A stretch of DNA of 57,533 bases, from contig DSEL01000186.1 of assembly GCA_011056645.1 (NCBI GenBank), positions 1-57,533 on the forward strand, written 5' to 3'. The translations under genes and the position numbers were made by a program. Positions 1 to 57,533 of the stretch are shown piece after piece. The DNA comes from Candidatus Sediminicultor quartus (GTDB lineage: Bacteria > Atribacterota > Phoenicimicrobiia > Phoenicimicrobiales > Phoenicimicrobiaceae). Numbering within the stretch: position 1 is the first letter of the stretch; the number at the start of each line of letters is the position of its first letter. The notes under the pieces are model-generated. The model ran no database searches and was not told where the DNA came from. It saw only the letters and a list, made by a program, of their open reading frames with translations.

Positions 1-144
1 TATAACGGTTATCTTATATTTATATATTGTGATTTTCTTTAATATAAGTCATATTACCAAGATGAAAATAATTAAGAAAAAAGTTTGTAGAAATATAGTT
101 GAAGCTTTTGCAGTTAATTACTTTTCTAAAAGGAGTGAATAATT

Positions 145-1419
145 TTGGCACTATTATCTTTATTAATTTCTTTCGTAGTTTTATTAATTATCGGTTTTCC
201 TATTGCATTTAACTTATTGCTAAGCTCAATAATTTATTTAATAGTTGGAGGATACCCTTTAACTTTAGTTACTCAACGAATGTTTGAAGGAATGAATGGA
301 TTTGCTTTATTAGCTGTCCCATTTTTTGTGCTTACCGGACAATTTATGGTAAAAGGGCATCTTCTTCGTTCTTTAACGGATTTCGTTAATGCTTTTATCG
401 GTCATGTAAGAGGAGCTTTGGCTCTGGTAACAATCGGAACTTGTTTATTTATGGGATCAATTGTAGGTTTAGCTCTTGCAGAAATTGCATCTCTGGGTTC
501 ATTTTTAATTCCAATGATGAAAGAGGAGGGATATAAACCAGCTTTTAGCTCAGCTGTAATGGCAAGTGCTTCATTACTTGGACCTATAATGCCGCCCAGT
601 GTACTAATGATTCTGTATTGTATGTCAGTAGGTCGAACCTCGATTGCAGGCTTATTTCTTGCAGCAATTATTCCAGCATTTATTATTGCTTTTTTTCAGA
701 TGGTAACTGTTTATTTTATTGCAAAAAAGCGTAATTACCCAAGCCATTCAAAGACTAATTGGCCAGAGAAGTGGACTCAATTTAGAAAATCTATACCAGC
801 CCTTTTTTTGCCTATAATTATTCTAGGTGGAATTTTTGGTCGTATTTTTACAGTTACTGAAGCATCTGCAGTCGCTGCACTATATGCTTTTATTGTAAGT
901 TTTTTTGTATTTCGAGAAGCAAAATGGTCAGATCTGCCAGGTATTTTTTTAGAAACTGCCTTAACATCAGGTTTAGTTATTTTATTAGCTGGCACTGCTA
1001 CAGTAACTGCTTGGGCTATTGCTAATGAACGGATCATTTATATGTTGGTTGAACCACTTTCTAATGTTCCTACATGGGTTTTTCTATTATTAGTAAATAT
1101 ATTACTATTAATAAATGGAATGTTTATGGATGATTATGCTTCAGTCGTAATATTAGGTCCAATTCTTGCTCCAATTGCTTGGAAATTGGGAGTTGACCCT
1201 TTACAAATTGGGGCGATTGTATGCGTAAATTTGGTAATTGGACTTGCAACTCCACCCTTTGGTATCGCTCTTTTTGTCACTAGTCCTATGGCAGGAGTAA
1301 AAATTGAAGATACCGTTAAAGAAGCTTTACCTTTTATAGCTGTAAGTATTGCAGCGCTAATTTTAATAACTTATATTCCACAGCTCACTTTATGGTTACC
1401 TAGACTTTCTGGCTATTAG
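145..1419 (+). CDS. dctM: TRAP transporter large permease
   Basis: 424 aa, highly hydrophobic, TRAP-M motifs (LLAVPFFVLTG, GPIMPPS, GLATPPFG). TTG start after an AAGGAG RBS. Confidence 0.95.
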   Translation: MALLSLLISFVVLLIIGFPIAFNLLLSSIIYLIVGGYPLTLVTQRMFEGMNGFALLAVPFFVLTGQFMVKGHLLRSLTDFVNAFIGHVRGALALVTIGTCLFMGSIVGLALAEIASLGSFLIPMMKEEGYKPAFSSAVMASASLLGPIMPPSVLMILYCMSVGRTSIAGLFLAAIIPAFIIAFFQMVTVYFIAKKRNYPSHSKTNWPEKWTQFRKSIPALFLPIIILGGIFGRIFTVTEASAVAALYAFIVSFFVFREAKWSDLPGIFLETALTSGLVILLAGTATVTAWAIANERIIYMLVEPLSNVPTWVFLLLVNILLLINGMFMDDYASVVILGPILAPIAWKLGVDPLQIGAIVCVNLVIGLATPPFGIALFVTSPMAGVKIEDTVKEALPFIAVSIAALILITYIPQLTLWLPRLSGY

Positions 1420-1518
1420 AAGTATGAAACAGAAAGGAGAGGATGCTTATAGAAAAAACTAGTAAAAATATCTGTTTTTAAAAATTAAAAAATATTTATA
1501 AAAGGAGAGTATTTTATT

Positions 1519-2538
1519 ATGAGTAAAAAGTGTATAGCAGTTTTATTAGTATTACTATTAGTATTGTCTCTATCAAGTGTTGGGTTTGCTGCAACAAAAG
1601 TGAGAATTTCGGTTTGTAATGCCCCCACCCATCCACAAAATATTGGTTTGGAAATATTTAAGAATTACGTGGAAGAAAAAACTAATGGCGAAATGATAGT
1701 AGATGTATATCCTAATTCACAACTTGGTGCCGAAAGAGAATCAGTAGAACAATGTAAGAATGGTTCTTTAGAAATGGCTACTGCTTCTGCTGGTCCATTG
1801 ACTACTTTTAATAGTAAATTTATGGTTTTAGATATTCCTTTTGCTTTCAATAGTTACGATGTAGCTTGGATGGTTTTAGATGGTCCGGTTGGGCAGAAAT
1901 TACTTGAATCTTGTGAAGAAGTTGGACTAAAAGGATTGAGCTTTATGGAAAATGGTTTTCGTCACGTTACTAACAACGTACGACCAGTTACTAAAGTAGA
2001 AGATTTTGCAAATATTAAGATTCGTACTATGGAAGCTCCAATGCACATGGAGAATTTTAAATTATTAGGTGCTAATCCTACTCCAGTTCCATGGACTGAA
2101 CTATATTTAACTCTACAACAAAAAATAGTGGATGGTCAGGAAAATCCTTTGGCAAATTTATGGGAAGTTAAGATGTACGAAGTGCAAAAATACGCTTCCT
2201 TAACTGGTCATATTTATGATCCTATGCCATTAGTTGCAGATTTAAAATGGTTTAATGGCTTAACTCCTAAACAACAGAGCATTATTGAAAAAGGTGCAAT
2301 TTTAGCGCAAAATTACAGTAGATTTGTTAACAACGCCCGCGAAGAAGAGTTGGCCAGACTATTAACTGAAAAAGGAATGATAATTAATGATGTTACAGAT
2401 GAGGAAAAAGCAAGAATGAGAGATGCTTCTCAGGCTAAAGTAGTAGAGGCGATCAAGAAAAATACTGATCCAGCTTTCGTAGATGAGTGGCTAAAAGCTA
2501 TTGATAAAGCCGGGGAAGATATTAAAGCAGGTCTATAA
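1519..2538 (+). CDS. dctP: TRAP transporter substrate-binding protein
   Basis: Signal peptide; motifs YPNSQLG, ENGFR, KIRT, NPTPVPWTELY and DGQENP. AAGGAG RBS. Confidence 0.95.
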   Translation: MSKKCIAVLLVLLLVLSLSSVGFAATKVRISVCNAPTHPQNIGLEIFKNYVEEKTNGEMIVDVYPNSQLGAERESVEQCKNGSLEMATASAGPLTTFNSKFMVLDIPFAFNSYDVAWMVLDGPVGQKLLESCEEVGLKGLSFMENGFRHVTNNVRPVTKVEDFANIKIRTMEAPMHMENFKLLGANPTPVPWTELYLTLQQKIVDGQENPLANLWEVKMYEVQKYASLTGHIYDPMPLVADLKWFNGLTPKQQSIIEKGAILAQNYSRFVNNAREEELARLLTEKGMIINDVTDEEKARMRDASQAKVVEAIKKNTDPAFVDEWLKAIDKAGEDIKAGL

Positions 2539-2550
2539 TATTAACTCTGT

Positions 2551-2584
2551 TTCAGGAGAAAGGCGCACCTGCTTTTCTCCTGAA
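2551..2584 (+). terminator. Stem-loop after dctP (terminator or mRNA-stabilising hairpin)
   Basis: TTCAGGAGAAA ... TTTCTCCTGAA 11-bp inverted repeat just after the dctP stop. Confidence 0.6.
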
Positions 2585-2636
2585 ACCTTTTTATAATATC
2601 GAAATTATTGTAAAAGAACAGCTATTCAAGTAAGAG

Positions 2637-3155
2637 GTGGGTAATATAGTGAATGAAGTAGAAAAAAACTGGTTTTTTAAACTTTGTGATATATTAGAAA
2701 AGATTACTTTATATACTGTAATGATAATATGTGCAACAATGTTAATTGTAGCTTGGGTACATGTAATAAGAAGATATATTTTTAATAATTCTTTAACTTG
2801 GTCTGAAGAATTTCTTAGATTCTCTTTAGTATGGTTTGCTTTATTAAGTGCCAGCATTATTCACAAAAAACGTGGTCATTTAGGTATAGTTACTTTTCGG
2901 GAAATGATGCCTAAAAAAATTCAGATATTTTTAGAGAGATCTTTACCCTATTTAGCATTAGTAGCTACTTCGTTGACTGCTATTTATGGTGTAAATTTAA
3001 TGATAAGAGTACAAGGACAGTTTTCACCAGCTTTAAGGATCCCGGTTGCTTTACCTTATGCCGCTATTCCAATATCGTTTATTTTAATGACCTTATATGG
3101 AATAGCTCATATAATCGAAGATTTCAAAGTTGCTTTAAAAGTAAAAAATAATTAA
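2637..3155 (+). CDS. dctQ: TRAP transporter small permease
   Basis: About 4 TM segments and the RRYIFNNSLTWSEE motif. The in-frame GTG at 2649 is better spaced from the RBS and may be the true start. Confidence 0.9.
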   Translation: MGNIVNEVEKNWFFKLCDILEKITLYTVMIICATMLIVAWVHVIRRYIFNNSLTWSEEFLRFSLVWFALLSASIIHKKRGHLGIVTFREMMPKKIQIFLERSLPYLALVATSLTAIYGVNLMIRVQGQFSPALRIPVALPYAAIPISFILMTLYGIAHIIEDFKVALKVKNN

Positions 3156-3184
3156 CAAATTAAATCTTTTAGAGGAATTTATTT

Positions 3185-4474
3185 ATGTATTTTACTGAGA
3201 CCAAAGATAAAAATGTTATTTACTATGATACAGAAGAGAAAATAAAAATTACAATAAATGAAGAAAAATATCATGGTTTAATCAGTATAAAAGAGCCAGA
3301 AGAATTAAAATGGCCGGAAGAATTTAAGAAATCCCTTGAAAAACCTATTAATAGTAAATTACTAAGAGTGTTAGCGAAAGGTGTTAACAAGGTAGTTATT
3401 ATTGTTTCTGATTCTACCCGGGGAGTACCTACTTCAAAAATTATACCGATAATTCTTAAGGAACTTCAAAGTGCGGGAGTAGATTTTAAACAAATAGTTA
3501 TAGTAATTGCACTTGGAGTTCATAGACCAGCAACTTCAAGAGAAATTGAAGAAATTATTGGTAAAGATTATTTAAAAAAAGTAAAAATTATAAATCACGA
3601 TCCTTACAATAAAGAGGAATTGGTTTTTTTAGGTAAGACTTCTTTTGGTACTCCAATAGAGGTAAACAAAACCGTTTTTCAAGCTGATTTAAGGATAAAT
3701 ATAGGAAAAGTTGAACCTCATGAATTTGCAGGGTTTTCCGGTGGGAGAAAGTCAGTTTTACCTGGAATTAGCAGTGAAAGGACCATAAAAGAAAATCATA
3801 GACCTGAAATGATCCTGAAATATGGATCAAGACCTGGTTGTTTAAAAGATAATTCAATACATAAAGATATGATAGAGGCAACAAAAATGTTAGGAATTCA
3901 CTTCAGTATAAATTTTGTACTTAATTCAATGGGTCATACCATTGGTCTTTTTGCGGGGAATATTTTTGATGCTCATCAAAGAGCAGTTGAATTTATAAAA
4001 TCATTTTGTCAAGTAAAGATAAAAGAGAAACCTGATATTGTAGTTACTACGCCCGGGCCTCCACTAAATATTGATTTTTATCAATCTATTAAACCATTAA
4101 TTTCTCTAGAGTCGATTATGGCTGAAAAGGGGATAATAGTATTGTATAGTTTGTGTCCCGATGGTTTTAACTCAGATGATATGCTCTTACCATTTAAAGG
4201 GGTGAAAAGTTTGGATGAGGTAGTCAGTAAGCTTATGAAAAATTATAAAATACAAATGGATCATGCACTTCTTTTATGTAAAATATTAAAGAAGAATATA
4301 AAAATTATTACTTCATCACCTAATTTAGAGGAACAAACATTAAACAAAATATATCTGGAGTATTTTAGAAATCCACAAGAAGCAGTAAATAGAGCTTTAG
4401 ATATATCCGGAAAATTTAAACCTAAAGTATTGTTTTTCCCGCAGCCACAGAGGACTTTACCGATCCTGGTTTAA
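3185..4474 (+). CDS. larA: LarA-family nickel-pincer (NPN)-dependent 2-hydroxyacid racemase/epimerase
   Basis: Motifs SDSTR, ALGVHR, PHEFAGFSGGRKS, ENH and FYQSIK match the conserved D/R, H, H/K, H and Y/K residues of LarA. Substrate unknown. Confidence 0.9.
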   Translation: MYFTETKDKNVIYYDTEEKIKITINEEKYHGLISIKEPEELKWPEEFKKSLEKPINSKLLRVLAKGVNKVVIIVSDSTRGVPTSKIIPIILKELQSAGVDFKQIVIVIALGVHRPATSREIEEIIGKDYLKKVKIINHDPYNKEELVFLGKTSFGTPIEVNKTVFQADLRINIGKVEPHEFAGFSGGRKSVLPGISSERTIKENHRPEMILKYGSRPGCLKDNSIHKDMIEATKMLGIHFSINFVLNSMGHTIGLFAGNIFDAHQRAVEFIKSFCQVKIKEKPDIVVTTPGPPLNIDFYQSIKPLISLESIMAEKGIIVLYSLCPDGFNSDDMLLPFKGVKSLDEVVSKLMKNYKIQMDHALLLCKILKKNIKIITSSPNLEEQTLNKIYLEYFRNPQEAVNRALDISGKFKPKVLFFPQPQRTLPILV

Positions 4475-4578
4475 ATTTTGAGAAAATTTAAGAACAAAAT
4501 TATAGTTTTTGTTTTTTTATGATATTTTAATGCGTAGATTATATAATGTAAAAATATTATTTTAAAAAGGAGAAAAAG

Positions 4579-5853
4579 ATGAATAAATTTAAAATTACAG
4601 CCATTAAAGCAAGAGAGATCTTAGATTGCCGCTGGACTCCTACTGTTAGAGTAGAAGTTCAGGTAAACAATGAAATTGTTGGGCAAGCTGATGCACCGGC
4701 AGGACGTTCTACTGGATTAAATGAAGCAAGTGAATTGAGAGATAATGAAGAGCGTTTTAATGGTTTAGGAGTAACCAAGGCAGTTAAAAATGTTAACGAA
4801 ATTATTGCCCCAGCATTAATCGGTATGGATGTTACTGAGCAAAGAAAAATAGACTATAAAATGATAGAACTTGATGGAACTAAGAATAAAGAAAATTTAG
4901 GTGGAAATGCAATAATTGCAGTATCTTTAGCATGTACTCGCGCTGCAGCTAATGCAATGGGTTTACCATTATATCGATATATTAATCCAAATGCTCACGT
5001 ATTACCAGTTCCATTGTTAAATCTTATTAATGGCGGAAAACTTACTTCTAATGACCTTGATTTTCAAGAAGTGTGTATATTCCCAGTAGGCGCTAAATCT
5101 TTTAAACAGGCAATGGAAATTGGGTATGCTGTAAATGAAGAGTTAAGAACTATAATTATCGACAATTACGGTAAAATTGCAGCAAATGTTGGAGATGAAG
5201 GGGGATTTGCTCCGCCAATTGTCAAAGTTCGTGAAGCAATGGATCATTTAGTTCATGCAGTAGAGCTATCTGGATTTGCTGATAAAATTGTATACGGATT
5301 TGATTCTGCCGCCAGTCATTTTTATGATAAAGACACCAAGCTTTACAATTTAGAAGGAAACAAATTAACTACTAATGATATGATTAATTATTATAAAGAT
5401 TTAATAAGAAGTTATCCAATAGCAACGATCGAAGATCCCTTAGATGAAAATGATGTTGAAGGTTTTATCCAGGTGACCAAGGAATTAGGTATTCAAATTG
5501 TTGGAGATGATTTTTTCTGTACCAATCCTGCTTTAATCAAAGAACGTTCCAGTTTAGGGGGAGCAAATGCTTTATTGTGGAAATTTAATCAAATTGGTAC
5601 TGTTTCAGAGGCTTTGGATGCCGCACAAATAGCCTTTAGAAACAGTATGGGGATTATGGTTTCAGAACGTTCAGGTGAAACAGAAGATCCAATTTTAGCA
5701 GATTTTACTGTTAGCCTTAACGCTGGGCAGATTAAAACCGGTGCTGGAGTGCGCAGTGAAAGAACTTCGAAATACAACAGGCTTTTACAAATTGAACAAG
5801 AACTTGGTTCTTTGGCTAAATATGCGGGAAGAGATTTTAAGATGGCCCTTTAA
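4579..5853 (+). CDS. eno: Enolase-family protein, divergent paralog
   Basis: AREILD, GDEGG, IEDP, VGDD, KFNQIG, RSGETED and QIKTG are present, but both conserved His residues are replaced (see findings). Family call is firm; activity is uncertain. Confidence 0.85.
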   Translation: MNKFKITAIKAREILDCRWTPTVRVEVQVNNEIVGQADAPAGRSTGLNEASELRDNEERFNGLGVTKAVKNVNEIIAPALIGMDVTEQRKIDYKMIELDGTKNKENLGGNAIIAVSLACTRAAANAMGLPLYRYINPNAHVLPVPLLNLINGGKLTSNDLDFQEVCIFPVGAKSFKQAMEIGYAVNEELRTIIIDNYGKIAANVGDEGGFAPPIVKVREAMDHLVHAVELSGFADKIVYGFDSAASHFYDKDTKLYNLEGNKLTTNDMINYYKDLIRSYPIATIEDPLDENDVEGFIQVTKELGIQIVGDDFFCTNPALIKERSSLGGANALLWKFNQIGTVSEALDAAQIAFRNSMGIMVSERSGETEDPILADFTVSLNAGQIKTGAGVRSERTSKYNRLLQIEQELGSLAKYAGRDFKMAL

Positions 5854-5905
5854 GATAATTGTCTTTTTAAAACAAATTTGGTGTGGAACCAGAGAAGAGG
5901 GAAAA

Positions 5906-7261
5906 GTGATTTACATTAAAAACAAAAAACAGTTATTATCTCATGGTAATATAGAAATGCGCAAGGCTGCTTTAGAAATAATTGAGCATTCATTAGAAAA
6001 AGCCGACCCGTATATTGCAACTAAGAATTTAGTCTCTTTAAAGAATAATAATTTACATGTTGGAAGCTTAACTTTCAATTTGCAAAATCATAAAAGAATT
6101 TTTATTCTAGGAGCCGGAAAAGCTACTTTTCCAATTGCGAAAGCACTAGAGGAAATTTTGGGGGATAAAATAACTGATGGAATAGTGATTTGTAAATACG
6201 GGCAAGAAGGATACCTAAAGTATTCTAAATTATACTTAGCTAATCACCCTATTCCGGATGAAGCTGGGCTTCTGGCGACCAAAGAGGCTATAATATTAGC
6301 TAAAAAAACAAGACCGGGAGATATAGTATTTGCCTGCATTACCGGTGGTAGTTCTGCACTTATGCCCTTACCGGTATCTGAAGTGAGCTTAGAAGAAAAA
6401 AAAGTAGTAAATAAGTTACTGCTTACTTGTGGTGCTAATATAATTGAAATAAATGCTGTTCGCAAACATTTAAGCCAAGTAAAGGGTGGTAGACTCGCAA
6501 AAAACATTCACCCAGAAGCACATTTAATTAACTTGACTGTATCTGATGTTATTGGTGACCCTTTAGATTATATTACCTGTCCGACTGTTCCCGACACTTC
6601 TACATTTAATGATGCTCTAAATGTAATTTCCAAGTATACACTTTGGGAGAAATTACCGGTATCTGTAGCGAACTACCTTAGAAATGCTACTTCAGAAATG
6701 GAAACTCCAAAAGATCTTTCCAATTATCATTTATATAATTTTATTATTATAGCTGGAGATACAGCTTGTGTTGCAGCAGAAGCAAAAGCAAAAGAAATGG
6801 GTTTTAATACAATGATCCTTTCAACTATGTTTGAAGGAGAAAGCAAGGAATTAGGGAGAGCTTTTGTATCAATTGCTAAAGAAATTATAATAAATAAGAG
6901 ACCGCTTAAAACTCCTTGTGCTTTAATTGGTGGGGGTGAAACTACCATAAAGTTAGAAGGGAATTATGGAATGGGTGGTCCAAATCAAGAGTTTACTCTG
7001 AGTGCTGCGCTCTATTTAGAAGGTTTGAAAGATATAGTGATAGTAGGATTGGATACTGATGGTACGGATGGACCAACGAAAATTGCCGGAGCTATTGTAG
7101 ACACCGACTTTACTTTCATGGCAAAAAAAATAGGCATATCACTCCAGCATGAACTTGATTGGCATAACACTGTGGAAGTTTTTGAAAAAATGGGTGATGC
7201 AATTATCACCGGATCTACCGGAACAAATGTAAATGACCTTAAATTCTTATTAATTTTTTAA
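5906..7261 (+). CDS. Glycerate 2-kinase / MOFRL-family kinase
   Basis: GAGKA, TGGSSAL, RKHLSQVKGG, SDVIGD, GGETT, GGPNQE, DTDGTDG and TGTNVND motifs. Start moved from 5741, which overlaps eno, to the GTG at 5906 behind GAAGAGGG. Confidence 0.9.
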   Translation: MIYIKNKKQLLSHGNIEMRKAALEIIEHSLEKADPYIATKNLVSLKNNNLHVGSLTFNLQNHKRIFILGAGKATFPIAKALEEILGDKITDGIVICKYGQEGYLKYSKLYLANHPIPDEAGLLATKEAIILAKKTRPGDIVFACITGGSSALMPLPVSEVSLEEKKVVNKLLLTCGANIIEINAVRKHLSQVKGGRLAKNIHPEAHLINLTVSDVIGDPLDYITCPTVPDTSTFNDALNVISKYTLWEKLPVSVANYLRNATSEMETPKDLSNYHLYNFIIIAGDTACVAAEAKAKEMGFNTMILSTMFEGESKELGRAFVSIAKEIIINKRPLKTPCALIGGGETTIKLEGNYGMGGPNQEFTLSAALYLEGLKDIVIVGLDTDGTDGPTKIAGAIVDTDFTFMAKKIGISLQHELDWHNTVEVFEKMGDAIITGSTGTNVNDLKFLLIF

Positions 7262-7320
7262 AACAATAAAAAATGAGGAATCACCTAATAAATATATATA
7301 TTTTGAAGGAAGGAATAAAT

Positions 7321-7980
7321 ATGATTTTTCTAAAAAAGGAACCAAAGATAATGGCCCAAGAAATAACTACCGATATTAGGAGAGCAATAGCGAATGGCAT
7401 TATTAAGCCAGGTGAAAAAATTAATGAAACACAAATTGCAAGAGATATGGGTATTAGTCGTTCTCCAGTTAGAGAAGCATTGCAAATGCTGAAAAAAGAA
7501 GGAGTTGTGGTCAGTATTCCTTATAAGGGAACATTTGTAAACTTGCTTGGGAAAAAAGATATTGAAGATATGTATATTATAAGAGGATTACTTGAGGCTT
7601 ACGCTATAGAAAAAGTAATAGAAAATAAAAATGAGAAAATTTTAAAATGTTTAAGAAAAAATATTGAAGACATAGAAAAAGATGTGAAAAAAAACCAATT
7701 GAAAGAATTGGTTAGCAAAGATATTGAATTCCACCGTAATATTTGCATTTTTTCTGGCAATAAAAAATTAATTGATATTTGGGAAGGGTTTCAAACGCAA
7801 ATAGAAGTTTTGATTGATTTAGAGAGTAGTTTTTATGAACGCTTCCAATTATTAGCGGTTGAGCATAGGGAATTGCTTTCTTTAATAATTGATGGAAAAG
7901 TTGAACAAGCTCAAGAAAAGATTAAAGCCCATATTTTACAAGCCCTTGATTTTTTAAAAAAAAGTTTGAAGAAATATTAA
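7321..7980 (+). CDS. GntR/FadR-family transcriptional regulator (FCD domain)
   Basis: N-terminal wHTH (GISRSPVREAL) and C-terminal FCD (DIEFH, EHRELL). ATG at 7321 after GAAGGA chosen over 7273. Confidence 0.9.
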   Translation: MIFLKKEPKIMAQEITTDIRRAIANGIIKPGEKINETQIARDMGISRSPVREALQMLKKEGVVVSIPYKGTFVNLLGKKDIEDMYIIRGLLEAYAIEKVIENKNEKILKCLRKNIEDIEKDVKKNQLKELVSKDIEFHRNICIFSGNKKLIDIWEGFQTQIEVLIDLESSFYERFQLLAVEHRELLSLIIDGKVEQAQEKIKAHILQALDFLKKSLKKY

Positions 7981-8024
7981 AAATATAGAAACAAAAAATA
8001 AGTAGATATTAGGAGAAAATAATA

Positions 8025-8981
8025 TTGGCTTATCATATTTTAATTACAAAACATATACCAAGCGAAGGATTAATAGATTTAAAAAAATATTGTAATATTT
8101 ATATGCCTGAAACTGAAAGCAAATCATTTTCTCAGGAAGAGCTATTTCGTTTAGCACCTCATTTGGATGCAATTATTTCGGTTGGTGACGTAATTGGCGC
8201 GGATTTTATAAAGAAAGCTAAAAAATTGAAAATAATTAGTAATTATGGTGTTGGGTACGACAATTTAGATATAAAGGCCGCTAATAAAAAAGGAATTATA
8301 GTTACAAATTTACCCGATGTAGTTACAGAAAGTACAGCAGAATTAACATTTATGATTATGTTAGCAGTAAGTCGCCGACTAATTGAAGCAGATAGATATA
8401 TAAGATATGCAAATGATAAAAACTGGCACCCGTTTTTATTTAATAGCCACGAACTTTTTGGCAAACTTCTTGGTATTGTGGGCTTTGGAAGAATTGGCAA
8501 AGCCGTAGCAAGAAGGGCATTAGCTTTTGGAATGCAAGTTTATTATTTTGATGTCTCGCATGATAGAGAAACTGAGTTAGAAGTTAATTTCTTATCTTTT
8601 GAAAAAATACTTAGCGAAATGGATTATATTACTTTACACGTTCCTTATATGAAAAGTACTCATCATTTAATTGGTGAAAAAGAGTTAAATATGATGAAGA
8701 AAAGCTCTTACCTAATAAATGCTTCTCGAGGAGCGGTAATAGACCAAAATGCATTAATAAAAGCCTTAAAAGAAAAGAAAATAAAAGGAGCAGCCTTAGA
8801 AGTATTTGAAACTGAACCATATGTTCCAGAAGAACTAACTTGCCTTCCTAATGTGGTATTAACTCCTCACATGGGGACAAATACAGTAGAAACGAATATT
8901 AAAATGACTAAAGAAGCTGCGAAAAAAATAATTCAAGTATTTCAAGGTGAAATTCCAGCTAATATTATAACATCTAATTGA
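8025..8981 (+). CDS. D-2-hydroxyacid dehydrogenase (glyoxylate/hydroxypyruvate reductase-like)
   Basis: YGVGYDN, GIVGFGRIG Rossmann motif, NASRG, catalytic E (EP) and PHMG. TTG start after AGGAG. Confidence 0.9.
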   Translation: MAYHILITKHIPSEGLIDLKKYCNIYMPETESKSFSQEELFRLAPHLDAIISVGDVIGADFIKKAKKLKIISNYGVGYDNLDIKAANKKGIIVTNLPDVVTESTAELTFMIMLAVSRRLIEADRYIRYANDKNWHPFLFNSHELFGKLLGIVGFGRIGKAVARRALAFGMQVYYFDVSHDRETELEVNFLSFEKILSEMDYITLHVPYMKSTHHLIGEKELNMMKKSSYLINASRGAVIDQNALIKALKEKKIKGAALEVFETEPYVPEELTCLPNVVLTPHMGTNTVETNIKMTKEAAKKIIQVFQGEIPANIITSN

Positions 8982-9186
8982 ATTGAAAAAATAATATATA
9001 AGATAATCGTTTTATAAATTATTTTTTATAATATTTGAATAGAGAAAAATTAATTCTTAAAGAATGTTCTAAAAATTCACGGGAAGAAATGTGTTTTTCC
9101 GCAATCCATTCTCAAAATCCTCATAAATAAGCTTAGGGAAATAACTTTTTAGATTAACCCATTACCTGCAACAAATAGTTATTAAT

Positions 9187-11154
9187 TTAGTCTATTAAAG
9201 GATTATCCTTTGACAAACTTAAGATAAGTTGTTTTTGAGTTTTATTTAGGTTGACGAGTTCCTGGTTATATTTTTTTAGATCAATCATCAGGTTTTGGAC
9301 TTTTTTTGAATCTTTAAGGACTATCGGATCACATAGCTGATTTTCTATATCAACTTTATTTTTTTCTATGAGCTTTATTTCTTCTTCGGCTAATTTCAAT
9401 CTATTTAGAACATCCTTATTTTGCCGATAGATACGATTCCGTTCTTCTGCTTCTTTCTGTTTTCTCAGTTTATCAGAAGTTTTTGCGCTTTGTTTTGGCT
9501 GCTCTGTTTTTTTTATATATAAGTTCCTTTCATTAGTTTCTGCCAGTAGTTGATTCCGTTTTTCTATAAAGTAGGAATAATTCCCAGGATAATCATAGAT
9601 CCGTCCATCACGGATCTCGATTACCCGGCTAATTAGATTGTCCAGAAAGAAACGATCATGGGATACAATCAATATAGTCCCGCTATATTTTAGCAAGGCT
9701 TGTTGAAATAATTCTTTAGTAATTATATCCAGATGATTGGTCGGCTCGTCAAGTATCAGAAAATTAGATTCTTGCATCAGAATCTTTGCCAGGGATAGCC
9801 GGGATTTTTCTCCTCCGGAAAGAACACTAATTGGTTTATAGACATCATCACCGGAAAAGAGAAAGGCTCCCAATAAATTTCTCCTTTCTCCGGAAGTCAT
9901 AGAACTTGGTTCAGCAGATATTTCTTCCAGGACAGAATGGTTGTAGTTGAGATTGTCAGAGCTTTCCTGAGAGAAGAAAGCCAGATTTACTTTATGTCCC
10001 AGGTGTACTGTTCCGGAAGTCGGTCTTTCTCTTTTGCTAATCAATCGGGAGAGGGTAGATTTACCTGCTCCATTTACCCCTACCAGAGCTACTCTTTCGC
10101 CGCGGTGTAAGGTAAAAGTAAGACCGTTGAATACTTTAATTTCTTCATATTCTTTAGCCAAGTTTTCTACACTTACCACTTGATCCCCACTTCGGGGGCA
10201 TTTAGGAAAATAGATGGCTACTTTTTTAGGGGTTTTATCAATTTTTACTATTTGCATTTTTTCCAGCATTTTTATTCTGCTTTGCACCTGTGTTGCCTTA
10301 GTATTTTTGTAACGAAATCTTTCAATAAAAGTTTCGGTTTTGGCTATCTTTTCCTGTTGATTTTTCGCTTCTTTTTGCAATAGTTCATGCCGCTTATCTT
10401 TTTCTTCCAAGTAATAGGAAAAATTTCCCTGATAGAGTGTCAATCTCTGATGGGCTAATTCTGCAATTTGGGTCATAAGTTTGTCCATAAAGTACCGGTC
10501 ATGAGAGATGACTAAGATAGTACCGGAAAAATTTAAGAGCCAATTTTCCAGCCACTCCAGGCTTTCGGTATCCAGATGGTTGGTCGGTTCATCGAGCAAA
10601 ATAATATCCGGTGAAGAAAGAAGTATGGAAGCCAGGATTATACGCATCTTCCATCCTCCGGAGAATTCAGTACATTGTCGGGTAAAATCTTTTTCTCGGA
10701 AGCCCAAACCTTTAAGTACTTTATGTGCCTGGGTAGAAAAAGTATAGCCTCCCCGGTGCTCAAAGAGATTGGTTATCTGTTCATATTTTTTAAAAGCTGC
10801 CAGATATGCTTTTGACTCAGCAGATAGTGAAGTCAGATGTTCTTCGCAAGCTTTTAGGGAATGTTCTAATTTAGTAATACCTGATTTTTCTTTCAAGTAA
10901 GAGATAAGGTCGATGTTGCTTTTAAGTTCTATTAAATCTTGAGGAAGATAGCCAATCCGCTGATTTCGTGGTAAAGCAATATTGCCTTTATCTGGTAGAA
11001 CAAGTCCTACAATGGATCGAAATAGGGTAGTTTTTCCGGTACCGTTATTGCCTACCAAACCAATACGGCTGCCTCTGGGGATTCTCCAGTTTAAATTATC
11101 AAAGAGAACTCTCTCCTGGAAACCAATGCTGACATTTTCAAGGGAAATCATCAA
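9187..11154 (-). CDS. ABC-F family ribosome-associated ATPase
   Basis: Two NBDs (GNNGTGKT, FSGGW, LLDEPTNH; GVNGAGKS, LSGGE, ILDEPTNH), no TM segments, C-terminal coiled coil. Confidence 0.93.
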   Translation of the reverse strand: MMISLENVSIGFQERVLFDNLNWRIPRGSRIGLVGNNGTGKTTLFRSIVGLVLPDKGNIALPRNQRIGYLPQDLIELKSNIDLISYLKEKSGITKLEHSLKACEEHLTSLSAESKAYLAAFKKYEQITNLFEHRGGYTFSTQAHKVLKGLGFREKDFTRQCTEFSGGWKMRIILASILLSSPDIILLDEPTNHLDTESLEWLENWLLNFSGTILVISHDRYFMDKLMTQIAELAHQRLTLYQGNFSYYLEEKDKRHELLQKEAKNQQEKIAKTETFIERFRYKNTKATQVQSRIKMLEKMQIVKIDKTPKKVAIYFPKCPRSGDQVVSVENLAKEYEEIKVFNGLTFTLHRGERVALVGVNGAGKSTLSRLISKRERPTSGTVHLGHKVNLAFFSQESSDNLNYNHSVLEEISAEPSSMTSGERRNLLGAFLFSGDDVYKPISVLSGGEKSRLSLAKILMQESNFLILDEPTNHLDIITKELFQQALLKYSGTILIVSHDRFFLDNLISRVIEIRDGRIYDYPGNYSYFIEKRNQLLAETNERNLYIKKTEQPKQSAKTSDKLRKQKEAEERNRIYRQNKDVLNRLKLAEEEIKLIEKNKVDIENQLCDPIVLKDSKKVQNLMIDLKKYNQELVNLNKTQKQLILSLSKDNPLID

Positions 11155-11370
11155 TATTTTCTCCTCTAAATTTTGATTCGTTTATTGATTAGTTGGTTAA
11201 TCATTAAATCTTTTGTTCCGAATCTTTAATTGGTCAATTGGTAAATTAATGAATCTATTATACACGAAATTCAAAATATTTTTAAACATTTGCCCCGAAA
11301 TTTAAAATTATTGTTTTTAGATATTATGGTAAGATATAATGGAAAACAGATATTTATTTTCATTGGAAAT

Positions 11371-11399
11371 CGTGTCAGAAGAACCGTCCCTCTGACACG
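11371..11399. repeat. REP-like unit, AGAACCGTCCC family
   Basis: CGTGTCAGA-AGAACCGTCCC-TCTGACACG: a 9-bp inverted repeat around the same core as the 41.8 kb palindrome. Confidence 0.65.
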
Positions 11400-11417
11400 G
11401 TGAAGGATGTACTTGCT

Positions 11418-12665
11418 ATGAAAGAAAATAATTCGTTTGATGTTGCGGTAATAGGCGGAGGGCCAGCCGGGATGATGGCAGCTGGTCGGGCAGCTGAATT
11501 AGGAGCAAAAATCGTTTTAATCGAAAAGAACGAAATTCTGGGGAAAAAATTACTGATTACCGGCAAGGGACGTTGCAATTTTACCCATTACGAGTTAGAT
11601 ATAAGAAAATTTGCTGAAAAGTTCGGCAGAAATGGACGCTTTCTTTATAGCGCTTTAGCGGTATTTGGAGTGCCAGAGGTGATCAATTTTTTTGCCTCCC
11701 GAGGGATTAAAGGAAAGGTAGAGCAAGGAGATAGAGTTTTTCCGGAGAATGGTGATGCCCAGGATATATTGAACATGCTTTTAAAATATTTGACGGAAGG
11801 AAAAGTCAATATTTTAATCAGTTCTGAGGTAATCGGATTTACACAGGAGAAGGAAAAAATACCCCAGGTTCTTCTTCGAGACCGCCAGATAAGTGCCGAT
11901 AAATTAATTATTTGTTCAGGAGGAAAGGCATATCCCCAGACCGGTTCTACTGGTGACGGCTACCAATGGGCCAAACAATTAGGACATACGGTAGTTGAAC
12001 CTGCTCCCGCACTCAATCCGGTAAAGACCTCTGAAGTTTGGGCGAAAGAGGTACAGGGCTTATCTCTTAAAAATGTCTCACTCAAATTGTTTCAGAATGG
12101 CAAGAAACAGGATGAACGTTTTGGCGAGATGCTTTTTACTCACTTTGGAGTAAGTGGACCTATTGTCATGGATATGAGTAAAAACATCGGAGCGTTGTTG
12201 AAAAATGGTTCGCTAAAATTGTTCTTAGATTTAAAGCCTGCTCTGGATTTTAAAAAATTAGATCAGCGCATCCAGCGAGATTTTCAGGAGTTTAGGGGGA
12301 GAATGTTTAAAAATTCCCTAAAGGTGTTATTACCTTTATCGATGATACCGGTAATAATTAAGCTTTCCGCTATAAATCCTGAGAAAAAGGTGGATTACAT
12401 TAGCCGGGAAGAACGAAATAAGTTAGTTCACCTGTTAAAAGAATTAGAATTAACTCCCACAGAGCTGTTGGGATTTAAGTGGTCGGTAGTAACCAGCGGA
12501 GGAGTCTCCCTTAAAGAGGTGGATCCGAATACTATGGGTTCCAAAAGGATGAAAAATCTTTTTTTTGCCGGGGAGATTTTAGATCTTGACGGACCATCAG
12601 GGGGATATAATCTACAGGAATGTTGGAGCACCGGATACCTGGCCGGCCAAAGCGCTGTAAAATGA
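11418..12665 (+). CDS. HI0933/YhiN-family FAD-dependent oxidoreductase
   Basis: GGGPAG, GKKLLITGKGRCNFT, GGKAYPQTGSTGDG, LFTHFGVSGP, GEILDLDGPSGGYNLQ. ATG at 11418 preferred to GTG at 11400. Confidence 0.92.
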   Translation: MKENNSFDVAVIGGGPAGMMAAGRAAELGAKIVLIEKNEILGKKLLITGKGRCNFTHYELDIRKFAEKFGRNGRFLYSALAVFGVPEVINFFASRGIKGKVEQGDRVFPENGDAQDILNMLLKYLTEGKVNILISSEVIGFTQEKEKIPQVLLRDRQISADKLIICSGGKAYPQTGSTGDGYQWAKQLGHTVVEPAPALNPVKTSEVWAKEVQGLSLKNVSLKLFQNGKKQDERFGEMLFTHFGVSGPIVMDMSKNIGALLKNGSLKLFLDLKPALDFKKLDQRIQRDFQEFRGRMFKNSLKVLLPLSMIPVIIKLSAINPEKKVDYISREERNKLVHLLKELELTPTELLGFKWSVVTSGGVSLKEVDPNTMGSKRMKNLFFAGEILDLDGPSGGYNLQECWSTGYLAGQSAVK

Positions 12666-12771
12666 ACTAAGACTTTGTGTTATAATTAAAAAGCAATCTC
12701 CCTTAATGTAGAAGATCAGGAAAACATAGTAATTTTAACCTTGAGGAAAAATTGGAAAGGTAAAAAATTAG

Positions 12772-13998
12772 ATGAAATTTCTTCACTTGGCCGATATTCA
12801 TCTGGGGATGGAAAATTATGGACGGATAGACCCTTCCACCGGCTTACATACCCGATTAAAGGATTTTATAAAATGTTTTAGCTTTGCGATTGATATTGCT
12901 CTGGAAGAAAAGGTGGATTTGGTAATATTTGCCGGTGATGCTTACAAAAATAGCAATCCTAATTCTACTCATCAGCGTGAATTCGCCCGGCAGATTTATC
13001 GATTAAGCGAAGCAGAGATTCCGGTAATCCTGATAAATGGAAATCATGATAATCCCGTATCTTTCGGTCGAGCTGCCTCACTGGATATCTTCGAAACTTT
13101 AAACATCTCCGGAGTAAGAGTGGTAACCAAGCCGGAGCTGCTAAATATTAAGACTAAGGGAGGGCAGGTTCAAGTCTTTGGGCTGCCCTGGCCTACCAAA
13201 GCCCTTTTTCTTAATAAAGAAGAATATAAAGATTTTACCGATGAGGAAATCACCCGGGAAATTCAAAAGAGAGCAGGTAAAAAAATCAGAGAATTTGCCC
13301 GGAGGATAAAGCCGGGTACTCCCGCAATTTTTGCTGCCCACCTGGCTGCTGCAGAAGCCACTTATTCCGGTTCAGAGAGGTCGGCAATCATCGGAAGAGA
13401 CCCGGTATTTCCTACACAAGTATTGCTTCAAAAAGAATTTGATTATGTAGCCTTAGGTCATATCCATAAATTTCAGGATTTAAATCTTAACCATCATCCC
13501 CCGGTAGTCTATCCGGGGAGTATCGAAAGAATAAACTTTGGTGAGGAGAAGGATGACAAAGGGGTTTGTTTGGTGAATATAGAAAAAGGCAACACTTCTT
13601 ATGAATTTATTCCTCTTCCCGCTCGAAAGTTTATCACCATAGATGTGGTAATTAGCGGAGAGCAAGATCCCACCAGGACTTTAGTGGAGGAAATTGAAAA
13701 GTTTGATTTATCTGAGGAAGTAGTGAGAGTATTTTATACTATACCTGCAGAGAGGGAAGAATTACTGGATTTTAAGAGGATAAACTCTGCCCTGGAAAAA
13801 GCCTTTTTAGTAAGTACTATTGCCAAAAAATCTAAACCGCTAGAGCGAAGAAAAAGAGTAGAGGAAATGACAGAAAATTTAGGAATGTTAGAGGCTATGG
13901 ATAAATATATTCAAAATAATTCCGATTTAGTTCTTTTATCTCGTGAATTGAAAATTTATGCCCAAAAATTAGAAAAAGAATTAGAAGGGAATGGTTAA
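12772..13998 (+). CDS. sbcD: SbcD/Mre11-family nuclease subunit
   Basis: Metallophosphoesterase motifs ADIH, AGD, GNHD and LGHIH, plus YPGSIER. Upstream of sbcC. Confidence 0.92.
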   Translation: MKFLHLADIHLGMENYGRIDPSTGLHTRLKDFIKCFSFAIDIALEEKVDLVIFAGDAYKNSNPNSTHQREFARQIYRLSEAEIPVILINGNHDNPVSFGRAASLDIFETLNISGVRVVTKPELLNIKTKGGQVQVFGLPWPTKALFLNKEEYKDFTDEEITREIQKRAGKKIREFARRIKPGTPAIFAAHLAAAEATYSGSERSAIIGRDPVFPTQVLLQKEFDYVALGHIHKFQDLNLNHHPPVVYPGSIERINFGEEKDDKGVCLVNIEKGNTSYEFIPLPARKFITIDVVISGEQDPTRTLVEEIEKFDLSEEVVRVFYTIPAEREELLDFKRINSALEKAFLVSTIAKKSKPLERRKRVEEMTENLGMLEAMDKYIQNNSDLVLLSRELKIYAQKLEKELEGNG

Positions 13999-14016
13999 AG
14001 AAGGAAGGATTAAAAA

Positions 14017-16608
14017 TTGATACCGGTCACATTAACCTTGAAAAATTTTTTAAGTTATGGGGAAGGTGTTCCCCCTCTCGATTTTACCCAGTTTCATGTC
14101 GCCTGTCTTTCGGGAAATAACGGTCAGGGTAAATCCGCTCTTCTGGACGCTTTAACCTGGGCAGTATGGGGAGAGGGAAGAAAAGCCAGCCAGGAGAAGA
14201 AAGCCGATAATAGTCTTTTGCGGATAGGGCAGAAAGATATGCAAGTAGAATTTGTATTTGATCTGGAAGGGGATAGATATCGAATTATCAGGAATTATTC
14301 TCTGGCTGGGAAAAGCGCTCGCTCCGGTTTAGAATTTCAGGTTTTTGAACAAAAAGATAAAAATAAATATATTTCTCTCACCTGTCCTTCTATTCGGGAA
14401 ACCCAGGAAAGAATTACTAAAACCCTGAGGATAGATTACCAGACCTTCATCAACTCCGCTTTTATCCTTCAAGGTAGAATAGATGAATTTAGCCGAAAGA
14501 GTGCCCGGGAAAGAAAGGAAATTTTATCCGAAATTTTAGGTCTTTCCCGTTACGATGAGTTAGCCAATTTAGCCAAATCCCATCTTAAGGAAATGAATAA
14601 TATTCTCATGATTAAAGAAGGCAGATTGGCATACATCTATCAGGAAACGGCCAACTTTGATTTTTATAAAGAGAAAATAGGGGAATTGTCAGAAAGTTAT
14701 AAAGAAATTTCCCGGAAGATAAAGACAGAAGAGACAAAAACAGGTCAATTAAAAGAGGAAATAAATCTCTTAAAACATAAAAGTAAACAATGCACAGAAT
14801 TGGAAGATCGAATAGGGCAGTATCGGCAAGAGATTGTACGAGGGAAAAAACAGATTGAATTAAGAAAGAAAGAAATTATTGAATATGAAAAGATGATTTC
14901 CCAAAAGGAGAAAATTTTAGTTGATTTCATAAATTATCAGAAATTTAACAATGAAAATAATGAATTTAGCCGAAAGCTCCAAAAAATAAGGAAAATAGAA
15001 GAAGAGGAAGTTCTTATCGAAAGAAGGATAGAAAGCAGGCGGGCAGATTTAGAAGTAGAAGTTAGGAATAAAAAAGACAGATATAAGGATTTTGAGAATA
15101 AAGCTCAGCAGGGGATAAAGAACATGGCCAAGGTTTCGGAATTAGAAAAAAAGGTGGAAGAGATAAAGTTACTCGAAGAGCAGATGGATAAAATTCGAAA
15201 CCAGGGCGGCGAACTAAAGGTAAAAATAAATAGTATTAGAAGTCAGATAGAAAGATTAGAAAAAGGCAATAAAGATAACCAAGAAAAACTACGTTTGTTA
15301 CAAGAGAATCCGGAGGGAGAGTGCCCTTTGTGTGAGGCGAATTTAAATGCGGAGAGAAAAGGGAAGATCGAGGATAATATAAATAACGAAATAAGTGTAA
15401 ATCTTAAAGAGATAGAGAAACTAATAAAAGAGAAAGAAGATTCAAACAAACAGAAGGACAAATTGTTAGAAAAATGGAAGGAAATTAGTCAACGGGTAAA
15501 AGTTAAAAATGTTTGGCAGCAGAAGTTAAGCAAGGCGCATTTTGAACTTGAAGAATCCAAGCAAGCTGAAAAACTGATGATTGACTTACAGAAAGAGATT
15601 GAAAAATTAGAAAAAATTATTCAGGAAAAGGATTATGCCCTAAAAGAACAAAAAAGATTAAAAGAGTTTGAAGGCCAAATCAAAAATATGGGTTACGATG
15701 AAGCAAAGCACCGTCAGTTAAACCGCAAGATAGAAGAATTGATTCATGCTCCTCTGGGAAAAGCAAAATTAGAAGAGGCAGAGAAGAAGATTGATGTTTT
15801 AAGAGACGAACTATTCGAATTACAAGAGCATTATCAACAGAAAGAATTAGACTTAAAAAATTTGGAAAAGGGGAGAGAGAAAATACAAATAGAATTAAAA
15901 GAACTTCCTTCTCTGAAAGAAAAATTAGTTCAAGGAGAACAGATATTAAATTCCGATCATATCTTTAAAGACAAAATTTTAGAAGAAAGAGGCGGATATC
16001 AGAGTAAATTCGAGCAGTGTTTTAAGTTAGAGAAAGAGAAGAAAGAGATAAAAAAAGAATTGGAAGAAAATAAAAAAGAGCAGAATATTTACGAAAAACT
16101 GATTGTAGCTTTTGGAAAGAATGGAATTCAAGCCCTGATTATCGAAAATGTTTTATCGGAAATTGAAGGAGAGGCTAATGACCTGTTAGCCCGGTTGACT
16201 AACAACAGCACCCAGATTTCTATCGAGTCCCTCCGTGATTTGAAGAGTGGAAAAATAAAAGAAACTTTGGATATCAAAATAAGTGATGAGTTGGGAATCC
16301 GGGACTATGAGTTGTATAGCGGCGGGGAGGCCTTTAGGATAGATTTTTCATTAAGAATAGCTCTGTCTAAGTTACTGACCAGAAGAGCGGGGACTAAGTT
16401 AAGGACTCTGGTTATGGATGAGGGATTTGGCACCCAGGATGAAGAAGGAATCGATAATCTGGTACAGGCTATCCAATCGATAAGTGATGATTTTGATAAA
16501 ATATTAGTTATAACTCACCTGGAATCATTAAAAGACGCTTTTCCGGTAAGAATCGAGGTAAACAAGTTACCCGAGGTCGGTTCCCGATATGAGATTATAA
16601 AAAGCTAA
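14017..16608 (+). CDS. sbcC: SbcC/Rad50-family SMC-like ATPase
   Basis: Walker A GNNGQGKS, long coiled coil with CPLC zinc hook, YSGGE signature, Walker B VMDEG. Confidence 0.92.
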   Translation: MIPVTLTLKNFLSYGEGVPPLDFTQFHVACLSGNNGQGKSALLDALTWAVWGEGRKASQEKKADNSLLRIGQKDMQVEFVFDLEGDRYRIIRNYSLAGKSARSGLEFQVFEQKDKNKYISLTCPSIRETQERITKTLRIDYQTFINSAFILQGRIDEFSRKSARERKEILSEILGLSRYDELANLAKSHLKEMNNILMIKEGRLAYIYQETANFDFYKEKIGELSESYKEISRKIKTEETKTGQLKEEINLLKHKSKQCTELEDRIGQYRQEIVRGKKQIELRKKEIIEYEKMISQKEKILVDFINYQKFNNENNEFSRKLQKIRKIEEEEVLIERRIESRRADLEVEVRNKKDRYKDFENKAQQGIKNMAKVSELEKKVEEIKLLEEQMDKIRNQGGELKVKINSIRSQIERLEKGNKDNQEKLRLLQENPEGECPLCEANLNAERKGKIEDNINNEISVNLKEIEKLIKEKEDSNKQKDKLLEKWKEISQRVKVKNVWQQKLSKAHFELEESKQAEKLMIDLQKEIEKLEKIIQEKDYALKEQKRLKEFEGQIKNMGYDEAKHRQLNRKIEELIHAPLGKAKLEEAEKKIDVLRDELFELQEHYQQKELDLKNLEKGREKIQIELKELPSLKEKLVQGEQILNSDHIFKDKILEERGGYQSKFEQCFKLEKEKKEIKKELEENKKEQNIYEKLIVAFGKNGIQALIIENVLSEIEGEANDLLARLTNNSTQISIESLRDLKSGKIKETLDIKISDELGIRDYELYSGGEAFRIDFSLRIALSKLLTRRAGTKLRTLVMDEGFGTQDEEGIDNLVQAIQSISDDFDKILVITHLESLKDAFPVRIEVNKLPEVGSRYEIIKS

Positions 16609-16714
16609 AGTAGTTGTTAAGTGAATTGCCATTATTAAGACTCTCTTTAAAAATATTTTTGAAATTATCTCAAATATAGATATAATAAAAAATAAAAATC
16701 CGAAAGGTTATTTT

Positions 16715-17755
16715 ATGAGCGTTAACTACGAATTATTTGGAACGACCCCAAAAGGGGAAAAAATCGAAAAATACTTTTTAAATAACTCTAGAGGGATTAC
16801 GGTTACAGTAATGAGCTTGGGAGGTACCGTTATATCCCTTAAAATGCCTGACCGGGAAGGAGAAATTAAAGAAATAACTCTCGGTTTTGATAATCTTCAA
16901 CAATATTTGTCCAGTCATTTTTATTTTGGTGCTGCAATTGGTCGTTTTGCCAATCGTATCGCCAACGGAGTTTTTCAGTTGGATGGTATAAAATATTGTC
17001 TCGCCCGTAATGAGAATGGTTTGAATCACTTGCATGGTGGGAATAGAGGATTTGACAAGGTTATCTGGCAAGCCGAGAGTTTTAAAGAACCTGATTTTTG
17101 TGGAGTGACCTTCTCCTACCTCAGTTCAGACGGAGAGGAAGGATACCCTGGAAATCTAAAAGTAGAGATAACCTACAGTTTGAATGAAGATAATGAGTTT
17201 AAAATTGAATATAATGCTAAAACAGATAAACCGACTATCGTGAATCTAACTAACCATACTTACTGGAATCTGGCTGGTGCTGGTTCTAGAACGGTTTTGG
17301 ATCATCAGTTGACTCTGAACAGCAAAAAATACCTTCCGGTTAATAATAATCTAATTCCCATCGGAGAAATTAAGACTGTGTACGGCACCCCTCTGGATTT
17401 TACCAAACCGAAATTAATTGGAAAAGATATAAAGGAGACTGCAGGCGGTTATGATCACTGCTTTGTTATCGAATCCTCAAATCAAGAACTCAATTTAGCG
17501 GCAATGCTTTACGAACCGGAAAGTGGGCGCACGATGGAAATTTTGACCACCACACCAGGCATCCAATTTTATTCCGGGAACTTTCTTCACCCTATTAAAG
17601 GTGCAGACGGAGTACACTTTCAGAAGTACAGCGGTCTCTGCTTAGAAACAGAATTTTTCCCCAATTCAATTAATGAACCGGCGTTTCCTTCTCCTATCCT
17701 ATATCCGGACGGAAGCTACCACCAGGTTACAATACACCGTTTTTCTGTCAATTAA
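16715..17755 (+). CDS. galM: Aldose 1-epimerase (galactose mutarotase)
   Basis: GRFANRI, NHLHGG, EEGYPG, NLTNHTYWNL, YDHCF and GLCLETE motifs. Confidence 0.95.
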   Translation: MSVNYELFGTTPKGEKIEKYFLNNSRGITVTVMSLGGTVISLKMPDREGEIKEITLGFDNLQQYLSSHFYFGAAIGRFANRIANGVFQLDGIKYCLARNENGLNHLHGGNRGFDKVIWQAESFKEPDFCGVTFSYLSSDGEEGYPGNLKVEITYSLNEDNEFKIEYNAKTDKPTIVNLTNHTYWNLAGAGSRTVLDHQLTLNSKKYLPVNNNLIPIGEIKTVYGTPLDFTKPKLIGKDIKETAGGYDHCFVIESSNQELNLAAMLYEPESGRTMEILTTTPGIQFYSGNFLHPIKGADGVHFQKYSGLCLETEFFPNSINEPAFPSPILYPDGSYHQVTIHRFSVN

Positions 17756-17921
17756 GTTAGTATTTTTGTCCGCTTCCCAAATTTTTCTCTTTTATGCGGA
17801 TTTTTATTAACTTAACTTGCTCCCTACATTTATCTTACTGCCTCGAAATGTTAATTGTGATTATAAAAAAGTATATTCTTTTTGATTTTCCATTGGATCT
17901 CTAAAAAAATTTAAAAATAAT

Positions 17922-17951
17922 TTGACATATACAATTAATGAAATATATAAT
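17922..17951 (+). promoter_or_regulatory. Sigma70/SigA-type promoter of the sugar ABC operon
   Basis: TTGACA-18 nt-TATAAT, perfect hexamers. Confidence 0.75.
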
Positions 17952-17953
17952 AG

Positions 17954-17975
17954 TTGTACGGTTGTCCGTATAAGT
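17954..17975. promoter_or_regulatory. Candidate AraR operator
   Basis: TTGTCCGTATAA (17962-17973) is 2 mismatches from the TTGTACGTACAA core of the Bacillus AraR box. A TTGTACG half-site lies at 17954. The site sits right after the -10 element, and an AraR homolog lies in the locus. Confidence 0.55.
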
Positions 17976-18110
17976 AGGGGTATTTGACCCCTTAATATTA
18001 AAGGAGGTGAAAAAAGAACAAAGATCTACGTTAGCACTTTGTATTCAGGTTGCTAGAGCGAGATTTATGGCGAAAAAATATTTAGAGATATTAAAAAAGG
18101 AGGAAAAGTT

Positions 18111-19106
18111 ATGTTAAGGAAAATTAATATTTTAGTTTTGTTGGTATTGACTTGTGTTGCTCTTTTGGTATTACCGGTAATGACACAGGCAAGTGAAGGT
18201 CCTGTGGTTATTTACTTTTTCCCGGGTGGCGCTGCCGGAGGTACCTTTGCTACCGTAGTTTATAATGGCGCTAGAGCAGCAGAGGAAATATTAGGTGATC
18301 GAGTTGAAATAAGATATTTGTGGTCAGAATGGAGCCCGCAGAAAATGGTTGATCAACTTCAGCAAGCTATTGCAGCCAATCCTGATGGTATAGCCATAAT
18401 GGGGCATCCCGGAGATGAAGCATATAAACCTTTCGTTGAAGAAGCTGAAAAACAGGGGATTATCGTTACCAGTCAAAATACAACATTACCCGAACTGGAA
18501 AAAGCTTACGCAGCCAATGGATTTGGTTATGTAGGTCAGGGACTTTATGAATCAGGTTATACTCTCGGTGAAGCTGCGGTTAAAGGTGCAGGATTAAAAA
18601 CAGGAGACAGAGCACTTGTTTGGGGTCTTTTGTCACAACCCACCAGAGGATTGAGGACAAAAGGAGCCATAGATGCTTTTGAAGAAGTAGGTGTAAAAGT
18701 AGATTATGTGGAAATTTCAGCTGAAGTAGACAAGGATGCTTCCAACGGTATTTCTGTTATAGTCGGTTATTTACAGGCAAATCCTGATTGTAAAGTGGTG
18801 GTCACCGATCATGGTAATTTAACTTCTACACAACGTACTTATTTTGAAGCAGCAGGTTTAGGTCCGGATGATATTTTTGGAGCTGGTTTTGATTTATCGC
18901 CGGCTACTGTAACTAGTATTAAGAGTGGTTATACTGATCTTGTGTTAGACCAACAGCCTTTCTTGCAAGGATTTCTGCCCATTATGCAAATTTATTTAAC
19001 TAAGATGTATGGGTTCTCCGGATTACATATTGATACAGGAGGCGGTTTAATTAGCAAGGATAATATAGATTTGATAGCCCCCTTAGCCGAAAAAGGAATA
19101 AGATAA
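18111..19106 (+). CDS. Sugar ABC transporter substrate-binding protein (periplasmic binding protein type I)
   Basis: Signal peptide; AIAANPDGIA, GFDLSP and DQQPFLQG motifs. Confidence 0.9.
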   Translation: MLRKINILVLLVLTCVALLVLPVMTQASEGPVVIYFFPGGAAGGTFATVVYNGARAAEEILGDRVEIRYLWSEWSPQKMVDQLQQAIAANPDGIAIMGHPGDEAYKPFVEEAEKQGIIVTSQNTTLPELEKAYAANGFGYVGQGLYESGYTLGEAAVKGAGLKTGDRALVWGLLSQPTRGLRTKGAIDAFEEVGVKVDYVEISAEVDKDASNGISVIVGYLQANPDCKVVVTDHGNLTSTQRTYFEAAGLGPDDIFGAGFDLSPATVTSIKSGYTDLVLDQQPFLQGFLPIMQIYLTKMYGFSGLHIDTGGGLISKDNIDLIAPLAEKGIR

Positions 19107-19134
19107 ATAATAGTTAGAATACTCATTTCATGGT

Positions 19135-19175
19135 ATCCTGCAGGAAGAATTTAAAAAAAATTCTTCCTGCAGGAT
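19135..19175 (+). terminator. Stem-loop between SBP and ATPase genes
   Basis: Perfect 18-bp inverted repeat ATCCTGCAGGAAGAATTT / AAATTCTTCCTGCAGGAT with a 5-nt loop. Confidence 0.65.
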
Positions 19176-19223
19176 TATTTTAGGTTACACTATTAATGAC
19201 TATAAAAAAGGAGAGGGTTATAT

Positions 19224-20006
19224 ATGGATAAATTGGTAGAGATGAAAAATATATATAAGTCCTATGATGGAGTAGTTGCCTTAAAGGGAATAGATTTTGA
19301 AGTAGGCTTTAATGAAGTGGTAGGTATTTTAGGTGACAATGGCGCAGGCAAATCCACATTGATTAAAATTATTTCCGGCGTGCACTCCTTTGATGATGGG
19401 GAAATGTATATTAGAGGTGTAAAAATTGATCCTAAAAAATATTCTGTAAAGATGGCTCATAGTCTGGGCGTAGAAACAGTATACCAGGAAAAAGCGCTTG
19501 CAGATAAGCAAACCTTATGGAGAAACGTTTTTGTCGGTCGGCAAATTACCAATAAACTTGGTTTTCTTAATATAAAAAAAGAAAAAGAGGAAACCAATAA
19601 AATTATGCGTGATTTAATGAAATTTAGAGGAATAGGTGTCAGCGCTGATTCAGTTATTAAAACTTTGTCCGGCGGAGAAAGACAAGGAGTTGCCATATCA
19701 AGAGCAATGTACTTTGAAGCAGACCTGGTCATTTTAGATGAACCGACTATGGCTTTATCGTTACAAGAAGTAAAAAAAGTCTTGAAATTTATCCAAAATA
19801 TTAAGGATAAAGGAAAATCTTGCATTTATATTTCTCATAATATCGCTAATGTTTATCCTGTTTCTGATCGTTTTGTAGCCATTGACCGAGGTAAGATAGT
19901 AGGTGCATATGATCGTAAGGACATATCTTTACAGGAGCTTAGCGAGGAGTTGATAAGATATACTAAGTCAAGCACACAGATTAATCAAGGTGTAGAGGTA
20001 TTATAA
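19224..20006 (+). CDS. Sugar ABC transporter ATP-binding protein (single NBD)
   Basis: GDNGAGKS, LSGGERQ, ILDEPT, SHN. Confidence 0.93.
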   Translation: MDKLVEMKNIYKSYDGVVALKGIDFEVGFNEVVGILGDNGAGKSTLIKIISGVHSFDDGEMYIRGVKIDPKKYSVKMAHSLGVETVYQEKALADKQTLWRNVFVGRQITNKLGFLNIKKEKEETNKIMRDLMKFRGIGVSADSVIKTLSGGERQGVAISRAMYFEADLVILDEPTMALSLQEVKKVLKFIQNIKDKGKSCIYISHNIANVYPVSDRFVAIDRGKIVGAYDRKDISLQELSEELIRYTKSSTQINQGVEVL

Positions 20007-20007
20007 T

Positions 20008-21000
20008 ATGGATAATTTGGAAAAAAAGTTCACAGTGAAAAAATCTATTCAATACAAATCTCAAATTGCATTATTAATTATGACGGTCAGTATTTTTGGG
20101 TTGTTTATGATTACCAGTCCCGAAGTTTTCCTTAAAGGAAGGATATATCAATCATTTTTATCCACAGTTCCTATTATGGGGGTTATGGCTCTCGGTTTGA
20201 CTTTTGTGCTGGCTATGGGCGAAATAGATCTTTCTTTTCCCTCAGTGATGGCCTTATCTGGTTTTATTTTTGCCATTATTTTTAAGGCTACAAACAATGT
20301 TGTATTAGCCATAATATGTAGTCTTTTATCCGGCGTAGTAGTGGGGTTTATTAACGGAACATTAGTTACTTTAATAGGCATTCCGTCAATTGTAGCTACC
20401 TTAGGCATGCAATTTTTAATCAGGGGGTTTAGTAATATTATATCGAATGGTTTAGCCAGGACGGTAGTATTAGATAAAACTATTTCTTACAAAATATTTG
20501 CAGAAAAGCTATGGGTAATTCCTGTGCAGTCAATTTGGTTTGTAGGAATAGCAATTTTTTTCTATTTCTTGCTTTTAAGACACAAGTTTGGTGAGCATGT
20601 ATTATTTTTAGGTGATAATCAGGAAGCTGCGGGAATGATGGGCGTTAATGTAAAAAGAACAAAAATCATGGTCTTTATATTGATGGCAGTAATAGCTTCC
20701 TTTGCCGGGATACTTAGTTGTTACCGGATGAGAACCTGGTGGCCAACCATGGGAGAAGGATATTTAATGATGGTAATGGCTGCTACTTTTGTGGGTGGTA
20801 CTTCTATGTTTGGCGGTGAAGCCAGCATTGAGGGTACTTTCATTGGTGCTTTTATTATTGGTTCTTTAGAAGCAGGTATTGTGGCTGCCGGTCTTTCTGG
20901 TTTTTGGACACAATTTATTTGCGGTGTTTTGATTATAGTCTCGGTTATTATTCATACTCTGGCAAAGAGAAGAAAACAAGGTTTTAAGCACCAGGTTTAA
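20008..21000 (+). CDS. Sugar ABC transporter permease (RbsC-like)
   Basis: GEIDLS, GIPSIVATLG, and GGTSMFGG motifs; hydrophobic. Confidence 0.92.
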   Translation: MDNLEKKFTVKKSIQYKSQIALLIMTVSIFGLFMITSPEVFLKGRIYQSFLSTVPIMGVMALGLTFVLAMGEIDLSFPSVMALSGFIFAIIFKATNNVVLAIICSLLSGVVVGFINGTLVTLIGIPSIVATLGMQFLIRGFSNIISNGLARTVVLDKTISYKIFAEKLWVIPVQSIWFVGIAIFFYFLLLRHKFGEHVLFLGDNQEAAGMMGVNVKRTKIMVFILMAVIASFAGILSCYRMRTWWPTMGEGYLMMVMAATFVGGTSMFGGEASIEGTFIGAFIIGSLEAGIVAAGLSGFWTQFICGVLIIVSVIIHTLAKRRKQGFKHQV

Positions 21001-21152
21001 ATCATATAATATTATAAAGCAAAAAGTTATATGAAATTAAAAGGGGAAAAAGAACTAAAATATTTTTAGTTTCAGCTTGAAATTTTCGGGTTGTTAGATA
21101 TTTTAGCTATAGGTCATCATAGGATTATTAATGTTTTAGGAGGAAGATTTAA

Positions 21153-22634
21153 ATGATTAACATTCCTGAAGTAAAGATAGGGATAGTTACAGTAAGCCGT
21201 GATTGTTTTCCTGTTGAACTTAGTAAAAGTAGGAGAGAAAATGTTATAACGAAATGCAAAAAAAAGGGAATATTGATTAAGGGAATTGAGACAGTCGTGG
21301 AAAATGAAAGGGATGTTTTAAATGCGTTACGGGATTTGAAAGAAGCAGAAGTTAATGCATTAGTCATTTATCTGGGTAATTTTGGCCCTGAAGGGCCAGA
21401 GACAATGCTGGCTCAAAAGTTTTCAGGACCTACTATCTTTGTTGCTGCGGCAGAGGAAAGCGGAGAAAATTTAGTAAGTGATAGAGGAGATGCATACTGC
21501 GGAATGCTAAACGCTTCATATAGTCTGGCACTTAGGAAATTAAATCCTTATATTCCTGAATATCCGGTTGGTACAGCTGAAGAGATAGCAGAAATGATAT
21601 TGAATTTTGAAAATATAGCCAGAATACTACTTGGGCTCAAAAAACTCAAAATAATCAGCTTTGGCCCCAGACCTCAGGATTTCCTTGCCTGTAATGCACC
21701 TATAAAACCTCTATATGATTTAGGGATAGAAATAATGGAAAATTCGGAGTTGGATCTTTTCGAAGCTTTTAATCATCACGAAAATGATTCAAGGATATCA
21801 GAAGTAATTAAAGATATGGGAAAAGAATTAGGTGATAAAAACAGATATTCAGGAATACTATCTAAACTTGCCCAATATGAACTTACCCTAAAAGATTGGA
21901 TGGAGCAGAACCTTGGTGCATCTGAATTTGCCATATTTGCTAATAAGTGTTGGCCGGCTTTCCAGACTCAATTTGGATTTGTGCCTTGTTATGTGAATTC
22001 GAGATTTGCCAAGAGAGGGATACCCATATCTTGCGAGACAGATATATATGGAGCATTAAGCGAATACATAATCACTTTGGCTACTCGTTTACCGGCTACC
22101 CTGCTGGATATCAACAATACAGTTCCTAAGGATATGTATGGAGAAAATACAGAAAAAGTAAAGAATTATAAATTGAACGATCTTTTTATGGGATTCCATT
22201 GTGGAAATACTCCTATTTGTTATTTAAAGCATGCTGAAATGAAATACCAATTAATAATGCATCGGTTGCTTGAACCAAATAAGGAACCTGATATTTCCAG
22301 GGGTACCCTTGAAGGAACTATAATTCCCGGAGATATTACCCTGTTTAGGCTGCAAGGTACAGCTGATGATGAATTGAGGAGTTATATTGCTCAAGGGGAA
22401 GTGCTGGATATAAACCCGAAATCTTTCGGAGGAATCGGTGTATTTGCAGTTAAAGAAATGGCCAGATTCTATCGACATATACTTATTGCAAAAAGATTTC
22501 CTCATCATACTGCTGTAGCATTCAAACATACAGGAAAAGTTTTATTTGAAGCTATGAAGATGTTGGGTATAAATAATATCGATTTTAACCAACCTTCCAA
22601 TCTACCGTATAGAAATGAGAATCCATTTGCCTAA
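21153..22634 (+). CDS. L-fucose/L-arabinose isomerase-family protein
   Basis: GNFGPE, GDAYCG, CETD, MGFHCGN and FPHHTAV motifs. Arabinose-type context (AraR, AraD). Confidence 0.8.
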   Translation: MINIPEVKIGIVTVSRDCFPVELSKSRRENVITKCKKKGILIKGIETVVENERDVLNALRDLKEAEVNALVIYLGNFGPEGPETMLAQKFSGPTIFVAAAEESGENLVSDRGDAYCGMLNASYSLALRKLNPYIPEYPVGTAEEIAEMILNFENIARILLGLKKLKIISFGPRPQDFLACNAPIKPLYDLGIEIMENSELDLFEAFNHHENDSRISEVIKDMGKELGDKNRYSGILSKLAQYELTLKDWMEQNLGASEFAIFANKCWPAFQTQFGFVPCYVNSRFAKRGIPISCETDIYGALSEYIITLATRLPATLLDINNTVPKDMYGENTEKVKNYKLNDLFMGFHCGNTPICYLKHAEMKYQLIMHRLLEPNKEPDISRGTLEGTIIPGDITLFRLQGTADDELRSYIAQGEVLDINPKSFGGIGVFAVKEMARFYRHILIAKRFPHHTAVAFKHTGKVLFEAMKMLGINNIDFNQPSNLPYRNENPFA

Positions 22635-22746
22635 ATTTCAAAAGGGAAAATACCTTAAATATAATAGTCAAACATCGTAAACTAAAAGTGATTAAGTAAA
22701 AACAGAATATGTGATTTATTTTTTATTAATTTGGAGAAAGGTAAAA

Positions 22747-23832
22747 ATGATAAAACCCGATAAGTATTTACCAAAATATTACCAGCTAAAAGAATACCTA
22801 AAGAAGATGATTCAAAATGGAGATATTATTCCACCGCAAAAACTACCTTCGGAAAGTGACCTTGTCCGCCAGTTTAAAATAAGCAGACATACGGTACGCC
22901 ATGCTTTTAGCGAATTAGAAAATGAAGGATGGATATATAGAGAACAGGGAAAGGGTACTTTTTGTGCTTTCAGAGGAAGTAAAAAAGAGCAGAAAATAGC
23001 TGTTCTAACCACTTATATTTCTAACTATATTTTCCCCTATATTATCAGAGGTATTGAGGAAACATTATGTGAATCAGGTTTTTCCTTTAGTATTGCCAGT
23101 ACAGGTAATAATAAGCTCAAAGAAGAAGAATGTATGAAAAGATTTTTGGAACAAGATATTTCGGGTATTATTGTTGAGCCAACAAAAAGCGCTAAGCCTA
23201 ATATCAATCAAAAATACTTTCAGGAGTTAGATAAACGTAATATCCCCTATATCTTATTACATGCCACCTATCCTGGTTTAGATTCTGCTTATGTAATTAT
23301 GAATGACGAAAAGGGTGGCTTTATTGCTACGGAGTATTTATTAAAGCTAGGTCATAAAAATATTGCCGGAATATTTTTATCTGACGATTTGCAAGGAATA
23401 AGACGACAAGAAGGTTTTTTATTTGCCTTGAAGAAATATAATCTTACCGTCAATAATGAATTTTTAGGTAATTATAAAACTGAGCAGATGTTTACTTTCC
23501 CCTACAATTTTACTTTAAACTTGTTAAAAAAAGAAAATCGACCAACCGCTATTGTTTGTTATAATGACCAGATAGCTATTCAAGTTATAGAGGCGATTCG
23601 CCGTAGCAACCTAAAGATTCCCCAGGACATTTCATTGGTAGGATACGATGATTCAAATTTAGCAGTGGCTACTGAAGTAAAATTAACCACTATTAAGCAT
23701 CCAAAAGAAGAGATGGGCAAACGAGTAGCACATATGATAATCGATATGATTAATAGAGAAGCAAATGATCCGTACTTTGTTTATGATCCGGAGCTGGTCA
23801 TACGAAGCTCTTGTAAAATAATCTCAAAATAA
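22747..23832 (+). CDS. araR: AraR-type regulator (GntR wHTH plus LacI-type sensor domain)
   Basis: KLPSE, SRHTVR and QGKGTF HTH followed by a LacI effector domain (CYND, SLVGYDD, LTTIKHP). ATG at 22747 after GGAGAAAGG. Confidence 0.85.
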   Translation: MIKPDKYLPKYYQLKEYLKKMIQNGDIIPPQKLPSESDLVRQFKISRHTVRHAFSELENEGWIYREQGKGTFCAFRGSKKEQKIAVLTTYISNYIFPYIIRGIEETLCESGFSFSIASTGNNKLKEEECMKRFLEQDISGIIVEPTKSAKPNINQKYFQELDKRNIPYILLHATYPGLDSAYVIMNDEKGGFIATEYLLKLGHKNIAGIFLSDDLQGIRRQEGFLFALKKYNLTVNNEFLGNYKTEQMFTFPYNFTLNLLKKENRPTAIVCYNDQIAIQVIEAIRRSNLKIPQDISLVGYDDSNLAVATEVKLTTIKHPKEEMGKRVAHMIIDMINREANDPYFVYDPELVIRSSCKIISK

Positions 23833-23928
23833 GTTAAAATTTTTGATGAATGTCCTCAAAAAGGAATTAATACCCTACGTTATTATATCATTTCATAAGA
23901 AAAATTATACAGGGAGGACGATGAAAGA

Positions 23929-24570
23929 ATGTTGGAGAATCTAAAACAAGAAGTATACCAGGCTCACAGGAAACTTTGGGAGAATAGATTAGTTATGTGG
24001 ACCTCCGGGAACGTAAGCGGCAGGGACCCAAAAACTGATCTTGTTGTAATTAAGCCGAGTGGCATTTCTTACGATGAATTACACCCTGATCATTTAGTAG
24101 TTGTTGATTTAAATGGCCGTATAATTGAAGGAAACCTAAAACCTTCTGTAGATATGACTACACATCTTTATGTATATAAATATAAACCAGAGGTTATGTC
24201 TGTGATTCATACTCATTCTACTTACGCCAGTGCTTTTGCAGCCATAGGCCAGCCGATTCCGGTTTGTCTTACGGCTATGGCAGATTTCTTCGGTGGCGAT
24301 ATACCTGTAGGTGAGCTTGTACTGATAGGAGAAAAAGAGATAGGAAAGGAAATTGTTAGTAAGATCGGCAACTCAAAAGCCATCATTATGAAAAATCATG
24401 GCCCTTTTACCATTGGAAAAAATGTTAATGAAGCTCTACAAGCCGCAATCTTTTTAGAAGAAATTGCCAAAGTGTTAATTATGTCCAAGATCTTGGGAGA
24501 ACCACAAACCATCCCAGGATCTATGATAAATATACTTCATAAAAACTATACTGAAAAATATGGACAATAA
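23929..24570 (+). CDS. araD: L-ribulose-5-phosphate 4-epimerase (class II aldolase family)
   Basis: TSGNVS, IKPSG, KPSVD (Asp as in AraD, not Glu as in FucA), HTHS, NHG. Confidence 0.8.
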   Translation: MLENLKQEVYQAHRKLWENRLVMWTSGNVSGRDPKTDLVVIKPSGISYDELHPDHLVVVDLNGRIIEGNLKPSVDMTTHLYVYKYKPEVMSVIHTHSTYASAFAAIGQPIPVCLTAMADFFGGDIPVGELVLIGEKEIGKEIVSKIGNSKAIIMKNHGPFTIGKNVNEALQAAIFLEEIAKVLIMSKILGEPQTIPGSMINILHKNYTEKYGQ

Positions 24571-24588
24571 TATTAAAGGAGATAAAAT

Positions 24589-26133
24589 ATGATGCGTAAC
24601 GAATATCTTTTGGGTACAGATATAGGTACACAAGGCACAAAGACAATACTGGTAAATCCTGATGGAAAAATAATTTCTTCAGCATTCTCAGAATATGATG
24701 TAATAAAACCAAAACCTTCCTGGGCAGAGCAATGGCCGGATGTATGGGTAAAAGCTACTTTTGATACCATCAGAAATGTATTGCTAAAATCAAAAGTGAA
24801 ACCTTCCGAGATAGCAGGAATTGCCTTGAGTGGGCTTTATGGCGGCTCAGGTATACCGGTGGATAAAGATATGAAACCAATAAGACCTTGCCTGATATGG
24901 ATGGATAGGCGAGCGACGGATGAAGTGCAATGGGTAAAGGAAAACGTTGATAAAGATCAGATATTTAAAATCACCGGTAATTACGTCGATTCTTACTATG
25001 GATTTACCAAGATGATGTGGATTAAAAATAATGAACCGGAAAATTGGAAAAAGATATTCCGCTTTATAACTCCCAAAGATTATGTCATATATAAATTGAC
25101 CGGAGAAGATATTACAGACTTTTCATCGGCTGGAAATATTGGCGGGGTTTTTGACCTAAAGAAACGAACCTGGTCAAAAGAAATGTGTAAAATTCTTGGG
25201 ATCCCTCTATCCATGTTACCACAAAGAATTGTAAAATCTGCAGATGTAATAGGTAAAATAACTAAAGAAGCCTCGAAATTATGTGGTTTACTGGAAGGGA
25301 CAGCGGTAGTAGCCGGAGGCATAGATGCTCCGGTAGCTTCCTTAAGTGCAGGTGTTTTAGAAGAAAAAAGTCATGTTGCTATGGCAGGAACTTCAATATG
25401 TTGGGGGGTCGTTCATAAAGGACAACATCTGTCTCCTAAATTGGTAAGCTTTCCCTACGTTGCCTACGATGATGAAATGATCTATACTTTTGGCGGAGCA
25501 GCAACTGCTGGTGGAATAGTTAGATGGTTTCGGGATCAATTTGGTTATAACGAGAGAGAACTCGAGAGAAAATCGAAAACCTCTGCTTATGAACTTTTAG
25601 ATAAACAAGCAGAGGAAATTTCCCCCGGAGCAGAGGGACTTTTATTATTACCCTATTTTATGGGTGAGCGTTCACCTATATGGGATCCTGATGCAAAAGG
25701 AACCATCATAGGTCTGACCTTATATCATACCAAGAAACATGTTTACCGATCTGTTTTAGAAGGAGTGGCTTATTCTTTACGACACAATATAGAAGCAGGA
25801 TTGGAAAGCGGATTAAAATTGACAGAGGAATGTATTATGGTAGGTGGGGCGACGAAATCCCCCTTGTGGGTAAAGATGTTTTCGGATGTAACCGGGTATC
25901 CGATAAAAACCCTCGCGCAAGATGTGGAAGCTCCTTATGGAGATGCCTTACTGGCTGGTGTTGGAACAGGTGTTTTAGATTCCTATCAAAGGATTAAGGA
26001 TTGGGTACGATTTGACAGAACCATTTATCCTGATAAAAAAGCGAAAAAGATATATGATCAGTATTTCATAGAATACAAGAAAGCCTACGAGTCTTTAAAG
26101 GATATTATGAAAAGGTTAGGAAAAATAAAGTGA
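24589..26133 (+). CDS. FGGY-family carbohydrate kinase (pentulose kinase-like)
   Basis: GTDIGTQGTK, WMDRRA, PYFMGERSP, VLEGVAY, VGGAT. Confidence 0.88.
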   Translation: MMRNEYLLGTDIGTQGTKTILVNPDGKIISSAFSEYDVIKPKPSWAEQWPDVWVKATFDTIRNVLLKSKVKPSEIAGIALSGLYGGSGIPVDKDMKPIRPCLIWMDRRATDEVQWVKENVDKDQIFKITGNYVDSYYGFTKMMWIKNNEPENWKKIFRFITPKDYVIYKLTGEDITDFSSAGNIGGVFDLKKRTWSKEMCKILGIPLSMLPQRIVKSADVIGKITKEASKLCGLLEGTAVVAGGIDAPVASLSAGVLEEKSHVAMAGTSICWGVVHKGQHLSPKLVSFPYVAYDDEMIYTFGGAATAGGIVRWFRDQFGYNERELERKSKTSAYELLDKQAEEISPGAEGLLLLPYFMGERSPIWDPDAKGTIIGLTLYHTKKHVYRSVLEGVAYSLRHNIEAGLESGLKLTEECIMVGGATKSPLWVKMFSDVTGYPIKTLAQDVEAPYGDALLAGVGTGVLDSYQRIKDWVRFDRTIYPDKKAKKIYDQYFIEYKKAYESLKDIMKRLGKIK

Positions 26134-26567
26134 AGTGTACTCTCTAATATTCATTAATAGAATAGATATTTTTAACAAAATGAGATTACCAGAGTAACTT
26201 TTATTATAATATAGGATTTTCTCTGCACCATTAGAAAAATTTCATAGATATTGCCCCTTTCTGCCAAGTATATTTAGCTTTTTCAGGAGATATACTGCTC
26301 CATACTTCAATAGTCCTCCTCAGTTAAAATTGAAATATCCAGACTCCCTAAGATTAGTTTTTGATTTGAGAAGGTAAAAAAATTGAAATAATTTCAATAT
26401 TTATGCAGGAATTTGTTAGGTTGTGTTGAATATATTAATATAAAGGAAGTTTGAATTTGTATAGTTATCTCCTCTAACAAGTTTTTAGCGAAGGGAGGTG
26501 AAGAAAGAATTTAATTAATAGGAAACAAATAAAAGTTACCATATTATTTTTTAGGAGGTTTGTATCT

Positions 26568-27842
26568 ATGAAAAAGTTATTCACTATTTTTCTTTTTGTG
26601 CTTCTTCTATCTATCACCATGAATGCAGCTGCTAATATGGAAATTACTTTCTGGACGCACGAGGACCCGAATAGAACGGAAATTGAAGATAGATATATTG
26701 CTGAATTTGAGCAGGCTAATCCAGGAGTGACCATCAAGAGAGTTACCAGTGGTTCAGGTCAAATTCAGGAATTAGTTCTTACTGCCTTTGCTGCTAATCA
26801 AGGTCCGGATATCTTCAATATGTCGATTGAAGATGAATATGCCTATATAGTCAATGAGCGTCTTGCTCCTGTTGACTTCGAAGCGGCAGGTTATCCCAGT
26901 CTGCAGGCAGTTTACGATGCTTATATCCCCGGGGTATTAGATCCGGTAACCTATAAAGGACAACTTTATGGACTGCCATTAGAATTAACTAATTGGTGTA
27001 TCTTTATTAATAAAAAAGTATTTAGGGATGCTGGGTTAGACCCTGAAAAGGATTATCCTAAAACCTGGGAAGAAATGGTGGAAGTATCAGATAAATTATG
27101 TATCCGCGAAGGTGAAATTCTTAACAGAAGAGGATTTGACTTCAGATACCCCTATTATCTTGTAGCCATGGTACCTATGGTTGAACAACTCGGAGGACAG
27201 TTAATTAGCGATGATGGTAAAACTGCTATTGTCAATGACCAAGCCTGGCTAAAATTTCTTAAATTTATGCAGGAATGGGGTCCCAGCGGTAGAAATCTCG
27301 GTTCACCGACTTATACCAATGCCAGAAAGCTTTTCAACATGGATAATAATGATATAGGTATGTGTAATACCGGCCTTTATCAAGTAGGAAGGATTAACGC
27401 AGATAATCCTGCTTTTTATGAAAGTAAAGAATGGATGATTGTTCCCTTCCCGCAATTCGAAGATGCAGTAAAAGATGTTCCTGCAGCGTATTATGGACAT
27501 TATTATATGGTCAATGGGCAGAAACCGAAAGAAAATCAGCAAATGGCCTGGAAATTTGTTGCCTATATGCTTAGCCATCCAGAAGAATATCTGACCAAAG
27601 TCAATATTATCCAGCCTACAGTTGAACTGATGAATTCAGAGACCTATAAATCTATGCCTTACTCTGATGTATTTACCAATGATATGGCAAAAGGCCATAT
27701 CGTATATTATGGAGAGAATAGTGCCAAAATTCAGTCACATATCAGGGAAGCAGTAGAATCAGTCATGTTAGCCGGGGTCTCACCAGAGGATGCATTGAAA
27801 ACATTAAAGAGAAAAGTACAGGAAGTACTCGACGAAGGATAA
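26568..27842 (+). CDS. Carbohydrate ABC transporter substrate-binding protein (family 1)
   Basis: Signal peptide MKKLFTIF..., GPDIF, YGLP and PKTWEE motifs. Confidence 0.9.
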   Translation: MKKLFTIFLFVLLLSITMNAAANMEITFWTHEDPNRTEIEDRYIAEFEQANPGVTIKRVTSGSGQIQELVLTAFAANQGPDIFNMSIEDEYAYIVNERLAPVDFEAAGYPSLQAVYDAYIPGVLDPVTYKGQLYGLPLELTNWCIFINKKVFRDAGLDPEKDYPKTWEEMVEVSDKLCIREGEILNRRGFDFRYPYYLVAMVPMVEQLGGQLISDDGKTAIVNDQAWLKFLKFMQEWGPSGRNLGSPTYTNARKLFNMDNNDIGMCNTGLYQVGRINADNPAFYESKEWMIVPFPQFEDAVKDVPAAYYGHYYMVNGQKPKENQQMAWKFVAYMLSHPEEYLTKVNIIQPTVELMNSETYKSMPYSDVFTNDMAKGHIVYYGENSAKIQSHIREAVESVMLAGVSPEDALKTLKRKVQEVLDEG

Positions 27843-27855
27843 TAACTTTAATTGA

Positions 27856-27896
27856 AACCACAGGGCTGGCTTATTATTTAGCTTAGCCCTGTGGTT
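27856..27896 (+). terminator. Stem-loop after the SBP gene
   Basis: AACCACAGGGCT ... AGCCCTGTGGTT 12-bp inverted repeat. Confidence 0.6.
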
Positions 27897-27917
27897 CTCA
27901 TAGAAGGAGTGTAGTTA

Positions 27918-28829
27918 ATGAGGAAACGAATACCAACTTATAGCATTGAACGGAAAAAAGCCCGCTGGGGATGGATATTCGTTGCTCCGACACTCATCTT
28001 TTTTTCCCTTTTTAGTTTCTATCCGATTTTTAATGCCCTTTATACAAGTTTATTCAAGAAAAAACTGTTATCGTTAAGACCGCCAGATTTCATCGGGCTT
28101 GATAATTATAGTTATCTTCTTAAATCTCCGGATTTCTGGAACTCTATGAGAGCTACCGTGGTTTTTACTTTAGGTACTTTTGTGCCCCTTTTGATCTTTA
28201 GTCTCATATTTGCTATTTTTATCATGTCCAGAAAGAGATTTCAAAGTTTTTTCCAGATAGCCTATTATTCTCCGGCAGTTTTATCCTCTGTTGTGGCTGC
28301 AGTAATCTGGTTATTGATCTTTGACCCCAGGGGGCTGGGTAATCAATGGTTGAATTTAATTATAAACACTCCCGGTATTGATCACAAATGGCTGGCTAAT
28401 TCAGTTATGGTTCAAATGTCTACCATGTTGGTTTATTTTTGGAAATATGTAGGTTATTTTACCATTATCTTTATTGTGGGATTAGCTTCGATTCCCCAAA
28501 GTATCTATGAAGCAGCCAAAATAGATGGAGCGAATGATTGGAAAAATTTTTGGTATATTACTCTTCCCCTTTTGAAACCAACCACTATTTTAGTTTCCAT
28601 TATTTCTATGCTTCAGTGTTTGAGAACTTTCAGTACCCAATATTTATTTACTCAGGGGGGAGCACCGTTAGCTCCCATCAATGTAATCACTTTAAATATT
28701 TATCATACTGCCATAAGAGATCATCGGATTGGCAGGGCTAGTGCTATGAGTATTATTTTATTTGTTATTATGATGTTATTTACCTGGGTTCAATTTAAAA
28801 CTTCACGAGCTGATGAAATCAGTTATTAA
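27918..28829 (+). CDS. Carbohydrate ABC transporter permease
   Basis: EAA loop (YEAAKIDGA) and ITLPLLKP. Confidence 0.93.
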   Translation: MRKRIPTYSIERKKARWGWIFVAPTLIFFSLFSFYPIFNALYTSLFKKKLLSLRPPDFIGLDNYSYLLKSPDFWNSMRATVVFTLGTFVPLLIFSLIFAIFIMSRKRFQSFFQIAYYSPAVLSSVVAAVIWLLIFDPRGLGNQWLNLIINTPGIDHKWLANSVMVQMSTMLVYFWKYVGYFTIIFIVGLASIPQSIYEAAKIDGANDWKNFWYITLPLLKPTTILVSIISMLQCLRTFSTQYLFTQGGAPLAPINVITLNIYHTAIRDHRIGRASAMSIILFVIMMLFTWVQFKTSRADEISY

Positions 28830-28844
28830 GGAGAATATTTTTTT

Positions 28845-29720
28845 ATGAATCCTGCCTTGCAAAGAAAAAATAATAAGATTTCTCATCAATCTTTAGTAAT
28901 AGATAGCTTTGTGTGGATTTTTCTCCTTTTGGCGGCTTTATTTATCCTTGCTCCCATCATATTCATGTTTACTGCTTCTCTCATGCCGGCAAATGATATC
29001 TTGAAGATGCCTTACCGTTGGCTCCCCAAAGGTTTTTACTGGCAGAATTATTGGCAGGGGATAAAGGGAAATGACGGAAGCTTTATCTATATCAGAAATA
29101 TTTTAAATTCCATAATTGTAGCTTCAGTGGTATCGGTAACTACGGTAATTTTATCAGCGTTAGCCGGATTTGGTCTGGCTAAATATTATTTCAAGGGAAG
29201 AAACGTGGTTTTTATGTTAATTATGGCCACCATGATGATACCTTTTGAAGCCATAATGATTCCCCTTTATCTGGTCACTACTAAATTAGGAATTCAGGAT
29301 TCTTATGCCGGATTAATAGCGCCCTTTCTGGTCAATGCCTTTGGCGTGTTTTTAATGAGGCAATATTTTATTACTTTCCCTGATGAAATATTGGATGCAG
29401 CCAGGATAGATGGAGCCAGTGAATTAATGATTTTCCGAACCATTATTTTACCAAACAGTATTCCTGCTGTAGCCACTCTGGCTATTCTTACCTTTAAAGC
29501 TCAATGGGATAATTTATTATGGCCTTTATTAGTTGTACAGAGTGAGGAAATGAAAACCATACCTTTGTATATTGTTAAATTTATGGCCGAAAAACACACT
29601 GACGAAGGGGCGATGATGGCAGTTGCGGCTATAGCAAGTATCCCAATATTAATAGTATTTTTTAAACTATCTAAGTATTTTTTAGGTGGTGCAGCCCTGT
29701 ATTCATCAAGGAAAGGATAA
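28845..29720 (+). CDS. Carbohydrate ABC transporter permease
   Basis: EAA loop (DAARIDGA) and WDNLLWPL. Confidence 0.93.
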   Translation: MNPALQRKNNKISHQSLVIDSFVWIFLLLAALFILAPIIFMFTASLMPANDILKMPYRWLPKGFYWQNYWQGIKGNDGSFIYIRNILNSIIVASVVSVTTVILSALAGFGLAKYYFKGRNVVFMLIMATMMIPFEAIMIPLYLVTTKLGIQDSYAGLIAPFLVNAFGVFLMRQYFITFPDEILDAARIDGASELMIFRTIILPNSIPAVATLAILTFKAQWDNLLWPLLVVQSEEMKTIPLYIVKFMAEKHTDEGAMMAVAAIASIPILIVFFKLSKYFLGGAALYSSRKG

Positions 29721-29731
29721 CAGATATAGTT

Positions 29732-30331
29732 ATGAAGACGCTGTATATTTTTGATATGGGGGGTGTCCTATGTTGTGATTTTAATGATATTCCCGGCATA
29801 AGTAATTATCTGGGAATTACCGAAGAAAATTTTTTTATTTATACCGGTGAAAATTTTAAAAAACTCCTTGAAGGAAAAATTAACAGTCATGAATTTTGGA
29901 TAAGATTTTCTAAAAGATATGGTAAAAAAGTAAAAGAAGAATTATTTGGTAAATTTTTTAACCCGGGAATAATCGAGGGAACAAAAGAAATAATAGAACA
30001 GCTAAGAAATAATTCAAGAGTTGTTTGCGGGACCAACACGATTGATGCGCATTATCACTATCTTTTAAACCAAGGCAGTTATAAAATCTTCGATGAAGTT
30101 TATGCCTCTAATTTAATGGGAATATCCAAGCCTAACCCGGATTTTTACCGGCATATTTTAAATAAAGAAGGGGTTAAGCCCGAAAACACAGTCTTTGTGG
30201 ATGATATCGAAGAGAATATTATTGCTGCTCAAAAAATCGGTATCAGCTCTATTCTTTTTACCGATCCCAATTCTCTAAAAACTAAATTAAAGAATTTAAT
30301 GATTATTCATAAGACTAAAAAACAAATGTAG
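29732..30331 (+). CDS. HAD-superfamily phosphatase
   Basis: FDMGGV, TN, KPNP and FVDD motifs. Confidence 0.88.
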   Translation: MKTLYIFDMGGVLCCDFNDIPGISNYLGITEENFFIYTGENFKKLLEGKINSHEFWIRFSKRYGKKVKEELFGKFFNPGIIEGTKEIIEQLRNNSRVVCGTNTIDAHYHYLLNQGSYKIFDEVYASNLMGISKPNPDFYRHILNKEGVKPENTVFVDDIEENIIAAQKIGISSILFTDPNSLKTKLKNLMIIHKTKKQM

Positions 30332-30473
30332 ATAAAGGTGCGATTCATCGAGCTTCTTAATTTTTAACCCTCCTTTTGGATGCTTCGAGAAAAGTATTTA
30401 TCTTTAAATAGAAAAATGATAGTGTTATAATTAAAATAGTTCTATTTAAAATAGGAAATAAAGAGGAGATAAG

Positions 30474-31850
30474 GTGCTTAGGATCAGAAATGCCCGGATT
30501 GTGAAAAATGAAGAGTTGAAAGAAGTAAATATATATGTTGAAAAGGGAAAAATAAAAGATATTGTACCGGGAGATAAGGCATTGCTTTTAGTTGAAAGAG
30601 AAATTGATGCCAAAGGCCATGTAGTATTTCCTGGCTTTATTGATTCCCACGTGCATTTTGATGATCCTGGATTTACAGAGAGAGAAGATTTTGAGACTGG
30701 GACTAAAAGTGCAGCAGCTGGCGGTATTACCACCATTATCGATATGCCCTGTACCTCTATTCCTCCGGTTACGAATGGTAAAAATTTTGATTACAAATTA
30801 AAGATAGTTAAACCAAAAGCCTATGTAGATTTTGCTTTCTGGGGAGGGATTACTCCGGAACAGATAGGATCGGGAGAATTCAAGAATAGTGTAAAAGAAT
30901 TAAAAGACAGGGGAGTTGTAGGAGTGAAGTTTTACACTATTTCCGGGATGGAACTCTATCCCAGGATGTCCATTCCCGATATGGATAAAGCCTTCAGAGT
31001 TCTCAAGGATTTAATGCTAGTTTGTGCGGTACATGCAGAGGATTATTATTTAGTAGAATATTATTCCCATCTTATGCAGGAAATGGGAAGAGAAGACCCC
31101 GAGAGTTGGTCTGAAGGAAGGACCTATGAAGCAGAGCCGGAAGCAATATGGTCGGTAGTGGGAATTACAAAAAAAGTTGGAAATAAACTTCATATTGTTC
31201 ATCTTTCTACCAAAGAAGGTTTAAATATTATTCGATGGGCGAAGTCTCAGGGAACGGATGTGACCGCTGAAACTTGCCCTCAGTATTTAGTTTTTACAGC
31301 AGAAGATTTTAACCAGATTGGTTCAATATTAAAAATCGCTCCACCATTACGCAAGGAAGAGGATAGGGAAGAACTGTGGAGAGGGTTAAAAGATGGTTCA
31401 ATTGATTTTATTTCCACCGACCATGCGGCAGGAAAATATCCGGAGGAAAAATCATCACCTAATATCTGGAAAAATTATGCTGGTATTCCTGGTGCTCAAT
31501 TGGCTGCTCCAACCTTAATTCATTTTGGTTATCATGGCGGTAGGTTAAAGTTAGGGGAGATTCAAAAATTAATGTCTGAGAATTCTGCTAAAAGGTACGG
31601 ACTTTTCCAGCAAAAAGGAGCTATTCAAGTTGGTTATGATGCTGATTTTACCATAATAGATCTGGATAAAGAATGGACTGTAGATCCATCGAAATTAATG
31701 AGCAAAGGAAAATACTCTCCCCTCTCCGGGAAAACTTTAAGAGGGAAAATATATATGACGATTATCCGTGGGGAATTAATATACAAGGAAGATGAAGGAA
31801 TAATTGGAGAAAAAGGAATCGGTGAATTGGTGGAAAGCAAGGAAAATTAA
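30474..31850 (+). CDS. Cyclic amidohydrolase (allantoinase/dihydropyrimidinase family)
   Basis: DSHVHF, AAAGGITT, carbamylated Lys (GVKF), VHAE, HIVH and TDHA motifs. GTG start after GAGGAG. Confidence 0.85.
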   Translation: MLRIRNARIVKNEELKEVNIYVEKGKIKDIVPGDKALLLVEREIDAKGHVVFPGFIDSHVHFDDPGFTEREDFETGTKSAAAGGITTIIDMPCTSIPPVTNGKNFDYKLKIVKPKAYVDFAFWGGITPEQIGSGEFKNSVKELKDRGVVGVKFYTISGMELYPRMSIPDMDKAFRVLKDLMLVCAVHAEDYYLVEYYSHLMQEMGREDPESWSEGRTYEAEPEAIWSVVGITKKVGNKLHIVHLSTKEGLNIIRWAKSQGTDVTAETCPQYLVFTAEDFNQIGSILKIAPPLRKEEDREELWRGLKDGSIDFISTDHAAGKYPEEKSSPNIWKNYAGIPGAQLAAPTLIHFGYHGGRLKLGEIQKLMSENSAKRYGLFQQKGAIQVGYDADFTIIDLDKEWTVDPSKLMSKGKYSPLSGKTLRGKIYMTIIRGELIYKEDEGIIGEKGIGELVESKEN

Positions 31851-31948
31851 TATTTAAAAATTAGTAGCAGATTCTGCTGCAATTCTGGTAATTTATCTTT
31901 ATCACGATCTCAAATAGAAATTATCCATAGAAAGGGAGGAAAAAATTA

Positions 31949-32932
31949 ATGCAAACTATATTTAAAGGCAAACATTTTATTACACTTCAAGATTGGAACA
32001 AAGGAGAAATAGACACCTTGCTCGATGTCTCTTTTGATTTGAAGAAAAAATTTGCCATGGGTATACCAACACCTTATTTATTATACAAGACCATATTTTT
32101 AATGTTTTTTGAGCAGTCAACACGAACCAGAAACTCAATGGAATCAGGGATTGCTCAGTTAGGAGGTCATGGCACTTTTCTTGATACCAGTACCATGCAA
32201 ATAGCTCATGGTGAAGTGGCAAAGGATACAGCTATTATTTTATCCAGATTTGGCCATGCTATTGCTTGCAGAAATTGCTTTTGGGAAGTAGGGAATAAAT
32301 ATCTAAAGGAAATGGAAAAATGGTCTACAGCTCCCATTTTAAACCTGCAAAGTGACTTATATCATCCCATGCAGGGAATTGCTGATTTGATGACCATGAA
32401 AGAAAAAATTGGAGATTTGAAAGGCACTAAAGTATCTGTTATTTGGGCTTATGCAAGCAGTCACAAGAAACCAATTTCAGTTCCGCTTACTCAAATTCTT
32501 TTATTTCCGAGATATGGAATGGAGGTTACTCTTGCCTATCCAAAAGGATATGATTTACCGGATTGGGCTATTAAACAAGCCAAAGAAAATGCTGAAAAAC
32601 ACGGGGGAACTTTAACCATAACCCACGATATAGAAAAGGCATATAGAGAAGCAGATGTAGTCATTCCCAAGAATTGGGGAAGTTGGGCAACTAATCAAAC
32701 AAGCGAAGTAATGGATGCCTTGCTTGAATCTTGCAAAAATTGGAAATGTACCGAGAAAATGATGAAACTTGCCAGCAAAGATGTTATGTATATGCACGCA
32801 CTCCCGGCAGATAGAGAAAATGAAGTTGAAAATTCAGTGATTGATGGGCCTCATTCAATTATTTACGACGAAGCAGAAAATAGATTACATACGGCAAAAG
32901 CAGTAATGATGCTAACCATGAATGGGAGGTAA
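31949..32932 (+). CDS. YgeW-like carbamoyltransferase
   Basis: STRT and HPMQ motifs; WAYASSHKKPISVP resembles YgeW WAYSPSYGKPLSVP; also PKNW and MHALPAD. Confidence 0.8.
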   Translation: MQTIFKGKHFITLQDWNKGEIDTLLDVSFDLKKKFAMGIPTPYLLYKTIFLMFFEQSTRTRNSMESGIAQLGGHGTFLDTSTMQIAHGEVAKDTAIILSRFGHAIACRNCFWEVGNKYLKEMEKWSTAPILNLQSDLYHPMQGIADLMTMKEKIGDLKGTKVSVIWAYASSHKKPISVPLTQILLFPRYGMEVTLAYPKGYDLPDWAIKQAKENAEKHGGTLTITHDIEKAYREADVVIPKNWGSWATNQTSEVMDALLESCKNWKCTEKMMKLASKDVMYMHALPADRENEVENSVIDGPHSIIYDEAENRLHTAKAVMMLTMNGR

Positions 32933-32980
32933 AAGAGGGAAAAAAGAAATAATTATATAGCCGGGGAGGAAAAAATAGAG

Positions 32981-34216
32981 ATGAGTTACCTAAAAAAACT
33001 AAAATGCCTATTGTGCGGAAGGGAATATGATATTGGAGAGGTAAGATACAATTGTCCGGAATGTGGGGATGAAGGGATTTTAGAAATAATTTATGACTAT
33101 CCTAAGCTAAAAAAGGTTTTTAATCGGGAATCCCTCAAAAAAAATAAGGAATTTTCCATGTGGAGATACCTGCCTCTTTTACCGGTGGATAATCCTGCCA
33201 AAATTGGACCGTCAAAAGTTGGTTGGACTCCTTTATATGAAGCGAAAAGAATAAGAGAAGATCTAAGAATACCCAATCTATGGATCAAGGATGACGGGAG
33301 GAACCCCACTGCTTCTTTAAAAGACCGGCCGTCTGCTATAGCAATAGTAAAAGCCCGGGAATTGGGGGAGAAGATCGTTACCTGTGCCTCTACCGGCAAT
33401 GCTGCCTCATCACTGGCGGGAGCTGCTGCATCGGTAGGTTTAAAGAGTTACATTTTTGTTCCCCAGACCGCACCAAGTGCCAAAATTGCCCAACTTTTAG
33501 TATTTGGCTCAACTGTCTTTGCAGTAAGAGGAACCTATGATGAAGCTTTTGATCTGTCCATTGAAGCTACCAGAGAATTTGGCTGGTACAATCGAAATAC
33601 TGCTTTTAATCCCAATATGGTGGAAGGGAAGAAGACGGTTGCATTGGAAATTATCGAACAAATGAATTTTGAAGTTCCAGATTATATATTTGTACCGGTA
33701 GGAGACGGTTGTATCATCTCTGGAGTAGCCAAAGCTTACCATGATATGTTTTCTTTAGGCTTTATTGACCATTGCCCCAAATTGGTGGCTGTACAGGCAG
33801 AAGGATGTAAGCCGATTGTAGAGGCGGTAAATGGTGATGGAGAAGTAAAATTTGTGGAGCCGAATACCATTGCCGATAGCATTGCTGTAGGAATTCCCAG
33901 GAATCGACTGATGGCAGTAAGAGATATAAAAGAATCAAGAGGATTTGGTGTTGCAGTTAGTGATCAAGAAATATTGGAAGCGATTAAATATTTAGGTTCT
34001 AAGCAAGGAATTTTTGCCGAACCTGCGGGCTCTACTGCTTTTGCCGGAATGGTCAAAGCGCTAAAGGAGGGAAAAATCTCCAAAGGAGATAAAATTGTAG
34101 TATTAGTTACTGGAAATGGATTAAAGGACGTAGAAAGTGCTAAAAAAGCCGGGGGAGAGGCCCTGGTAATAGACCCCAATTTAGAAGCGGTAAAGGAGAT
34201 AATGAACAGAAAGTGA
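32981..34216 (+). CDS. Threonine synthase-like PLP enzyme (fold type II) with N-terminal Zn ribbon
   Basis: CLLC..CPEC, PTASLKDR, ASTGNA, VPVGDG and EPAGS motifs. Confidence 0.85.
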   Translation: MSYLKKLKCLLCGREYDIGEVRYNCPECGDEGILEIIYDYPKLKKVFNRESLKKNKEFSMWRYLPLLPVDNPAKIGPSKVGWTPLYEAKRIREDLRIPNLWIKDDGRNPTASLKDRPSAIAIVKARELGEKIVTCASTGNAASSLAGAAASVGLKSYIFVPQTAPSAKIAQLLVFGSTVFAVRGTYDEAFDLSIEATREFGWYNRNTAFNPNMVEGKKTVALEIIEQMNFEVPDYIFVPVGDGCIISGVAKAYHDMFSLGFIDHCPKLVAVQAEGCKPIVEAVNGDGEVKFVEPNTIADSIAVGIPRNRLMAVRDIKESRGFGVAVSDQEILEAIKYLGSKQGIFAEPAGSTAFAGMVKALKEGKISKGDKIVVLVTGNGLKDVESAKKAGGEALVIDPNLEAVKEIMNRK

Positions 34217-35337
34217 ATATTACGGAACAAAAAGAAATACAAGATCTTCTTCAAAAGCTTATTCGGATTAAAAGTATAAACCCTCCGGGAAACGAAAATC
34301 AAATTGCTAATTTTATAAAGAAATTTCTCTTAAAAAATAATATCCAATCCGAATTAGTTCCTTTAGAAGAAAGCCGGAGTTCGATTGTAGCAACAATTGA
34401 AGGAGAAGAGGAAAGAAATATTACACTTTGCGGGCATTTAGATACGGTAGCGGCAAAAGAAGAGGAGTGGACGAGACCTGCTTTCCAGGGATTAATCGAA
34501 AACGGGAAGATGTACGGCTTAGGTACATCAGATATGAAGGGTGGAGTGGCTGCCATTCTTTACGCAGCAGTACTTTTAAAAAGAAAGGGAATTGTTCCTA
34601 AAAAATCAATTCAATTAGCTCTTACGGCAGATGAAGAATGGGAATATAGAGGGGTAAAAAGTTTAATTGATGAGGGTTATTTTGACCGGACTGATTTTCT
34701 TATTATTGCTGAACCCTCTAACCTTCAAGTTTCTACCGGAGAAAAGGGAGAATTATGGATAAAAGCTAAATTTTTCGGGAAGTCCGCCCATGGATCCACT
34801 CCTGAGGTGGGGGTAAATACAATTATACCGGGAAGTGAGTTTGTAGTGAAAGTCACCGAAAGATGTGGGAAAATATTTGAAGCAAATCACTTTTGGGGCA
34901 AAAGTTCAATAAATATCGGACAGTTTCACGGAGGATCACAGGTAAATATTGTCCCTGATTATTCAGAAATACAACTAGATTTCAGGGTAATTTCAGATGA
35001 GGATAAAGAGAAAGCAGTGGAATTAGTGGTAATGGCGGGTGAAGAGATTGAAAAAAAGTATAAAGTGCGATTTGCGCAAGAGATTTTTAGTTATCATCCT
35101 CCTATTTTTACCAGTTCAGATAATCCTTATGTGGAAAAGTTTCGGCAGGTTTCCGGAGCAAAGGGGGTAATAATTACTAAATACTGCACTGATGGAGCGA
35201 CAATAATTCCAAGGAAGAGAATTCCTTTTATTATTTTTGGACCCGGGTATATTACCCAGGCTCATCAAAACGATGAATATATTGAATTGAAATCTCTTTA
35301 TCAAGCAGTAGATACCTATATAAAATTCTTAACATAA
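34213..35337 (+). CDS. M20 (ArgE/DapE/YgeY-like) metallohydrolase
   Basis: GHLDTV, DMKGG, DEE, AEPS and AHQNDE motifs. GTG start overlaps the upstream stop. Confidence 0.88.
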   Translation: MNITEQKEIQDLLQKLIRIKSINPPGNENQIANFIKKFLLKNNIQSELVPLEESRSSIVATIEGEEERNITLCGHLDTVAAKEEEWTRPAFQGLIENGKMYGLGTSDMKGGVAAILYAAVLLKRKGIVPKKSIQLALTADEEWEYRGVKSLIDEGYFDRTDFLIIAEPSNLQVSTGEKGELWIKAKFFGKSAHGSTPEVGVNTIIPGSEFVVKVTERCGKIFEANHFWGKSSINIGQFHGGSQVNIVPDYSEIQLDFRVISDEDKEKAVELVVMAGEEIEKKYKVRFAQEIFSYHPPIFTSSDNPYVEKFRQVSGAKGVIITKYCTDGATIIPRKRIPFIIFGPGYITQAHQNDEYIELKSLYQAVDTYIKFLT

Positions 35338-35462
35338 CCAAGAATATCTCTCGTTAAGCAACTGTCAGCTTGAAAGTTACGAATTGTAAGGTTATAGGAT
35401 AGAATTCAGAAGCCAGTAACCAGAATCAAGAACAATATTTGATAACTTAAAGTATTTGGAGA

Positions 35463-35515
35463 GTAGGGATTTGATTCATTAAACCCGTTTCGGGTCGGAT
35501 AAATCCGACCCCTAC
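35463..35515. repeat. REP doublet, GTAGGG family
   Basis: Two head-to-head units: GTAGGGATTTGATTCATTAAACCCG (+) and GTAGGGGTCGGATTTATCCGACCCG (-). Internal hairpin GGGTCGGAT/ATCCGACCC at 35492-35511. Confidence 0.75.
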
Positions 35516-35544
35516 AGTCTACAAATAAATAAAGGAGATATAGA

Positions 35545-37011
35545 ATGATTGATCTAACTATTAACGAAAAACAATTAGAAAGAACTGTAAAGAGAGCCAG
35601 AGAAAAAAATATTGTCATCCCCACTTTTGAACAGATGAGAAATCCGGAGCTTATTCCCCAAAAAATCAAAGATCATCTAAAAGATGTAGGATTATGGGAT
35701 ATTAATTCTTATAATCTTTTTCGGATTACCTGGAAGAATGAACCGATAAAAAAGGGTGGCCAATTCGATGGGGTTAATTTTGTAGAGTTACCTCCCGAAT
35801 TAACCGGAGTAAAAGCTAAAATATACGCTTTAGTAGGTAAATGGTTTCCCACCGGAGCCCATAAGGTAGGAGCTACTTTTGGTTGTCTGGTCCCCAGATT
35901 AGTGACCGGTCAGTTTGATCCTACTTCCCAGAAAGCAGTCTGGCCTTCTACCGGCAATTACTGCCGGGGCGGTGCCTATGATTCTGACCTGCTTTCCTGC
36001 GAATCCATTGCTATTCTCCCGGAAGGGATGAGCAAAGAACGCTTCGACTGGTTATCCAAAGTAGCCGGAGAAGTCATTGCTACTCCGGGAACCGAGAGTA
36101 ATGTAAAAGAAATTTTTGATAAGACCTGGGAATTAAAAAAGACCAGGGATAATGTGGTCATCTTCAATCAGTTTGAGGAATTCGGTAATCACCTCTGGCA
36201 TTATGATGTTACCGGTCATGCCATGGAAGAGGTCTTATCTCAAGTAATGAATTCAAAAGATCATTATGCCGGAGTGGTTCTGACTACCGGTTCTGCTGGT
36301 ACCCTGGGTTGCGGAGATTACCTGAAAGAAAGATTCCCTACCAGCAAGCTCGCGGCCGGTGAAGCTTTGCAATGCCCCACACTTCTGGCTAATGGTTTTG
36401 GTGCTCATCGCATTGAAGGGATAGGGGATAAACATGTCCCCTGGATACACAATGCCAAAAATACCGATCTGGTCATTGCCGTAGATGATAACAACAGTAT
36501 GGGGATCATCCGTCTATTTAATGAACCGGTTGGGCAGAGATATTTAAGCAAAAAAGGTGTCCCTGCAGAAATCATCAAAAAATTGCCTCTTATGGGAATC
36601 TCCAGTGTGGCTAATATGATCATGGCTATTAAGTTTGCTAAATATTATGAATTAACCGAAAAAGACATCGTCATAACTGTCTTTACCGATTCCATGGAAC
36701 TTTACGGCTCCCGGTTAAAAGAGTTAGAGGAAGAGTTTGGTCCCTATAATGAAATAGATGCAGCTATCGATTTTCATCGTAACCTGCAGGCACTTACTAT
36801 TGATTATATGCAAGAATTAACCTACTATGATAAGAAAAGGATCCATAACCTCAAATACTTTACCTGGATAGAACAACAGGGAAAGGGTTTAGAGGAATTA
36901 GATGCCCAATGGTATGACTATGAAAATTACTGGGGTGGTATTCATAACCAGGTCGATGAGATAGATAGATTGATTAGAGAATTTAATCAGAGGACTGGTC
37001 TGTTAAAGTAA
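35545..37011 (+). CDS. PLP-dependent enzyme, fold type II (cysteine synthase-like, long form)
   Basis: TGAHKVG (PLP Lys), STGNY, TGSAGT and HRIEGIG motifs. Function unknown. Confidence 0.8.
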   Translation: MIDLTINEKQLERTVKRAREKNIVIPTFEQMRNPELIPQKIKDHLKDVGLWDINSYNLFRITWKNEPIKKGGQFDGVNFVELPPELTGVKAKIYALVGKWFPTGAHKVGATFGCLVPRLVTGQFDPTSQKAVWPSTGNYCRGGAYDSDLLSCESIAILPEGMSKERFDWLSKVAGEVIATPGTESNVKEIFDKTWELKKTRDNVVIFNQFEEFGNHLWHYDVTGHAMEEVLSQVMNSKDHYAGVVLTTGSAGTLGCGDYLKERFPTSKLAAGEALQCPTLLANGFGAHRIEGIGDKHVPWIHNAKNTDLVIAVDDNNSMGIIRLFNEPVGQRYLSKKGVPAEIIKKLPLMGISSVANMIMAIKFAKYYELTEKDIVITVFTDSMELYGSRLKELEEEFGPYNEIDAAIDFHRNLQALTIDYMQELTYYDKKRIHNLKYFTWIEQQGKGLEELDAQWYDYENYWGGIHNQVDEIDRLIREFNQRTGLLK

Positions 37012-37051
37012 ATAAAAGAATAAAATTAGAACATAAAATAGGAGGTTTTCA

Positions 37052-38005
37052 ATGCGTAGTTTTTTAGGAAGAGATATCCTCTCTTTGAAAGATTTTGAGA
37101 GGGAAGATTTTGTTAGAATTTTTGAAGTTTGTAAAAAATTAGAACCTATTGCCAAGAATCGTAAAAACAGTAATATTCTGGCCGATAAAACTATGGTAAC
37201 CGCATTCTATCAACCAAGCACCCGTACCCGCTTGTCTCATGAAGCAGCCATGCATCGTCTTGGCGGCCATGTACTTGGTTTTGCGGATGCAAAAATGACC
37301 CGAGCGGGCGATTTCTATCAGGAAAGCATTAAAGATACTGTTAAAATGCTGGAATATTATGGTGACGTTATTGTAATGCGGCATTTTCAACAGGGCGCCC
37401 CGGCTGAGACAGCAAAATGGGCTAGCGTTCCTGTAATTAACGCCGGTGATGGTTGGGGAGAGCACCCTACCCAGGTTTTAACCGATCTATATACCATTCT
37501 ACAGGAAAAAGGTACTATTGATGGGTTGACTTTCCTCTGTATTGGCGATATGCGTATGCGCACGATGCATTCCATTTCCTATGCACTTACCCAATTTGAT
37601 GCCCAGGTTATTTACGTAGCCCCACCTGCAATGTCAATGACCGAAGAATTTAAAGCCGAGTTAAAAAATTACAACTTGCGTTTCAAGACAGCAGAGCATG
37701 TTGCTGATGTAATTAATGAAGCGGATGTTATCTACATGGAACCTGTTGTGCAGGCTGATTATACCAAATCTCGTGAAGATACAAAGTCAGACAAAGGCTT
37801 AACCCCTGATAATTACCGGGTAACTCGCGAACTTTTAGAGAAGAAAGCAAAACCCAATTCAATTATATTGCATTCTCTGCCGAGAATGGATGAACTGCCT
37901 CCAGACGTCGATATCACCCGACATGCACGTTATTGGCAGGAAGCCTTTAATGGAGTTGTTTTGAAAATGGCTTTGCTCGCATTAATTCTGGGTGCCGAAG
38001 AATAA
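37052..38005 (+). CDS. Aspartate carbamoyltransferase-like protein (altered acceptor site)
   Basis: STRTRLS, MRH, NAGDG, HPTQ and HSLPR are present; the aspartate-binding residues diverge (see findings). Confidence 0.8.
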   Translation: MRSFLGRDILSLKDFEREDFVRIFEVCKKLEPIAKNRKNSNILADKTMVTAFYQPSTRTRLSHEAAMHRLGGHVLGFADAKMTRAGDFYQESIKDTVKMLEYYGDVIVMRHFQQGAPAETAKWASVPVINAGDGWGEHPTQVLTDLYTILQEKGTIDGLTFLCIGDMRMRTMHSISYALTQFDAQVIYVAPPAMSMTEEFKAELKNYNLRFKTAEHVADVINEADVIYMEPVVQADYTKSREDTKSDKGLTPDNYRVTRELLEKKAKPNSIILHSLPRMDELPPDVDITRHARYWQEAFNGVVLKMALLALILGAEE

Positions 38006-38180
38006 ACTTCTTATAAGAAACAAGATAATTCTATGTGGTTAATAAAATAAATCCAAACAAAAAGTATAAAATTTTAGCATAGAGTAGCATGGAGAAGTTA
38101 GATTAGCATTCTACATTATTTATCTATCTTATTATCTATTGGTATTTTTGGGATAGAACTACTGAAAAGCGAGGCGAGGC

Positions 38181-40481
38181 ATGGATTATAGTACAGTTAA
38201 TAAACCAATAAAACGGATTGATGCCTATGAAAAAGTTACTGGAAAAGCCAAATTTGGTGCTGATCTTTTCTTTACCAATATGCTTTATGCCAAAGTTTTA
38301 CGAAGTAAATATCCCCATGCTCTAATTTTGAAAATTAACATCAAAAAAGCTCTGGCTTATCCGGGCGTAAAAGCAGTGATTACGGCGGATGATATTCCTA
38401 ATAATGAATTTGGAGTTATTGTTCAAAATCAACAAGTGTTAGCTCGACAACAAACTTTTTATAGCGGGGATGGCATTGCTGTCATTGCTGCCGAGACTAA
38501 AGAGTCAGCTGCAAAAGCTCTGGAGTTAATTGAAGTAGAGTATGAGGAATTACCGGGTATTTTTGACCCGGAAGAAACCGAGAAAAAAGATGCTCCTCTA
38601 ATCCATCCGGAGCTAGAAAATAATCAGGTGGTTCATCATCAGTTAAGAAAGGGAGATATTGAAGGGGGATTTACTCAGGCAGAGGTAATACTGGAAAGAG
38701 AATATACCACACAATTTGTAGAACACGCTTATATTGAGCCTGAGTCGCTCATCGCAGTCCCCCATGAACAAAATGCTTTAGTAACAATCTATGGTTCAAT
38801 TCAGAACCCTTTTTCCTGCCGAAATGCTGTGGCCAGCGTACTCAAGGTACCCTTGAATAAAGTGAGAATAATTCAGAATCATATGGGTGGATCATTTGGA
38901 GGCAAAGACGAAGTGATGTCTTCCATGGCTGCCCGGGCTGCCCTCCTGGCTCTAATAACCAACCAACCAGTCAAGATGGTTAATACCAGAGATGAGTCAA
39001 TTCTCGAAAGCTACAAACGCCATCCTTATAGGATGAAATACAAAGTAGGTGCCACCAAAGAAGGCAAGCTGATAGTAATGGAGATTAAGTGTTTGGCTGA
39101 TAGTGGAGCTTACGCCTGCCAGACTCCTTTTGTTACCTGGCGTTCAGTTGTCCAGGCTACCGGTCCCTACGAGCTGCCTAATGTGAAGACAGATACTTAC
39201 GGTTATTACACCAACAATATATATACCGGAGCAATGAGAGGTTATGGTTCCCCGCAGATTGTCTTTGCCCAGGAATCATTAATGGATGAGCTGGCCGAAG
39301 CACTACAGATGAACCCCATGGAGCTGCGTTTGAAAAATATCTATCATAATAATTCTATTACTGCCAGTGGACAGAAATTAGATAATCACCAGGTGAGTCT
39401 GGAAGAGGTTATTCATAAAGCGGTTAAAGTCAGTAATTATAAGGAGAAATATAGAGAATACAGCAAATCACAGCCAGGAGATAAAAAAAGAGGAATCGGT
39501 ATGGCTGTCAGTTTTAGAGGCTGTAGCCTGGGTGCTGAAGCAACCGATGCTGCAGGAGCCATAGTCGCCGTACAGCGTGACGGAAGTATCTTAATCTCCT
39601 GCGGATTAGCAGAAAATGGTGAAGGCTTAAAGACTGTTTTTACTCAGATAGCTGCCGAAGAATTAGGTGTGTACACTCAAAGGATTAACTATATGGAGGT
39701 TGATACTTCAGTATCTCCTGAAAGTGGGGCTACGGTTGCCTCCCGCAGTACTATATTAGGTGGCAATGCCGTAAAAAATGCTGCCTATCAATTAAAAGAA
39801 ACTCTTATTGAAATAGTCGCCGCTAAATTTAAAATTAGAACAGATCATTTGGATTTTAAGAATGAAAATATATATGATAAAAGTAAAAATCAAAAGATCA
39901 TTTCTTTTGATGAGGTTGTAAATTTAGCTGATCAGCAGGGAATATTTTTATCTGCTTATGGTTGGTACAAAGCTCCTGATATTTCCTGGAATGAAGAAAT
40001 TGGTCAGGGCAGACCCTATTTCACCTATGTTTATGGTTGTCAGATAGCAGAAGTGGAAGTTGATATCGCAACCGGTCAGGTAGAAGTATTAAAGATGACC
40101 GCTGCTCATGACGTGGGTAAAGCCATTAATCCTGCCTGCCTTAAAGGGCAGATCTACGGTGGCGTAATGATGGGCTTGGGTTATGGCATTATGGAGGAAT
40201 TAGAAAGCGAAGAAGGCTATATCAAAAATACTAACTTTGATGAATATCTAATTCCTACGGTAAAAGATATGCCGGAAATTATCCCGGTTATTATAGAAAA
40301 TCCCGATCCTCATGGTCCTTATGGAGCGAAATCTATCGGTGAACCAACTTTAGAACTGGGTGCCCCTGCCATTGCCAATGCAGTAGCTCAAGCAACCGGA
40401 AAAAGAATTAGGCATTTACCCCTTAATTTAGAACGGGTATTACTGGGATACTCTTTAAGAAAAGGTAAAACAAAGAAATGA
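38181..40481 (+). CDS. Xanthine dehydrogenase-family molybdopterin-binding subunit
   Basis: GGSFGGK, AMRGYG, SRST and KSIGE (catalytic Glu) motifs. Confidence 0.92.
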   Translation: MDYSTVNKPIKRIDAYEKVTGKAKFGADLFFTNMLYAKVLRSKYPHALILKINIKKALAYPGVKAVITADDIPNNEFGVIVQNQQVLARQQTFYSGDGIAVIAAETKESAAKALELIEVEYEELPGIFDPEETEKKDAPLIHPELENNQVVHHQLRKGDIEGGFTQAEVILEREYTTQFVEHAYIEPESLIAVPHEQNALVTIYGSIQNPFSCRNAVASVLKVPLNKVRIIQNHMGGSFGGKDEVMSSMAARAALLALITNQPVKMVNTRDESILESYKRHPYRMKYKVGATKEGKLIVMEIKCLADSGAYACQTPFVTWRSVVQATGPYELPNVKTDTYGYYTNNIYTGAMRGYGSPQIVFAQESLMDELAEALQMNPMELRLKNIYHNNSITASGQKLDNHQVSLEEVIHKAVKVSNYKEKYREYSKSQPGDKKRGIGMAVSFRGCSLGAEATDAAGAIVAVQRDGSILISCGLAENGEGLKTVFTQIAAEELGVYTQRINYMEVDTSVSPESGATVASRSTILGGNAVKNAAYQLKETLIEIVAAKFKIRTDHLDFKNENIYDKSKNQKIISFDEVVNLADQQGIFLSAYGWYKAPDISWNEEIGQGRPYFTYVYGCQIAEVEVDIATGQVEVLKMTAAHDVGKAINPACLKGQIYGGVMMGLGYGIMEELESEEGYIKNTNFDEYLIPTVKDMPEIIPVIIENPDPHGPYGAKSIGEPTLELGAPAIANAVAQATGKRIRHLPLNLERVLLGYSLRKGKTKK

Positions 40482-41362
40482 TATCTTATGAATTTTTGAC
40501 CACCCGAAAAATAGAAGAAGCCTTGAATTACTTAGACAAATTAACTAAGGTTCATATTTTAGCTGGCGGAACGGACTTTTTAGTTGACCTTTATAAAAAA
40601 AGCTCTCGCTTACCGGACTTTGATTACCTGTTAGATATAAGCAATATCTCGGAATTAAAAATTATTAATTTAAATAACAATTTTATAGAAATAGGGCCGC
40701 TGGTAACCCATTCCCGTTTGATCAATGAGCCGCTTATTAAAAATAATTTTCCGATAATAAAGGAAGCAGCTTGTACCATTGGTTCAACCCAGATACGTAA
40801 TCGTGGTACTATCGGAGGAAATATTTTAAATGCTTCACCGGCAGCAGATCTTCTACCTCCTCTCATCGCCTTAAGAGCTGAAGTAGAATTAACTTTCAGG
40901 AAAGGCAAAAGGGTACTACCTTTAGAAGCATTTTTAGCTGGTCCTTACAAGACCAAATTACAGTCCAATGAGCTACTGACTAAGATAAAAATACCTCTGC
41001 TTGGTGATAATTATTATAGTGATTTTAAAAAAATTGGCCGGAGAAAAGCCTTATCTATTGCCAGATTAAGTCTTGCCCTGATTACCAAAATAAATAAAGA
41101 AGGTATTTTCCAAGATACCAGAGTTGTACCAGGTTCAGCTACACCTTATCCCCAATCCCTTCCAGAGACCGAAAAAGCGGTTAATAGTAAATCGATATTT
41201 AATATTGATTTAGAAGAGATTGGTAAGATAATCAGTAAGGAAATGATTTCTATCACTGGAGAAAGATGGTCTACTCCTTACAAAGAACCGACTATTGCTG
41301 TTCTAGTTAAGAGAGCGCTGAAAAAAATTATTGGGGAGGCAAAGATCAATAAAAATGAATAA
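40478..41362 (+). CDS. Xanthine dehydrogenase-family FAD-binding subunit
   Basis: AGGTD, QIRNRGTIGGN, SPAAD and GRRKA motifs. Confidence 0.92.
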   Translation: MISYEFLTTRKIEEALNYLDKLTKVHILAGGTDFLVDLYKKSSRLPDFDYLLDISNISELKIINLNNNFIEIGPLVTHSRLINEPLIKNNFPIIKEAACTIGSTQIRNRGTIGGNILNASPAADLLPPLIALRAEVELTFRKGKRVLPLEAFLAGPYKTKLQSNELLTKIKIPLLGDNYYSDFKKIGRRKALSIARLSLALITKINKEGIFQDTRVVPGSATPYPQSLPETEKAVNSKSIFNIDLEEIGKIISKEMISITGERWSTPYKEPTIAVLVKRALKKIIGEAKINKNE

Positions 41363-41843
41363 GATTATAGTTACTTTCATGGTTAATGGCAAGGAAGTAA
41401 CCTTAAAAGTAAGCCCTAAAGAGCGTTTACTTGATACTTTAAGAGAACAATTAAAATTAACTGGAACCAAAGAAGGTTGTAGTGTTGGTGAATGCGGAGC
41501 CTGCACGGTTATCCTTGATGAAAAAGCAGTTTCTTCCTGTCTGGTTCTTACCGGGCAGATCGGAGGGAGTGAGGTTTTAACTATTGAAGGGCTAGAAACT
41601 AATGGAAAGCTTGATCCTTTACAACAAGCTTTTATTGATTATCATGCCATACAATGCGGCTTCTGTACCCCGGGGATGTTGATGTCCGCCAAAGCATTAC
41701 TTATGCACAATCCTCATCCCAGCCGAGAAGAGATTAAAACTGCTATAGAAGGTAATCTTTGTCGTTGTACCGGTTATGAACAAATTATCCAAGCGATTGA
41801 ATATTGTCAAGGGGACGGTTCTACTGACAATATTTCTATTTAA
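41355..41843 (+). CDS. Xanthine dehydrogenase-family [2Fe-2S] subunit
   Basis: GCSVGECGAC..C, QCGFCTPG and NLCRCTGY motifs. ATG at 41355. The C-terminal tail derives from a repeat. Confidence 0.93.
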   Translation: MNKIIVTFMVNGKEVTLKVSPKERLLDTLREQLKLTGTKEGCSVGECGACTVILDEKAVSSCLVLTGQIGGSEVLTIEGLETNGKLDPLQQAFIDYHAIQCGFCTPGMLMSAKALLMHNPHPSREEIKTAIEGNLCRCTGYEQIIQAIEYCQGDGSTDNISI

Positions 41844-41874
41844 TATTGTCAGTAGAACCGTCCCCTTGACAATA
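41802..41874. repeat. Perfect 33-bp-arm palindrome (REP doublet, GGGGACGGTTCT family)
   Basis: TATTGTCAAGGGGACGGTTCTACTGACAATATT, a 7-nt loop, then its exact reverse complement. Confidence 0.9.
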
Positions 41875-41894
41875 GCAAGAAGGAGATTTTATAA

Positions 41895-43253
41895 ATGTCT
41901 TCTATATTAATTAAGAATATAAAAGAGATTGTAACTATGGATAGAGAAAGAACCAGATTAAAGAGTTACAGTCTTTTGATTAAAAATAATATAATCAGCA
42001 AAATTGCTCGTGATATAAAACTTGAAGCTGATAAGGTAATTGATGGTTCTGATTATTTTCTTTATCCTGGGTTGATAAATACCCATCACCACTTTTATCA
42101 AACTTTAACCAGAAATATTTCCCAGGTGCAAAATGTAGAGCTATTTAATTGGCTCAAATATCTTTATCCTATCTGGGCTCGCTTAACTCCCGAAGCAGTT
42201 TATTACAGTAGTCTGGTAGCTATGGGAGAACTTCTAAAAACCGGTTGTACTACTGCGGTGGATCAATTCTATGTTTTTCCCAAGGACCAGCCCAAAGAAC
42301 TGGTAGATGAAGAATTTAGAGCGGCTCAAGAAATTGGGATTCGATTTCATGGAAGCAGAGGCTCTATGTCTTTGAGCGAAAAAGATGGCGGATTGCCTCC
42401 GGATTCAGTAGTACAGACAGAAGAAGAGATTTTGAACGATTCTCAGCGGGTTATCGAAAAATTTCATGATTACCGGCCTTTTGCCATGCAAAGGGTGGTA
42501 TTATCCCCTTGTTCCCCGTTTTCGGTTACTGAAAATCTTTTGAAGGAATCGATTAAATTAGCTCGGAGTTATAAAGTAGAGAGCCATACCCATATAGCCG
42601 AAACCAAAGACGAAGATGATTTTTGTCAGGAAACTTTTGGTCTTCAACCATTAGATTATATGGAAAAAGTCGGCTGGTTGGGGAATGATGTTTGGTTTGC
42701 TCATTGTGTCCACCTGAATGAAAAAGAAATAAATTTATTGGCTGAAACAGGGACAGGAGTGGCGCATTGTCCGGTATCCAATCAGAAATTGGCTTCCGGA
42801 GCGGCGAATATTCCTTATATGTTAAAAAAGAATGTACCGGTGGGATTAGCAGTTGATGGCAGCGCCAGCAATGATTCTTCTAATATGATTGCTGAACTTA
42901 AAGCAGCTTTATTGATGCATCGATTAATTTATGGTATCTCCAGTATGTCTGCCGAAGAAGTGCTAAGTATGGCGACCAATGGTGGCCGTGATGTCCTTAA
43001 TCAGCCGGAGATTGGCAGTCTTGAAGAAGGAAAAGCGGCAGATATGTTTTTGATCAATGTAAAAAGATTAGGATTTGCCGGGGGTTTGCACGATTCTGTT
43101 TCTGCTCTGGTTACTTCCGGTGATTCCCAAATTGTGGATATTACGATAGTAAATGGCAGGATTGTAGTTCGTGATGGAAGATTGCTCTCTGTTAATGAAG
43201 ACAAAGTGGTGGAAAGGGCCAACAAGATTTCCCAAAAAATGATTGAAGGATAG
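41895..43253 (+). CDS. 8-oxoguanine deaminase/AtzB-like amidohydrolase
   Basis: NTHHHFYQ, PCSPFS, HTHIAE, AHCVH, HCPVSN and AVDGSASND motifs. Confidence 0.88.
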   Translation: MSSILIKNIKEIVTMDRERTRLKSYSLLIKNNIISKIARDIKLEADKVIDGSDYFLYPGLINTHHHFYQTLTRNISQVQNVELFNWLKYLYPIWARLTPEAVYYSSLVAMGELLKTGCTTAVDQFYVFPKDQPKELVDEEFRAAQEIGIRFHGSRGSMSLSEKDGGLPPDSVVQTEEEILNDSQRVIEKFHDYRPFAMQRVVLSPCSPFSVTENLLKESIKLARSYKVESHTHIAETKDEDDFCQETFGLQPLDYMEKVGWLGNDVWFAHCVHLNEKEINLLAETGTGVAHCPVSNQKLASGAANIPYMLKKNVPVGLAVDGSASNDSSNMIAELKAALLMHRLIYGISSMSAEEVLSMATNGGRDVLNQPEIGSLEEGKAADMFLINVKRLGFAGGLHDSVSALVTSGDSQIVDITIVNGRIVVRDGRLLSVNEDKVVERANKISQKMIEG

Positions 43254-43267
43254 AGGAGGGGAGAAAG

Positions 43268-44599
43268 ATGTTGATCGTCGGAAATGGAACAGTTCTTACT
43301 TTTGATAAAAATTCCCGGGTTATCTCTAAGGGCGGAGTAGTAATCGAGGAAGAGAGAATTTTGGCAGTCGGGGATACGGCAAAATTACTGATCAAATATC
43401 CTAAAGCCGCATTTAAAGATGTTCAAGGCAAGATAATAATGCCGGGTATGATTAATACTCATATGCACCTTTATAGCACTTTTGCTCGAGGTATGAACCT
43501 TAAAACTGAGCAACCACCTAAAAATTTTGTGGAAATATTAGAAAAACTATGGTGGAGATTAGATAAAATTTTAAACGAAGAAGATATATATTGCAGTGCT
43601 ATTTATGCTCTTTTAGATAGTGTTAAAAAAGGAACTACCACTATTTTTGATCATCATGCCAGCAGCAATCTTATCGATGGTAGTTTAGACATTATTACTG
43701 AAGCAGTCCGACAAACCGGTATTCGGGCAAATCTATCGTACGAGATTTCCGATCGGGATGGTCATGAAAAAGCTTTAGATGGGATCAGAGAAAACGAAAG
43801 ATTTATTAAAAAAGCACAGCAGGAAGGCAATAATTGCCTGGGAGGATTAATCGGACTTCATGCTTCCTTTACATTGAATAATGAGACTTTAACTGAAGTG
43901 GCTGCTCTGGCAGACAGGCTGAGAGTCCCTTTTCATATTCACGTTGCTGAGGGTAAAGCCGATTACTATGAAAGTAAAACCAGGGGTTATCAAGGGGTAG
44001 CCGAACGCTTAAATCGCTTTCATATCCTGCGACCCGGTACTTTGGCTATCCATGGAGTTTATCTTAAAGAAGAGGAATTAGAAGTTATCAAGGAGCACAA
44101 CAGTTACTTAATCCATAATCCAGAATCTAATATGGGTAATGCAGTGGGTACTGCTCCAATTAAAGCTGCCATGGATAAGGGTGTAATAGTAGGATTGGGG
44201 ACAGATGGTTATACCAGCGATATGTTTGAAAGTATTAAAGTAGCTAATCTATTACAAAAACACGATTCAGGTAATCCCCAGGCTGGCTGGGCAGAAGTCT
44301 TTAAGATAGTTTTTAAGAATAACTGTGAAATTGCATCCGGATTTTTTGGAGAAACTTTGGGCGTCCTTCAAGCTGGAGTCCCAGCGGATGTTATTGTGGT
44401 AGATTATTATCCGCCTACTCCTATTAACAGTGAAAATGCTTATTTCCATATTTTATTTGGTATAAGTGGAGATATGGTCGATACCACTATTGTCGGAGGT
44501 AAAATATTAATGGAAGATCGAGAGATATGTGGTATAGATTACCAAAGAATTACTAAAAGAGTAAGAGAACAAGCAGAGAAGTTTTGGAAACGATTTTAA
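43268..44599 (+). CDS. ssnA: SsnA-like aminohydrolase
   Basis: NTHMHLYSTFARG, DHHAS, GLHASFT, HIHVAE, HNPESNMGN and GTDG motifs. Confidence 0.85.
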   Translation: MLIVGNGTVLTFDKNSRVISKGGVVIEEERILAVGDTAKLLIKYPKAAFKDVQGKIIMPGMINTHMHLYSTFARGMNLKTEQPPKNFVEILEKLWWRLDKILNEEDIYCSAIYALLDSVKKGTTTIFDHHASSNLIDGSLDIITEAVRQTGIRANLSYEISDRDGHEKALDGIRENERFIKKAQQEGNNCLGGLIGLHASFTLNNETLTEVAALADRLRVPFHIHVAEGKADYYESKTRGYQGVAERLNRFHILRPGTLAIHGVYLKEEELEVIKEHNSYLIHNPESNMGNAVGTAPIKAAMDKGVIVGLGTDGYTSDMFESIKVANLLQKHDSGNPQAGWAEVFKIVFKNNCEIASGFFGETLGVLQAGVPADVIVVDYYPPTPINSENAYFHILFGISGDMVDTTIVGGKILMEDREICGIDYQRITKRVREQAEKFWKRF

Positions 44600-44722
44600 A
44601 ACTCCCCCTGTCTTTATGAAGGTAAAAGCTCCTATTTATATGGATAAAGCTTATTCAATAGATGATCAATTTTTATATAATAAAGATATAAAAAATATTT
44701 TTAAAATTTGTTTAAAATTTAC

Positions 44723-44750
44723 TTGACATTGCATGAAAAATAAGTATACT
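44723..44750 (+). promoter_or_regulatory. Sigma70/SigA-type promoter
   Basis: TTGACA-16 nt-TATACT. Confidence 0.7.
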
Positions 44751-44756
44751 TATTCA

Positions 44757-44884
44757 GTGTATAATTGATAATTGTTTGAATGATGTACTAAATTAAGGTA
44801 ACAAACAACAAAACAATCTTTTTCATAATTATACCTCCTTTACAAGCTCGCTTTGCTCATGGCAAGGCGAGCTTTTATTTTTTT
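44757..44884 (+). ncRNA. Candidate ~125-nt small RNA or leader with an anti-Shine-Dalgarno sequence
   Basis: Bounded by a consensus promoter and an intrinsic terminator, with no plus-strand ORF. Contains a C/A-rich tract and ACCTCCTTT (44833-44841). No known family recognised. Confidence 0.45.
44844..44884 (+). terminator. Rho-independent terminator
   Basis: AAGCTCGCTTTGC-TCATG-GCAAGGCGAGCTT 13-bp stem (one G.U) followed by a long T tract. Confidence 0.85.
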
Positions 44885-44979
44885 CGTAAAAAAAGAGGAT
44901 TTATAAAAACATTTATAGAATTATAATTATATCTAACTGGCAAATAATAAAAACATCATTTTTTCCAAAGGAGAAAATT

Positions 44980-45609
44980 ATAATAAATAAAATAAGTTTT
45001 TTACTAATTTTTATCCTGATCTTAAATATATTCCTGTGGTTAGGTAATTTTTCAGCAGATAGTAAGTTTTACGTCATTAAGGATCAAGCGGGAAATATAG
45101 TGCGCTTTACTTCCCAGCATAAGATTACCGGGGAAGAGAAGGCAGCAGGCTACACTATTATTGAAAAATATAGTCTCCCCAAAGAGACAGATCCTTATGG
45201 CTTTAATAAAATAGATTGGGAAAAAGCAGAAGCAAAAGCAGAAGAAATAAAAAAAGCATTGAAAGCCGGGAAGGATAAAGATCTGCCCTATCCGCAATTT
45301 ACCGTAGTGGCCACCGCTTATACTCCCCACCAGAGATCATGTTGGCCTTATGCTGATGGTTTTACTTCAACGAACTACAAAGCCGGATATAGAAGCATAG
45401 CGATTGACCCTGAATACGGTATTTTTCGTTATGGAGATGTGTTATATATAGAAGGTTACGGAGTAGGGTTAGCCAATGATTGTGGAAGTGCTATTATAGG
45501 GAACAGGATAGATGTGTGTTACGACCTGGGGGATGAGCAAAAAGCCCTGGATTGGGGAAAGAAAAAAGTAAGGACATGGATTTTAACTCGATTGGCAGGT
45601 GATAAGTAG
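44980..45609 (+). CDS. Secreted or membrane-anchored 3D-domain cell-wall protein
   Basis: ATAY, IAIDP, ANDCGSAIIGNRID (three-Asp domain). The frame is open upstream of the GTG at 45100 and encodes a hydrophobic signal-like segment. Start placed at ATA 44980 behind AAAGGAG by inference. Confidence 0.75.
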   Translation: MINKISFLLIFILILNIFLWLGNFSADSKFYVIKDQAGNIVRFTSQHKITGEEKAAGYTIIEKYSLPKETDPYGFNKIDWEKAEAKAEEIKKALKAGKDKDLPYPQFTVVATAYTPHQRSCWPYADGFTSTNYKAGYRSIAIDPEYGIFRYGDVLYIEGYGVGLANDCGSAIIGNRIDVCYDLGDEQKALDWGKKKVRTWILTRLAGDK

Positions 45610-45681
45610 TATTTTTTAAAATAAAAAAGAAGAGAATTTTGTTTGAATATTTAAAAAAATGGTGTAATGAGGAGGAAATCA

Positions 45682-46149
45682 ATGAAAAAAATTAATTATC
45701 TATTTGGTTTTTTGCTTTTGGTTATAGGAATAGTATTAATATTATCGAACTTTGGGATAATAAAAATTATTTGGGAGAATTTATGGCCTTTATTTTTATT
45801 AGTACCGGGGATTATTTTTGAATTGAGTTATTTTATCTACAGGAATGATTCCGGTCTTTTGGTCCCAGGGGGGATACTTCTTACTTATGGTTTATTATTT
45901 TTAGTTAATGTTACATATGGCTGGCACTTGATGGAAGATTTGTGGCCTATCTTCCCTTTGGGGGTAGCAATAGGTTTACTTCAGCTTTATCTTTTTGGAA
46001 CGCGAGAAAAGGGACTCTTAATTCCAATCGGGATTTTGAGCACCGTTTCTCTATTTTTCTTGGTCAATAATTTATTTTTTGTTGATTTTGCTTTTTTAGC
46101 AGGAATTGTATTAGTAATAATTGGAGCATGGTTTATAATAAAAAAATAG
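45682..46149 (+). CDS. Small multi-pass membrane protein (LiaF/DUF5668-like TM repeats)
   Basis: Repeated LWPLF/LWPIF hydrophobic motifs. ATG at 45682 after GAGGAGG. Confidence 0.7.
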   Translation: MKKINYLFGFLLLVIGIVLILSNFGIIKIIWENLWPLFLLVPGIIFELSYFIYRNDSGLLVPGGILLTYGLLFLVNVTYGWHLMEDLWPIFPLGVAIGLLQLYLFGTREKGLLIPIGILSTVSLFFLVNNLFFVDFAFLAGIVLVIIGAWFIIKK

Positions 46150-46190
46150 GGACACATCCCATTAAATTTATCAGGATGTGTCCCTATTTT
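46143..46190. repeat. REP doublet, GGGACACATCCC family
   Basis: AAAATAGGGACACATCC ... GGATGTGTCCCTATTTT 17-bp arms. The left arm contains the upstream gene's TAG stop. Confidence 0.85.
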
Positions 46191-46452
46191 CCAATGTTGG
46201 CTCTTGTTTTTTCCTTGGGCGTTTGGTATATTTATACTAATTATAGTAGATGAAAATAGTAGCACGATCTAGGAAGAATAGTATCGATATATTCGAAGAG
46301 TATTACCGGAAACCAACTGATTTACTGTCCTATCATTAGAAGATTTTATTGAAAAAAAATCCTATTACCATACTCATTAATTTAATAAATTTAATAGATA
46401 GTACAGATAAGAGCTTTAATTAATCCCGCATACAACAAAGAAGGATAAAGGA

Positions 46453-47994
46453 GTGACCTTGGATAATTCAGAAGGTTATGCAATCGAATTACGAGGAATT
46501 GTTAAGCGGTTTCCCGGTGTAATTGCTAATAACGGTATTGATCTCAAGGTTTGTCGTGGCGAGATTCATTGTCTTCTCGGAGAGAATGGCGCAGGTAAAA
46601 CTACTTTAATGCGTGTCCTTTATGGCCTCTATCAACCCGACGAAGGGGAGATTATCCTAAACGGCCAACCAATTCAAATGACCTCTCCTCGAACTGCACT
46701 TAATTACCATATCGGAATGGTACACCAACACTTCCGCCTTGTTCCTACGCTATCGGTGGAGGAGAACATTATTCTCGGTTTAGATGAGGGAACCGGTTTA
46801 TTTATGAATTTCCACAAGATAAGAGAAAAGATTTCATCTATCGCTCGAGAATATGGTCTACCGGTCGACTTGCAGGCAAAGATTTGGCAGTTAACTGTTG
46901 GTCAACAACAGCGGGTGGAAATCTTAAAGGCGCTTTATCGTAAGGTCAATATCCTGATCATGGACGAGCCAACAAGTGTCCTTACCCCCCAGGAGGTTGA
47001 TCAATTATTTACCACCTTACGTACCTTAGTTGATGACGGATTAACTATTATCTTCATTACTCACAAACTTGATGAGGTGATGCAGGTGAGTGACCGGGTG
47101 ACAGTACTGCGTAAGGGAAAGGTTGTAGCAAATCTCATTACTACCAAGACGGATAAACCAACTTTGGCCAAGCTAATGGTCGGTCGCGAGGTGGTCTTTC
47201 GTCTAAAGAAGAGCCCCTTGAAACAAAGAGAGAAGCTTCTTGAGGTAAATGACCTGCATGTATTGAACGATCGCGGACTCCCGGCTCTTCGTGGACTATC
47301 CTTTGATCTTTTCGGAGGAGAGATTCTGGGTATAGCCGGAGTATCAGGCAACGGGCAAACAGAACTCGCGGAAGTTATTACCGGGCTACGTAAGTCAACA
47401 AGGGGAAAAATATTATTAGCCAACAAAGAAGTTACTAATTATTCTGCGCGAGAAATGAACGATCTGCATGTTGCTCACATTCCGTCGGAGAGAATTAAGA
47501 TGGGAATTGTCCCTGCTCTTAGCATTCGTGAGAATCTGATTCTGAAAAAATATTGTCGACCTCCTTTTTCTCATAGAGAATTTCTTAACAACAAAGCAAT
47601 TGAAGATAATGCACGTTGCGCAATGTCTGATTTCCAAATAACTGCTCCGAGTTGTGAAACACCTGCAAAACTCCTCTCAGGAGGGAACATTCAAAAAGTA
47701 ATCCTGGCACGCGAACTATCCGAAAGACCTAATCTGATTGTTGCGGTGCATCCTACTTATGGTCTCGATATCGGTGCTACCGAACAGGTGCGGCAAACTC
47801 TCTTAGCACAACGGGAACAAGGTGCAGCCACTTTGCTCATCTCAGAGGATTTAGAGGAAATTATGACCCTGTCTGACCGGATTCTGGTCCTATTCAATGG
47901 TGAGGCAATGGGTATTCTCAATACAGAGAGAGTCGATATAGAGCAGATTGGTTTAATGATGGCTGGCACAAGGTACCATAAGGGAGAAGAATAA
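46453..47994 (+). CDS. Nucleoside/purine ABC transporter ATP-binding protein (duplicated NBD)
   Basis: GENGAGKT, GMVHQHF, MDEPT, LSGGNIQK and PTYGLD motifs. Confidence 0.93.
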   Translation: MTLDNSEGYAIELRGIVKRFPGVIANNGIDLKVCRGEIHCLLGENGAGKTTLMRVLYGLYQPDEGEIILNGQPIQMTSPRTALNYHIGMVHQHFRLVPTLSVEENIILGLDEGTGLFMNFHKIREKISSIAREYGLPVDLQAKIWQLTVGQQQRVEILKALYRKVNILIMDEPTSVLTPQEVDQLFTTLRTLVDDGLTIIFITHKLDEVMQVSDRVTVLRKGKVVANLITTKTDKPTLAKLMVGREVVFRLKKSPLKQREKLLEVNDLHVLNDRGLPALRGLSFDLFGGEILGIAGVSGNGQTELAEVITGLRKSTRGKILLANKEVTNYSAREMNDLHVAHIPSERIKMGIVPALSIRENLILKKYCRPPFSHREFLNNKAIEDNARCAMSDFQITAPSCETPAKLLSGGNIQKVILARELSERPNLIVAVHPTYGLDIGATEQVRQTLLAQREQGAATLLISEDLEEIMTLSDRILVLFNGEAMGILNTERVDIEQIGLMMAGTRYHKGEE

Positions 47995-49073
47995 TGAAGA
48001 GACATGTAGGTATTAAAATTGAGAGAAAACCGCTTGCCTCTGGACAGGAAGTGTTTTTTGTATCACTTCTGGCTATTCTTGCAGCATTCCTGGTAGCAGG
48101 AATATTCTTCCGGGTTTATGGCGTTTCTCCTATCAAAGCCTATCAGCTAATACTACATGGATCACTGGGAAGCAGATTTGGTTTAGCCGAAACAGTACGC
48201 AGAGCAATTCCTCTATTGCTCTGCGGAGTAGGATTAACCATTGCCTTTCGCGCCCTCTTTTGGAATATCGGTGCTGAGGGACAGCTCCTCATGGGAGCGG
48301 TTGCTGCCACTGGAATTGCTCTCTTTAGTGGGTTGCCGGATCCACTACTCTTACCGGCGATGTTTATTGGTGGATTTATTGGCGGAGCAATATGGGGATT
48401 TATTCCGGCTATCTTAAAGGTAATATTAGGATTAAACGATGTCATTACGACGCTAATGATGAATTATATTGCTATCTACTTTATAGAATGGTTAATCCAC
48501 GGTCCATGGAAAGGACCCTCTGCGCGCGGATTTGCCTATTCAGATACCTTTCCACGAGCTGCCTGGCTGCCGACTATCTACAATACACGCATCCACTGGC
48601 CAACATTAATGCTGGGGCTTTTTCTTGCTGTTATGATGTACGTAATGGTTACACATACCAGGAGTGGATTTGAGATTCGAGTTATCGGGGAAAATCCCGA
48701 TGCAGCAAAATTTGCCGGTATCAGCCAACTTAAGACCACCCTGCTTGTCATGTTGATCTCCGGAGGTTTTGCAGGCTTAGCCGGAGTTGGTGAGATAGCG
48801 GGTATTCATCTACGACTATTGGGACCGACTAATATCTCGATGGGGTATGGCTATACTGCAATCATCGTTGCCTGGCTGGCAAGGCGCAATCCTTTGGCGG
48901 TAATCATCACCTCATTTTTATTTGGCGCTATTATGACCGGAGGGGATGTAATTAAAGTATCGCTTGGACTACCCTTCCAGTTGATCAATGTATTTAACGG
49001 ATTAATATTATTTTTCCTTATCGGAAGTGAAATTATTCTTCGTTACAAAATATCCTTTTTATCGAGGAGGTAG
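47994..49073 (+). CDS. Nucleoside/purine ABC transporter permease
   Basis: WNIGAEGQ, TTLMMNY and GYGYTAIIVA motifs. Confidence 0.9.
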   Translation: MKRHVGIKIERKPLASGQEVFFVSLLAILAAFLVAGIFFRVYGVSPIKAYQLILHGSLGSRFGLAETVRRAIPLLLCGVGLTIAFRALFWNIGAEGQLLMGAVAATGIALFSGLPDPLLLPAMFIGGFIGGAIWGFIPAILKVILGLNDVITTLMMNYIAIYFIEWLIHGPWKGPSARGFAYSDTFPRAAWLPTIYNTRIHWPTLMLGLFLAVMMYVMVTHTRSGFEIRVIGENPDAAKFAGISQLKTTLLVMLISGGFAGLAGVGEIAGIHLRLLGPTNISMGYGYTAIIVAWLARRNPLAVIITSFLFGAIMTGGDVIKVSLGLPFQLINVFNGLILFFLIGSEIILRYKISFLSRR

Positions 49074-49075
49074 CT

Positions 49076-50005
49076 ATGGGTTGGGAAACATGGATAATTA
49101 CAACACTCAGCCGTTCTCTTGCTTATGGGACGCCACTTCTTTTGGGAACACTTGGTGAGATCTACGCGGAACGTTCAGGTGTATTGAATCTTGGTGTCGA
49201 GGGCATGATGATCATGGGGGCTTATTCTGCTTTCACCACTGCCTATATCACTAAAAATCCCTGGTTGGGGATCCTGATGGGTGCAGTTGTCGGTGGCGTC
49301 TTTTCTTTAATCCACGCTTTTACCAGCGTAACACTTAAAGCGAACCAGGTAATATCCGGACTTTCCCTTACCATGCTCGGTCTTGGTCTATCAGGTGTAT
49401 TAGGACGGGGTTGGGAGGGTAAGCCGCTTCCTGTACCGCTTCCCAAGATCACCATTTCGGGACTCTCCAGTATCCCTTTTTTGGGGCCTGCACTTTTCGA
49501 AAATCAGAATTTTATTGTTTATCTAACAATTCTTATTGTGCCTTTATTGTGGTATATACTCTATCGTACGAGAATCGGGATCACCATCCGTTCTGTAGGG
49601 GAGAGCCCTGCTACTGCCGACTCTTTAGGGATAAATGTTAATCGGGTACGTTATGTATGTGTACTTTTAGGAGGGATCCTCGCCGGTGTAGCAGGGGGAT
49701 ATCTTTCGGTTGCCTATCGACCAGCATGGACCGAGGGAATGACTGCGGGAATGGGATGGATTGTTATTGCTTTGACTATTTTTGCTTTTTGGAATCCGGT
49801 TAATGGTATGTTAGGAGCCTACTTGTTCGCCGCTCTTTATCATTTGTCGTATCGCCTACAGCCGTGGGTATCACCGGAATTGCTTAAAGCAATGCCTTAC
49901 GCATTTGCCATTCTGGTATTAATATTTGTCTCGCGTGGAACCTTACAAAAGCGGATGGGATCACCGGCTGCATTATCCTTACCTTACACCAGGGGAGAGG
50001 AGTGA
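49076..50005 (+). CDS. Nucleoside/purine ABC transporter permease
   Basis: ERSGVLNLGVEG, GESP and GMGWIVIAL motifs. Confidence 0.9.
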   Translation: MGWETWIITTLSRSLAYGTPLLLGTLGEIYAERSGVLNLGVEGMMIMGAYSAFTTAYITKNPWLGILMGAVVGGVFSLIHAFTSVTLKANQVISGLSLTMLGLGLSGVLGRGWEGKPLPVPLPKITISGLSSIPFLGPALFENQNFIVYLTILIVPLLWYILYRTRIGITIRSVGESPATADSLGINVNRVRYVCVLLGGILAGVAGGYLSVAYRPAWTEGMTAGMGWIVIALTIFAFWNPVNGMLGAYLFAALYHLSYRLQPWVSPELLKAMPYAFAILVLIFVSRGTLQKRMGSPAALSLPYTRGEE

Positions 50006-50306
50006 GTTCGATACTTTCTTTGAACGATTTGCTTTTTTCCAAAGTGTTTGTTAAATTTATAATGATGGTAAAATAAAAAAAAGAATAAGATCAAGAATAA
50101 GACGAACAATTCTTTACAAGATAATTAGGAAAATAATATAATTAAAAATCAAGAGAAAGCAGATTATTATTCGATATTCAATAATGGCAACAAATAATTC
50201 GAGTGTAGGAGGTGAGGTGGGTAATCCTGAATATAGGTTAAAGTAAGCAGTGAAAGTTGTAAAAATTAAAATGGCTGTTTCAACAGCCCAAAAAGGAGGT
50301 TACAAA

Positions 50307-51485
50307 ATGTCTGTTCAACGAATTAAAATCATGTTAATAGCTCTGTTACTGATAACAGTCATCTTCAGCTTTGCTTCATTTGTTATAGCTAAAGAGTACG
50401 TTCCCGGTACACCACTTAAGGTGGGATTCATCTATGTCGGACCTATTGGCGACTTGGGTTGGAGTAATGCACACGATGAAGCACGGAGAATCTGCGAGGA
50501 TACTTTCCCCTGGTTGGAGACGGTCTATGTAGAGAGTGTTGCTGAGGGAAGCGAGGGGCTTTATATTGACAAGCTAATTGTGGAAGAGGGTTGTGATGTG
50601 GTATTAACTACCAGTTTCGGCTTTATGGATGGGACACTTATTGCAGCCCAGAAATACCCGGATAAGATCTTTGCCCATTGCTCAGGTTTTAAACGTAATC
50701 CAAATCTAATGACCTACATGGCTGATTTTTACCAGATCTACTACCTGAATGGATTGATCGCCGGAGCGCTCACCAAAACTAATAAGACTGCCTATGCAGG
50801 TGCTTTCCCCATTCCCGAAGTAAAACGTCATATGGATGCTTTCGCTGTGGGTGTAAGGGAGACCAATCCGGAGGCTGAGTTGCATGTACGATGGATATAT
50901 GAGTGGTTCAGTCCCACAGCGGCCAAGGAGGCAGCCGAAGCCTTGCTCGCCGAGGGATGTGATGTATTTGCCTTTACTGAAGACTCGCCGACGGTCGTAC
51001 AGGTCGCTGCAGAAAGTGGTTTTCCATCCTTTGGACATTACTCACCGATGTACAAATTCAGTCCCGAATATGTCGTTTCCGGACAGATTGCCCACTGGGA
51101 AGCGATCTACCTTGATTTTCTTGCTAAAGTCTATGCCGGTGTCTATACAGCACATAACCTTACTAATGTAGACTACTGGTGGTTACTAAAGGAAAAGGCA
51201 GTAGAAATAGGAGCCGAGCCAGGTATGTTGATAAATCCCGCCTACGAGGATAAATTAAAAGGGAAATATGTAGATGATCCCGTCCTGGGAAAGATTAGCG
51301 TTTATGATCTGGTGATGAAGAGGTTGGAGCAGATGGCCGATCCATCGATGGTATTCGATCCGTTCAATGGTCCCATCTACGATCGTGACGGGAATCTGAA
51401 AGTTCCCGAGGGCTTACGAATGTCTGTATTTGAACTGACTACTATGGATTGGGCGGCGGATGGTATCGTCGGACCCTGGGAATAA
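50307..51485 (+). CDS. BMP-family ABC substrate-binding protein (purine/nucleoside)
   Basis: YVGPIGDLGWS, TSFGFMD, AFPIPEV and GHYSP motifs. ATG at 50307 after AAAAGGAGG. Confidence 0.9.
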   Translation: MSVQRIKIMLIALLLITVIFSFASFVIAKEYVPGTPLKVGFIYVGPIGDLGWSNAHDEARRICEDTFPWLETVYVESVAEGSEGLYIDKLIVEEGCDVVLTTSFGFMDGTLIAAQKYPDKIFAHCSGFKRNPNLMTYMADFYQIYYLNGLIAGALTKTNKTAYAGAFPIPEVKRHMDAFAVGVRETNPEAELHVRWIYEWFSPTAAKEAAEALLAEGCDVFAFTEDSPTVVQVAAESGFPSFGHYSPMYKFSPEYVVSGQIAHWEAIYLDFLAKVYAGVYTAHNLTNVDYWWLLKEKAVEIGAEPGMLINPAYEDKLKGKYVDDPVLGKISVYDLVMKRLEQMADPSMVFDPFNGPIYDRDGNLKVPEGLRMSVFELTTMDWAADGIVGPWE

Positions 51486-51524
51486 GAGAAGCTAAGCTAA
51501 ACTTGGGCGGCACCCTCCACTAAA

Positions 51525-51593
51525 AAAAATAGGGACACATCCCATTTTTCTCTATCTATAAAGAAGAGAAAAATGGGATGTGTCCCTATTTTT
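51525..51593. repeat. REP doublet, GGGACACATCCC family
   Basis: Perfect 29-bp arms AAAAATAGGGACACATCCCATTTTTCTCT with an 11-nt loop. Confidence 0.9.
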
Positions 51594-51599
51594 AATTTC

Positions 51600-51902
51600 T
51601 TAACAGGTGGAAACTGGTCCACTATAAGGATAGACTAAAAATCCTCTCTGTAGAAAAAAATTAGAATAGTCGATCTTGAATCCTTTATATTGATTTATTA
51701 AGTTTTTATCTGCTACAAAGTCAATGCTGTCTTCTGAGTAGGTTTCGTCATTTTCTTTCTGCTCATCCAGAGCAAGATTAAATTTTGGACCTCCTCAACC
51801 TATTCCTGTTAAAAATATTCTTATTACTTTAGTAGATTTATTTTTTTCTGCCAAAACTTTTTTTATTTCATCTAAAGCCTTGTGGGTAACTTTTATATTC
51901 AT
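51600..51902 (-). CDS. HesB/IscA-like selenoprotein (Sec36), absent from the ORF track
   Basis: Hand translation: MNIKVTHKALDEIKKVLAEKNKSTKVIRIFLTGIG-U-GGPKFNLALDEQKENDETYSEDSIDFVADKNLINQYKGFKIDYSNFFLQRGFLVYPYSGPVSTC (100 aa). GAAAGGA RBS; TGA at 51795-51797 in the GxGUGGP motif; SECIS-like hairpin downstream. Confidence 0.88.
51758..51777 (-). promoter_or_regulatory. Candidate bacterial SECIS element of the HesB-like gene
   Basis: UC(U)UGCUC-UGGAU-GAGCAGA: 7-bp stem with a bulged U and G in the loop, loop starting 25 nt after the UGA. Confidence 0.6.
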
Positions 51903-51992
51903 TTCTTTCCTTTCTAAATATTTAAAATATTTATATAATTTTATAAGCGAATATGATAATACTATATATGAGTATATTTGTCAACATTAAAA

Positions 51993-52052
51993 TAAAATAG
52001 GGACACATCCCATTTTTCTTTTCTTAGAAAAATGGGATGTGTCCCTATTTTA
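51993..52052. repeat. REP doublet, GGGACACATCCC family
   Basis: Perfect 27-bp arms TAAAATAGGGACACATCCCATTTTTCT with a 6-nt loop. Confidence 0.9.
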
Positions 52053-52099
52053 GTGTTCTTCATTTTTCACCAGTAAACTACTGGTGGTATTTAACTCCC

Positions 52100-52741
52100 T
52101 CATCCACCACTTGAAGGTACTGTGACGGTTACTGTATCACTTTTCATTACACTATCTTCGGTATAATTTACGGTAATAGTTGCGGTGGTGGCCGAGCATG
52201 TTGATAAAACCGTAATTACTCCATTTGCGACCGTGATTTTAGAGTTATTTGATGTATACGTACAAGCAGTAAGTGCTATATTTGCTTCAGAACCATTATC
52301 ATAATAAGCGGTAATTGAAGTAATGGTTTTTGAGCTACCTGCATTTATTGATATGCTGGTCGGGAGTACTTCTATAGAAGAAAGCAAGGTTTCGCCCACA
52401 ATAATGGTAAATGATTGAGTGGTTGATTTATATTGATCAGATACTTCAATCTCGACCTCATTTTCACCAATTTGGTCTTCTGTTGGAGTCCAGCTGATTA
52501 CTCCGGTCGTAGAACTAATAGTCATGCCGGTAGGGTTAACAGTTAAGGAATAAGTTAAAGTATCTCCATTAGGATCAGTAGCTTCTACGTCATAAGTATA
52601 GGCAACTCCCTCTTTTGCAGTAGTTACCGGATCAGATTCAATAACTGGTGCGCTGTTGAAAAGAAAGCAGCCGGTAAATAAAAATGCCATTAAAAATACA
52701 CTTAAGCTGAGTAGTAATTTCTTATTTTTAATGATAATCAC
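52100..52741 (-). CDS. Lipoprotein with Ig-like/cadherin-like and Big_2-like domains
   Basis: Lipobox FTGC; YTYDVEATDPNGDTLTYSL...GMTISSTTGVISWTP motif; Thr/Ser-rich beta domains. True start may be the ATT at 52732. Confidence 0.8.
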   Translation of the reverse strand: MIIIKNKKLLLSLSVFLMAFLFTGCFLFNSAPVIESDPVTTAKEGVAYTYDVEATDPNGDTLTYSLTVNPTGMTISSTTGVISWTPTEDQIGENEVEIEVSDQYKSTTQSFTIIVGETLLSSIEVLPTSISINAGSSKTITSITAYYDNGSEANIALTACTYTSNNSKITVANGVITVLSTCSATTATITVNYTEDSVMKSDTVTVTVPSSGG

Positions 52742-52843
52742 CTCCTTTCTATGGCAAATATATCGTAGTTTTTTATAAAATTATTTATTGAAAATTATAT
52801 AAATAATATCACAATTAGTTAAACAGATAAAGATATTTTTTAT

Positions 52844-53887
52844 TTATTTTATTTTAATTTTTCTTCCTGAGAAAACATTTATGATTTTCCCGATAATTTG
52901 GCTGGAAGTAAATCCCTGTTGGAATAAAAGATTTTTTGCTTTTTTTGCCTGCTCGGGGCTTATAGACAACAATAATCCCCCTGAAGTTTGGGCATCATAA
53001 AGAATAATTTCTTGCTCCGGTAAAATATTAGATATTTTTTCTACAGAACAGGAATAAATTTCCCTGTTTTTTAACGTTCCTCCTGGAATCATTCCTGAGG
53101 AAATATATCTATCTAAGCTACTAATGAAAGGAATATCATTAATCCATAATTCAGCTCCTAAATTATTTTTCCTGAGCATTTCACTTAAATGGCCGATTAA
53201 ACCAAAACCGGTGATATCAGTTAAACTGTGGATAGGTGATTTTAATAATTCTTCAGAAAGGCGATTTAATTTAGTCATCCAGAAAATTGCTTCCTTTAGG
53301 GCTGAGGAATTTGGTTCGGCCATACCACCTTTAAGGGCAGTAGATAAGATTCCTGTTCCCAGAGGCTTAGTTAATATTAGTAAATCCCCTTCCCGGGCAG
53401 TATCATTATAAATGATATTCTGTGGATGAATTAATCCCACTACAGCTAATCCATACTTTGGTTCTTTGTCTTTTATAGTATGTCCCCCGGATAGAATTGC
53501 ACCTGCTTCTGCTACTTTTTCTGCTCCCCCTTTTAGAATAAGCTCTAAATCATCTAATCTATCTTCGGGAAAGGCAACTATATTTAAAGCCATAAGAGGG
53601 TTTCCTCCCATGGCAAAAATATCACTTAGGGCATTAACGGCCGCGATTTGTCCAAAAGTATAAGGATCATCGACTATTGGCGTAATGACATCCAGGGTAA
53701 AAATTAGAGCTTGGTTTTCATGTAATCGATACACCGCTGCATCTTCATATTTTTCGAATCCCGCTAATAGATTAATATCTTTTTTAACATTAATTGTTTT
53801 TAAGATCTCACCGAGATCTTTAGGATTTAATTTGGCTGCTCATCCGGCAGCAGAAACCATTTGGGTTAGTTTCCTTTTATCTGTCAA
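52844..53887 (-). CDS. selD: Selenide, water dikinase (selenophosphate synthetase), Sec-containing
   Basis: The ORF-track fragment (52844-53734) extends in frame through TGA 53840-53842 to TTG 53887 behind AAGGAG, giving MTDKRKLTQMVSAAG-U-AAKL... (347 aa). Motifs DAAVY, NALSDIFAMGG, GGHT, LTKPLGTG, DITGFG and DAQTSGGLL. Confidence 0.93.
53802..53820 (-). promoter_or_regulatory. Candidate SECIS element of selD
   Basis: AAGAUCUC-GGU-GAGAUCUU, a perfect 8-bp stem with a G-first loop 27 nt after the UGA. Confidence 0.6.
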
Positions 53888-53917
53888 ATCTTTTTTGTCT
53901 CCTTTTTGATAGTTAAA

Positions 53918-55801
53918 TTAGCTGAGTTTAGTTTTTAATATTCTCACATTTTCTTTACGTTGGGTAATTTTTTCCTCATCCATTTTATTAAGCAAAGGGA
54001 TAATATATTTTCGACTAATCCCCAACAGTTCCCGAACCTTTGCAATCGAGATAGAGCCATTTATCTTTAAAAAACTTATTAATTTATTTTTCATAATATC
54101 ATAATTTTCCTTTTCAAGTAAAATGCCATCGGTTAACTTGATAATTTTTCCTTCTTGAATTAAAAAATCTATTATTTCCTTGCTTCCTGAAATTTGGGTA
54201 ATAAGTGTTTTTTGGTCAGGGGGATTGGTGGGATTATCTTTCAGGATTTTTAATATTTTAAAAATTAATATTTCTTGCTGTGAAGAAATTTTAGGTTTAC
54301 GCTCGAGTAAAAACATTTTTCCTTTTTCTAAACCTATTTTCTCTGCATTGATCAGAACATCTAATAACCACTTAAATATTTCCGGTTTTAAATAATGAAA
54401 ATAACTTTGGAATTTATTGGTAGGGAAACCGTTTTGTAAAGGATAAAGTTTGTATTCCTGATTTAATCTCTCCATAAATATTTTTATCTGTTTTTGCCAG
54501 TAGTTTTTTTCAATCAGCCAGAGAGAAGTAGCGATAATTTCACCTTGTTTTTTTAGAGATTCAACACCTTCCCTGATTTCTGAGTCAGCAAAACCACTAT
54601 TAACTAATAGATCATCCTTTTTAATAAAAAGATTCTTTTTTAATTCAGTTAAAATTAATTCTCTCAATTCCAATTTTATTCTTTTTTGTAAGAGATTAAG
54701 GATGTTTTTGTCTTTAAAATGATGCTTGTAGGCTAAAGGGTCGACAATCCATCCCCCGCCAATGGTTTTGGGTGGACTAGGTATTCTTAAAATAAAGCGG
54801 TCTCCCAAATAAGTTGACAGCGGTTCCTTAAAACGAAGCTGAGCGAACCCTTTTTCGCCGGGTTTTAGGTCTTCAGTTTGGTTGAGAATTATTTTTGCCG
54901 GTATTTCTTTCGTTCCAGTAAAAAAAGCTACTTCTGACCGATTTTTTAAGGAATATTTTTTCAGCTGGGGGAGGATCTGTAGATAGATATCTATATTCTT
55001 GCTGGCTTTAATCTCTTTACTTCCGAAGATAATATCTCCTCGGTGAAGCTCCTCTTTTTCTATTCCTGCTAAATTAAGGGCTGTTCTGTTTCCGGGAAAG
55101 ACTTTTTCTGTTTTTTCTTTATAATTCTGTAAATTTCTAATTCGGGCTTTTTTATGGGATGGAAAAATAGTTACTTCCATCCCCTTTTGGAGAGTTCCTC
55201 CTGCTAAAGTACCGGTGACCACTGTGCCGCTTCCTTTAATATTAAAGACTCGGTCTATAGATAGTCTCGGTTTTCCCACATCTCTTTTTGGTTTCATCTG
55301 GGGGATTAAATCTTTGATTGCTGATTTTATCTGATCAATTCCTATATTTTTCACTATGCTTACTTTTATGATAGGCGCGTTTGAGAGAACAGTGTCTTTT
55401 AATCTCTCTTTAATCTGTTTTTCCACTAAATTCACTCTGGCTTGCTCTACCAGATCGATTTTAGTTAGGGCGATGATACCGTATTTTATATTAAGGAACT
55501 CTATAATTTGAAGATGTTCTTCGGTCTGGGGCATCCAACCTTCATTGGCATCAACCACTAAAATGACTGCATCAATTCCGGTTGCGCCGGCGATCATATT
55601 TTTTATCAGGTTTTCATGCCCAGGCACATCGACTATTCCTACCTTTTCTCCGGAAAGAAGTTTCATCCAGGCAAACCCCAAATCTATGGTCATACCTCTT
55701 TCTTTTTCTTCGGGTAGACGATCTGTATCTATGGAAGTTAGCGCATAGATTAAAGCGGTTTTGCCATGGTCAATATGGCCTGCTGTACCAAAAACAAACA
55801 T
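53918..55801 (-). CDS. selB: Selenocysteine-specific elongation factor
   Basis: [30 protein letters not shown], and a C-terminal winged helix (SRKYIIPLL). Confidence 0.96.
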
Positions 55802-55813
55802 AGAAACCTCTTT

Positions 55814-57223
55814 TTATTGTAGTTTAGAATAGGTTGATTTAATTATATTTATCACTAACTTGTCTAAAGATGGGTCAATGCAGCGGGGATCTAAAATAAA
55901 AAATTCTTTTTCTTTTCTTCCTACCAAAGGAGGTCGATAGGAGTGTAATGCTTGGGAGAAAATTTTCGCCGGACAGGGAGGTTTTATAACAACTAATTCG
56001 GTTGGTAGGCTTTGTCCGGGTAAGGAACCTCCGCCAATAGCAGTCTCTCCTTTTTTGTTAAATGTGGGGATATTTTCTTCTTTCAGCTTTTGGCTGATAT
56101 TCTGACTGCGAGCAGTAATTTTTTCTAAGGGACAGGAAATCATTTTCCAGATGGGAATTTCGTTTACTGCTTCACCTCTTAGATAGGATAATAAAATTTC
56201 CTGAAGAATGGTTAAGGTGATTTTATCCACTCTTAATGTTCGGAATAAAGGGTGCTGAGAAATTTTATTCAGGTAAATCTCTTTTCCGCAAATAACTCCT
56301 CCCTGAGGACCTCCTAAAAGTTTATCTGTGCTAAAACAGACAATATCAGCGCCGTTTCTGATACTTTCTTGAACAGTTGGTTCGTGTTTCAATCCAAAAT
56401 TCTCGGTATTTAAAAATGTTCCACTGCCCAAATCTATTACTACCGGTAATTTATATTTTTTTCCTAATTTTTTAAGTTCATTGATTTCTGTTTGATGAAC
56501 AAAACCGTTTATCTGAAAATTACTTTGATGAACTTTTAATAGCATAGCAGTATTATCATTGATTGCTTTTTCATAATCATCGATGAAAGTTTGGTTAGTA
56601 GTGCCCACTTCTCGAAGATAAGCCCCGCTTTGTTCTAATATCTCGGGAATGCGGAATCCTCCTCCGATTTGAACCAACTCTCCTCTGGAGACGATAACTT
56701 CTTTATTTTTTGCCAGGGCGTGTAATATTAAGAATATCGCCCCAGCATTATTATTTACTACCAAGCTATTTTCTGTGTTGCTGAGGGTACTAAGTAATTT
56801 TCCTACAATTTCTCCTCTTTTCCCTCTTTCACCTTCAGCAAGATCATATTCCAAATTGCTATAGCCGCTTAAAGAGGCTTGAACTGTTAAAAGCATTTCT
56901 TTGCCAAGCGGTGCTCTCCCCAAATTAGTATGGAGAATGACCCCACTGCCGTTTATAACTTCTTGCAACATAGAAAGATTATCTTTTTCCAAATATCCTT
57001 TAATTTTATTTATCCTTTCTTTCGATGAATAGAGGCGGCTATTTTTACGGGCATTTTTTTTCTCTTCAGAGATAACTATTCTTACTATTTGGGTAAGCAC
57101 TTTTCGGGAATGTTTTTTTATTAAAGGTTTTAGCGCTTTATTTTGTAAAATGATTTCTACACTGGGAATATTTGATAGCAATAAATTTATTTTATTATTG
57201 TTTAAATCCTTATTATTCTTCAA
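55814..57223 (-). CDS. selA: L-seryl-tRNA(Sec) selenium transferase
   Basis: INGSGVILHTNLGRAP, VNNNA, SRGELVQIGGGFRIP, EVGTTN and DKLLGGPQ (PLP Lys) motifs. Confidence 0.96.
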   Translation of the reverse strand: MKNNKDLNNNKINLLLSNIPSVEIILQNKALKPLIKKHSRKVLTQIVRIVISEEKKNARKNSRLYSSKERINKIKGYLEKDNLSMLQEVINGSGVILHTNLGRAPLGKEMLLTVQASLSGYSNLEYDLAEGERGKRGEIVGKLLSTLSNTENSLVVNNNAGAIFLILHALAKNKEVIVSRGELVQIGGGFRIPEILEQSGAYLREVGTTNQTFIDDYEKAINDNTAMLLKVHQSNFQINGFVHQTEINELKKLGKKYKLPVVIDLGSGTFLNTENFGLKHEPTVQESIRNGADIVCFSTDKLLGGPQGGVICGKEIYLNKISQHPLFRTLRVDKITLTILQEILLSYLRGEAVNEIPIWKMISCPLEKITARSQNISQKLKEENIPTFNKKGETAIGGGSLPGQSLPTELVVIKPPCPAKIFSQALHSYRPPLVGRKEKEFFILDPRCIDPSLDKLVINIIKSTYSKLQ

Positions 57224-57309
57224 TTAGTAAAATTTCTCCTTTACTGATCTTTTTAAAACAAAGATAATAATGAAAGTTAGAAGAAAAAAATATCGAAGTG
57301 AAAAATTAA

Positions 57310-57408
57310 TGGCGGGAGGGGTAGGAATCGAACCCACCGCAGCAATTAAAAATAATTACCGCCCACGGATTTGAAGTCCGCAAGGCCCACCAGAGCCTAT
57401 CCGCTCCC
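57310..57408 (-). tRNA. selC: tRNA-Sec (UCA anticodon), 99 nt, CCA encoded
   Basis: 6-bp D stem with 4-nt loop, CTTCAAA anticodon loop, 10-bp variable stem, TTCGATT T loop, G73-CCA. Directly upstream of selA. Confidence 0.95.
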
Positions 57409-57533
57409 CTATTGTTTAACTTTTTTAGTTTTTTTCTATTTTAATTATAAATTGTATCGCAAGACTTTACAAGGGGAGATATTAAAGTATCAAGCATATA
57501 GTATCTATTGTCGAGTTAAGAAAGAGAAGAAAA

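Follow-up and report, generated by a model that had tools for sequence, protein, structure and literature searches.

A conserved bacterial operon combining a TRAP importer, a LarA homolog, a MOFRL kinase and an altered enolase most likely channels C3 hydroxy acids to phosphoenolpyruvate

Eight genes occupy one end of the window analysed here, a 57,533-nucleotide stretch of DNA from Candidatus Sediminicultor quartus (GCA_011056645.1, DSEL01000186.1:1-57533). They form an operon that is real, kept across bacterial phyla and so far undescribed in the literature searched. Its catabolic role is most likely the channelling of C3 hydroxy acids, either both glycerate enantiomers or a close C3 relative, to phosphoenolpyruvate (PEP). 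In the scheme that we favour, with a probability of roughly 0.55, glycerate enters through the TRAP importer, is racemised to its D-form, phosphorylated to 2-phosphoglycerate (2-PG) and dehydrated to PEP, while a dehydrogenase feeds in hydroxypyruvate. The initial annotation had regarded this combination of functions as a pathway without a description, and a literature search turned up no paper on it.

The eight genes are co-directional, as annotated, all open reading frames lying on the plus strand with gaps of 29–110 nt. Their order is dctM, dctP, dctQ, larA homolog, enolase paralog (Eno2), MOFRL kinase, GntR/FCD regulator and D-2-hydroxyacid dehydrogenase. Families were assigned from Pfam and NCBIfam, and the matches agree with the earlier assignments for all eight genes. 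The window opens at the very end of its contig, which truncates the upstream intergenic region on the promoter side (1–144, plus strand); an Rfam search of this truncated region matched no family. On L063, a longer contig from this species, dctM is preceded by a 566-nt gap and, beyond it, a radical-SAM gene, and is therefore the first gene of the operon.

The importer is composed of the large permease DctM (145–1419; PF06808, 377 bits; TIGR00786, 378 bits against a cut-off of 268), the solute-binding protein DctP with a signal peptide (1519–2538; PF03480, 292 bits) and the small permease DctQ (2637–3155, with 2649 as the gene callers' start; PF04290, 96 bits). The presence of all three components and of the carboxylate-binding residues places it among the TRAP (DctPQM) transporters. 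DctM orthologs, 74–77% identical, occupy the matching position in 16 loci. The gap between dctP and dctQ holds a hairpin (2549–2586, plus strand; 17-bp stem) with a T-run behind it, possibly an attenuator or an element stabilising the mRNA, which would yield more DctP relative to DctQM.

The closest solved relative of DctP is the ligand-free structure 4P47 (232 bits), and in the alignment DctP keeps the equivalents of Arg152, Arg173 and Asn213, the carboxylate-binding Arg/Arg/Asn set. The next solved relatives include sugar-acid binders and proteins crystallised with pantoate or erythronate. These relatives count for a C4 acid as the substrate, either a tetronate (D-erythronate or L- or D-threonate, on which the LarA homolog would act as a genuine C2 epimerase) or tartrate. 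C2 phosphorylation and dehydration would then yield phosphoenol-4-hydroxy-2-oxobutanoate or phosphoenol-oxaloacetate, to be passed to housekeeping enzymes, and the altered pocket of Eno2 could accommodate the C4 substituent. We consider such a substrate quite unlikely, on evidence from the LarA homolog, the kinase and the gene content of related clusters that is given below.

The LarA homolog (LarAH; 3185–4474; Lar_N PF09861, 211 bits; LarA_C PF21113, 50.5 bits) scores 200–214 bits against the solved LarA and Mar2 structures. It has equivalents of the LarA1 catalytic residues His108 and His174, the cofactor tether Lys184, the nickel ligand His200, and Asp72 and Arg75. The motifs SDSTR, GVHRP, EPHEF, GGRKS and ENHRP are present and are kept in syntenic orthologs. 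Specificity was read at the positions of LarA1 residues 175, 176, 358 and 359, the last two from the Mar2 alignment (the LarA1 alignment is gapped at 358). These positions hold E, F, D and H, as they do in 22 distinct syntenic orthologs, the most divergent of which is 35% identical. This set matches none of the characterised subgroups, namely the racemases of lactate (LAR; F, F, W, E/Q), malate (MAR; x, x, H/Q, K) and 2-hydroxyglutarate (HGR; Y, F, H/Q, T) and the gluconate 2-epimerases (GntE; E, V, A, H), and the protein falls below all NCBIfam LarAH equivalog cut-offs (MAR, 360 against 500 bits; LarA, 330 against 460 bits). LarAH is thus predicted from its sequence to be a nickel-pincer-nucleotide-dependent 2-hydroxy-acid racemase or epimerase of a subgroup without a characterised member. 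Elsewhere in the genome, contig C11 carries the cofactor-biosynthesis gene larC (481 bits) with another, an AIRC-domain larB, alongside, next to a 241-residue open reading frame without a Pfam match.

In vitro racemisation of glycerate is established for LarA-family enzymes (PMC11770544). The E, F, D, H set nevertheless counts against glycerate, being unlike the F, F, W, E/Q of lactate- and glycerate-active members. Its closer likeness to the gluconate 2-epimerases may indicate a substrate of greater size or polarity and would suit a C4 acid, as would the top HMM match of LarAH, the malate racemase, since malate racemases epimerise tartrate too. However, LarAH is without the Lys that marks malate- and tartrate-active members.

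The kinase (5906–7261; DUF4147, 236 bits; MOFRL, 107 bits) most likely starts at GTG 5906, preceded by AGAGGGAAAA, rather than within the enolase gene. Its domains and full-length similarity assign it to the predicted class II (MOFRL) glycerate 2-kinases, with a score below the lineage-specific NCBIfam equivalog cut-offs (251 against 550). It is 43% identical to PH0495 of P. horikoshii (330 bits) and scores 293 bits against TM1585 of T. maritima, two solved MOFRL kinases deposited as a hypothetical protein and a putative glycerate kinase, respectively. Both presumably turn D-glycerate into 2-PG, and in the kinase tree they are no more distant from the kinase of the window than are other Eno2-linked kinases. 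Characterised MOFRL kinases are glycerate-specific with 2-PG as the product, which counts for glycerate here, and L-glycerate supports 13–34% relative activity in known members of the family (PMC2063504). Larger sugar acids and malate are not accepted by known MOFRL kinases, which argues against a C4 substrate (PMC2063504).

Eno2 (4579–5853; Enolase_N and Enolase_C) scores 514 bits with TIGR01060 (cut-off 300) and 485 bits to the M. jannaschii enolase 2PA6; the housekeeping copy, located on contig C102, reaches 689 bits with TIGR01060. The initial annotation had described a divergent enolase paralog with an altered active site, and both claims hold. The motif changes are PSGASTG to PAGRSTG, NGGxHA to NGGKLT and SHRSGETED to SERSGETED, and the protein belongs to a kinase-coupled clade of its own (support 100/100), with a canonical copy elsewhere in the genome. 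The marker residues of Eno2 in the window are R43, L155, W334, P287 and E363.

The metal ligands Ser39, Asp246, Glu295 and Asp320, the base Lys345 and the acid Glu211 are kept in Eno2, as are Glu168, Lys396 and the phosphate-binding Arg374/Ser375, which counts for the glycerate route; the motifs carrying these residues are RSTG, QE, GDEGG, FDSAAS, IEDP, GDD, WKFNQ, ERSGE and QIKTG. The two active-site histidines are replaced, with Leu155 and Glu363 as the equivalents of yeast His159 and His373. Glu is found at the latter position in 55 of 55 clade members and His in 26 of 26 canonical copies, while His159 is retained in part of the clade, where the residue beside the Mg-binding Ser is usually Arg. 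Changes at His159 or His373 of yeast enolase cut activity strongly, and in the yeast structure His373 lies where the active site faces the C3 substituent. The invariant His373-to-Glu change and the His159-to-Leu change in this window count against glycerate as the substrate.

A MOFRL kinase adjoins Eno2 in 50 of the 53 clade loci, the remaining three being cut by contig ends, and is found at none of seven canonical-enolase loci examined. A canonical enolase is also present in this genome and in all 20 other genomes checked. This association is a further point against glycerate, as the housekeeping enolase should suffice for plain 2-PG. One explanation would be that no special chemistry is involved, with Eno2 a redundant, differently regulated or non-catalytic isozyme, and LarAH acting on an unrelated substrate that shares the transporter by coincidence. 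Eno2 does exceed the enolase equivalog cut-off, and private copies of lower-glycolysis enzymes have a parallel in the pyruvate kinases beside MOFRL kinases in Agrobacterium vitis, Pseudomonas and Methylobacterium (PMC2063504). A redundant gene would often be lost, yet the association of Eno2 and kinase persists in four phyla, and the trees of the two proteins run in parallel. Moreover, the six substitutions specific to the Eno2 clade group beside catalytic residues, and the adjacency of LarAH persists in several independent gene orders, making this explanation very improbable.

The complete DctM-DctP-DctQ-LarAH-Eno2-MOFRL block is present in 16 of 60 species-representative loci, all in Bacillota and Thermodesulfobacteriota. 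In 14 of the 16, a 2-hydroxyacid dehydrogenase follows at the position seen in the window, at only 32–37% identity. The LarAH, Eno2 and kinase trio also occurs in other gene orders, Chloroflexota included, and L004, L020, L069 and L070 have the genes of the block in a different order. Conserved synteny of these three genes had been named beforehand as the decisive check on the proposal, and it proved strongly positive across many genomes. The presence of this gene set in numerous unrelated genomes places the arrangement well beyond chance. Eno2 is found in none of 18 other genomes of the genus (five of these, 60–84% complete, are without any enolase) and in one of 12 genomes of the order; the operon is accessory and probably horizontally acquired.

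The smallest set, in L070, comprises a regulator, the TRAP transporter, the kinase, LarAH and Eno2, and therefore only three enzymes are available to reach central metabolism. Conversion of a C3 acid to PEP meets this limit. In contrast, a C4 substrate is disfavoured by the same three-enzyme set, and the clusters have no conserved aldolase, decarboxylase or other downstream enzyme.

Further genes accompany the Eno2–kinase pair elsewhere. In L004 and L022 the context includes an aldehyde:ferredoxin oxidoreductase, an enzyme also of the non-phosphorylative Entner-Doudoroff (npED) branch, and in Neobacillus a genuine GAPDH; both contexts fit a glycerate node. In Actinomycetota and some Bacillota, the pair occurs alongside class-III aminotransferases (GABA-type and other), an amino-acid permease, PotA/PotD-type (polyamine-type) ABC importers and an Amino_oxidase-fold flavoenzyme, which in NCBIfam comes closest to carotenoid desaturases but scores below their cut-offs. 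These latter contexts are not accounted for by glycerate alone.

They would be better accommodated if the kinase and Eno2 were a kinase-plus-lyase pair for another 3-substituted 2-hydroxypropanoate, such as isoserine (3-amino) or 3-sulfolactate, which we regard as possible but doubtful. LarAH would invert C2, and after 2-O-phosphorylation Eno2 would form PEP by expelling ammonia or sulfite rather than water, an endpoint still compatible with the three-enzyme cluster. The strict retention of Eno2 by the kinase despite an ever-present canonical enolase, its invariant Glu and usual Arg, and the acidic residues (Glu, Asp) at the LarAH specificity positions all favour such chemistry. Nevertheless, we know of no biochemical precedent for a leaving group other than water in the enolase family proper, which counts against it. 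The kinase is inseparable in the tree from the glycerate-2-kinase-type PH0495 and TM1585, and the T. tenax glycerate kinase took glycerate only among the acceptors tested (PMC2063504). A sulfite exporter or reductase is absent from every cluster examined, direct ammonia elimination would make the aminotransferases superfluous, and the oxidoreductase and GAPDH contexts suit glycerate better.

On balance, the C3 acid glycerate is better supported as the substrate than a longer aldonate. The dehydrogenase (8025–8981; 2-Hacid_dh_C, 199 bits) has the catalytic and NAD-binding domains of its family and is of the D-isomer-specific, glyoxylate/hydroxypyruvate reductase type. Its best matches are the glyoxylate reductase PRK13243 in NCBIfam (335 bits, cut-off 455) and the Pyrococcus glyoxylate reductase 2DBQ in the PDB (264 bits), and this relationship would count for glycerate. 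The GntR/FCD protein (7321–7980; GntR, 63 bits; FCD, 71 bits), most likely starting at ATG 7321, is presumed to be a local repressor; an IclR or GntR regulator takes its place in related loci.

In the glycerate pathway, DctPQM would take up one or both enantiomers of glycerate and possibly hydroxypyruvate, LarAH would interconvert L- and D-glycerate through its nickel-pincer cofactor, and the dehydrogenase would reduce hydroxypyruvate to D-glycerate. The kinase would phosphorylate D-glycerate at O2 to 2-PG, which Eno2 would dehydrate to PEP, with the operon under the control of the GntR/FCD protein. The substrate and step order given here are inferences, as are successive catalysis by the enzymes, the roles of dehydrogenase and regulator, and the use of 2-PG by Eno2; import, C2 inversion, C2 phosphorylation and dehydration would be the simplest route employing every conserved gene.

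The lower part of the npED pathway and the serine cycle have the kinase family and the proposed steps from glycerate via 2-PG to PEP in common with the operon. Hydroxypyruvate reductase supplies D-glycerate in the serine cycle, as proposed here for the dehydrogenase, and the archaeal npED pathway includes aldehyde:ferredoxin oxidoreductase, as do some related loci. Both pathways use the housekeeping enolase, whereas the operon has a dedicated enolase clade with an altered site that is genetically tied to the kinase, and, unlike them, it has a TRAP importer and a nickel-pincer racemase built in. The L-threonate and D-erythronate routes of Zhang et al. (2016) reportedly consist of a dehydrogenase, an isomerase, a DUF1537 4-kinase and a decarboxylase, often with TRAP importers. 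They likewise catabolise small polyhydroxy acids, but their enzyme families are all absent here.

A private lower-glycolysis enzyme with a MOFRL kinase is also found in the tartrate cluster of Agrobacterium vitis (ttuD MOFRL kinase and ttuE pyruvate kinase) and in the Pseudomonas gcl cluster, where, as in the proposed role of the operon, a C3 intermediate is driven towards pyruvate. In those clusters, however, the private enzyme is a pyruvate kinase with normal residues, and there is no racemase, TRAP transporter or enolase. The D-gluconate 2-epimerases GntE1 and GntE2 (LarAH19/20) resemble the present case in that a LarA homolog precedes a kinase in an acid-sugar operon, and they have Glu and His in common with LarAH at two specificity positions; unlike here, their substrates are hexonates and their partners are the sugar kinases and dehydratases of hexonate pathways. 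LarAH43 from Enterocloster asparagiformis and the glycerate racemisers of the lactate racemase group (PMC11770544) also perform nickel-pincer-nucleotide-dependent C2 inversion of a small 2-hydroxy acid, with the same catalytic His residues, Lys tether and His nickel ligand, but with F, F, W, Q instead of E, F, D, H at the specificity positions. The LarAH of the window also differs in having a defined catabolic gene context, whereas no physiological role is given for LarAH43 (PMC11770544).

Eight open reading frames follow one another on the + strand between positions 145 and 8981, with intergenic gaps of 29–110 nt. Pfam and NCBIfam profiles identify the TRAP components DctM (145–1419; PF06808, 377 bits), DctP (1519–2538; PF03480, 292 bits, with a signal peptide) and DctQ (2637/2649–3155; PF04290), a LarA homolog, LarAH (3185–4474; Lar_N plus LarA_C), an enolase, Eno2 (4579–5853; TIGR01060, 514 bits against a cut-off of 300), a kinase (5906–7261; DUF4147 plus MOFRL), a regulator (7321–7980; GntR plus FCD), and a D-2-hydroxyacid dehydrogenase, 2HADH (8025–8981), whose best matches are glyoxylate/hydroxypyruvate reductases. 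For the kinase, the most likely start is GTG 5906, judging by the good ribosome-binding site ahead of it, and for the regulator, ATG 7321. The next gene, encoding an ABC-F protein (9187–11154), is convergent, which places the operon end at 8981. The window itself starts at a contig end; in L063, a longer contig from the same species, a 566-nt gap and then a radical-SAM gene lie upstream of dctM, making dctM the first gene of the operon.

Within the operon, between dctP and dctQ (2549–2586, +), a 17-bp stem forms a strong hairpin followed by a T-run, which may act by transcription attenuation or mRNA stabilization to favor the binding protein over the permease. No Rfam match to a riboswitch or other RNA element was found at E up to 0.1, and a promoter scan gave no signal above shuffled expectation. 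The initial annotation had suggested looking for GntR operators upstream of position 145. No classical TNGTNNNACNA site is present upstream of dctM, but L063 carries, outside the window and about 250 nt upstream of dctM (L063 1943–1976), a GGTCGACC-centered palindrome, ATAAATGGT...GGTCGACCATTTAT, as a candidate operator of the GntR/FCD protein. In related loci, the regulators are of the IclR type.

Eno2 was found in none of 18 other genomes of the genus, five of which, 60–84% complete, yielded no enolase at all; within the order, one genome of 12 has it. This patchy distribution marks the operon as an accessory island, and its lower G+C content (0.29–0.36 over window positions 1–9000, compared with 0.38–0.41 over 9500–14000 downstream) fits the same picture. 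Elsewhere, the window holds a sugar utilization island at 16715–26133 (+), with an aldose 1-epimerase, a ribose-type ABC transporter, a fucose-isomerase-like protein, a GntR–LacI fusion regulator, and an FGGY kinase. The region 30474–44599 (+) looks like an anaerobic purine/urate degradation set, comprising an amidohydrolase, a YgeW-like carbamoyltransferase, a DpaL-like PALP enzyme, a YgeY-like M20 peptidase, a second PALP-like protein, a xanthine dehydrogenase molybdenum subunit, and two more amidohydrolases. SelB is encoded at 53918–55801 (−), so selenoproteins are likely.

We favor, with a probability of roughly 0.55, a route for glycerate as the function of the operon. Glycerate would be imported by the TRAP system, the L-form would be racemized to D-glycerate by LarAH, the kinase would phosphorylate D-glycerate to 2-phosphoglycerate (2-PG), and Eno2 would dehydrate 2-PG to phosphoenolpyruvate (PEP); 2HADH would bring hydroxypyruvate into the D-glycerate pool, and the GntR/FCD protein would provide local regulation. 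This is the simplest scheme that uses every conserved gene, and it reaches central metabolism with three enzymes, the number found in the minimal cluster L070.

Enolase relatives were searched in one genome per species (GTDB representatives), and homologs of all eight window proteins were located in the 60 loci fetched, using a GC3 filter and Pfam scans to define the open reading frames of high-GC loci. The order DctM-DctP-DctQ-LarAH-enolase-kinase recurs in 16 of the 60 loci, followed by 2HADH in 14 of these 16; the loci belong to Bacillota and to Thermodesulfobacteriota or 'Deltaproteobacteria' such as Syntrophaceae and Desulfuromonadales. Other arrangements are AFOR-enolase-kinase-LarAH (L004, a Bacillota MAG), LarAH-enolase-kinase (L020, a Dehalococcoidales MAG), DctMPQ-LarAH-GntR-enolase-kinase-2HADH (L069), IclR-DctMPQ-kinase-LarAH-enolase (L070), and LarAH-enolase ... 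enolase-kinase (L067, the isolate Gelria sp. Kuro-4, AP024619.1). A constant gene content in shuffled order across phyla classically points to a functional unit. The initial annotation had staked its hydroxy-acid operon on the co-occurrence of LarA, a MOFRL kinase and an enolase paralog in other genomes, and the three are indeed found together in unrelated genomes, in several orders. In L067, the cassette between two nearly identical Eno2 copies encodes a fused TRAP permease, an octopine-DH-like protein, hydantoinase A/B, and a TAXI binding protein, as if a LarAH-Eno2-kinase unit had recently undergone a duplication or insertion.

Another enolase of this genome, on contig C102, scores 689 bits and shares only about 45–47% identity with Eno2. 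In the 60-locus alignment, the enolases fall into two classes. The canonical class (n = 7) has the motifs PSGASTG, SHRSGETED, LIKxNQIG, and IEDG, and none of its members has a MOFRL neighbor (0/7). The variant class (n = 53) has xG(R/K)STG, SERSGETED, mostly LLWKFNQIG, and IEDP; a MOFRL kinase lies within about 1 kb in 50 of the 53, the other three being cut by contig ends. A maximum-likelihood tree of the locus enolases and the canonical copies from the same genomes parts the two classes by a single branch with support of 100/100. Replacement of the housekeeping enolase by Eno2 was considered and rejected, as a canonical copy is present in 20 of 20 other genomes and in this one.

Six alignment positions discriminate the two clades, four of them adjoining catalytic or metal-binding residues. 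In Eno2 these four are Arg43, which adjoins the equivalent of Ser39 (yeast numbering), Gly240, which precedes the counterpart of Asp246 by two residues, Pro287, which follows Glu295/Asp296, and Glu363, which replaces His373; both Pro287 and Glu363 are invariant in 55 of 55 clade members. In addition, His159 is replaced by Leu in the window's Eno2 and in many, not all, members of the clade. Positions 159 and 373 are active-site histidines in yeast enolase. The altered enolase site described in the initial annotation is thus borne out, clade-wide for Glu at position 373 and in this protein for Leu at 159. The Leu substitution does not track the presence of LarAH: L004, L067, and L070 keep the His with LarAH nearby.

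In a search of a 50%-identity representative library, few of the best 150 representatives were Glu-373 variants, and enolase-like clades with Ala or Val at this position also came up; the matches offered no hint of function. Two genomes of the same order (G048 and G039) contain several further divergent enolase-like paralogs, 37–43% identical to Eno2. A protein deposited under 'Bacteroidetes bacterium 4572_77' (OYT15309.1) clusters with the window's Eno2 at 90% identity, which suggests that it originates from a marine-sediment MAG.

Eno2 keeps all metal ligands, Lys345, Glu211, Glu168, Lys396, and Arg374/Ser375, so it is still expected to bind a 2-phospho-carboxylate and generate an enolate. 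It is also the main objection to the glycerate route, since one would not expect a redundant isozyme to remain tied to a kinase across four phyla while an active-site histidine is invariably replaced. Mere redundancy or coincidence is very improbable. The chief rival, although unlikely, is that the enolase–kinase pair handles a different 3-substituted lactate, from which a leaving group that is not water is expelled. A broader version, just as unlikely, would make Eno2 the first neofunctionalized member of the enolase family proper. It would form with the MOFRL kinase an activate-then-eliminate pair yielding PEP from a non-glycerate 2-hydroxy acid (for example isoserine, sulfolactate or a further 3-substituted lactate) or from a 'wrong' stereoisomer, with the LarA homolog supplying the required C2 configuration. 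A near-invariant active-site histidine that is always Glu in this clade either holds a lesson about enolase catalysis or points to a new reaction.

The kinase bears on the glycerate route through its characterized relatives. It is 43% identical over 423 residues (330 bits) to P. horikoshii PH0495, an experimentally verified 2-PG-forming kinase, and matches T. maritima TM1585 with 293 bits. In the kinase tree, both of these solved glycerate-2-kinase-type proteins join near the meeting point of the two large groups of Eno2-linked kinases, and the separating branch is weak (81/36), so that a functional clade of Eno2-linked kinases, set apart from these two, is not demonstrated. The topology mirrors that of the Eno2 tree, showing that the pair has been inherited together. 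Characterized MOFRL kinases make 2-PG and use L-glycerate at 13–34% of the D-rate, and the T. tenax glycerate kinase used glycerate as sole acceptor among those tested (PMC2063504).

LarAH retains the equivalents of Asp72/Arg75, the catalytic His108 and His174, the Lys184 tether, and the nickel ligand His200. The genome encodes larC with adjoining larB on contig C11. It also has six further Lar_N matches (on C9, C23, C61, C4, C10, and C15), three of them strong, and the organism is unusually rich in NPN enzymes. Four positions have been used to predict the specificity of LarA homologs (Urdiain-Arraiza et al., PMC11770544), with F, F, W, E/Q in LAR, x, x, H/Q, K in MAR, Y, F, H/Q, T in HGR, and E, V, A, H in GntE. 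In LarAH they are E, F, D, and H, with 358/359 placed via the Mar2 alignment, the LarA1 alignment being gapped at 358. This combination matches no characterized group, does not vary among 22 distinct syntenic orthologs, with identities as low as 35%, and belongs to a protein that scores below the cut-off of every NCBIfam equivalog for LarA homologs.

The polar pocket argues for a substrate whose side chain is hydroxylated or polar in some other way. Tetronate or tartrate, as a C4 substrate, is less likely than the 3-substituted lactates: LarAH lacks the Lys typical of malate- and tartrate-active enzymes, which argues against a dicarboxylate and led us to downgrade tartrate and malate, and no downstream enzyme is conserved. 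No ligand could be assigned to DctP from its solved relatives, the closest structure (4P47) being ligand-free.

The Eno2–kinase pair also occurs in other contexts. In Solirubrobacterales and other Actinomycetota, an aminotransferase on the opposite strand precedes Eno2-GntR-kinase, a PotA-type ABC ATPase, two SBPs, two permeases, an Amino_oxidase-fold flavoenzyme, and an M20 peptidase. The best NCBIfam matches of the flavoenzyme are carotenoid desaturases, below cut-offs, so 'amine oxidase' is a fold-level label only. Three Bacillota MAGs have Eno2-kinase-amino-acid permease-HbpS-like, followed in two of them (L050 and L052) by a class-III aminotransferase, which in L052 scores above the GABA-transaminase equivalog cut-off. 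In the cultured Neobacillus sp. 19, a sigma-54 activator gene stands beside Eno2-MFS-kinase-GAPDH, with the GAPDH above its equivalog cut-off. An aldehyde:ferredoxin oxidoreductase adjoins the pair in L004 and lies near it in L022. The theme common to these contexts may be the conversion of an amine or aldehyde to an acid that enters lower glycolysis via the kinase and Eno2, a theme that does not name the acid.

Importer, racemase, kinase, and enolase thus make up a compact module present in at least four phyla, mostly in uncultured sediment and soil bacteria. The database names seen for enolases of the Eno2 clade are all plain 'phosphopyruvate hydratase' or 'enolase'; with members annotated in this way, or as 'lactate racemase' and 'glycerate kinase', the pathway is missed in metagenome-based metabolic reconstructions. 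LarA homologs are known to racemize glycerate in vitro, a reaction whose physiological role was described as unknown in 2024 (PMC11770544). The glycerate route, if true, would provide the first clear physiological context for a LarA-family racemase of small polyhydroxy acids. A 2020 survey of the genomic contexts of LarA homologs reported no group with enolase or glycerate kinase. In line with the initial annotation, which knew of no such pathway, we found no description of the TRAP-LarAH-Eno2-kinase combination in the literature searched. A private copy of a lower-glycolysis enzyme beside MOFRL kinases is already known, in the form of pyruvate kinase in A. vitis, Pseudomonas, and Methylobacterium; what is new here is the combination of a TRAP importer with a distinct LarAH orthogroup and a distinct clade of kinase-coupled enolases.

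Follow-up and report, generated by a model that had tools for sequence, protein, structure and literature searches.

Canonical enolase (EC 4.2.1.11) is the closest described relative of the protein studied here, and M. jannaschii MJ0232 (PDB 2PA6) is its nearest structure. In canonical enolases His159 (yeast numbering) serves phosphate contact and loop closure, a role documented for the equivalent His154 of M. tuberculosis (PMC10619443), and His373 stands at the end of strand 7 in the motif SHRSGETED. PhpH is an enolase homolog that was recruited as carboxyphosphonoenolpyruvate synthase in phosphinothricin-type clusters (PMC4748306); it is biosynthetic, located among Streptomyces phosphonate genes, and acts on a 2-phosphoglycerate-like molecule. 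The branch made of glycerate 2-kinase and enolase serves the non-phosphorylative Entner-Doudoroff pathway, the serine cycle and the catabolism of tartrate and glucarate. A MOFRL-type kinase of the TM1585/PH0495 type is followed there by enolase-type dehydration to PEP, and the housekeeping enolase is used for this last step. The described groups of the LarA superfamily are told apart by four specificity positions, which read F,F,W,E/Q in lactate racemases, E,V,A,H in gluconate epimerases and Y,F,H/Q,T in hydroxyglutarate racemases, with H/Q,K at the last two in malate racemases.

The window analyzed in this study is a stretch of 57,533 nucleotides from Candidatus Sediminicultor quartus (contig DSEL01000186.1). 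An operon of eight genes was found in it, all on the + strand, which encode a TRAP importer (three genes), a LarA-type racemase, an enolase paralog, a kinase, a GntR regulator and a 2-hydroxyacid dehydrogenase. The same eight genes are carried by another genome, G031, with identities of 64-85%. The GC content of the operon is 32.7% vs 37.5% in the rest of the window, a difference too small to argue for a recent transfer. The enolase paralog (4579..5853) is an intact ORF that encodes 424 aa and is preceded, at a distance of 8 nt, by an AGGAG ribosome-binding site, and both Pfam domains, Enolase_N and Enolase_C, were detected with E-values of 2e-52 and 2e-101. It clears the NCBI equivalog cut-off for phosphopyruvate hydratase, TIGR01060 (514 bits vs a cut-off of 300), with a score 175 bits under that of the canonical enolase of the same genome (689 bits). 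The AF2 model (pLDDT 90) has the common two-domain fold, with a TM score of 0.96 to the M. jannaschii enolase, to which the protein is 55% identical.

A sequence-only reading of this gene had described several substitutions in otherwise conserved enolase motifs, and direct inspection of the codons bore out each of them. DCRWTPT stands for DSRGNPT at codons C17-R18-W19 (4627..4635; yeast S13-R14-G15), with TGC for C17 at 4627 and TGG for W19 at 4633. PAGRSTG stands for PSGASTG in lid loop 1 at codons R43-S44 (4705..4710; yeast A38-S39), where the CGT codon of R43 at 4705 places a new Arg beside the retained Mg(II) ligand S44. In lid loop 2 the motif reads NGGKLT, and the position of His159 is taken by Leu155 (CTT, 5041..5043). 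SERSGETED stands for SHRSGETED, with Glu363 (GAA, 5665..5667) in place of His373. We further found an additional family signature, H247 (5317..5319), at the position of yeast Glu251. The metal ligands, the base Lys, the acid Glu and the phosphate-binding Arg/Ser had been described as kept, and all are present: S44, D242, E285 and D310 for Mg (yeast S39, D246, E295 and D320), base K335 (K345), acid E207 (E211), and R364 and S365 (R374/S375), together with Q163 (Q167), the second Glu E164 (E168) and K386 (K396). The two-metal anti-elimination chemistry is presumably common to the paralog and canonical enolase.

Residue conservation was compared between the 120 closest 90%-identity database clusters, named here the E-type family, and 65 canonical enolases from Bacteria and Archaea. 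Position 363, the invariant hallmark of the family, is Glu in 120/120 family clusters vs His in 65/65 canonical enolases. Position 17 is Cys in 116/117 clusters vs Ser (Ser13) in all 65 canonical sequences, which also have Ala (Ala38) without exception at the equivalent of position 43, mostly Arg in the family. Position 247 is His in 115/120 clusters vs Glu in 92% of the 65. His159 is found in essentially all of the 65 as well, in agreement with the near-invariance of both histidines in glycolytic enolases that the earlier reading had taken as established. The catalytic, metal and phosphate residues show no variation across the 120 clusters. Cys17, Arg/Lys43, His247 and Glu363 form the E-type signature, whose residues are specificity-determining against the canonical set, and all four are found in the window's enolase paralog. 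Judged from these alignments, the residue changes are far beyond chance, and the comparison supports purifying selection on a paralog with an intact catalytic core. A 'relocated histidine' was considered for His247 and is retained as a mere observation: His at position 251 (yeast) is common in paralog clades that lost His373 (10/30 vs about 3% of 173 His373-bearing sequences), and the association between His251 and His373 loss was not significant in a phylogeny-aware paired test with 5-7 independent losses.

A phylogeny against canonical enolases, which had been proposed as a check, places the E-type family in one separate clade (SH-aLRT 100; stem length 0.43 substitutions per site) that excludes the 65 bacterial and archaeal enolases. 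Two subclades are found within it, one with Leu155 (88 clusters, including the window's enolase paralog) and one with His155 (32 clusters). Among the Leu155 clusters, 85 have Arg at position 43 and one has Lys, whereas R, K, L and M all occur there in the His155 subclade. Position 19 or 20 bears an aromatic residue in 84/85 Leu155 clusters vs 0/32 His155 clusters. The change from His159 to Leu arose about three times inside the family. For an association of Leu155 with the aromatic position and strict Arg43 there are three independent transitions, two of them concordant, too few for significance in a phylogeny-aware test. The earlier proposal that the new Arg may take over the lost His-phosphate contact fits this distribution, with Arg43 near-fixed together with Leu155.

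The E-type family spans Bacillota, Thermodesulfobacteriota, Synergistota, Chloroflexota, Actinomycetota and Pseudomonadota, and its distribution is patchy; Gelria sp. Kuro-4 and Neobacillus sp. 19 are cultured organisms that databases record as carriers. Its members are uniformly named 'phosphopyruvate hydratase' in public annotation, and a 50%-identity representative library contains the family only as a 317-aa fragment. A search of genome contigs with the family alignment returned mostly canonical enolases, with at least seven further family loci among the matches listed, and E-type loci were better recovered from metagenome contigs by the codon pattern of SERSGETED. No paper on the E-type enolase family was found in our literature search. 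The best reading of the tree and the residue patterns is that these proteins form an undescribed monophyletic branch within the enolase family proper.

The E-type enolase is not a housekeeping gene. The window's genome possesses a normal enolase on another contig (C102), so that the enolase paralog is not the sole enolase there, a point that the earlier reading had singled out for checking, and a GlxK-type glycerate kinase is encoded elsewhere in the genome. Canonical eno is clearly present in 8/10 other carrier genomes and split across contig ends in a ninth; it was not found in G031, an 84% complete genome. Among 41 genomes from the genus, family or order of the window's organism, only two carry the enolase paralog. 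A second, stand-alone MOFRL kinase is present in 4/11 carrier genomes and a GlxK-type glycerate kinase in 3/11, including the window's genome, and two paralog copies lie within one cluster in Gelria. The enolase paralog is an accessory gene that probably acts outside glycolysis.

A gene for a MOFRL/DUF4147 kinase of the glycerate 2-kinase family (5906..7261; Pfam DUF4147 and MOFRL) follows 53 nt downstream in the same orientation, with a GTG start at 5906 behind a GAGGG motif. It matches PH0495 with 330 bits and TM1585 with 293 bits. E-type enolase and MOFRL genes are adjacent in 30/36 dereplicated groups, and in at least 25/27 of those with at least two genes on both sides; the adjacent MOFRL gene is on the strand of the enolase paralog in 65/67 cases. 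One locus, L009, was tallied as being without MOFRL from ORF calls, and a kinase gene is found there by tblastn. The enolase-linked kinases, including that of the window, form one clade (100/99 support) apart from the stand-alone MOFRL kinases that these genomes also encode and from TM1585 and PH0495 of the PDB, and the topology of their tree mirrors that of the E-type enolase tree. The kinase and the E-type enolase are co-diverging clades that exist beside the standard enolase and further glycerate kinases, unlike the known glycerate pathways with their TM1585/PH0495-type kinase and housekeeping enolase. Because the family is almost always paired with a dedicated kinase, the enolase paralog probably catalyzes the last step in degrading an imported hydroxy acid, outside glycolysis.

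The importer is encoded by dctM for the TRAP large permease (145..1419; Pfam DctM, 377 bits), dctP for the solute-binding protein (1519..2538; Pfam DctP, 292 bits) and dctQ for the small permease (2637..3155; Pfam DctQ, 96 bits), and dctM accompanies the module in 10/36 dereplicated loci. The best PDB match of DctP is the ligand-free 4p47, followed by proteins that bind 2-keto-3-deoxygluconate, pantoate or erythronate. A terminator-like scan detected a 17-bp G+C-rich hairpin with a T-run after dctP (2549..2586), a possible intra-operon attenuator. The next gene (3185..4474) encodes a nickel-pincer 2-hydroxyacid racemase/epimerase of the LarA family in an unassigned subfamily. Both domains of the superfamily, Lar_N and LarA_C, are present, and so are its catalytic His and the Lys motif for NPN binding, PHxFAGFSGGRK. 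The protein lies under every NCBIfam equivalog cut-off, the best match being the malate racemase model (360 bits vs 500). Its residues E, F, D and H at the positions of LarA1 F175, F176, W358 and T359 (positions per PMC11770544) match no described group, the sugar-acid epimerase pattern being nearest. The motif EPHEFAG...IQMDHALL is also found in five other enolase-linked LarA genes, and LarC is encoded elsewhere in the window's genome. Downstream of the kinase are genes for a GntR/FCD-family transcriptional regulator (7273..7980; Pfam GntR and FCD; GntR with the module in 12/36 loci) and a D-isomer-specific 2-hydroxyacid dehydrogenase (8025..8981; Pfam 2-Hacid_dh and 2-Hacid_dh_C; 8/36 loci). 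The dehydrogenase is glyoxylate/hydroxypyruvate-reductase-like, with the glyoxylate reductases 2dbq, 6bii and 5aov as best PDB matches (259-264 bits). No downstream enzyme is conserved with the enolase-kinase pair among the 36 dereplicated loci.

We consider the chances slightly better than even that a catalytically competent E-type enolase acts after its partner kinase, as the lyase of a two-gene module whose product is PEP or a close analogue. The TRAP system would import a 2-hydroxy carboxylic acid, and the D-(2R) acid would be supplied either by C2 inversion through the LarA-type enzyme or by reduction of the 2-oxo acid through the D-2-hydroxyacid dehydrogenase. The co-evolved MOFRL kinase would then phosphorylate the 2-OH, and the resulting 2-phospho acid, bound to two Mg2+, would undergo the usual enolase chemistry in the enolase paralog. 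Lys335 would abstract the C2 proton, and Glu207 would protonate the C3 leaving group with help from Glu164 and from the newly acquired pair of Glu363 and His247. Arg364, Ser365 and Mg(II) would hold the phosphate, with Arg43 of the lid loop replacing the lost His159, and the product, PEP or a very close analogue of it, would enter central metabolism directly, in line with the lack of a shared downstream enzyme. We infer the order of these steps, the exchange of Arg43 for His159 and the product.

The earlier reading had proposed a neofunctionalised dehydratase for a 2-phosphoglycerate analogue. The paralog status, the purifying selection, the intact core and the clade of its own bear it out in part; as for the substrate, a 3-substituted or C4 analogue is only slightly favoured over 2-phospho-D-glycerate itself. 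The analogue is favoured because the enolase and kinase clades co-diverge alongside a canonical enolase and further glycerate kinases that the carrier genomes encode as well. It is disfavoured because the residues handling the carboxylate, the C2-H and the C3-OH are all unchanged, and because the loci lack a common downstream enzyme and several of them hold enzyme families that make D-glycerate. The erythronate- and pantoate-binding TRAP relatives and the LarA pocket that resembles sugar-acid epimerases give weak hints of a 2-phospho-tetronate. Sulfolactate, isoserine, tartrate and C4 sugar acids were weighed as substrates, and none of them was singled out by the gene contexts. A narrower proposal, which we regard as unlikely, is an orthogonal kinase-plus-lyase pair that does not act on glycerate, in which the kinase would activate a 3-substituted 2-hydroxypropanoate and the enolase would expel a leaving group other than water to give PEP. 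Isoserine, 3-sulfolactate and 3-mercaptolactate are examples of such acids, with ammonia, sulfite or sulfide as the groups that may be expelled. The extra carboxylate of Glu363 and the acidic E and D of the LarA specificity positions are at least consistent with a C3 substituent that is cationic or strongly polar.

The strongest competing explanation, to which we assign a little less than an even chance, is a genuine phosphopyruvate hydratase isozyme, converting 2-phospho-D-glycerate to PEP, that was rewired by compensated substitutions and that forms, with glycerate 2-kinase, a self-contained and transferable funnel from glycerate to PEP. His373/Glu251 would have changed to Glu/His, Arg43 would functionally replace His159, and variable upstream enzymes, among them a racemase, a reductase, an aldehyde oxidoreductase and aminotransferases, would feed the funnel. 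The unchanged first-shell residues for the carboxylate, the C2-H, the C3-OH and both metals speak for such an isozyme, as do the TIGR01060 score above the cut-off and the clear relationship of the partner kinase to the glycerate 2-kinases PH0495 and TM1585. Upstream enzymes that vary around a constant pair, with none conserved downstream, are also what is expected of a funnel into a central metabolite. The dehydrogenase of the operon is closest to glyoxylate/hydroxypyruvate reductases, and the contexts of other E-type genes, some of which hold D-glycerate-making dehydrogenases and aldehyde oxidoreductases, include a tartronate-semialdehyde-reductase-like gene with a DHDPS-family aldolase (L102), an aldehyde:ferredoxin oxidoreductase with a class-V aminotransferase (L008) and a phosphoglycerate-mutase-family gene (L101). 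Glycerate racemase activity is documented in the LarA family (PMC11770544) and counts for the isozyme too; however, the LarA of the operon reads E,F,D,H and not F,F,W,Q as in the glycerate-preferring LAR type. His373, Ser13 and Ala38, which do not vary in canonical enolases of any domain, are moreover replaced family-wide after a long stem branch, and the pair would be redundant in carriers that already own a canonical enolase and often another glycerate kinase. The two copies in the Gelria cluster argue against the isozyme as well, and glycerate operons are not known to possess a private enolase.

Two further roles were considered and rejected. We regard it as very improbable that the enolase paralog is catalytically dead or moonlights in regulation, structure or binding, although two residues deemed important for catalysis are replaced and the H159A variant of yeast enolase is severely impaired. 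The invariance of the whole catalytic set, metal ligands and acid/base residues, in 120 clusters from several phyla is unexpected for a pseudoenzyme, the paralog clades that truly lack the acid Glu look quite different, and the gene shows strict same-strand linkage with a kinase expected to provide its substrate. The probability is close to negligible for a biosynthetic PhpH-like carboxyphosphonoenolpyruvate synthase, whose substrate would be, as in phosphonate pathways of the phosphinothricin type, a 2-phosphoglycerate analogue altered in its phosphoryl group. PhpH is a documented precedent (PMC4748306) for a non-glycolytic paralog from the enolase family proper, two of the three first-shell changes (Ala38 to Arg and His159 to Leu) are on the phosphate side, and the best NCBIfam match of the GntR protein is a phosphonate-associated regulator, at 104 bits far under the cut-off of 271.5. 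However, PEP mutase, phosphonopyruvate decarboxylase and nucleotidyltransferase genes are absent from the operon and from about 36 dereplicated contexts, and the importer, regulator and kinase denote a catabolic setting; it is this gene context that sets the E-type family apart from PhpH.

In the mechanistically diverse enolase superfamily, the enolase family proper is usually treated as a single-reaction family, and PhpH is the only recruited exception documented here. The E-type enolases form a large cross-phylum clade in which canonical-invariant residues were replaced, which co-evolved with its own kinase clade and which coexists with the standard enzymes. If the paralog still acts as an enolase on 2-PGA, the family would be a natural experiment in which both 'essential' histidines became dispensable through compensating changes: Arg43 of one lid loop would stand in for the His lost from the other, and Glu and His would have traded places at positions 251 and 373. 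Were the substrate or the leaving group new, the family would define a new way for anaerobes and soil bacteria to catabolise a compound to PEP, the many records that name it 'phosphopyruvate hydratase' would be corrected, and the linked LarA subfamily and the TRAP importer would gain a testable function. A leaving group other than water would further represent a new reaction class in the enolase family proper and a new ATP-neutral route to PEP from 3-substituted 2-hydroxypropanoates.

The enolase paralog (4579-5853, forward strand) is an intact ORF of 424 aa possessing both enolase domains, with an AGGAG ribosome-binding site 8 nt upstream. It scores 514 bits against the NCBI phosphopyruvate hydratase equivalog (cut-off 300), and among solved structures the archaeal M. 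jannaschii enolase is closest to it. Leu155 (codon CTT at 5041, in NGGKLT) takes the position of yeast His159 and Glu363 (GAA at 5665) that of yeast His373; a direct codon check placed both exactly where the sequence-only reading, which had described an enolase with both active-site histidines replaced, had located them. Arg43 (CGT at 4705) lies in lid loop 1, and the codons of Cys17 and Trp19 fall within 4627-4635, all on the forward strand. The retained core described in that reading was borne out, with the metal ligands Ser44, Asp242, Glu285 and Asp310, the base Lys335, the acid Glu207 and the phosphate-binding pair Arg364/Ser365 all in place, as are Glu164, Gln163 and Lys386. The paralog is predicted to work like an enolase; however, it departs from canonical phosphopyruvate hydratase on two counts at the residue level and on a further one in phylogeny.

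A search of 5.8 billion proteins yielded 120 clusters with 63-95% identity to the paralog, here called the E-type family. Glu363 is present in all 120 clusters, Cys17 in 116 of 117 and His247 in 115 of 120, and all catalytic, metal and phosphate residues are invariant. When 37 family members were set against 65 bacterial and archaeal canonical enolases, Cys17 (canonical Ser, 100%), Arg43 (Ala, 100%), His247 (Glu, 92%) and Glu363 (His, 100%) emerged as specificity-determining positions; minor ones fall within lid loop 2 and the linker between the domains. The change of yeast Glu251 to His (His247, codon at 5317-5319) is a family signature that the earlier reading had not listed. In the maximum-likelihood tree, the family forms a single clade (SH-aLRT 100) on a stem 0.43 substitutions per site long and lies outside every bacterial and archaeal enolase sampled, so the phylogeny against canonical enolase that had been called for resolves a separate lineage. 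Judged from its sequence, the paralog is a member of this family and not a decaying copy. Hosts include Bacillota, Thermodesulfobacteriota, Synergistota, Chloroflexota, Actinomycetota and Gammaproteobacteria, as well as metagenomes from sediment, digester, fermentation and sludge. A 50%-identity representative library contains the family only as a 317-aa fragment (P0196) despite the 120 full-length 90% clusters, so searches of that library would miss it.

Two subclades can be distinguished by the residue at the His159 position. The Leu subclade, which includes the window's paralog, comprises 88 of the 120 clusters with the motif NGGK-L-T, and His159 is kept in the other 32. In the Leu subclade, 85 clusters have Arg at position 43 and one has Lys, while 84 of 85 clusters have an aromatic residue at position 19 or 20, which is displaced by one residue in two deep lineages (DCRGFPT and DCRGWPT). 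The His subclade has R, K, L or M at position 43 and no aromatic at position 19/20. In M. tuberculosis enolase, the equivalent His154 has a documented role in phosphate protonation and loop closure (PMC10619443). The earlier suggestion that the new Arg takes over the phosphate contact fits the position-43 pattern in the two subclades, but His159 was lost in only about three independent events on the family tree, too few for the association to be shown statistically. Arg43, on lid loop 1, would assume the contact made by His159 on lid loop 2; it may have come first, leaving His159 free to be lost.

The second, canonical enolase sought in the window's genome was found on another contig (C102; 689 bits, all motifs). 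Among 41 genomes that share the genus, family or order of the window's genome, the canonical gene is present in nearly all, and the paralog only in the window's genome and one relative (G031). Canonical enolase is clearly present in eight of the ten other carrier genomes and split across contig ends in one more; in G031 (84% complete) it was not found. The paralog is an accessory copy.

A MOFRL/DUF4147 kinase gene (5906-7261, forward strand, GTG start at 5906) follows 53 nt downstream of the paralog. We pooled loci from exact-protein look-ups, a genome scan and 82 metagenome loci with the SERSGETED codon pattern, and 80 pooled loci were collapsed into 37 groups at 90% enolase identity. The MOFRL gene adjoins the paralog in 30 of the 36 groups having any neighbour, co-oriented in 65 of 67 cases, and among the 27 groups flanked on each side by two or more genes, 25 have it; its seeming absence at one locus (L009) is an ORF-calling artefact. 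Less frequent neighbours are LarA and GntR (12 of 36 groups each), the TRAP subunits DctM, DctP and DctQ (10, 9 and 8) and D-2-hydroxyacid dehydrogenase (8), and the remainder are sporadic. Fifteen enolase-linked kinases form one clade (UFboot 100, SH-aLRT 99). It excludes four MOFRL kinases that stand alone in these genomes, and likewise TM1585 and PH0495, glycerate 2-kinases with solved structures; the branching order inside the clade parallels that of the enolase tree. A second, stand-alone MOFRL kinase occurs in 4 of 11 carrier genomes and a GlxK-type glycerate kinase in three, the window's included (C146:1534-2622, 509 bits, away from the operon). The enolase paralog and its kinase are thus a co-inherited pair.

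The pair lies in an eight-gene forward-strand operon, ordered dctM (145-1419), dctP (1519-2538), dctQ (2637-3155), larA-like (3185-4474), enolase paralog, kinase, gntR (7273-7980) and a D-2-hydroxyacid dehydrogenase gene closest to glyoxylate/hydroxypyruvate reductases (8025-8981); all eight are also found in G031 with 64-85% identity. Directly after dctP and ahead of dctQ, a strong hairpin of 17 bp followed by a T-run (2549-2586) may control how much binding protein is made relative to the membrane subunits. The closest structure to the TRAP binding protein is ligand-free, and its next relatives bind 2-keto-3-deoxygluconate, pantoate or erythronate. The LarA homolog scores below every curated cut-off. 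At the four specificity positions of LarA1 (F175, F176, W358, T359; PMC11770544) it carries E, F, D and H, two of them acidic, unlike lactate/glycerate racemases (F,F,W,E/Q) and the malate racemase type; the nearest pattern is that of gluconate 2-epimerases (E,V,A,H). Together with five other enolase-linked LarA genes it shares the motif EPHEFAG...IQMDHALL, and by its sequence it belongs to a conserved subfamily matching no published functional group. The genome encodes the nickel-insertion protein LarC away from the operon (C11:26062-27204, 480 bits), so the LarA cofactor can probably be made in this organism.

Other gene contexts of the family were also observed. Gelria sp. Kuro-4 (L007 and L103; G042:C1, about 2,866,000-2,880,462) has a single cluster with two E-type copies separated by about 10 kb, ordered LarA, enolase copy 1, fused TRAP permease, octopine-dehydrogenase-like gene, hydantoinase A and B, NMT1-type binding protein, enolase copy 2 and MOFRL kinase. 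In two spore-former contexts the pair lies under a sigma-54 activator without LarA or TRAP; alongside it are a GAPDH-family gene and one for an MFS transporter in Neobacillus sp. 19 (L005), and a phosphoglycerate-mutase-family gene in L101.

Some relatives of the same order carry up to seven enolase-like genes; such genes lie in G034 (C5:114348-115616, C10:10814-12010, C10:83946-85190, C10:95896-97077, C11:51419-52630), G025 (C44) and G038 (C21), together loci L107-L113, and in G049 (L105). Besides canonical enolase, these relatives have at least two other divergent types, one with SARSGETE (His373 to Ala), a Glu168-to-Asp change and the motif GQLKVG, and a second with SIRSKSTN and loss of the acid Glu (GDEGG to APGIT). 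The representative search returned many more paralog clades, in which position 373 is A, G, I, V, N or S. Outside the E-type family, 10 of 30 His373-lacking sequences have His in place of Glu251 vs about 3% of His373-bearing enolases; the recurrence of this His in several clades without His373 suggests a relocated histidine, and a phylogeny-aware test of His251 with His373 loss across enolase paralogs was not significant. The enolase family proper seems to hold a large uncharacterised paralog radiation.

With its core intact and its coupling to the kinase strict, the paralog is most likely a working two-metal enolase-type lyase. The neighbouring kinase would make a 2-phospho ester on which the paralog would act. 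Because no conserved downstream enzyme was found among the recurrent neighbours of the 36 groups, the product should be phosphoenolpyruvate or another compound accepted by central metabolism. The sequence-only reading, which had proposed an analogue of 2-phosphoglycerate as substrate, is partly supported: the gene is a paralog in a conserved, separate family, with a canonical enolase elsewhere in the genome. For the analogue itself we put the chances slightly above even. It is favoured by the family-wide replacement, after a long stem, of residues invariant in all glycolytic enolases, by the placement of paralog and kinase each in its own clade, by the standard enzymes already in carrier genomes, and by a linked LarA differing in type from the known glycerate racemase. 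Plain 2-phosphoglycerate, which we rate a little short of an even chance, would agree with the unchanged residues handling the carboxylate, C2-H and C3-OH. Several contexts also contain D-glycerate-making enzyme families: hydroxypyruvate-reductase-like dehydrogenases are among the neighbours, L102 has a tartronate-semialdehyde-reductase-like gene together with a DHDPS aldolase, L008 has aldehyde:ferredoxin oxidoreductase and also a class-V aminotransferase, and the mutase-family gene of L101 points the same way.

The sole documented recruited enolase homolog we found is PhpH, a carboxyphosphonoenolpyruvate synthase (PMC4748306), whose phosphonate context is absent around the paralog. No paper on the E-type family or its motif was found. 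The E-type enolase is a real, conserved and undescribed variant of enolase, and with its co-inherited kinase it runs parallel to the standard glycerate kinase and enolase.

Follow-up and report, generated by a model that had tools for sequence, protein, structure and literature searches.

The window, by which we mean the whole 57,533-nucleotide stretch of Candidatus Sediminicultor quartus DNA that was analysed (contig DSEL01000186.1), carries eleven co-directional open reading frames on the + strand at 30474-44599. Their coordinates, together with domain and NCBIfam profile searches, confirm the eleven genes and families described in the original prediction, as well as the BMP-type ABC transporter that it placed nearby. 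The features are as follows (profile scores in bits, set against model cut-offs where these apply):

30403..30431, +, promoter-like site (TTTAAA-17-TATAAT, extended TG), 43 nt 5' of g01, from a consensus scan
30474-31850, +, g01, allantoinase-like cyclic amidohydrolase (TIGR03178, 401 > 358)
31949-32932, +, g02, short YgeW-type carbamoyltransferase, OTC/YgeW-like (under every NCBIfam cut-off)
32981-34216, +, g03, ThrC-like PALP-family protein (PALP, 261 bits)
34213-35337, +, g04, M20 hydrolase of the ArgE/DapE type (Peptidase_M20, M20_dimer)
35545-37011, +, g05, 488-aa PALP-family protein with a weak CysK/CBS match (PALP, 40 bits)
37052-38005, +, g06, ATCase-like protein, pseudo-ATCase (TIGR00670, 265 > 237)
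38181-40481, +, g07, molybdopterin-binding (Mo) subunit of XDH (Ald_Xan_dh_C, MoCoBD_1, MoCoBD_2)
40478-41362, +, g08, FAD subunit of XDH (FAD_binding_5, CO_deh_flav_C)
41331-41843, +, g09, 2Fe-2S subunit of XDH (Fer2, Fer2_2)
41801-41873, no strand assigned, perfect 33-bp inverted repeat spanning the g09 stop and the g09/g10 gap
41895-43253, +, g10, 8-oxoguanine-deaminase-type amidohydrolase (NF006055, 606 > 532)
43268-44599, +, g11, SsnA (NF005540, 597 > 444; TIGR03314, 559 > 456)
44844..44884, +, terminator-like hairpin, a 14-bp stem then a T run, 245 nt 3' of SsnA
46453-51485, +, Bmp/PnrA-type ABC transporter (ATPase, two permeases, PF02608 binding protein)

The consensus scan finds promoter-like sites in the region at the number expected by chance, and the one 5' of g01 is suggestive through its placement alone; the terminator-like hairpin outranks every other such site in the region. 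The g09/g10 hairpin has a fold energy of -58 kcal/mol and one related copy, on contig C72, and may act in RNA processing or stability or else be a small repeat element. The transporter likely imports a purine or nucleoside, and related loci also carry its four families (clusters 8, 9, 10 and 14).

The 3' part of the operon and several genes on other contigs point to purines. SsnA is a marker enzyme of the pathway; in E. coli its substrate is reduced 2,8-dioxopurine, whose six-membered ring it opens (10.1101/2025.05.19.654654). Compared with the E. coli yge/ssnA set, g11 is 35% identical to SsnA over its full length, g02 is 35% identical to YgeW, and contig C69 encodes a YgfK orthologue (50% identity over 1028 residues). 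The XDH-g10-SsnA order is kept in relatives at 72-86% identity. The g07 subunit reaches about 580 bits with the XdhA and PucD models, under their cut-offs, and is 28-31% identical to both XdhA and XdhD of E. coli, values that fit xanthine as well as urate/2,8-dioxopurine as its substrate; g10, 30% identical to E. coli GuaD, is proposed to be a feeder deaminase for aminopurines. Contig C6 encodes YqeC, MocA and YqeB, and SelD, SelA, SelB and tRNA-Sec lie within the window; the functions ascribed to these proteins and to SsnA and YgfK follow published work. No uricase was found in the genome. YgfK, SsnA, YqeB/YqeC and SelD together form the full reductive set of this presumed anaerobe. With SsnA and the 8-oxoguanine deaminase above their cut-offs and YgfK present, the anaerobic purine breakdown of the ygeW/ssnA/xdh type that had been read from the cluster is well supported.

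The candidate ring-opening enzyme g01 (Amidohydro_1 in Pfam) stays below the D-hydantoinase cut-off (TIGR02033, 269 < 393), scores 269-344 bits with the dihydropyrimidinase and hydantoin-propionate amidohydrolase models and is 30% identical to E. coli HyuA. It presumably takes the place of HyuA in opening the ring of 5-(ureidomethyl)hydantoin. The start of g04 overlaps the stop of g03 by 4 nt; its product exceeds the TIGR01910 cut-off (259 > 218), falls short of the YgeY model (182 < 321) and is 24% identical to E. coli YgeY, and we propose that it is a YgeY analogue that removes a ureido group by hydrolysis.

Two carbamoyltransferases are encoded. The product of g02, composed of OTCace_N and OTCace domains, is the genome's top homologue of YgeW and shares with it WAYxxSxxKPxSVP, PK(N/S)W and HALPAD; it has HPMQ, the OTCase motif DxxxSMG was absent from it in the motif comparison, and its motifs agree with the YTCase row in Table 1 of PMC4016543. 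Its proposed role is to release carbamoyl phosphate from one ureido group by phosphorolysis. In g06, STRTR, R105, HPTQ and R167 are retained, and four substitutions (R229 to P, Q231 to T, K84 to Y, HPLP to HSLP) are invariant in seven family members. In ATCase, R229 and Q231 hold the beta-carboxylate of aspartate (PMC4581275); the sequence of g06 fits an ATCase-derived protein that would be unable to bind aspartate and would belong in the pseudo-ATCase class of PMC4016543. This family is 69-78% identical across phyla, and we propose that it phosphorolyses the 2-ureido group. A genuine ATCase (PyrB) with an intact RxQ motif is encoded on C6, and a genuine OTCase (ArgF) with intact DxxxSMG and HCLP on C139. 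On the relative order of YgeW and YgeY in the known pathway, the two 2025 studies differ (10.1101/2025.05.19.654654; 10.1101/2025.04.24.650524).

The cluster had been described as devoid of recognisable DpaL and carbamate kinase. Both absences hold for the window, and that of DpaL extends to the whole genome, but a carbamate kinase is present at C6:18813-19781 (371 bits > 358). With the DpaL/YgeX model, whose cut-off is 276 bits, the best score in the genome is 59, obtained with g03, and the model finds nothing on g05. Across the phylum DpaL occurs in 0 of 86 genomes and SsnA in 22; in other phyla, genomes bearing g05 have DpaL in just 3 of 50 and SsnA in 37-46 of 50. None of these 22 SsnA genomes has DpaL, so another enzyme must finish the pathway there.

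Two fold-type II PLP enzymes are candidates. The first, g03, has an N-terminal Cys4 ribbon and a retained PLP lysine and just exceeds a ThrC model (NF006050, 308 against 303), but in its family of 53 members STGNT has become STGNA, NPxR has no Arg and GNAGN has become GDG(C/N)I. Among the genomes of the phylum with intact g03, 16 of 18 have SsnA, and g03 is reduced to fragments where SsnA was lost. These features suggest a remodelled ThrC-like enzyme, which we propose as a pathway-specific partner of g05. A class-II ThrC is encoded on C30, among genes unrelated to purines, with thrB/hom on C5, and a separate CysK-like gene lies on C35. The second enzyme, g05, scores 88 against a cut-off of 351 with the cysK model; its sequence matches in the PDB are CBS, CysK and Fn1055, and the top Foldseek hits of its AF2 model (pLDDT 88) are CysK, CBS and beta-cyanoalanine synthase. 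Its PLP-lysine motif is PTGAHKVG, and helical extensions of about 80 N-terminal and about 100 C-terminal residues are without a structural match. Although found at 67-80% identity across phyla in at least 599 genomic loci, it is publicly named just 'cysteine synthase' or 'PLP-dependent enzyme'. It belongs to an unnamed family and is a candidate for the step or steps carried out elsewhere by YgeX. It must play another role as well, or instead, because 19 of the 37 g05-bearing genomes of the phylum are without SsnA; in these g05 is solitary, beside sugar and NDK genes, and in family f2 it lies downstream of a sugar operon.

In the synteny survey the gene set recurs across many phyla, in dozens of genomes, which places it beyond chance. 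Many anaerobic phyla have a block of (pseudo-ATCase)–YgeW-like–carbamate kinase–ThrC-like–488-aa PLP enzyme beside XDH, SsnA or YgfK, and numerous loci show linkage of the module with SsnA, YgfK or UacX. In the 80 loci most similar to g05, where counts are bounded by contig ends, g03 adjoins g05 in 56 although gene order is otherwise reshuffled, g02 is found in 39 (often with carbamate kinase after it), carbamate kinase in 29, a cyclic amidohydrolase in 27, XDH in about 22, an M20 gene in 17, g06 in 12, SsnA in 11 and YgfK in 5. One Synergistaceae locus has the order M20-M20-g03-SHMT-g05-FTHFS-FolD, and in one SsnA-free Synergistaceae genome an M20-M20-g03-g05 module has transporters as its sole company.

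We therefore consider it somewhat better than an even bet (roughly 55%) that the genes at 30474-44599 represent a widespread, previously undescribed version of the oxygen-free urate/purine breakdown pathway published in 2025, and that the products of the operon carry out the ring opening and later steps of a variant reductive (2,8-dioxopurine) route. By homology, the XDH-family hydroxylase and aminopurine deaminase would supply the input, YgfK would reduce 2,8-dioxopurine and SsnA would open the six-membered ring. The g01 enzyme would then convert 5-(ureidomethyl)hydantoin into 2,3-diureidopropionate, the homologue of allantoate that is one carbon longer. In one possible division of labour, phosphorolysis by g06 would take off the 2-ureido group, as the Rubrobacter ureidoglycine carbamoyltransferase does on allantoate, and g02 would likewise take off the 3-ureido group. 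Each reaction would yield carbamoyl phosphate, from which the carbamate kinase on C6 would make ATP; with two carbamoyl phosphates, up to two ATP rather than one could be gained per urate. For one of these ureido groups, hydrolysis by the M20 enzyme g04 may be an alternative. The C3 product, 2,3-diaminopropionate or 3-ureidoalanine, would pass to g03 and g05 instead of DpaL/YgeX. Most speculatively, one of these would replace the beta-substituent with water, yielding serine, and the other, or SHMT in some lineages, would convert serine into pyruvate or into glycine and a C1 unit. Such a serine route is possible, as hinted by the Synergistaceae SHMT/FTHFS/FolD locus and the beta-replacement fold of g05. 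Over the extra branches for additional purines or pyrimidines that were originally considered, the evidence favours a single pathway whose downstream half has been replaced.

The role assigned to the PLP pair is contested by a reading in which g05 is a general serine/cysteine-type enzyme, g03 serves amino-acid biosynthesis or salvage and the two are merely co-localised, the pathway stopping at diaminopropionate or ureidoalanine or using an unrecognised enzyme elsewhere. The solitary g05 in the 19 SsnA-free genomes, its high identity across phyla, which resembles that of a central-metabolism enzyme, and its cysteine synthase/CBS fold speak for this; its unlikelihood comes from the persistent adjacency of g03 and g05, the way g03 tracks SsnA, the uniform lack of DpaL in the SsnA genomes of the phylum, and the genome's own CysK-like gene. 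That g06, g02 and g03 have lost their specificity motifs, that genuine copies reside on other contigs and that the block is conserved across phyla refute, in turn, the scarcely credible view of ordinary pyrB, argF, thrC and cysK lying by chance beside xdh and ssnA. The NCBIfam labels 'aspartate carbamoyltransferase' for g06 and 'threonine synthase' for g03, which might seem to favour it, arise because the scores barely exceed the cut-offs. The housekeeping orthologs in an unconserved cluster that would have contradicted the original prediction were thus not what we found.

Other substrates also have to be weighed. In an allantoin (C2) route, g01 would be an allantoinase, g06 a ureidoglycine carbamoyltransferase acting on allantoate and g02 an oxamate-type carbamoyltransferase, the PLP and M20 enzymes would act on ureidoglycine, glycine or serine, and the SsnA genes would adjoin just because both serve purine nitrogen. 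That g01 clears the allantoinase cut-off agrees with this, as does the characterised pseudo-ATCase of the class that g06 fits, which uses allantoate and adjoins allantoinase and carbamate kinase; in one lineage the SHMT, FolD and FTHFS genes beside the PLP enzymes would likewise suit a glyoxylate/glycine product. We nevertheless regard this route, though a live alternative, as unlikely in a presumed anaerobe that has the full reductive set and no uricase in its genome: profile searches of the cluster turn up neither an M20 of the allantoate amidohydrolase type nor a ureidoglycine aminohydrolase or ureidoglycolate enzyme, the module is repeatedly linked to SsnA, YgfK or UacX, and the PxT of g06 at 229-231 lies outside the three published pseudo-ATCase subgroups. 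Very unlikely is a different heterocycle, with g01, g06, g04 and the PLP enzymes forming a Pyd-like or hydantoin-utilisation module for pyrimidines or hydantoins. Cyclic amidohydrolases, carbamoylase-type enzymes and carbamoyltransferases do also build such reductive routes, the scores of g01 with the dihydropyrimidinase and hydantoin-propionate amidohydrolase models would agree, and so would the SsnA-free Synergistaceae module; but profile searches found no PydA-type reductase in the window, beta-alanine-type products give fold-type II PLP enzymes no role, and the module is as a rule linked to XDH and SsnA.

The closest known system is the XdhD(DOPDH)-YgfK-SsnA-HyuA-YgeW-YgeY-YgeX pathway, with YqeA, of E. 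coli and Clostridium sporogenes (Li et al. 2025, Life Metab and bioRxiv 10.1101/2025.05.19.654654; Liu et al. 2025, bioRxiv 10.1101/2025.04.24.650524). Common to both are SsnA, an XDH-family hydroxylase, YgfK, carbamate kinase, the selenium cofactor genes (YqeB, YqeC, SelD), an M20 hydrolase and a carbamoyltransferase of the YgeW type, as is the overall course, in which a purine is broken down to a C3 amino acid and carbamoyl phosphate yields ATP. In contrast, YgeX/DpaL is missing here from genome and phylum, an allantoinase-like enzyme replaces HyuA, YgeW is short through missing insertions, there are three additional enzymes (an ATCase-derived carbamoyltransferase, a ThrC-like enzyme and the 488-aa CysK-fold enzyme), and the genes are spread across at least three contigs. 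The pseudo-ATCase UGTCase of Rubrobacter xylanophilus (Rxyl_2847) phosphorolyses allantoate, and pseudo-ATCases adjoin allantoinase, carbamate kinase, or ygeW+xdh+hyuA (Barba et al. 2013, PMC4016543). Like them, g06 has STRT, HPTQ and HSLP without the RxQ aspartate motif; like UGTCase it sits among purine-catabolic genes that include an allantoinase-like one, to which relatives add carbamate kinase and a ygeW homologue, and its proposed chemistry is likewise the phosphorolysis of an alpha-ureido acid. It differs in its PxT, which fits none of the three subgroups published so far, in a host without uricase, and in its likely substrate, 2,3-diureidopropionate, with one carbon more than allantoate. 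The PLP pair resembles YgeX/DpaL in fold type, in its position by ygeW- and ygeY-type genes and in its presumed task of making a central metabolite from a C3 diamino acid, but no orthology is detectable, and two enzymes stand here for one, g03 from the ThrC branch and g05 from the CysK/CBS beta-replacement branch. The core fold of g05 is that of CysK, CBS and Fn1055 (Foldseek TM about 0.8 on target), the last being a serine-producing cysteine (hydroxyl) lyase of Fusobacterium of the same enzyme type. Like these enzymes, g05 has the PLP lysine, the asparagine and glycine loops and a serine at the pyridine nitrogen; it differs from them in its identity of 20-27%, its TrpB-like lysine motif GAHK and its asparagine loop STGNYCRGG.

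The eleven-gene operon of the window probably encodes a variant of the known anaerobic urate pathway; in the literature searched, neither the PLP pair nor the variant as such is described, though either may have been published elsewhere. The genome is a 2.25-Mb draft of 231 contigs (96.6% complete), of which the window is one entire contig (C3, 57.5 kb). The nearest relatives of its genes carry the name Atribacterota, the probable phylum of the host. All genes of the operon lie on the forward strand, with intergenic gaps of -32 to 207 nt.

Features of the operon and its flanks, with the basis of assignment
30474-44599, + strand, the operon, in the order:
g01, +, allantoinase-like cyclic amidohydrolase (Pfam/NCBIfam)
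g02, +, OTC/YgeW-like carbamoyltransferase (under every NCBIfam cut-off)
g03, +, ThrC-like PLP enzyme (Pfam/NCBIfam)
g04, +, M20 hydrolase, ArgE/DapE-type (Pfam/NCBIfam)
g05, +, 488-aa PLP enzyme (weak match to cysteine-synthase models)
g06, +, ATCase-like carbamoyltransferase (Pfam/NCBIfam)
g07-g09, +, three XDH subunits (Pfam/NCBIfam)
g10, +, 8-oxoguanine-deaminase-type enzyme (NCBIfam, over cut-off)
g11, +, SsnA (NCBIfam, over cut-off)
46453-51485, Bmp-type ABC transporter, downstream of the operon
~52844-53840, -, selD, with an in-frame TGA as Sec in the motif SAAGUAAK
53918-55801, -, selB
55814-57223, -, selA
57311-57409, -, tRNA-Sec

The gene inventory of the original prediction, from the amidohydrolase to SsnA and the Bmp transporter, was right in every item. 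A promoter-like site lies 43 nt 5' of the operon, and of the terminator-like hairpins in the region the strongest is 245 nt 3' of it; the scan returned as many sites as expected by chance, and only these flanking positions are noteworthy. A perfect 33-bp inverted repeat (41801-41873; hairpin of -58 kcal/mol), with one related copy on contig C72, spans the stop of the XDH Fe-S gene just 5' of the deaminase gene. Directly upstream of the operon, a sugar-utilisation block (21153-30331) encodes an isomerase-like protein, a GntR/LacI-type regulator, a class-II aldolase/epimerase, an FGGY kinase, an ABC sugar transporter and a HAD phosphatase.

It took until 2025 for the anaerobic urate pathway to be solved, with E. 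coli and gut clostridia as the organisms studied. [quoted passage not shown] A genome-wide comparison with the E. coli yge/ssnA set found matches for SsnA, YgfK, YgeW, HyuA, YgeY and YqeA and none for YgeX. SsnA (g11) scores 597 bits with NF005540, over the cut-off of 444, and is 35% identical to its E. coli counterpart. The best matches to YgeW, HyuA and YgeY are g02 (35% identity), g01 (30%) and g04 (just 24%), respectively, and the best match to YqeA is a carbamate kinase on contig C6 (41%). The YgfK orthologue also lies outside the window (C69:1440-4604), shares 50% identity with its E. coli counterpart across 1028 residues and is next to another XDH set. In that locus (L009, 1440-8332 of C69) the molybdenum subunit is divided between two ORFs (6057-7337 and 7316-8332), a split that is either natural or a frameshift. 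YgeX/DpaL had no match in the whole genome, whether sought with the DpaL model or by tblastn with E. coli YgeX, and all 86 genomes examined in the host phylum lack DpaL. The predicted lack of DpaL and carbamate kinase thus holds for the window, and for DpaL throughout the genome, but carbamate kinase is present on C6; C. sporogenes likewise has its carbamate kinase outside the cluster. YqeC, MocA and YqeB are also found on C6, where the first ~35 kb (~1-35000; L005-L007) carry an XDH set, yqeC, mocA, yqeB (two ORFs), then an IclR regulator, carbamate kinase and a genuine ATCase, continuing with a Liv/Urt-type ABC transporter, an AOR-like oxidoreductase, a second allantoinase/hydantoinase-like enzyme, PEPCK and GABA transaminase. 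This stretch may be a second island degrading ureido compounds.

The genome holds four XDH sets that are equally distant from XdhA and XdhD (28-34% identity to either), and the XdhD marker Glu606 sits in an XdhD-only insertion missing from all four; neither identity nor marker favours xanthine or 2,8-dioxopurine as the substrate of the window XDH. The complete selenocysteine set in the window (52844-57409, minus strand) fits the known selenium dependence of these hydroxylases. The product of g01 is negative in the HyuA-type D-hydantoinase test (TIGR02033, 269 against a cut-off of 393) and scores 401 with the allantoinase model; judged by its sequence, it is a cyclic amidohydrolase different from HyuA.

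The second carbamoyltransferase, g06, has an intact carbamoyl-phosphate site (STRTR, R105 and HPTQ), and R167 is also kept. R229 is replaced by P, Q231 by T, K84 by Y and HPLP by HSLP, in g06 as well as in six relatives belonging to other phyla; in ATCase, R229 and Q231 hold the aspartate beta-carboxylate and K84 is contributed by the neighbouring chain (PMC4581275). The PyrB RxQxER test is accordingly negative for g06, and the ATCase paralogue on C6 retains both R229 and Q231. Compared with Table 1 of PMC4016543, g06 passes the pseudo-ATCase/UGTCase motif test (STRT and HPTQ kept, H[ST]LP, RxQ lost), with a subgroup motif, PxT, that is not among the pseudo-ATCase subgroups of that table. With the aspartate-anchoring residues lost and the carbamoyl-phosphate site kept, g06 is, by these motifs, a member of the pseudo-ATCase class of Barba et al. 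2013. Such enzymes neighbour allantoinase and carbamate kinase, or ygeW, xdhABC and hyuA, and the one from Rubrobacter converts allantoate into ureidoglycine and carbamoyl phosphate by phosphorolysis (PMC4016543). The OTCase test is negative for g02, which lacks the ornithine loop DxxxSMG and has PKNWGSW and HALP where the paralogue on contig C139 has DVWTSMG and HCLP. It carries the YTCase motifs STRT, HPMQ and HALP (S[LT]RT, HP[TMF]Q and H[AVC]LP; PMC4016543) and shares a WAY..KPxSVP block with YgeW; with the family HMMs, however, it reaches 192 and 178 bits, far short of their cut-offs (453 and 500), and it is without the insertions of YgeW.

Turning to the PLP pair, g03 retains the PLP lysine and bears an N-terminal Cys4 ribbon. 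The motifs STGNT, NPxR(I/L)EGQKT and VGNAGN are invariant in the solved class-I threonine synthases compared; in g03 and 52 relatives, STGNT becomes STGNA, NPxR is without its Arg and GNAGN becomes GDG(C/N)I. We take all three to be the substrate-phosphate binders of threonine synthase, as in the Thermus structure. The threonine synthase motif test is negative for g03, though HMM NF006050 is barely exceeded (308 vs 303). Housekeeping threonine genes lie elsewhere, namely thrB, hom and ask on contig C5, and on C30 a ThrC of the E. coli type. The predicted model of g05 (pLDDT 88, pTM 0.91) superposes in its core on CysK, CBS, beta-cyanoalanine synthase and the serine-forming Fn1055 enzyme, and its helical extensions, of about 80 residues at the N-terminus and 100 at the C-terminus, are without structural match. 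While the fold agrees with cysteine synthase and CBS, the cysK HMM scores only 88 against a cut-off of 351, the lysine motif is TrpB-like (GAHK) and the asparagine loop is altered (STGNYCRGG). Annotated publicly only as "cysteine synthase" or "PLP-dependent enzyme", the g05 family has at least 8000 database matches and, in species-representative genomes, at least 599 loci, with an unusually high conservation of 67-80% identity between phyla.

These observations bear on whether the genes might simply be pyrB, argF and thrC in their housekeeping roles, single-copy and in an unconserved cluster. This identity is rejected, because the specificity motifs are lost and true copies are present on other contigs (ATCase on C6, OTCase on C139, ThrC on C30). 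A synteny survey moreover found that the block recurs across phyla, so the cluster is conserved. Among the best 80 g05 loci, g03 directly adjoins g05 in 56, in either order. A g02-type carbamoyltransferase, sometimes in two copies, is found in 39. The other neighbours are carbamate kinase (29/80), a cyclic amidohydrolase (27/80), XDH subunits (~22/80), M20 (17/80), g06 at 69-78% identity (12/80), g10 and SsnA (11/80 each) and YgfK (5/80). Bmp transporters are also frequent around these loci. RidA, urease and serine dehydratase are not among the recurrent neighbour families of g05 loci, and an SDH_alpha-like gene occurs near g05 in Halanaerobium-type loci only. Three layouts recur: g06-g02-carbamate kinase-g03-g05 in Chloroflexota, g05-carbamate kinase-g02-g02 in Bipolaricaulota and Thermotogae-labelled MAGs, and g05-g03-M20-g02 in Halanaerobiales and Synergistaceae. 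By these layouts, the second ureido group would be cleaved either by another carbamoyltransferase or by an M20 hydrolase; all three candidates (both carbamoyltransferases and the M20 enzyme) are present in the window.

Two Synergistaceae MAG loci show the pair in another setting. One (L028, 490-9705) reads M20-M20-ThrC-like-SHMT-488-aa PLP-formate-THF ligase-FolD; the other (L026, 4831-14286) reads Na:alanine symporter-M20-M20-ThrC-like-PLP-Amidohydro_3 (UacY-like)-TRAP binding protein, in a genome without an SsnA match at E<=1e-60. The PLP pair can sit in a transporter-fed module tied to C1 metabolism. In an Acetomicrobium MAG (L047, 13750-14838), a PydA/UacX-type reductase (DHO_dh + 4Fe-4S) lies between a YgeW-like gene and XDH, and this lineage has the variant downstream module with a clostridial-type reductase instead of YgfK.

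Genome profiles were drawn from 136 sampled genomes. Among 50 g05-bearing genomes from many phyla, SsnA is over cut-off in 37 (46 at E<1e-60) and DpaL in 3. Within the 86 genomes of the host phylum, SsnA occurs in 22, g05 in 37, both in 18, SsnA only in 4, g05 only in 19 and DpaL in none. Three of the four SsnA-only genomes carry g03 on short contigs, which suggests that g05 there is probably unassembled. Intact g03 is present in 18 genomes of the phylum, 16 of which have SsnA. Strict phylogenetic coupling of g05 to SsnA fails in the host's own phylum; the 19 g05-only genomes lower confidence in g05 alone as the YgeX replacement and move weight to g03. In the SsnA-lacking family f2, a lone g05 directly follows the sugar operon (isomerase, GntR/LacI regulator, class-II aldolase, FGGY kinase) whose counterpart in the window lies upstream of the purine cluster. 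Two relatives without SsnA, G134 (C43) and G126 (C217, L099), have g03 fragments beside an intact g05, and a third, G085 (C78, L100), has a chimeric ORF joining g03-like residues 1-144 to g05 residues 146-488. G126 and G085 also have a true YgeY, 63-67% identical to that of E. coli. We read the SsnA-less relatives as having retained g05 while the purine cluster decayed; on this reading, g03 is pathway-specific and g05 has a wider or additional role.

How the variant pathway might end can be proposed from the chemistry. Each intermediate of the reductive pathway differs by one carbon from its homologue in the allantoin pathway, which pairs 5-(ureidomethyl)hydantoin with allantoin, 2,3-diureidopropionate with allantoate and 3-ureidoalanine with ureidoglycine; owing to this homology, the allantoinase-like g01 and UGTCase-like g06 would be natural catalysts of the C3 series. 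Between them, g06 and the YgeW-type g02 could release both ureido groups as carbamoyl phosphate, and the last steps would fall to g03 and g05. An allantoin route proper, on which these enzymes would act on allantoin intermediates themselves, is possible; against it, uricase was not found in the genome and the reductive set is complete there. On the reductive route, exit through serine is doubtful; the SHMT- and FolD-containing Synergistaceae locus hints at it, and it draws support from g05, whose fold is CysK/Fn1055-like, and from the ThrC lineage, whose chemistry adds water. For the full reading, in which the PLP pair and two carbamoyltransferases form a DpaL-independent, environmentally dominant ending of purine fermentation with 2 ATP per urate, an exit by serine in place of direct diaminopropionate deamination and g05 as a new, strongly conserved beta-replacement/beta-elimination class, we estimate a probability of about 0.25. 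The variant set is seen in Chloroflexota, Atribacterota, Synergistota, Halanaerobiales, Thermotogota-type and Bipolaricaulota MAGs; among its cultured carriers are Halanaerobium kushneri ATCC 700103 and Acetomicrobium.

The original interpretation is supported in part: its assignment to the ygeW/ssnA/xdh type of purine pathway stands, and the evidence favours replaced downstream enzymes (YgeX absent, a PLP pair, a second carbamoyltransferase) over "extra branches" for other purines or pyrimidines. A published survey of SsnA neighbourhoods tallied every gene with PF00291 as "YgeX" and every one with PF00185 as "YgeW"; at this Pfam level YgeX and YgeW are not separable from enzymes of the g03, g05, g02 and g06 types, and the variant would be hidden. 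If our reading is true, most SsnA-bearing environmental anaerobes end the pathway with other enzymes, perhaps gaining more ATP, and the automatic annotations "aspartate carbamoyltransferase", "threonine synthase" and "cysteine synthase" are wrong for three widespread proteins. It also offers the orphan PLP family of g05, which is very large and very strongly conserved, a concrete function that can be tested, and would stretch the pseudo-ATCase concept of Barba et al. beyond allantoate to the C3 homologue of that compound.

Follow-up and report, generated by a model that had tools for sequence, protein, structure and literature searches.

What does a relative of aspartate carbamoyltransferase (ATCase) do once the residues that recognize aspartate have been replaced? 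The question is raised by a 317-residue protein encoded in a 57,533-nucleotide stretch of DNA (the window) from a Candidatus Atribacteria genome. A preliminary description, made from the sequence, took it for a carbamoyltransferase with some other acceptor that probably works in the catabolic direction. It is referred to below as the pseudo-ATCase, after the class described in 2013 by Barba, Dutoit, Legrain and Labedan (PMC4016543); the class itself is therefore not new.

Fold and Family Assignment

The gene (Table 1) encodes an ATCase-fold carbamoyltransferase with an intact carbamoyl phosphate (CP) site and a remodelled second-substrate site. The protein matches both PF02729 and PF00185, and its best match among solved structures is the P. 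abyssi ATCase (E 8e-74). An AF2 model, used for fold only, has a pLDDT of 91 and TM-scores of 0.88-0.91 to ATCase chains; the predicted fold also resembles PALA-bound ATCases (TM about 0.9), and low confidence is confined to the mobile 80s and 240s loops. Relative to E. coli PyrB (EC 2.1.3.2), the enzyme has the same fold (TM about 0.88) and 34-41% identity. Profile models disagree on what it should be called. The score against TIGR00670 (265.3 bits, cut-off 236.95) and the names given by database sources both favour a genuine second ATCase, either biosynthetic or working catabolically on carbamoyl-aspartate, whereas the score against NF002032 falls below its cut-off (233.2 bits versus 263).

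Table 1. Coordinates of the pseudo-ATCase gene, its active-site segments and the surrounding cluster in the window
Feature	Position	Strand	Remarks
Allantoinase/hydantoinase-type cyclic amidohydrolase	30474..31850	+	TIGR03178 400 vs 358 bits; probable ring-opening step
Second carbamoyltransferase, YgeW/OTC-like, 327 aa	31949..32932	+	STRTR, HPMQ, HALP; below every NCBIfam cut-off
Fold-type II PLP enzyme, ThrC-like	32981..34216	+	PALP 261 bits
M20 ArgE/DapE-family deacylase, YgeY-like	34213..35337	+	TIGR01910 259 vs 218; NF009555 (YgeY) 182 vs 321
Fold-type II PLP enzyme, CysK-like, 488 aa	35545..37011	+	Kept beside pseudo-ATCase in Atribacteria clusters
Shine-Dalgarno AGGAGG	37040..37045	+	Strong RBS; 6 nt 5' of ATG at 37052; read from sequence
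Pseudo-ATCase gene	37052..38005	+	317 aa; Pfam OTCace_N + OTCace
STRTR, residues 56-60	37217..37231	+	CP phosphate-binding motif; S52-R56 of E. coli PyrB; invariant in 211 orthologs
80s loop TRAGDFYQE, residues 83-91	37298..37324	+	Replaces S80...K83-K84-G-E; 1-2 residues longer
HPTQ, residues 138-141	37463..37474	+	Carbamoyl phosphate motif, intact
EPVVQADY, residues 230-237	37739..37762	+	Replaces ATCase T-R-x-Q-x-E-R, 240s region
HSLPR, residues 274-278	37871..37885	+	Replaces HPLPR; S275 invariant in 211 orthologs
Xanthine-dehydrogenase-type molybdenum hydroxylase, 3 subunits (Mo, FAD, 2Fe-2S)	38181..41843	+	
8-Oxoguanine-deaminase-family amidohydrolase	41895..43253	+	NF006055 606 vs 532 bits
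SsnA, reductive urate (2,8-dioxopurine) pathway marker enzyme	43268..44599	+	NF005540 597 vs 444 bits
Bmp/PnrA-type nucleoside/purine ABC transporter (ATPase, 2 permeases, binding protein)	46453..51485	+	

The Intact Carbamoyl Phosphate Site

The CP ligands S52, T53, R54, T55, R105, H134 and Q137, together with R167 and L267, are common to PyrB and the window enzyme. STRT and HPTQ, first reported as intact, are confirmed, as is MRT (residues 169-171), whose Arg, R170, is the equivalent of R167; the equivalent of R105 lies in VMRH (residues 108-111). The CP-site residues are invariant in a set of 211 distinct orthologs of 74-98% identity, and retention of every catalytic residue argues against a pseudoenzyme.

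Replacement of the Aspartate Site

In ATCase, R167 is a ligand of the α-carboxylate of aspartate, and R229 and K84 are ligands of the β-carboxylate. The RxQxER motif (R229, Q231, R234) both binds aspartate and closes the domains, and S80 and K84 of the 80s loop are supplied by the adjacent chain. Three alignments, with E. coli PyrB (taken from NC_000913), with the P. abyssi ATCase (1ml4), and of 61 orthologs against 51 canonical ATCases, agree on which parts of this apparatus have been replaced, reproducing the aspartate-site losses noted earlier. The changes from PyrB to the paralog are E50Q, S80R, K84Y, T228E, R229P, R234D and P266S.

The 80s loop carries an additional D87, and in the 211 orthologs residues 83-91 are invariant save for F or W at position 88. 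GDFYQE (residues 86-91) lies where PyrB has its KKGE loop, as had been proposed. The 240s segment YMEPVVQ lies exactly where it was first located (nucleotides 37733-37753, residues 228-234), and in this region E230, P231, Q234, D236 and Y237 are invariant in the same orthologs. The initial claim that R229 and Q231 are both lost holds for R229, which is Pro, whereas the fate of Q231 depends on the alignment: MAFFT auto introduces a one-residue insertion and keeps Q234 opposite Q231, and L-INS-i places V233 there. Since each of the aspartate-site replacements is invariant or nearly so among 211 distinct orthologs, the changes are not drift. A β-alanine carbamoyltransferase was considered and rejected, because N-carbamoyl-β-alanine lacks the α-carboxylate and keeps the distal one, the opposite of a site in which R167 is kept and R229 lost.

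Similar losses define the published pseudo-ATCases. Common features include an ATCase-annotated paralog beside a genuine pyrB, retention of STRT and HPTQ, loss of RxQ, a change of HPLP to H[ST]LP, and branching basal to ATCases. HSLP is the signature of groups 2 and 3 (PMC4016543, Table 1). The neighbourhood is also like that of the group 2 gene of Nocardioides sp. JS614, which adjoins a ygeW homologue, xdhABC and hyuA. At R230-Q232, the published 240s signatures are AIA, AIS or SIA (group 1), GX[SC] (group 2) and VXP (group 3); the window enzyme reads P-V-V, or V-V-Q, and in this comparison by published motifs matches no group. The Anaerolineae/Atribacteria subgroup is not covered in PMC4016543, and no study characterizing it was found in the literature on the pathway intermediates and on pseudo-ATCases and ureidoglycine carbamoyltransferases (UGTCases).

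Canonical pyrB, Distribution, and Phylogeny

A separate canonical pyrB, for which the preliminary description had proposed a search, is present elsewhere in the host genome (contig C6; TIGR00670 about 367-368 bits, NF002032 323 bits) and carries K84, TRVQRER and HPLPR. Canonical pyrB also occurs in four of five Anaerolineae genomes bearing the paralog. In a FastTree phylogeny (100 rows, with OTC-like genes as the root; a rapid approach with no bootstrapping), all 51 canonical ATCases fall in one derived clade (99*) and the query clade (100*) lies in a basal grade. Taken with NF002032, the canonical copy and the replacement of R229, K84, R234, S80 and E50, this position outside the canonical clade and the absence of adjacent pyr genes, pyrI included, leave a genuine second ATCase scarcely credible. 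Its catabolic version, acting on carbamoyl-aspartate, was rejected on the same residue losses and the presence of the canonical copy.

Close orthologs, at 74-83% identity, are spread over several hundred species, most of them Anaerolineae; one, 78% identical to the window protein, belongs to the cultured Thermanaerothrix solaris. Between phyla the paralog is 74-82% identical, versus only 45-50% for the housekeeping PyrB, a disparity that bears on gene transfer. In the class of the host, SsnA is found in 4/6 genomes that carry the paralog versus 10/36 that do not, a weakly positive association on which no statistical claim is made because the genomes are fragmented, related MAGs.

Gene Neighbourhoods

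The window cluster combines hydantoinase-type, deaminase, molybdenum hydroxylase and transport functions with two carbamoyltransferases (Table 1). The motifs of the second of these fit the YTCase signature of Table 1 in PMC4016543. The cyclic amidohydrolase does not reach the cut-offs of the other hydantoinase and dihydroorotase models. SsnA has an assigned role in the reductive urate pathway (10.1101/2025.05.19.654654), and YgfK is encoded on contig C69 (1414 bits versus 835), followed by a second XDH-type pair of FAD and 2Fe-2S subunits. From the presence of SsnA, YgfK and an XDH-type enzyme, the host genome is predicted to carry the reductive urate (2,8-dioxopurine) route. Chloroflexota clusters are reported to contain an F420/luciferase-type reductase; this genome has none and encodes YgfK instead. 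No YgeX ortholog was found there either; the top match to the YgeX model in the genome is the ThrC-like enzyme (59 bits versus a cut-off of 276), a candidate stand-in for the missing diaminopropionate ammonia-lyase.

A survey of 82 orthologous loci places the family in purine-catabolic operons. A YgeW/OTC-like carbamoyltransferase lies directly beside the pseudo-ATCase in 67 loci and a carbamate kinase in 60, usually in the order ATC-like, OTC-like, kinase, and in about 40 loci a Bmp-type ABC transporter follows these genes. An 8-oxoguanine deaminase is nearby in 43/82 loci, an adenine deaminase in 37/82, a ThrC-like PLP enzyme in 43/82 and a CysK-like PLP enzyme in 16/82. Further members include a GntR regulator, a conserved GT2 glycosyltransferase and two uncharacterized PLP enzymes. 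These partners, the invariant CP site, the remodelled aspartate site and the separate pyrB support the original suggestion of a probably catabolic enzyme with a different acceptor.

The same neighbourhoods bear on two other functions. Transcarbamylases are known from biosynthetic clusters, for example the DPTCase for viomycin and zwittermicin, and the operon does include a GT2 gene; even so, an anabolic role, in making a natural product or cofactor, or a binding role without catalysis, is very unlikely for a protein encoded beside carbamate kinase, purine deaminases, an uptake transporter and a GntR regulator. Catabolic use of a different ureido compound, such as a purine- or nucleoside-derived ureido acid delivered by the adjacent ABC transporter, would be in keeping with the GT2 and two PLP enzymes, which lack an explanation. 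It would also be in keeping with distant relatives (36-50% identity) that have a TRAGD-type loop and sit in quite different contexts, with creatininase and SHMT, with HMGL-like and aminotransferase genes, or with alcohol dehydrogenase, which suggests a versatile scaffold. This option is nonetheless improbable, given that the orthologous group itself is always found in purine-deaminase/XDH/SsnA contexts and that SsnA is present in all five operon-bearing Anaerolineae genomes. Transfer of function from the 36-50% relatives was rejected, as their gene contexts are heterogeneous.

Proposed Pathway and Substrate

On balance, the pseudo-ATCase is likely to be an active, ATCase-derived catabolic carbamoyltransferase that acts not on aspartate but on a diaminopropionate-type ureido acid of the reductive urate route. 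In the direction that we infer, a purine-derived ureido acid and phosphate would be converted to an amine and carbamoyl phosphate, and carbamate kinase would then use carbamoyl phosphate and ADP to generate ATP, NH3 and CO2. Upstream, the anaerobic reductive urate route would proceed through an XDH-type enzyme, YgfK, SsnA and a hydantoinase to 2,3-diureidopropionate. E. coli uses two enzymes on this compound, the carbamoyltransferase YgeW for one ureido group and the hydrolase YgeY for the other. The pseudo-ATCase is proposed to act at the same stage of the pathway as YgeW (YTCase) and YgeY, which serve both ureido groups in E. coli and Clostridium. Like YgeW, it appears to be coupled to carbamate kinase for ATP; unlike YgeW, which belongs to the knotted AOTCase/YTCase branch, it comes from the ATCase branch. 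YgeY is an M20 hydrolase, and the pseudo-ATCase appears to do the equivalent by phosphorolysis. Consistent with the proposed role, YgeY is above its cut-off in only one of the five operon-bearing Anaerolineae genomes, and YgeX also in one. The placement of both carbamoyltransferases side by side before carbamate kinase suggests that both ureido groups are harvestable as carbamoyl phosphate. The YgeW-like and ATCase-derived enzymes may thus both feed the kinase, giving up to 2 ATP per urate.

The active site suggests which ureido group is taken. Retention of R170, replacement of R229 and K84, and gain of the acidic D87, E230 and D236 point to an N-α-carbamoyl amino acid with a cationic or hydrogen-bond-donating side chain. 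The most likely substrate would then be 3-amino-2-ureidopropanoate (N-α-carbamoyl-2,3-diaminopropionate) or the 2-ureido group of 2,3-diureidopropionate. The order of ureido cleavage in the pathway is disputed between two 2025 studies. According to Liu et al., YgeW yields 3-amino-2-ureidopropanoate, which would be a natural substrate for an N-α-specific second enzyme; Li et al. report albizziin, the opposite regiochemistry.

The result of Li et al., with the removal of the 2-ureido group proposed for E. coli YgeW, gives weight to a reversed assignment in which the pathway and catabolic role are the same. The pseudo-ATCase would convert the 3-ureido group of albizziin to carbamoyl phosphate, releasing 2,3-diaminopropionate, and the 2-ureido group would fall to its YgeW-like partner. 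D87, E230 and D236 could hold the free α-ammonium and R170 the carboxylate, and the operon evidence fits equally well. We regard this assignment as unlikely, although it deserves consideration, because the combination of a kept R167 and a lost R229 better suits an N-α-carbamoyl acid. Moreover, the known side-chain N-carbamoyltransferases (OTCase, PTCase, DPTCase and DBTCase) are without exception members of the OTCase branch and not of the ATCase branch (PMC4581275), in which the precedent, UGTCase, uses an α-ureido group. Partner logic alone cannot fix which ureido group the pseudo-ATCase takes, as at one Anaerolineae locus (L010) its partner is an M20 enzyme and a YgeW-like gene is missing. 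The DPTCase signature HDLP, which would have linked the pair to diaminopropionate, was sought in the partner carbamoyltransferases and not found; these have HPLP (59), HCLP (4) or HALP (3), and carry HPFQ or HPMQ.

The UGTCase precedent is the pseudo-ATCase Rxyl_2847 of Rubrobacter xylanophilus, which phosphorolyses allantoate to ureidoglycine and carbamoyl phosphate (PMC4016543). Allantoate differs from its homologue 2,3-diureidopropionate in being one carbon shorter (PMC12990295). UGTCase, too, descends from ATCase, has a link to carbamate kinase and serves purine catabolism, and it acts by phosphorolysis on the α-ureido group of a diureido acid. The window enzyme could itself be a UGTCase, with the adjacent amidohydrolase as an allantoinase: the two fall in the same broad pseudo-ATCase class, the association with carbamate kinase is common to both, and the amidohydrolase scores above the TIGR03178 allantoinase cut-off. 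Such an identity is decidedly improbable. The reviewed UGTCase model has K106 in the 80s loop and S258/K261 in the 240s region (PMC4581275), whereas the window enzyme lacks that Lys and has D87/Y89 and E230/P231/D236 in the respective regions, and the UGTCase motifs AIA/HPLA contrast with EPVVQ/HSLP. UGTCase serves the aerobic uricase/allantoin route, but the context here is SsnA/YgfK rather than uricase, and in an anaerobic host with SsnA and YgfK urate takes the reductive route. Finally, the fold-type II PLP enzymes of the operon suit β-substituted alanines and not ureidoglycine.

Several observations count against the favoured assignment to a diaminopropionate-type ureido acid. The pathway intermediates may be D-configured, and ATCase binds L-aspartate. 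The paralog is absent from 10/14 SsnA-positive genomes of the host class, and a genome of the same genus (L097) has the cluster without the pseudo-ATCase. The carbamate kinase of the host lies outside the cluster, adjoining canonical pyrB on contig C6; its position inside the equivalent cluster of a sister Atribacteria genome (L104), in contrast, speaks for the assignment. Since the M20 hydrolase is kept in the Atribacteria cluster, the pseudo-ATCase is not strictly needed there.

A more specific proposal, advanced tentatively, is that the ATCase-derived enzyme is an N-α-carbamoyl-2,3-diaminopropionate phosphorylase and that, with its YgeW-like partner, it would give Anaerolineae (several hundred species) and, by horizontal transfer, Atribacteria two carbamoyl phosphates (2 ATP) from each purine. 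Such a phosphorylase activity has no EC number.

Implications

Several hundred species carry a family member that scores above the TIGR00670 cut-off and so receives the name aspartate carbamoyltransferase. With this misnaming, metabolic reconstructions count a false pyrimidine-synthesis enzyme and miss what may be an ATP-yielding step of purine fermentation. The exchange of cationic aspartate ligands for acidic ones on an unchanged CP site provides a clear example of specificity change. As a natural pair, the ATCase-derived and YgeW-derived enzymes also offer a direct handle on the order of ureido cleavage. If the phosphorylase assignment is true, the acid-lined pocket would be independent evidence for 3-amino-2-ureidopropanoate, and not albizziin, and would settle the 2025 dispute. 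With two carbamoyltransferases placed before a single carbamate kinase, the recently discovered reductive urate pathway would yield twice as much ATP by substrate-level phosphorylation, which would be relevant to bacteria that live on little energy in the subsurface and in digesters, Atribacteria and Anaerolineae among them.

Active-site remodelling

The paralog, the pseudo-ATCase gene of the window, encodes 317 residues and is preceded by AGGAGG 6 nt 5' of its ATG. Pfam recognizes both transcarbamylase domains, and the nearest solved structure is the PALA-bound Pyrococcus abyssi ATCase (1ml4, E 8e-74). Modelled with AlphaFold2 from an alignment of 40 sequences (mean pLDDT 91, pTM 0.91), the protein has only ATCase chains as its top Foldseek matches (TM 0.85-0.91); confidence is low only in the 80s and 240s loops, where ATCase has its two mobile substrate loops. 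To our knowledge, no structure of any pseudo-ATCase has been solved.

Alignment with Escherichia coli PyrB from NC_000913 bears out the motifs named in the preliminary description: STRTR (56-60), HPTQ (138-141) and MRT (169-171, with the equivalent of R167) are present, GDFYQE (86-91) takes the place of the K83-K84-G-E loop, and YMEPVVQ forms residues 228-234. VMRH occupies residues 108-111. The claim that the aspartate-recognition residues are lost stands for R229 and K84, whereas the fate of Q231 depends on the alignment: one puts V233 in its place, and the other, by inserting one residue, retains it as Q234.

When 61 paralog orthologs are compared with 51 canonical ATCases, the positions fixed in each group yet different between them are E50 (Q54 in the paralog), S80 (R84), K84 (Y89, with D87 inserted), G85 (Q90), T228 (E230), R229 (P231), Q231 (V233), R234 (D236), and P266 (S275). 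By these fixed substitutions, residues that bind aspartate and lock the closed state of ATCase are gone, while the carbamoyl-phosphate ligands are all kept. Among 211 distinct orthologs (74-98% identity), T83, R84, G86, Y89, Q90, E91, E230, Q234, D236, Y237, and S275 are invariant, D87 is found in 210, and P231 in 208. Because the replacement residues are invariant, conservation argues for a new pocket that is under selection rather than one in decay.

Relationship to known pseudo-ATCases

Barba et al. 2013 coined the term pseudo-ATCase and defined three groups by motif and context (PMC4016543). Like group 2 (Nocardioides JS614), the paralog adjoins a ygeW homologue, xdhABC, and hyuA and carries the H[ST]LP motif (as HSLP), but its 240s signature is P-V-V rather than GX[SC], and the signatures of groups 1 and 3 are also unmatched (PMC4016543). 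A quick tree places the paralog clade as a separate, long-stemmed lineage (support 100) within a highly diverse basal grade of non-canonical sequences, and all canonical ATCases in one derived clade. Since the 240s motif fits no published group and the lineage stands apart, the paralog is, judged by sequence, a new, uncharacterised subgroup of a kind of enzyme already recognized in 2013. The ureidoglycine carbamoyltransferase (UGTCase) model keeps the 80s-loop lysine (PMC4581275), which the paralog lacks, and by this mark the paralog is not a UGTCase.

Gene neighbourhood

The co-directional cluster in the window comprises a cyclic amidohydrolase, a YgeW/OTC-like carbamoyltransferase, a ThrC-like PLP enzyme, an M20 deacylase, a CysK-like PLP enzyme, the paralog, three XDH subunits, an 8-oxoguanine-deaminase-family enzyme (606 against a cut-off of 532), and SsnA (597 against 444), with a Bmp-type ABC transporter further downstream. 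The CysK-like protein (488 aa) has long extensions and a weak PALP match (40 bits), and many of these clusters keep it, with 57-92% identity. Just beyond the downstream end of the purine cluster come SelD-like (AIRS domains) and SelB genes and a 469-aa ORF that may be SelA, which fits a pathway that uses selenium-dependent molybdenum hydroxylases.

Coordinates of the paralog, its neighbours, and related loci
Feature	Location	Position (strand)
Paralog	window	37052-38005 (+)
YMEPVVQ codons	window	37733-37753
OTC/YgeW-like carbamoyltransferase	window	31949-32932 (+)
Gap at the carbamate kinase position	window	32932-32981
CysK-like gene	window	35545-37011
SelD-like, SelB, and possible SelA genes	window	52844-57223 (-)
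Carbamate kinase	L104 (sister Atribacteria)	2742-3683
Cluster precisely lacking the paralog	L097 (same genus)	573-4391
Carbamate kinase and canonical pyrB	L007 (contig C6, own genome)	8814-10806
YgfK with FAD-binding and 2Fe-2S subunits	L117 (contig C69, own genome)	1440-5986
GT2 glycosyltransferase	L030 (Anaerolineae)	19413-20378
Large ORFs with no Pfam match	L009 (Anaerolineae)	11014-15060

The window proteins and carbamate kinase were placed by tblastn on 82 orthologous loci; since many contigs stop short, the counts are minimum values. The paralog is accompanied by the OTC/YgeW-like gene at at least 67 loci, carbamate kinase at at least 60, a GntR regulator at at least 55, 8-oxoguanine deaminase and the ThrC-like enzyme at at least 43 each, adenine deaminase at at least 37, and the CysK-like enzyme at at least 16; SsnA (at least 6) and the M20 enzyme (at least 5) are rarer, and lower bounds of about 40 and about 10 apply to the ABC transporter and XDH. 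The usual Anaerolineae order is 8-oxoguanine deaminase, adenine deaminase, GntR, ATC-like (the paralog's ortholog), OTC-like, carbamate kinase, binding protein and ABC transporter, ThrC-like enzyme, GT2 glycosyltransferase, and CysK-like enzyme. The Thermanaerothrix solaris deaminases exceed their equivalog cut-offs (712 against 532 and 504 against 472). The PgfS-like GT2 glycosyltransferase between the two PLP genes, found at L030 and 20 other loci, is 58-76% identical between loci and has no evident purine-catabolic role. Some Anaerolineae (L009, L044, L051, L076, L079) have one or two large ORFs (695, 651 aa) between or beside the ATC-like and OTC-like genes.

The L104 cluster includes a carbamate kinase, flanked by the YgeW-like and ThrC-like genes; the window has an intergenic gap of ~48 nt there, which suggests that its own cluster has lost the kinase gene. 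Two sequence types of the partner carbamoyltransferase occur: the window has HPMQ/HALP, and most Anaerolineae have HPFQ/HPLP. The M20 enzyme stands alongside the paralog in Atribacteria; the Anaerolineae locus L010 has the paralog with a different M20 enzyme and without a YgeW-like gene. At L102, from a same-family genome, there is no paralog; the cluster holds two different OTC/YgeW-like genes and carbamate kinase, and the two-carbamoyltransferase theme thus recurs with another second enzyme.

Probable place in the reductive urate pathway

The reductive anaerobic pathway of urate breakdown was solved by two 2025 studies (Li et al., 10.1101/2025.05.19.654654; Liu et al.). An XDH-type enzyme reduces urate to 2,8-dioxopurine, whose ring is in turn reduced by YgfK and opened by SsnA to ureidomethyl-hydantoin, from which HyuA makes 2,3-diureidopropionate. 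YgeW then converts one ureido group to carbamoyl phosphate, used by YqeA to make ATP, YgeY hydrolyses the second, and YgeX converts 2,3-diaminopropionate to pyruvate. YgeW takes the 3-ureido group to leave 3-amino-2-ureidopropanoate according to Liu et al., but the 2-ureido group to leave albizziin according to Li et al. (10.1101/2025.05.19.654654), and a commentary lists this choice among the unsettled points (PMC12990295). Any PF00185 protein near SsnA was scored as 'YgeW' by Li et al. (Figure 3 legend, 10.1101/2025.05.19.654654), and the ATCase-derived paralog was therefore not told apart.

In the paralog's own genome, SsnA and XDH lie inside the window. C69 carries YgfK at full length (1054 aa, 1414 against 835 bits) and, after it, the FAD-binding and 2Fe-2S subunits of a further molybdenum hydroxylase, probably a urate-reducing XdhD/YgfM-type enzyme distinct from the window XDH. 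No YgeX is found in this genome, where the best match (59 against 276) is the window ThrC-like gene, and the window M20 enzyme falls under the YgeY cut-off. Among five Anaerolineae genomes, SsnA exceeds its cut-off in all, elsewhere on the chromosome, and YgeY and YgeX in one each. On this evidence the paralog operon resembles the pathway's lower half.

Proposed function and mechanism

R167 of ATCase holds the alpha-carboxylate of aspartate. The paralog retains it (R170), together with all carbamoyl-phosphate ligands, whereas the beta-carboxylate ligands R229 and K84 are missing and the same two loops carry the invariant acidic residues D87, E230, and D236. This combination suggests as substrate an N-alpha-carbamoyl amino acid with a positively charged or hydrogen-bond-donating side chain. 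In this pathway that would be 3-amino-2-ureidopropanoate, which is carbamoyl-aspartate with ammonium in place of the beta-carboxylate; alternatively, the 2-ureido group of 2,3-diureidopropionate may be the target. The direct pairing with carbamate kinase in orthologous loci and the precedent of the pseudo-ATCase Rxyl_2847 point to the catabolic direction. Rxyl_2847 converts allantoate, a diureido acid one carbon shorter than 2,3-diureidopropionate, to ureidoglycine and carbamoyl phosphate by phosphorolysis (PMC4016543).

The paralog is thus very probably a catabolic carbamoyltransferase of purine breakdown that feeds carbamate kinase, and a version specific for the N-alpha group is modestly favoured. 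The earlier proposal of a catabolic carbamoyltransferase for a different acceptor gains support from the intact carbamoyl-phosphate site, the replaced aspartate ligands, and the carbamate kinase found next to the gene in most orthologous loci. In such an operon, a second phosphorolysis would replace YgeY-type hydrolysis, and other fold-type II PLP enzymes would take over the role of YgeX.

Canonical pyrB and annotation

A separate canonical pyrB, for which the preliminary description had proposed a search, is present on C6 (367 bits with TIGR00670; genome of 2.25 Mb, 96.6% complete); its product carries K84, TRVQRER, and HPLPR. The other TIGR00670 places are the paralog, the window's second carbamoyltransferase, and an OTC-like match on C139 that is under the ATCase cut-off. 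Canonical pyrB (356-372 bits) is also found in four of five paralog-bearing Anaerolineae genomes. The paralog scores above the cut-off of TIGR00670 (265 against 237) and below that of NF002032 (233 against 263), and passing the former is why every source names it aspartate carbamoyltransferase.

The sole carbamate kinase in the genome (371 bits) lies directly upstream of canonical pyrB, preceded by an IclR regulator, and the pair is flanked by ABC-transporter genes. Since carB (TIGR01369) was not found in this 96.6% complete genome, carbamate kinase or the catabolic carbamoyltransferases may supply carbamoyl phosphate for pyrimidines.

Distribution and transfer

When one genome per species was scanned, at least 586 stretches with the paralog were confirmed. 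Members of its 90% cluster are named Candidatus Atribacteria, and the next relatives (74-84% identity) are nearly all Anaerolineae, including Pelolinea, Anaerolinea, Longilinea, and the cultured T. solaris; G+C in the window is ~36%. The paralogs of the Atribacteria genome and of five Anaerolineae genomes share 74-82% identity, whereas the canonical PyrB proteins of these genomes share 45-50%, for which horizontal transfer is the simplest reading. Near-identical operons occur in MAGs labelled Phycisphaerales, Verrucomicrobiia, Eisenbacteria, Thermotogae, and Spirochaetota (L036, L019, L020, L057, L064, L075, L090, L093), reflecting either mis-binning or wider horizontal spread of the module.

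Within the host's class the paralog is patchy (6 of 42 genomes). In the syntenic cluster of L097, the CysK-like gene is followed after 58 bp by the XDH Mo subunit. The paralog is therefore a presence/absence polymorphism inside the host genus, and in some relatives the pathway can do without it. As a class these enzymes were described in 2013, but the subgroup, its probable role in the pathway of 2025, and the substrate proposed for it are new.
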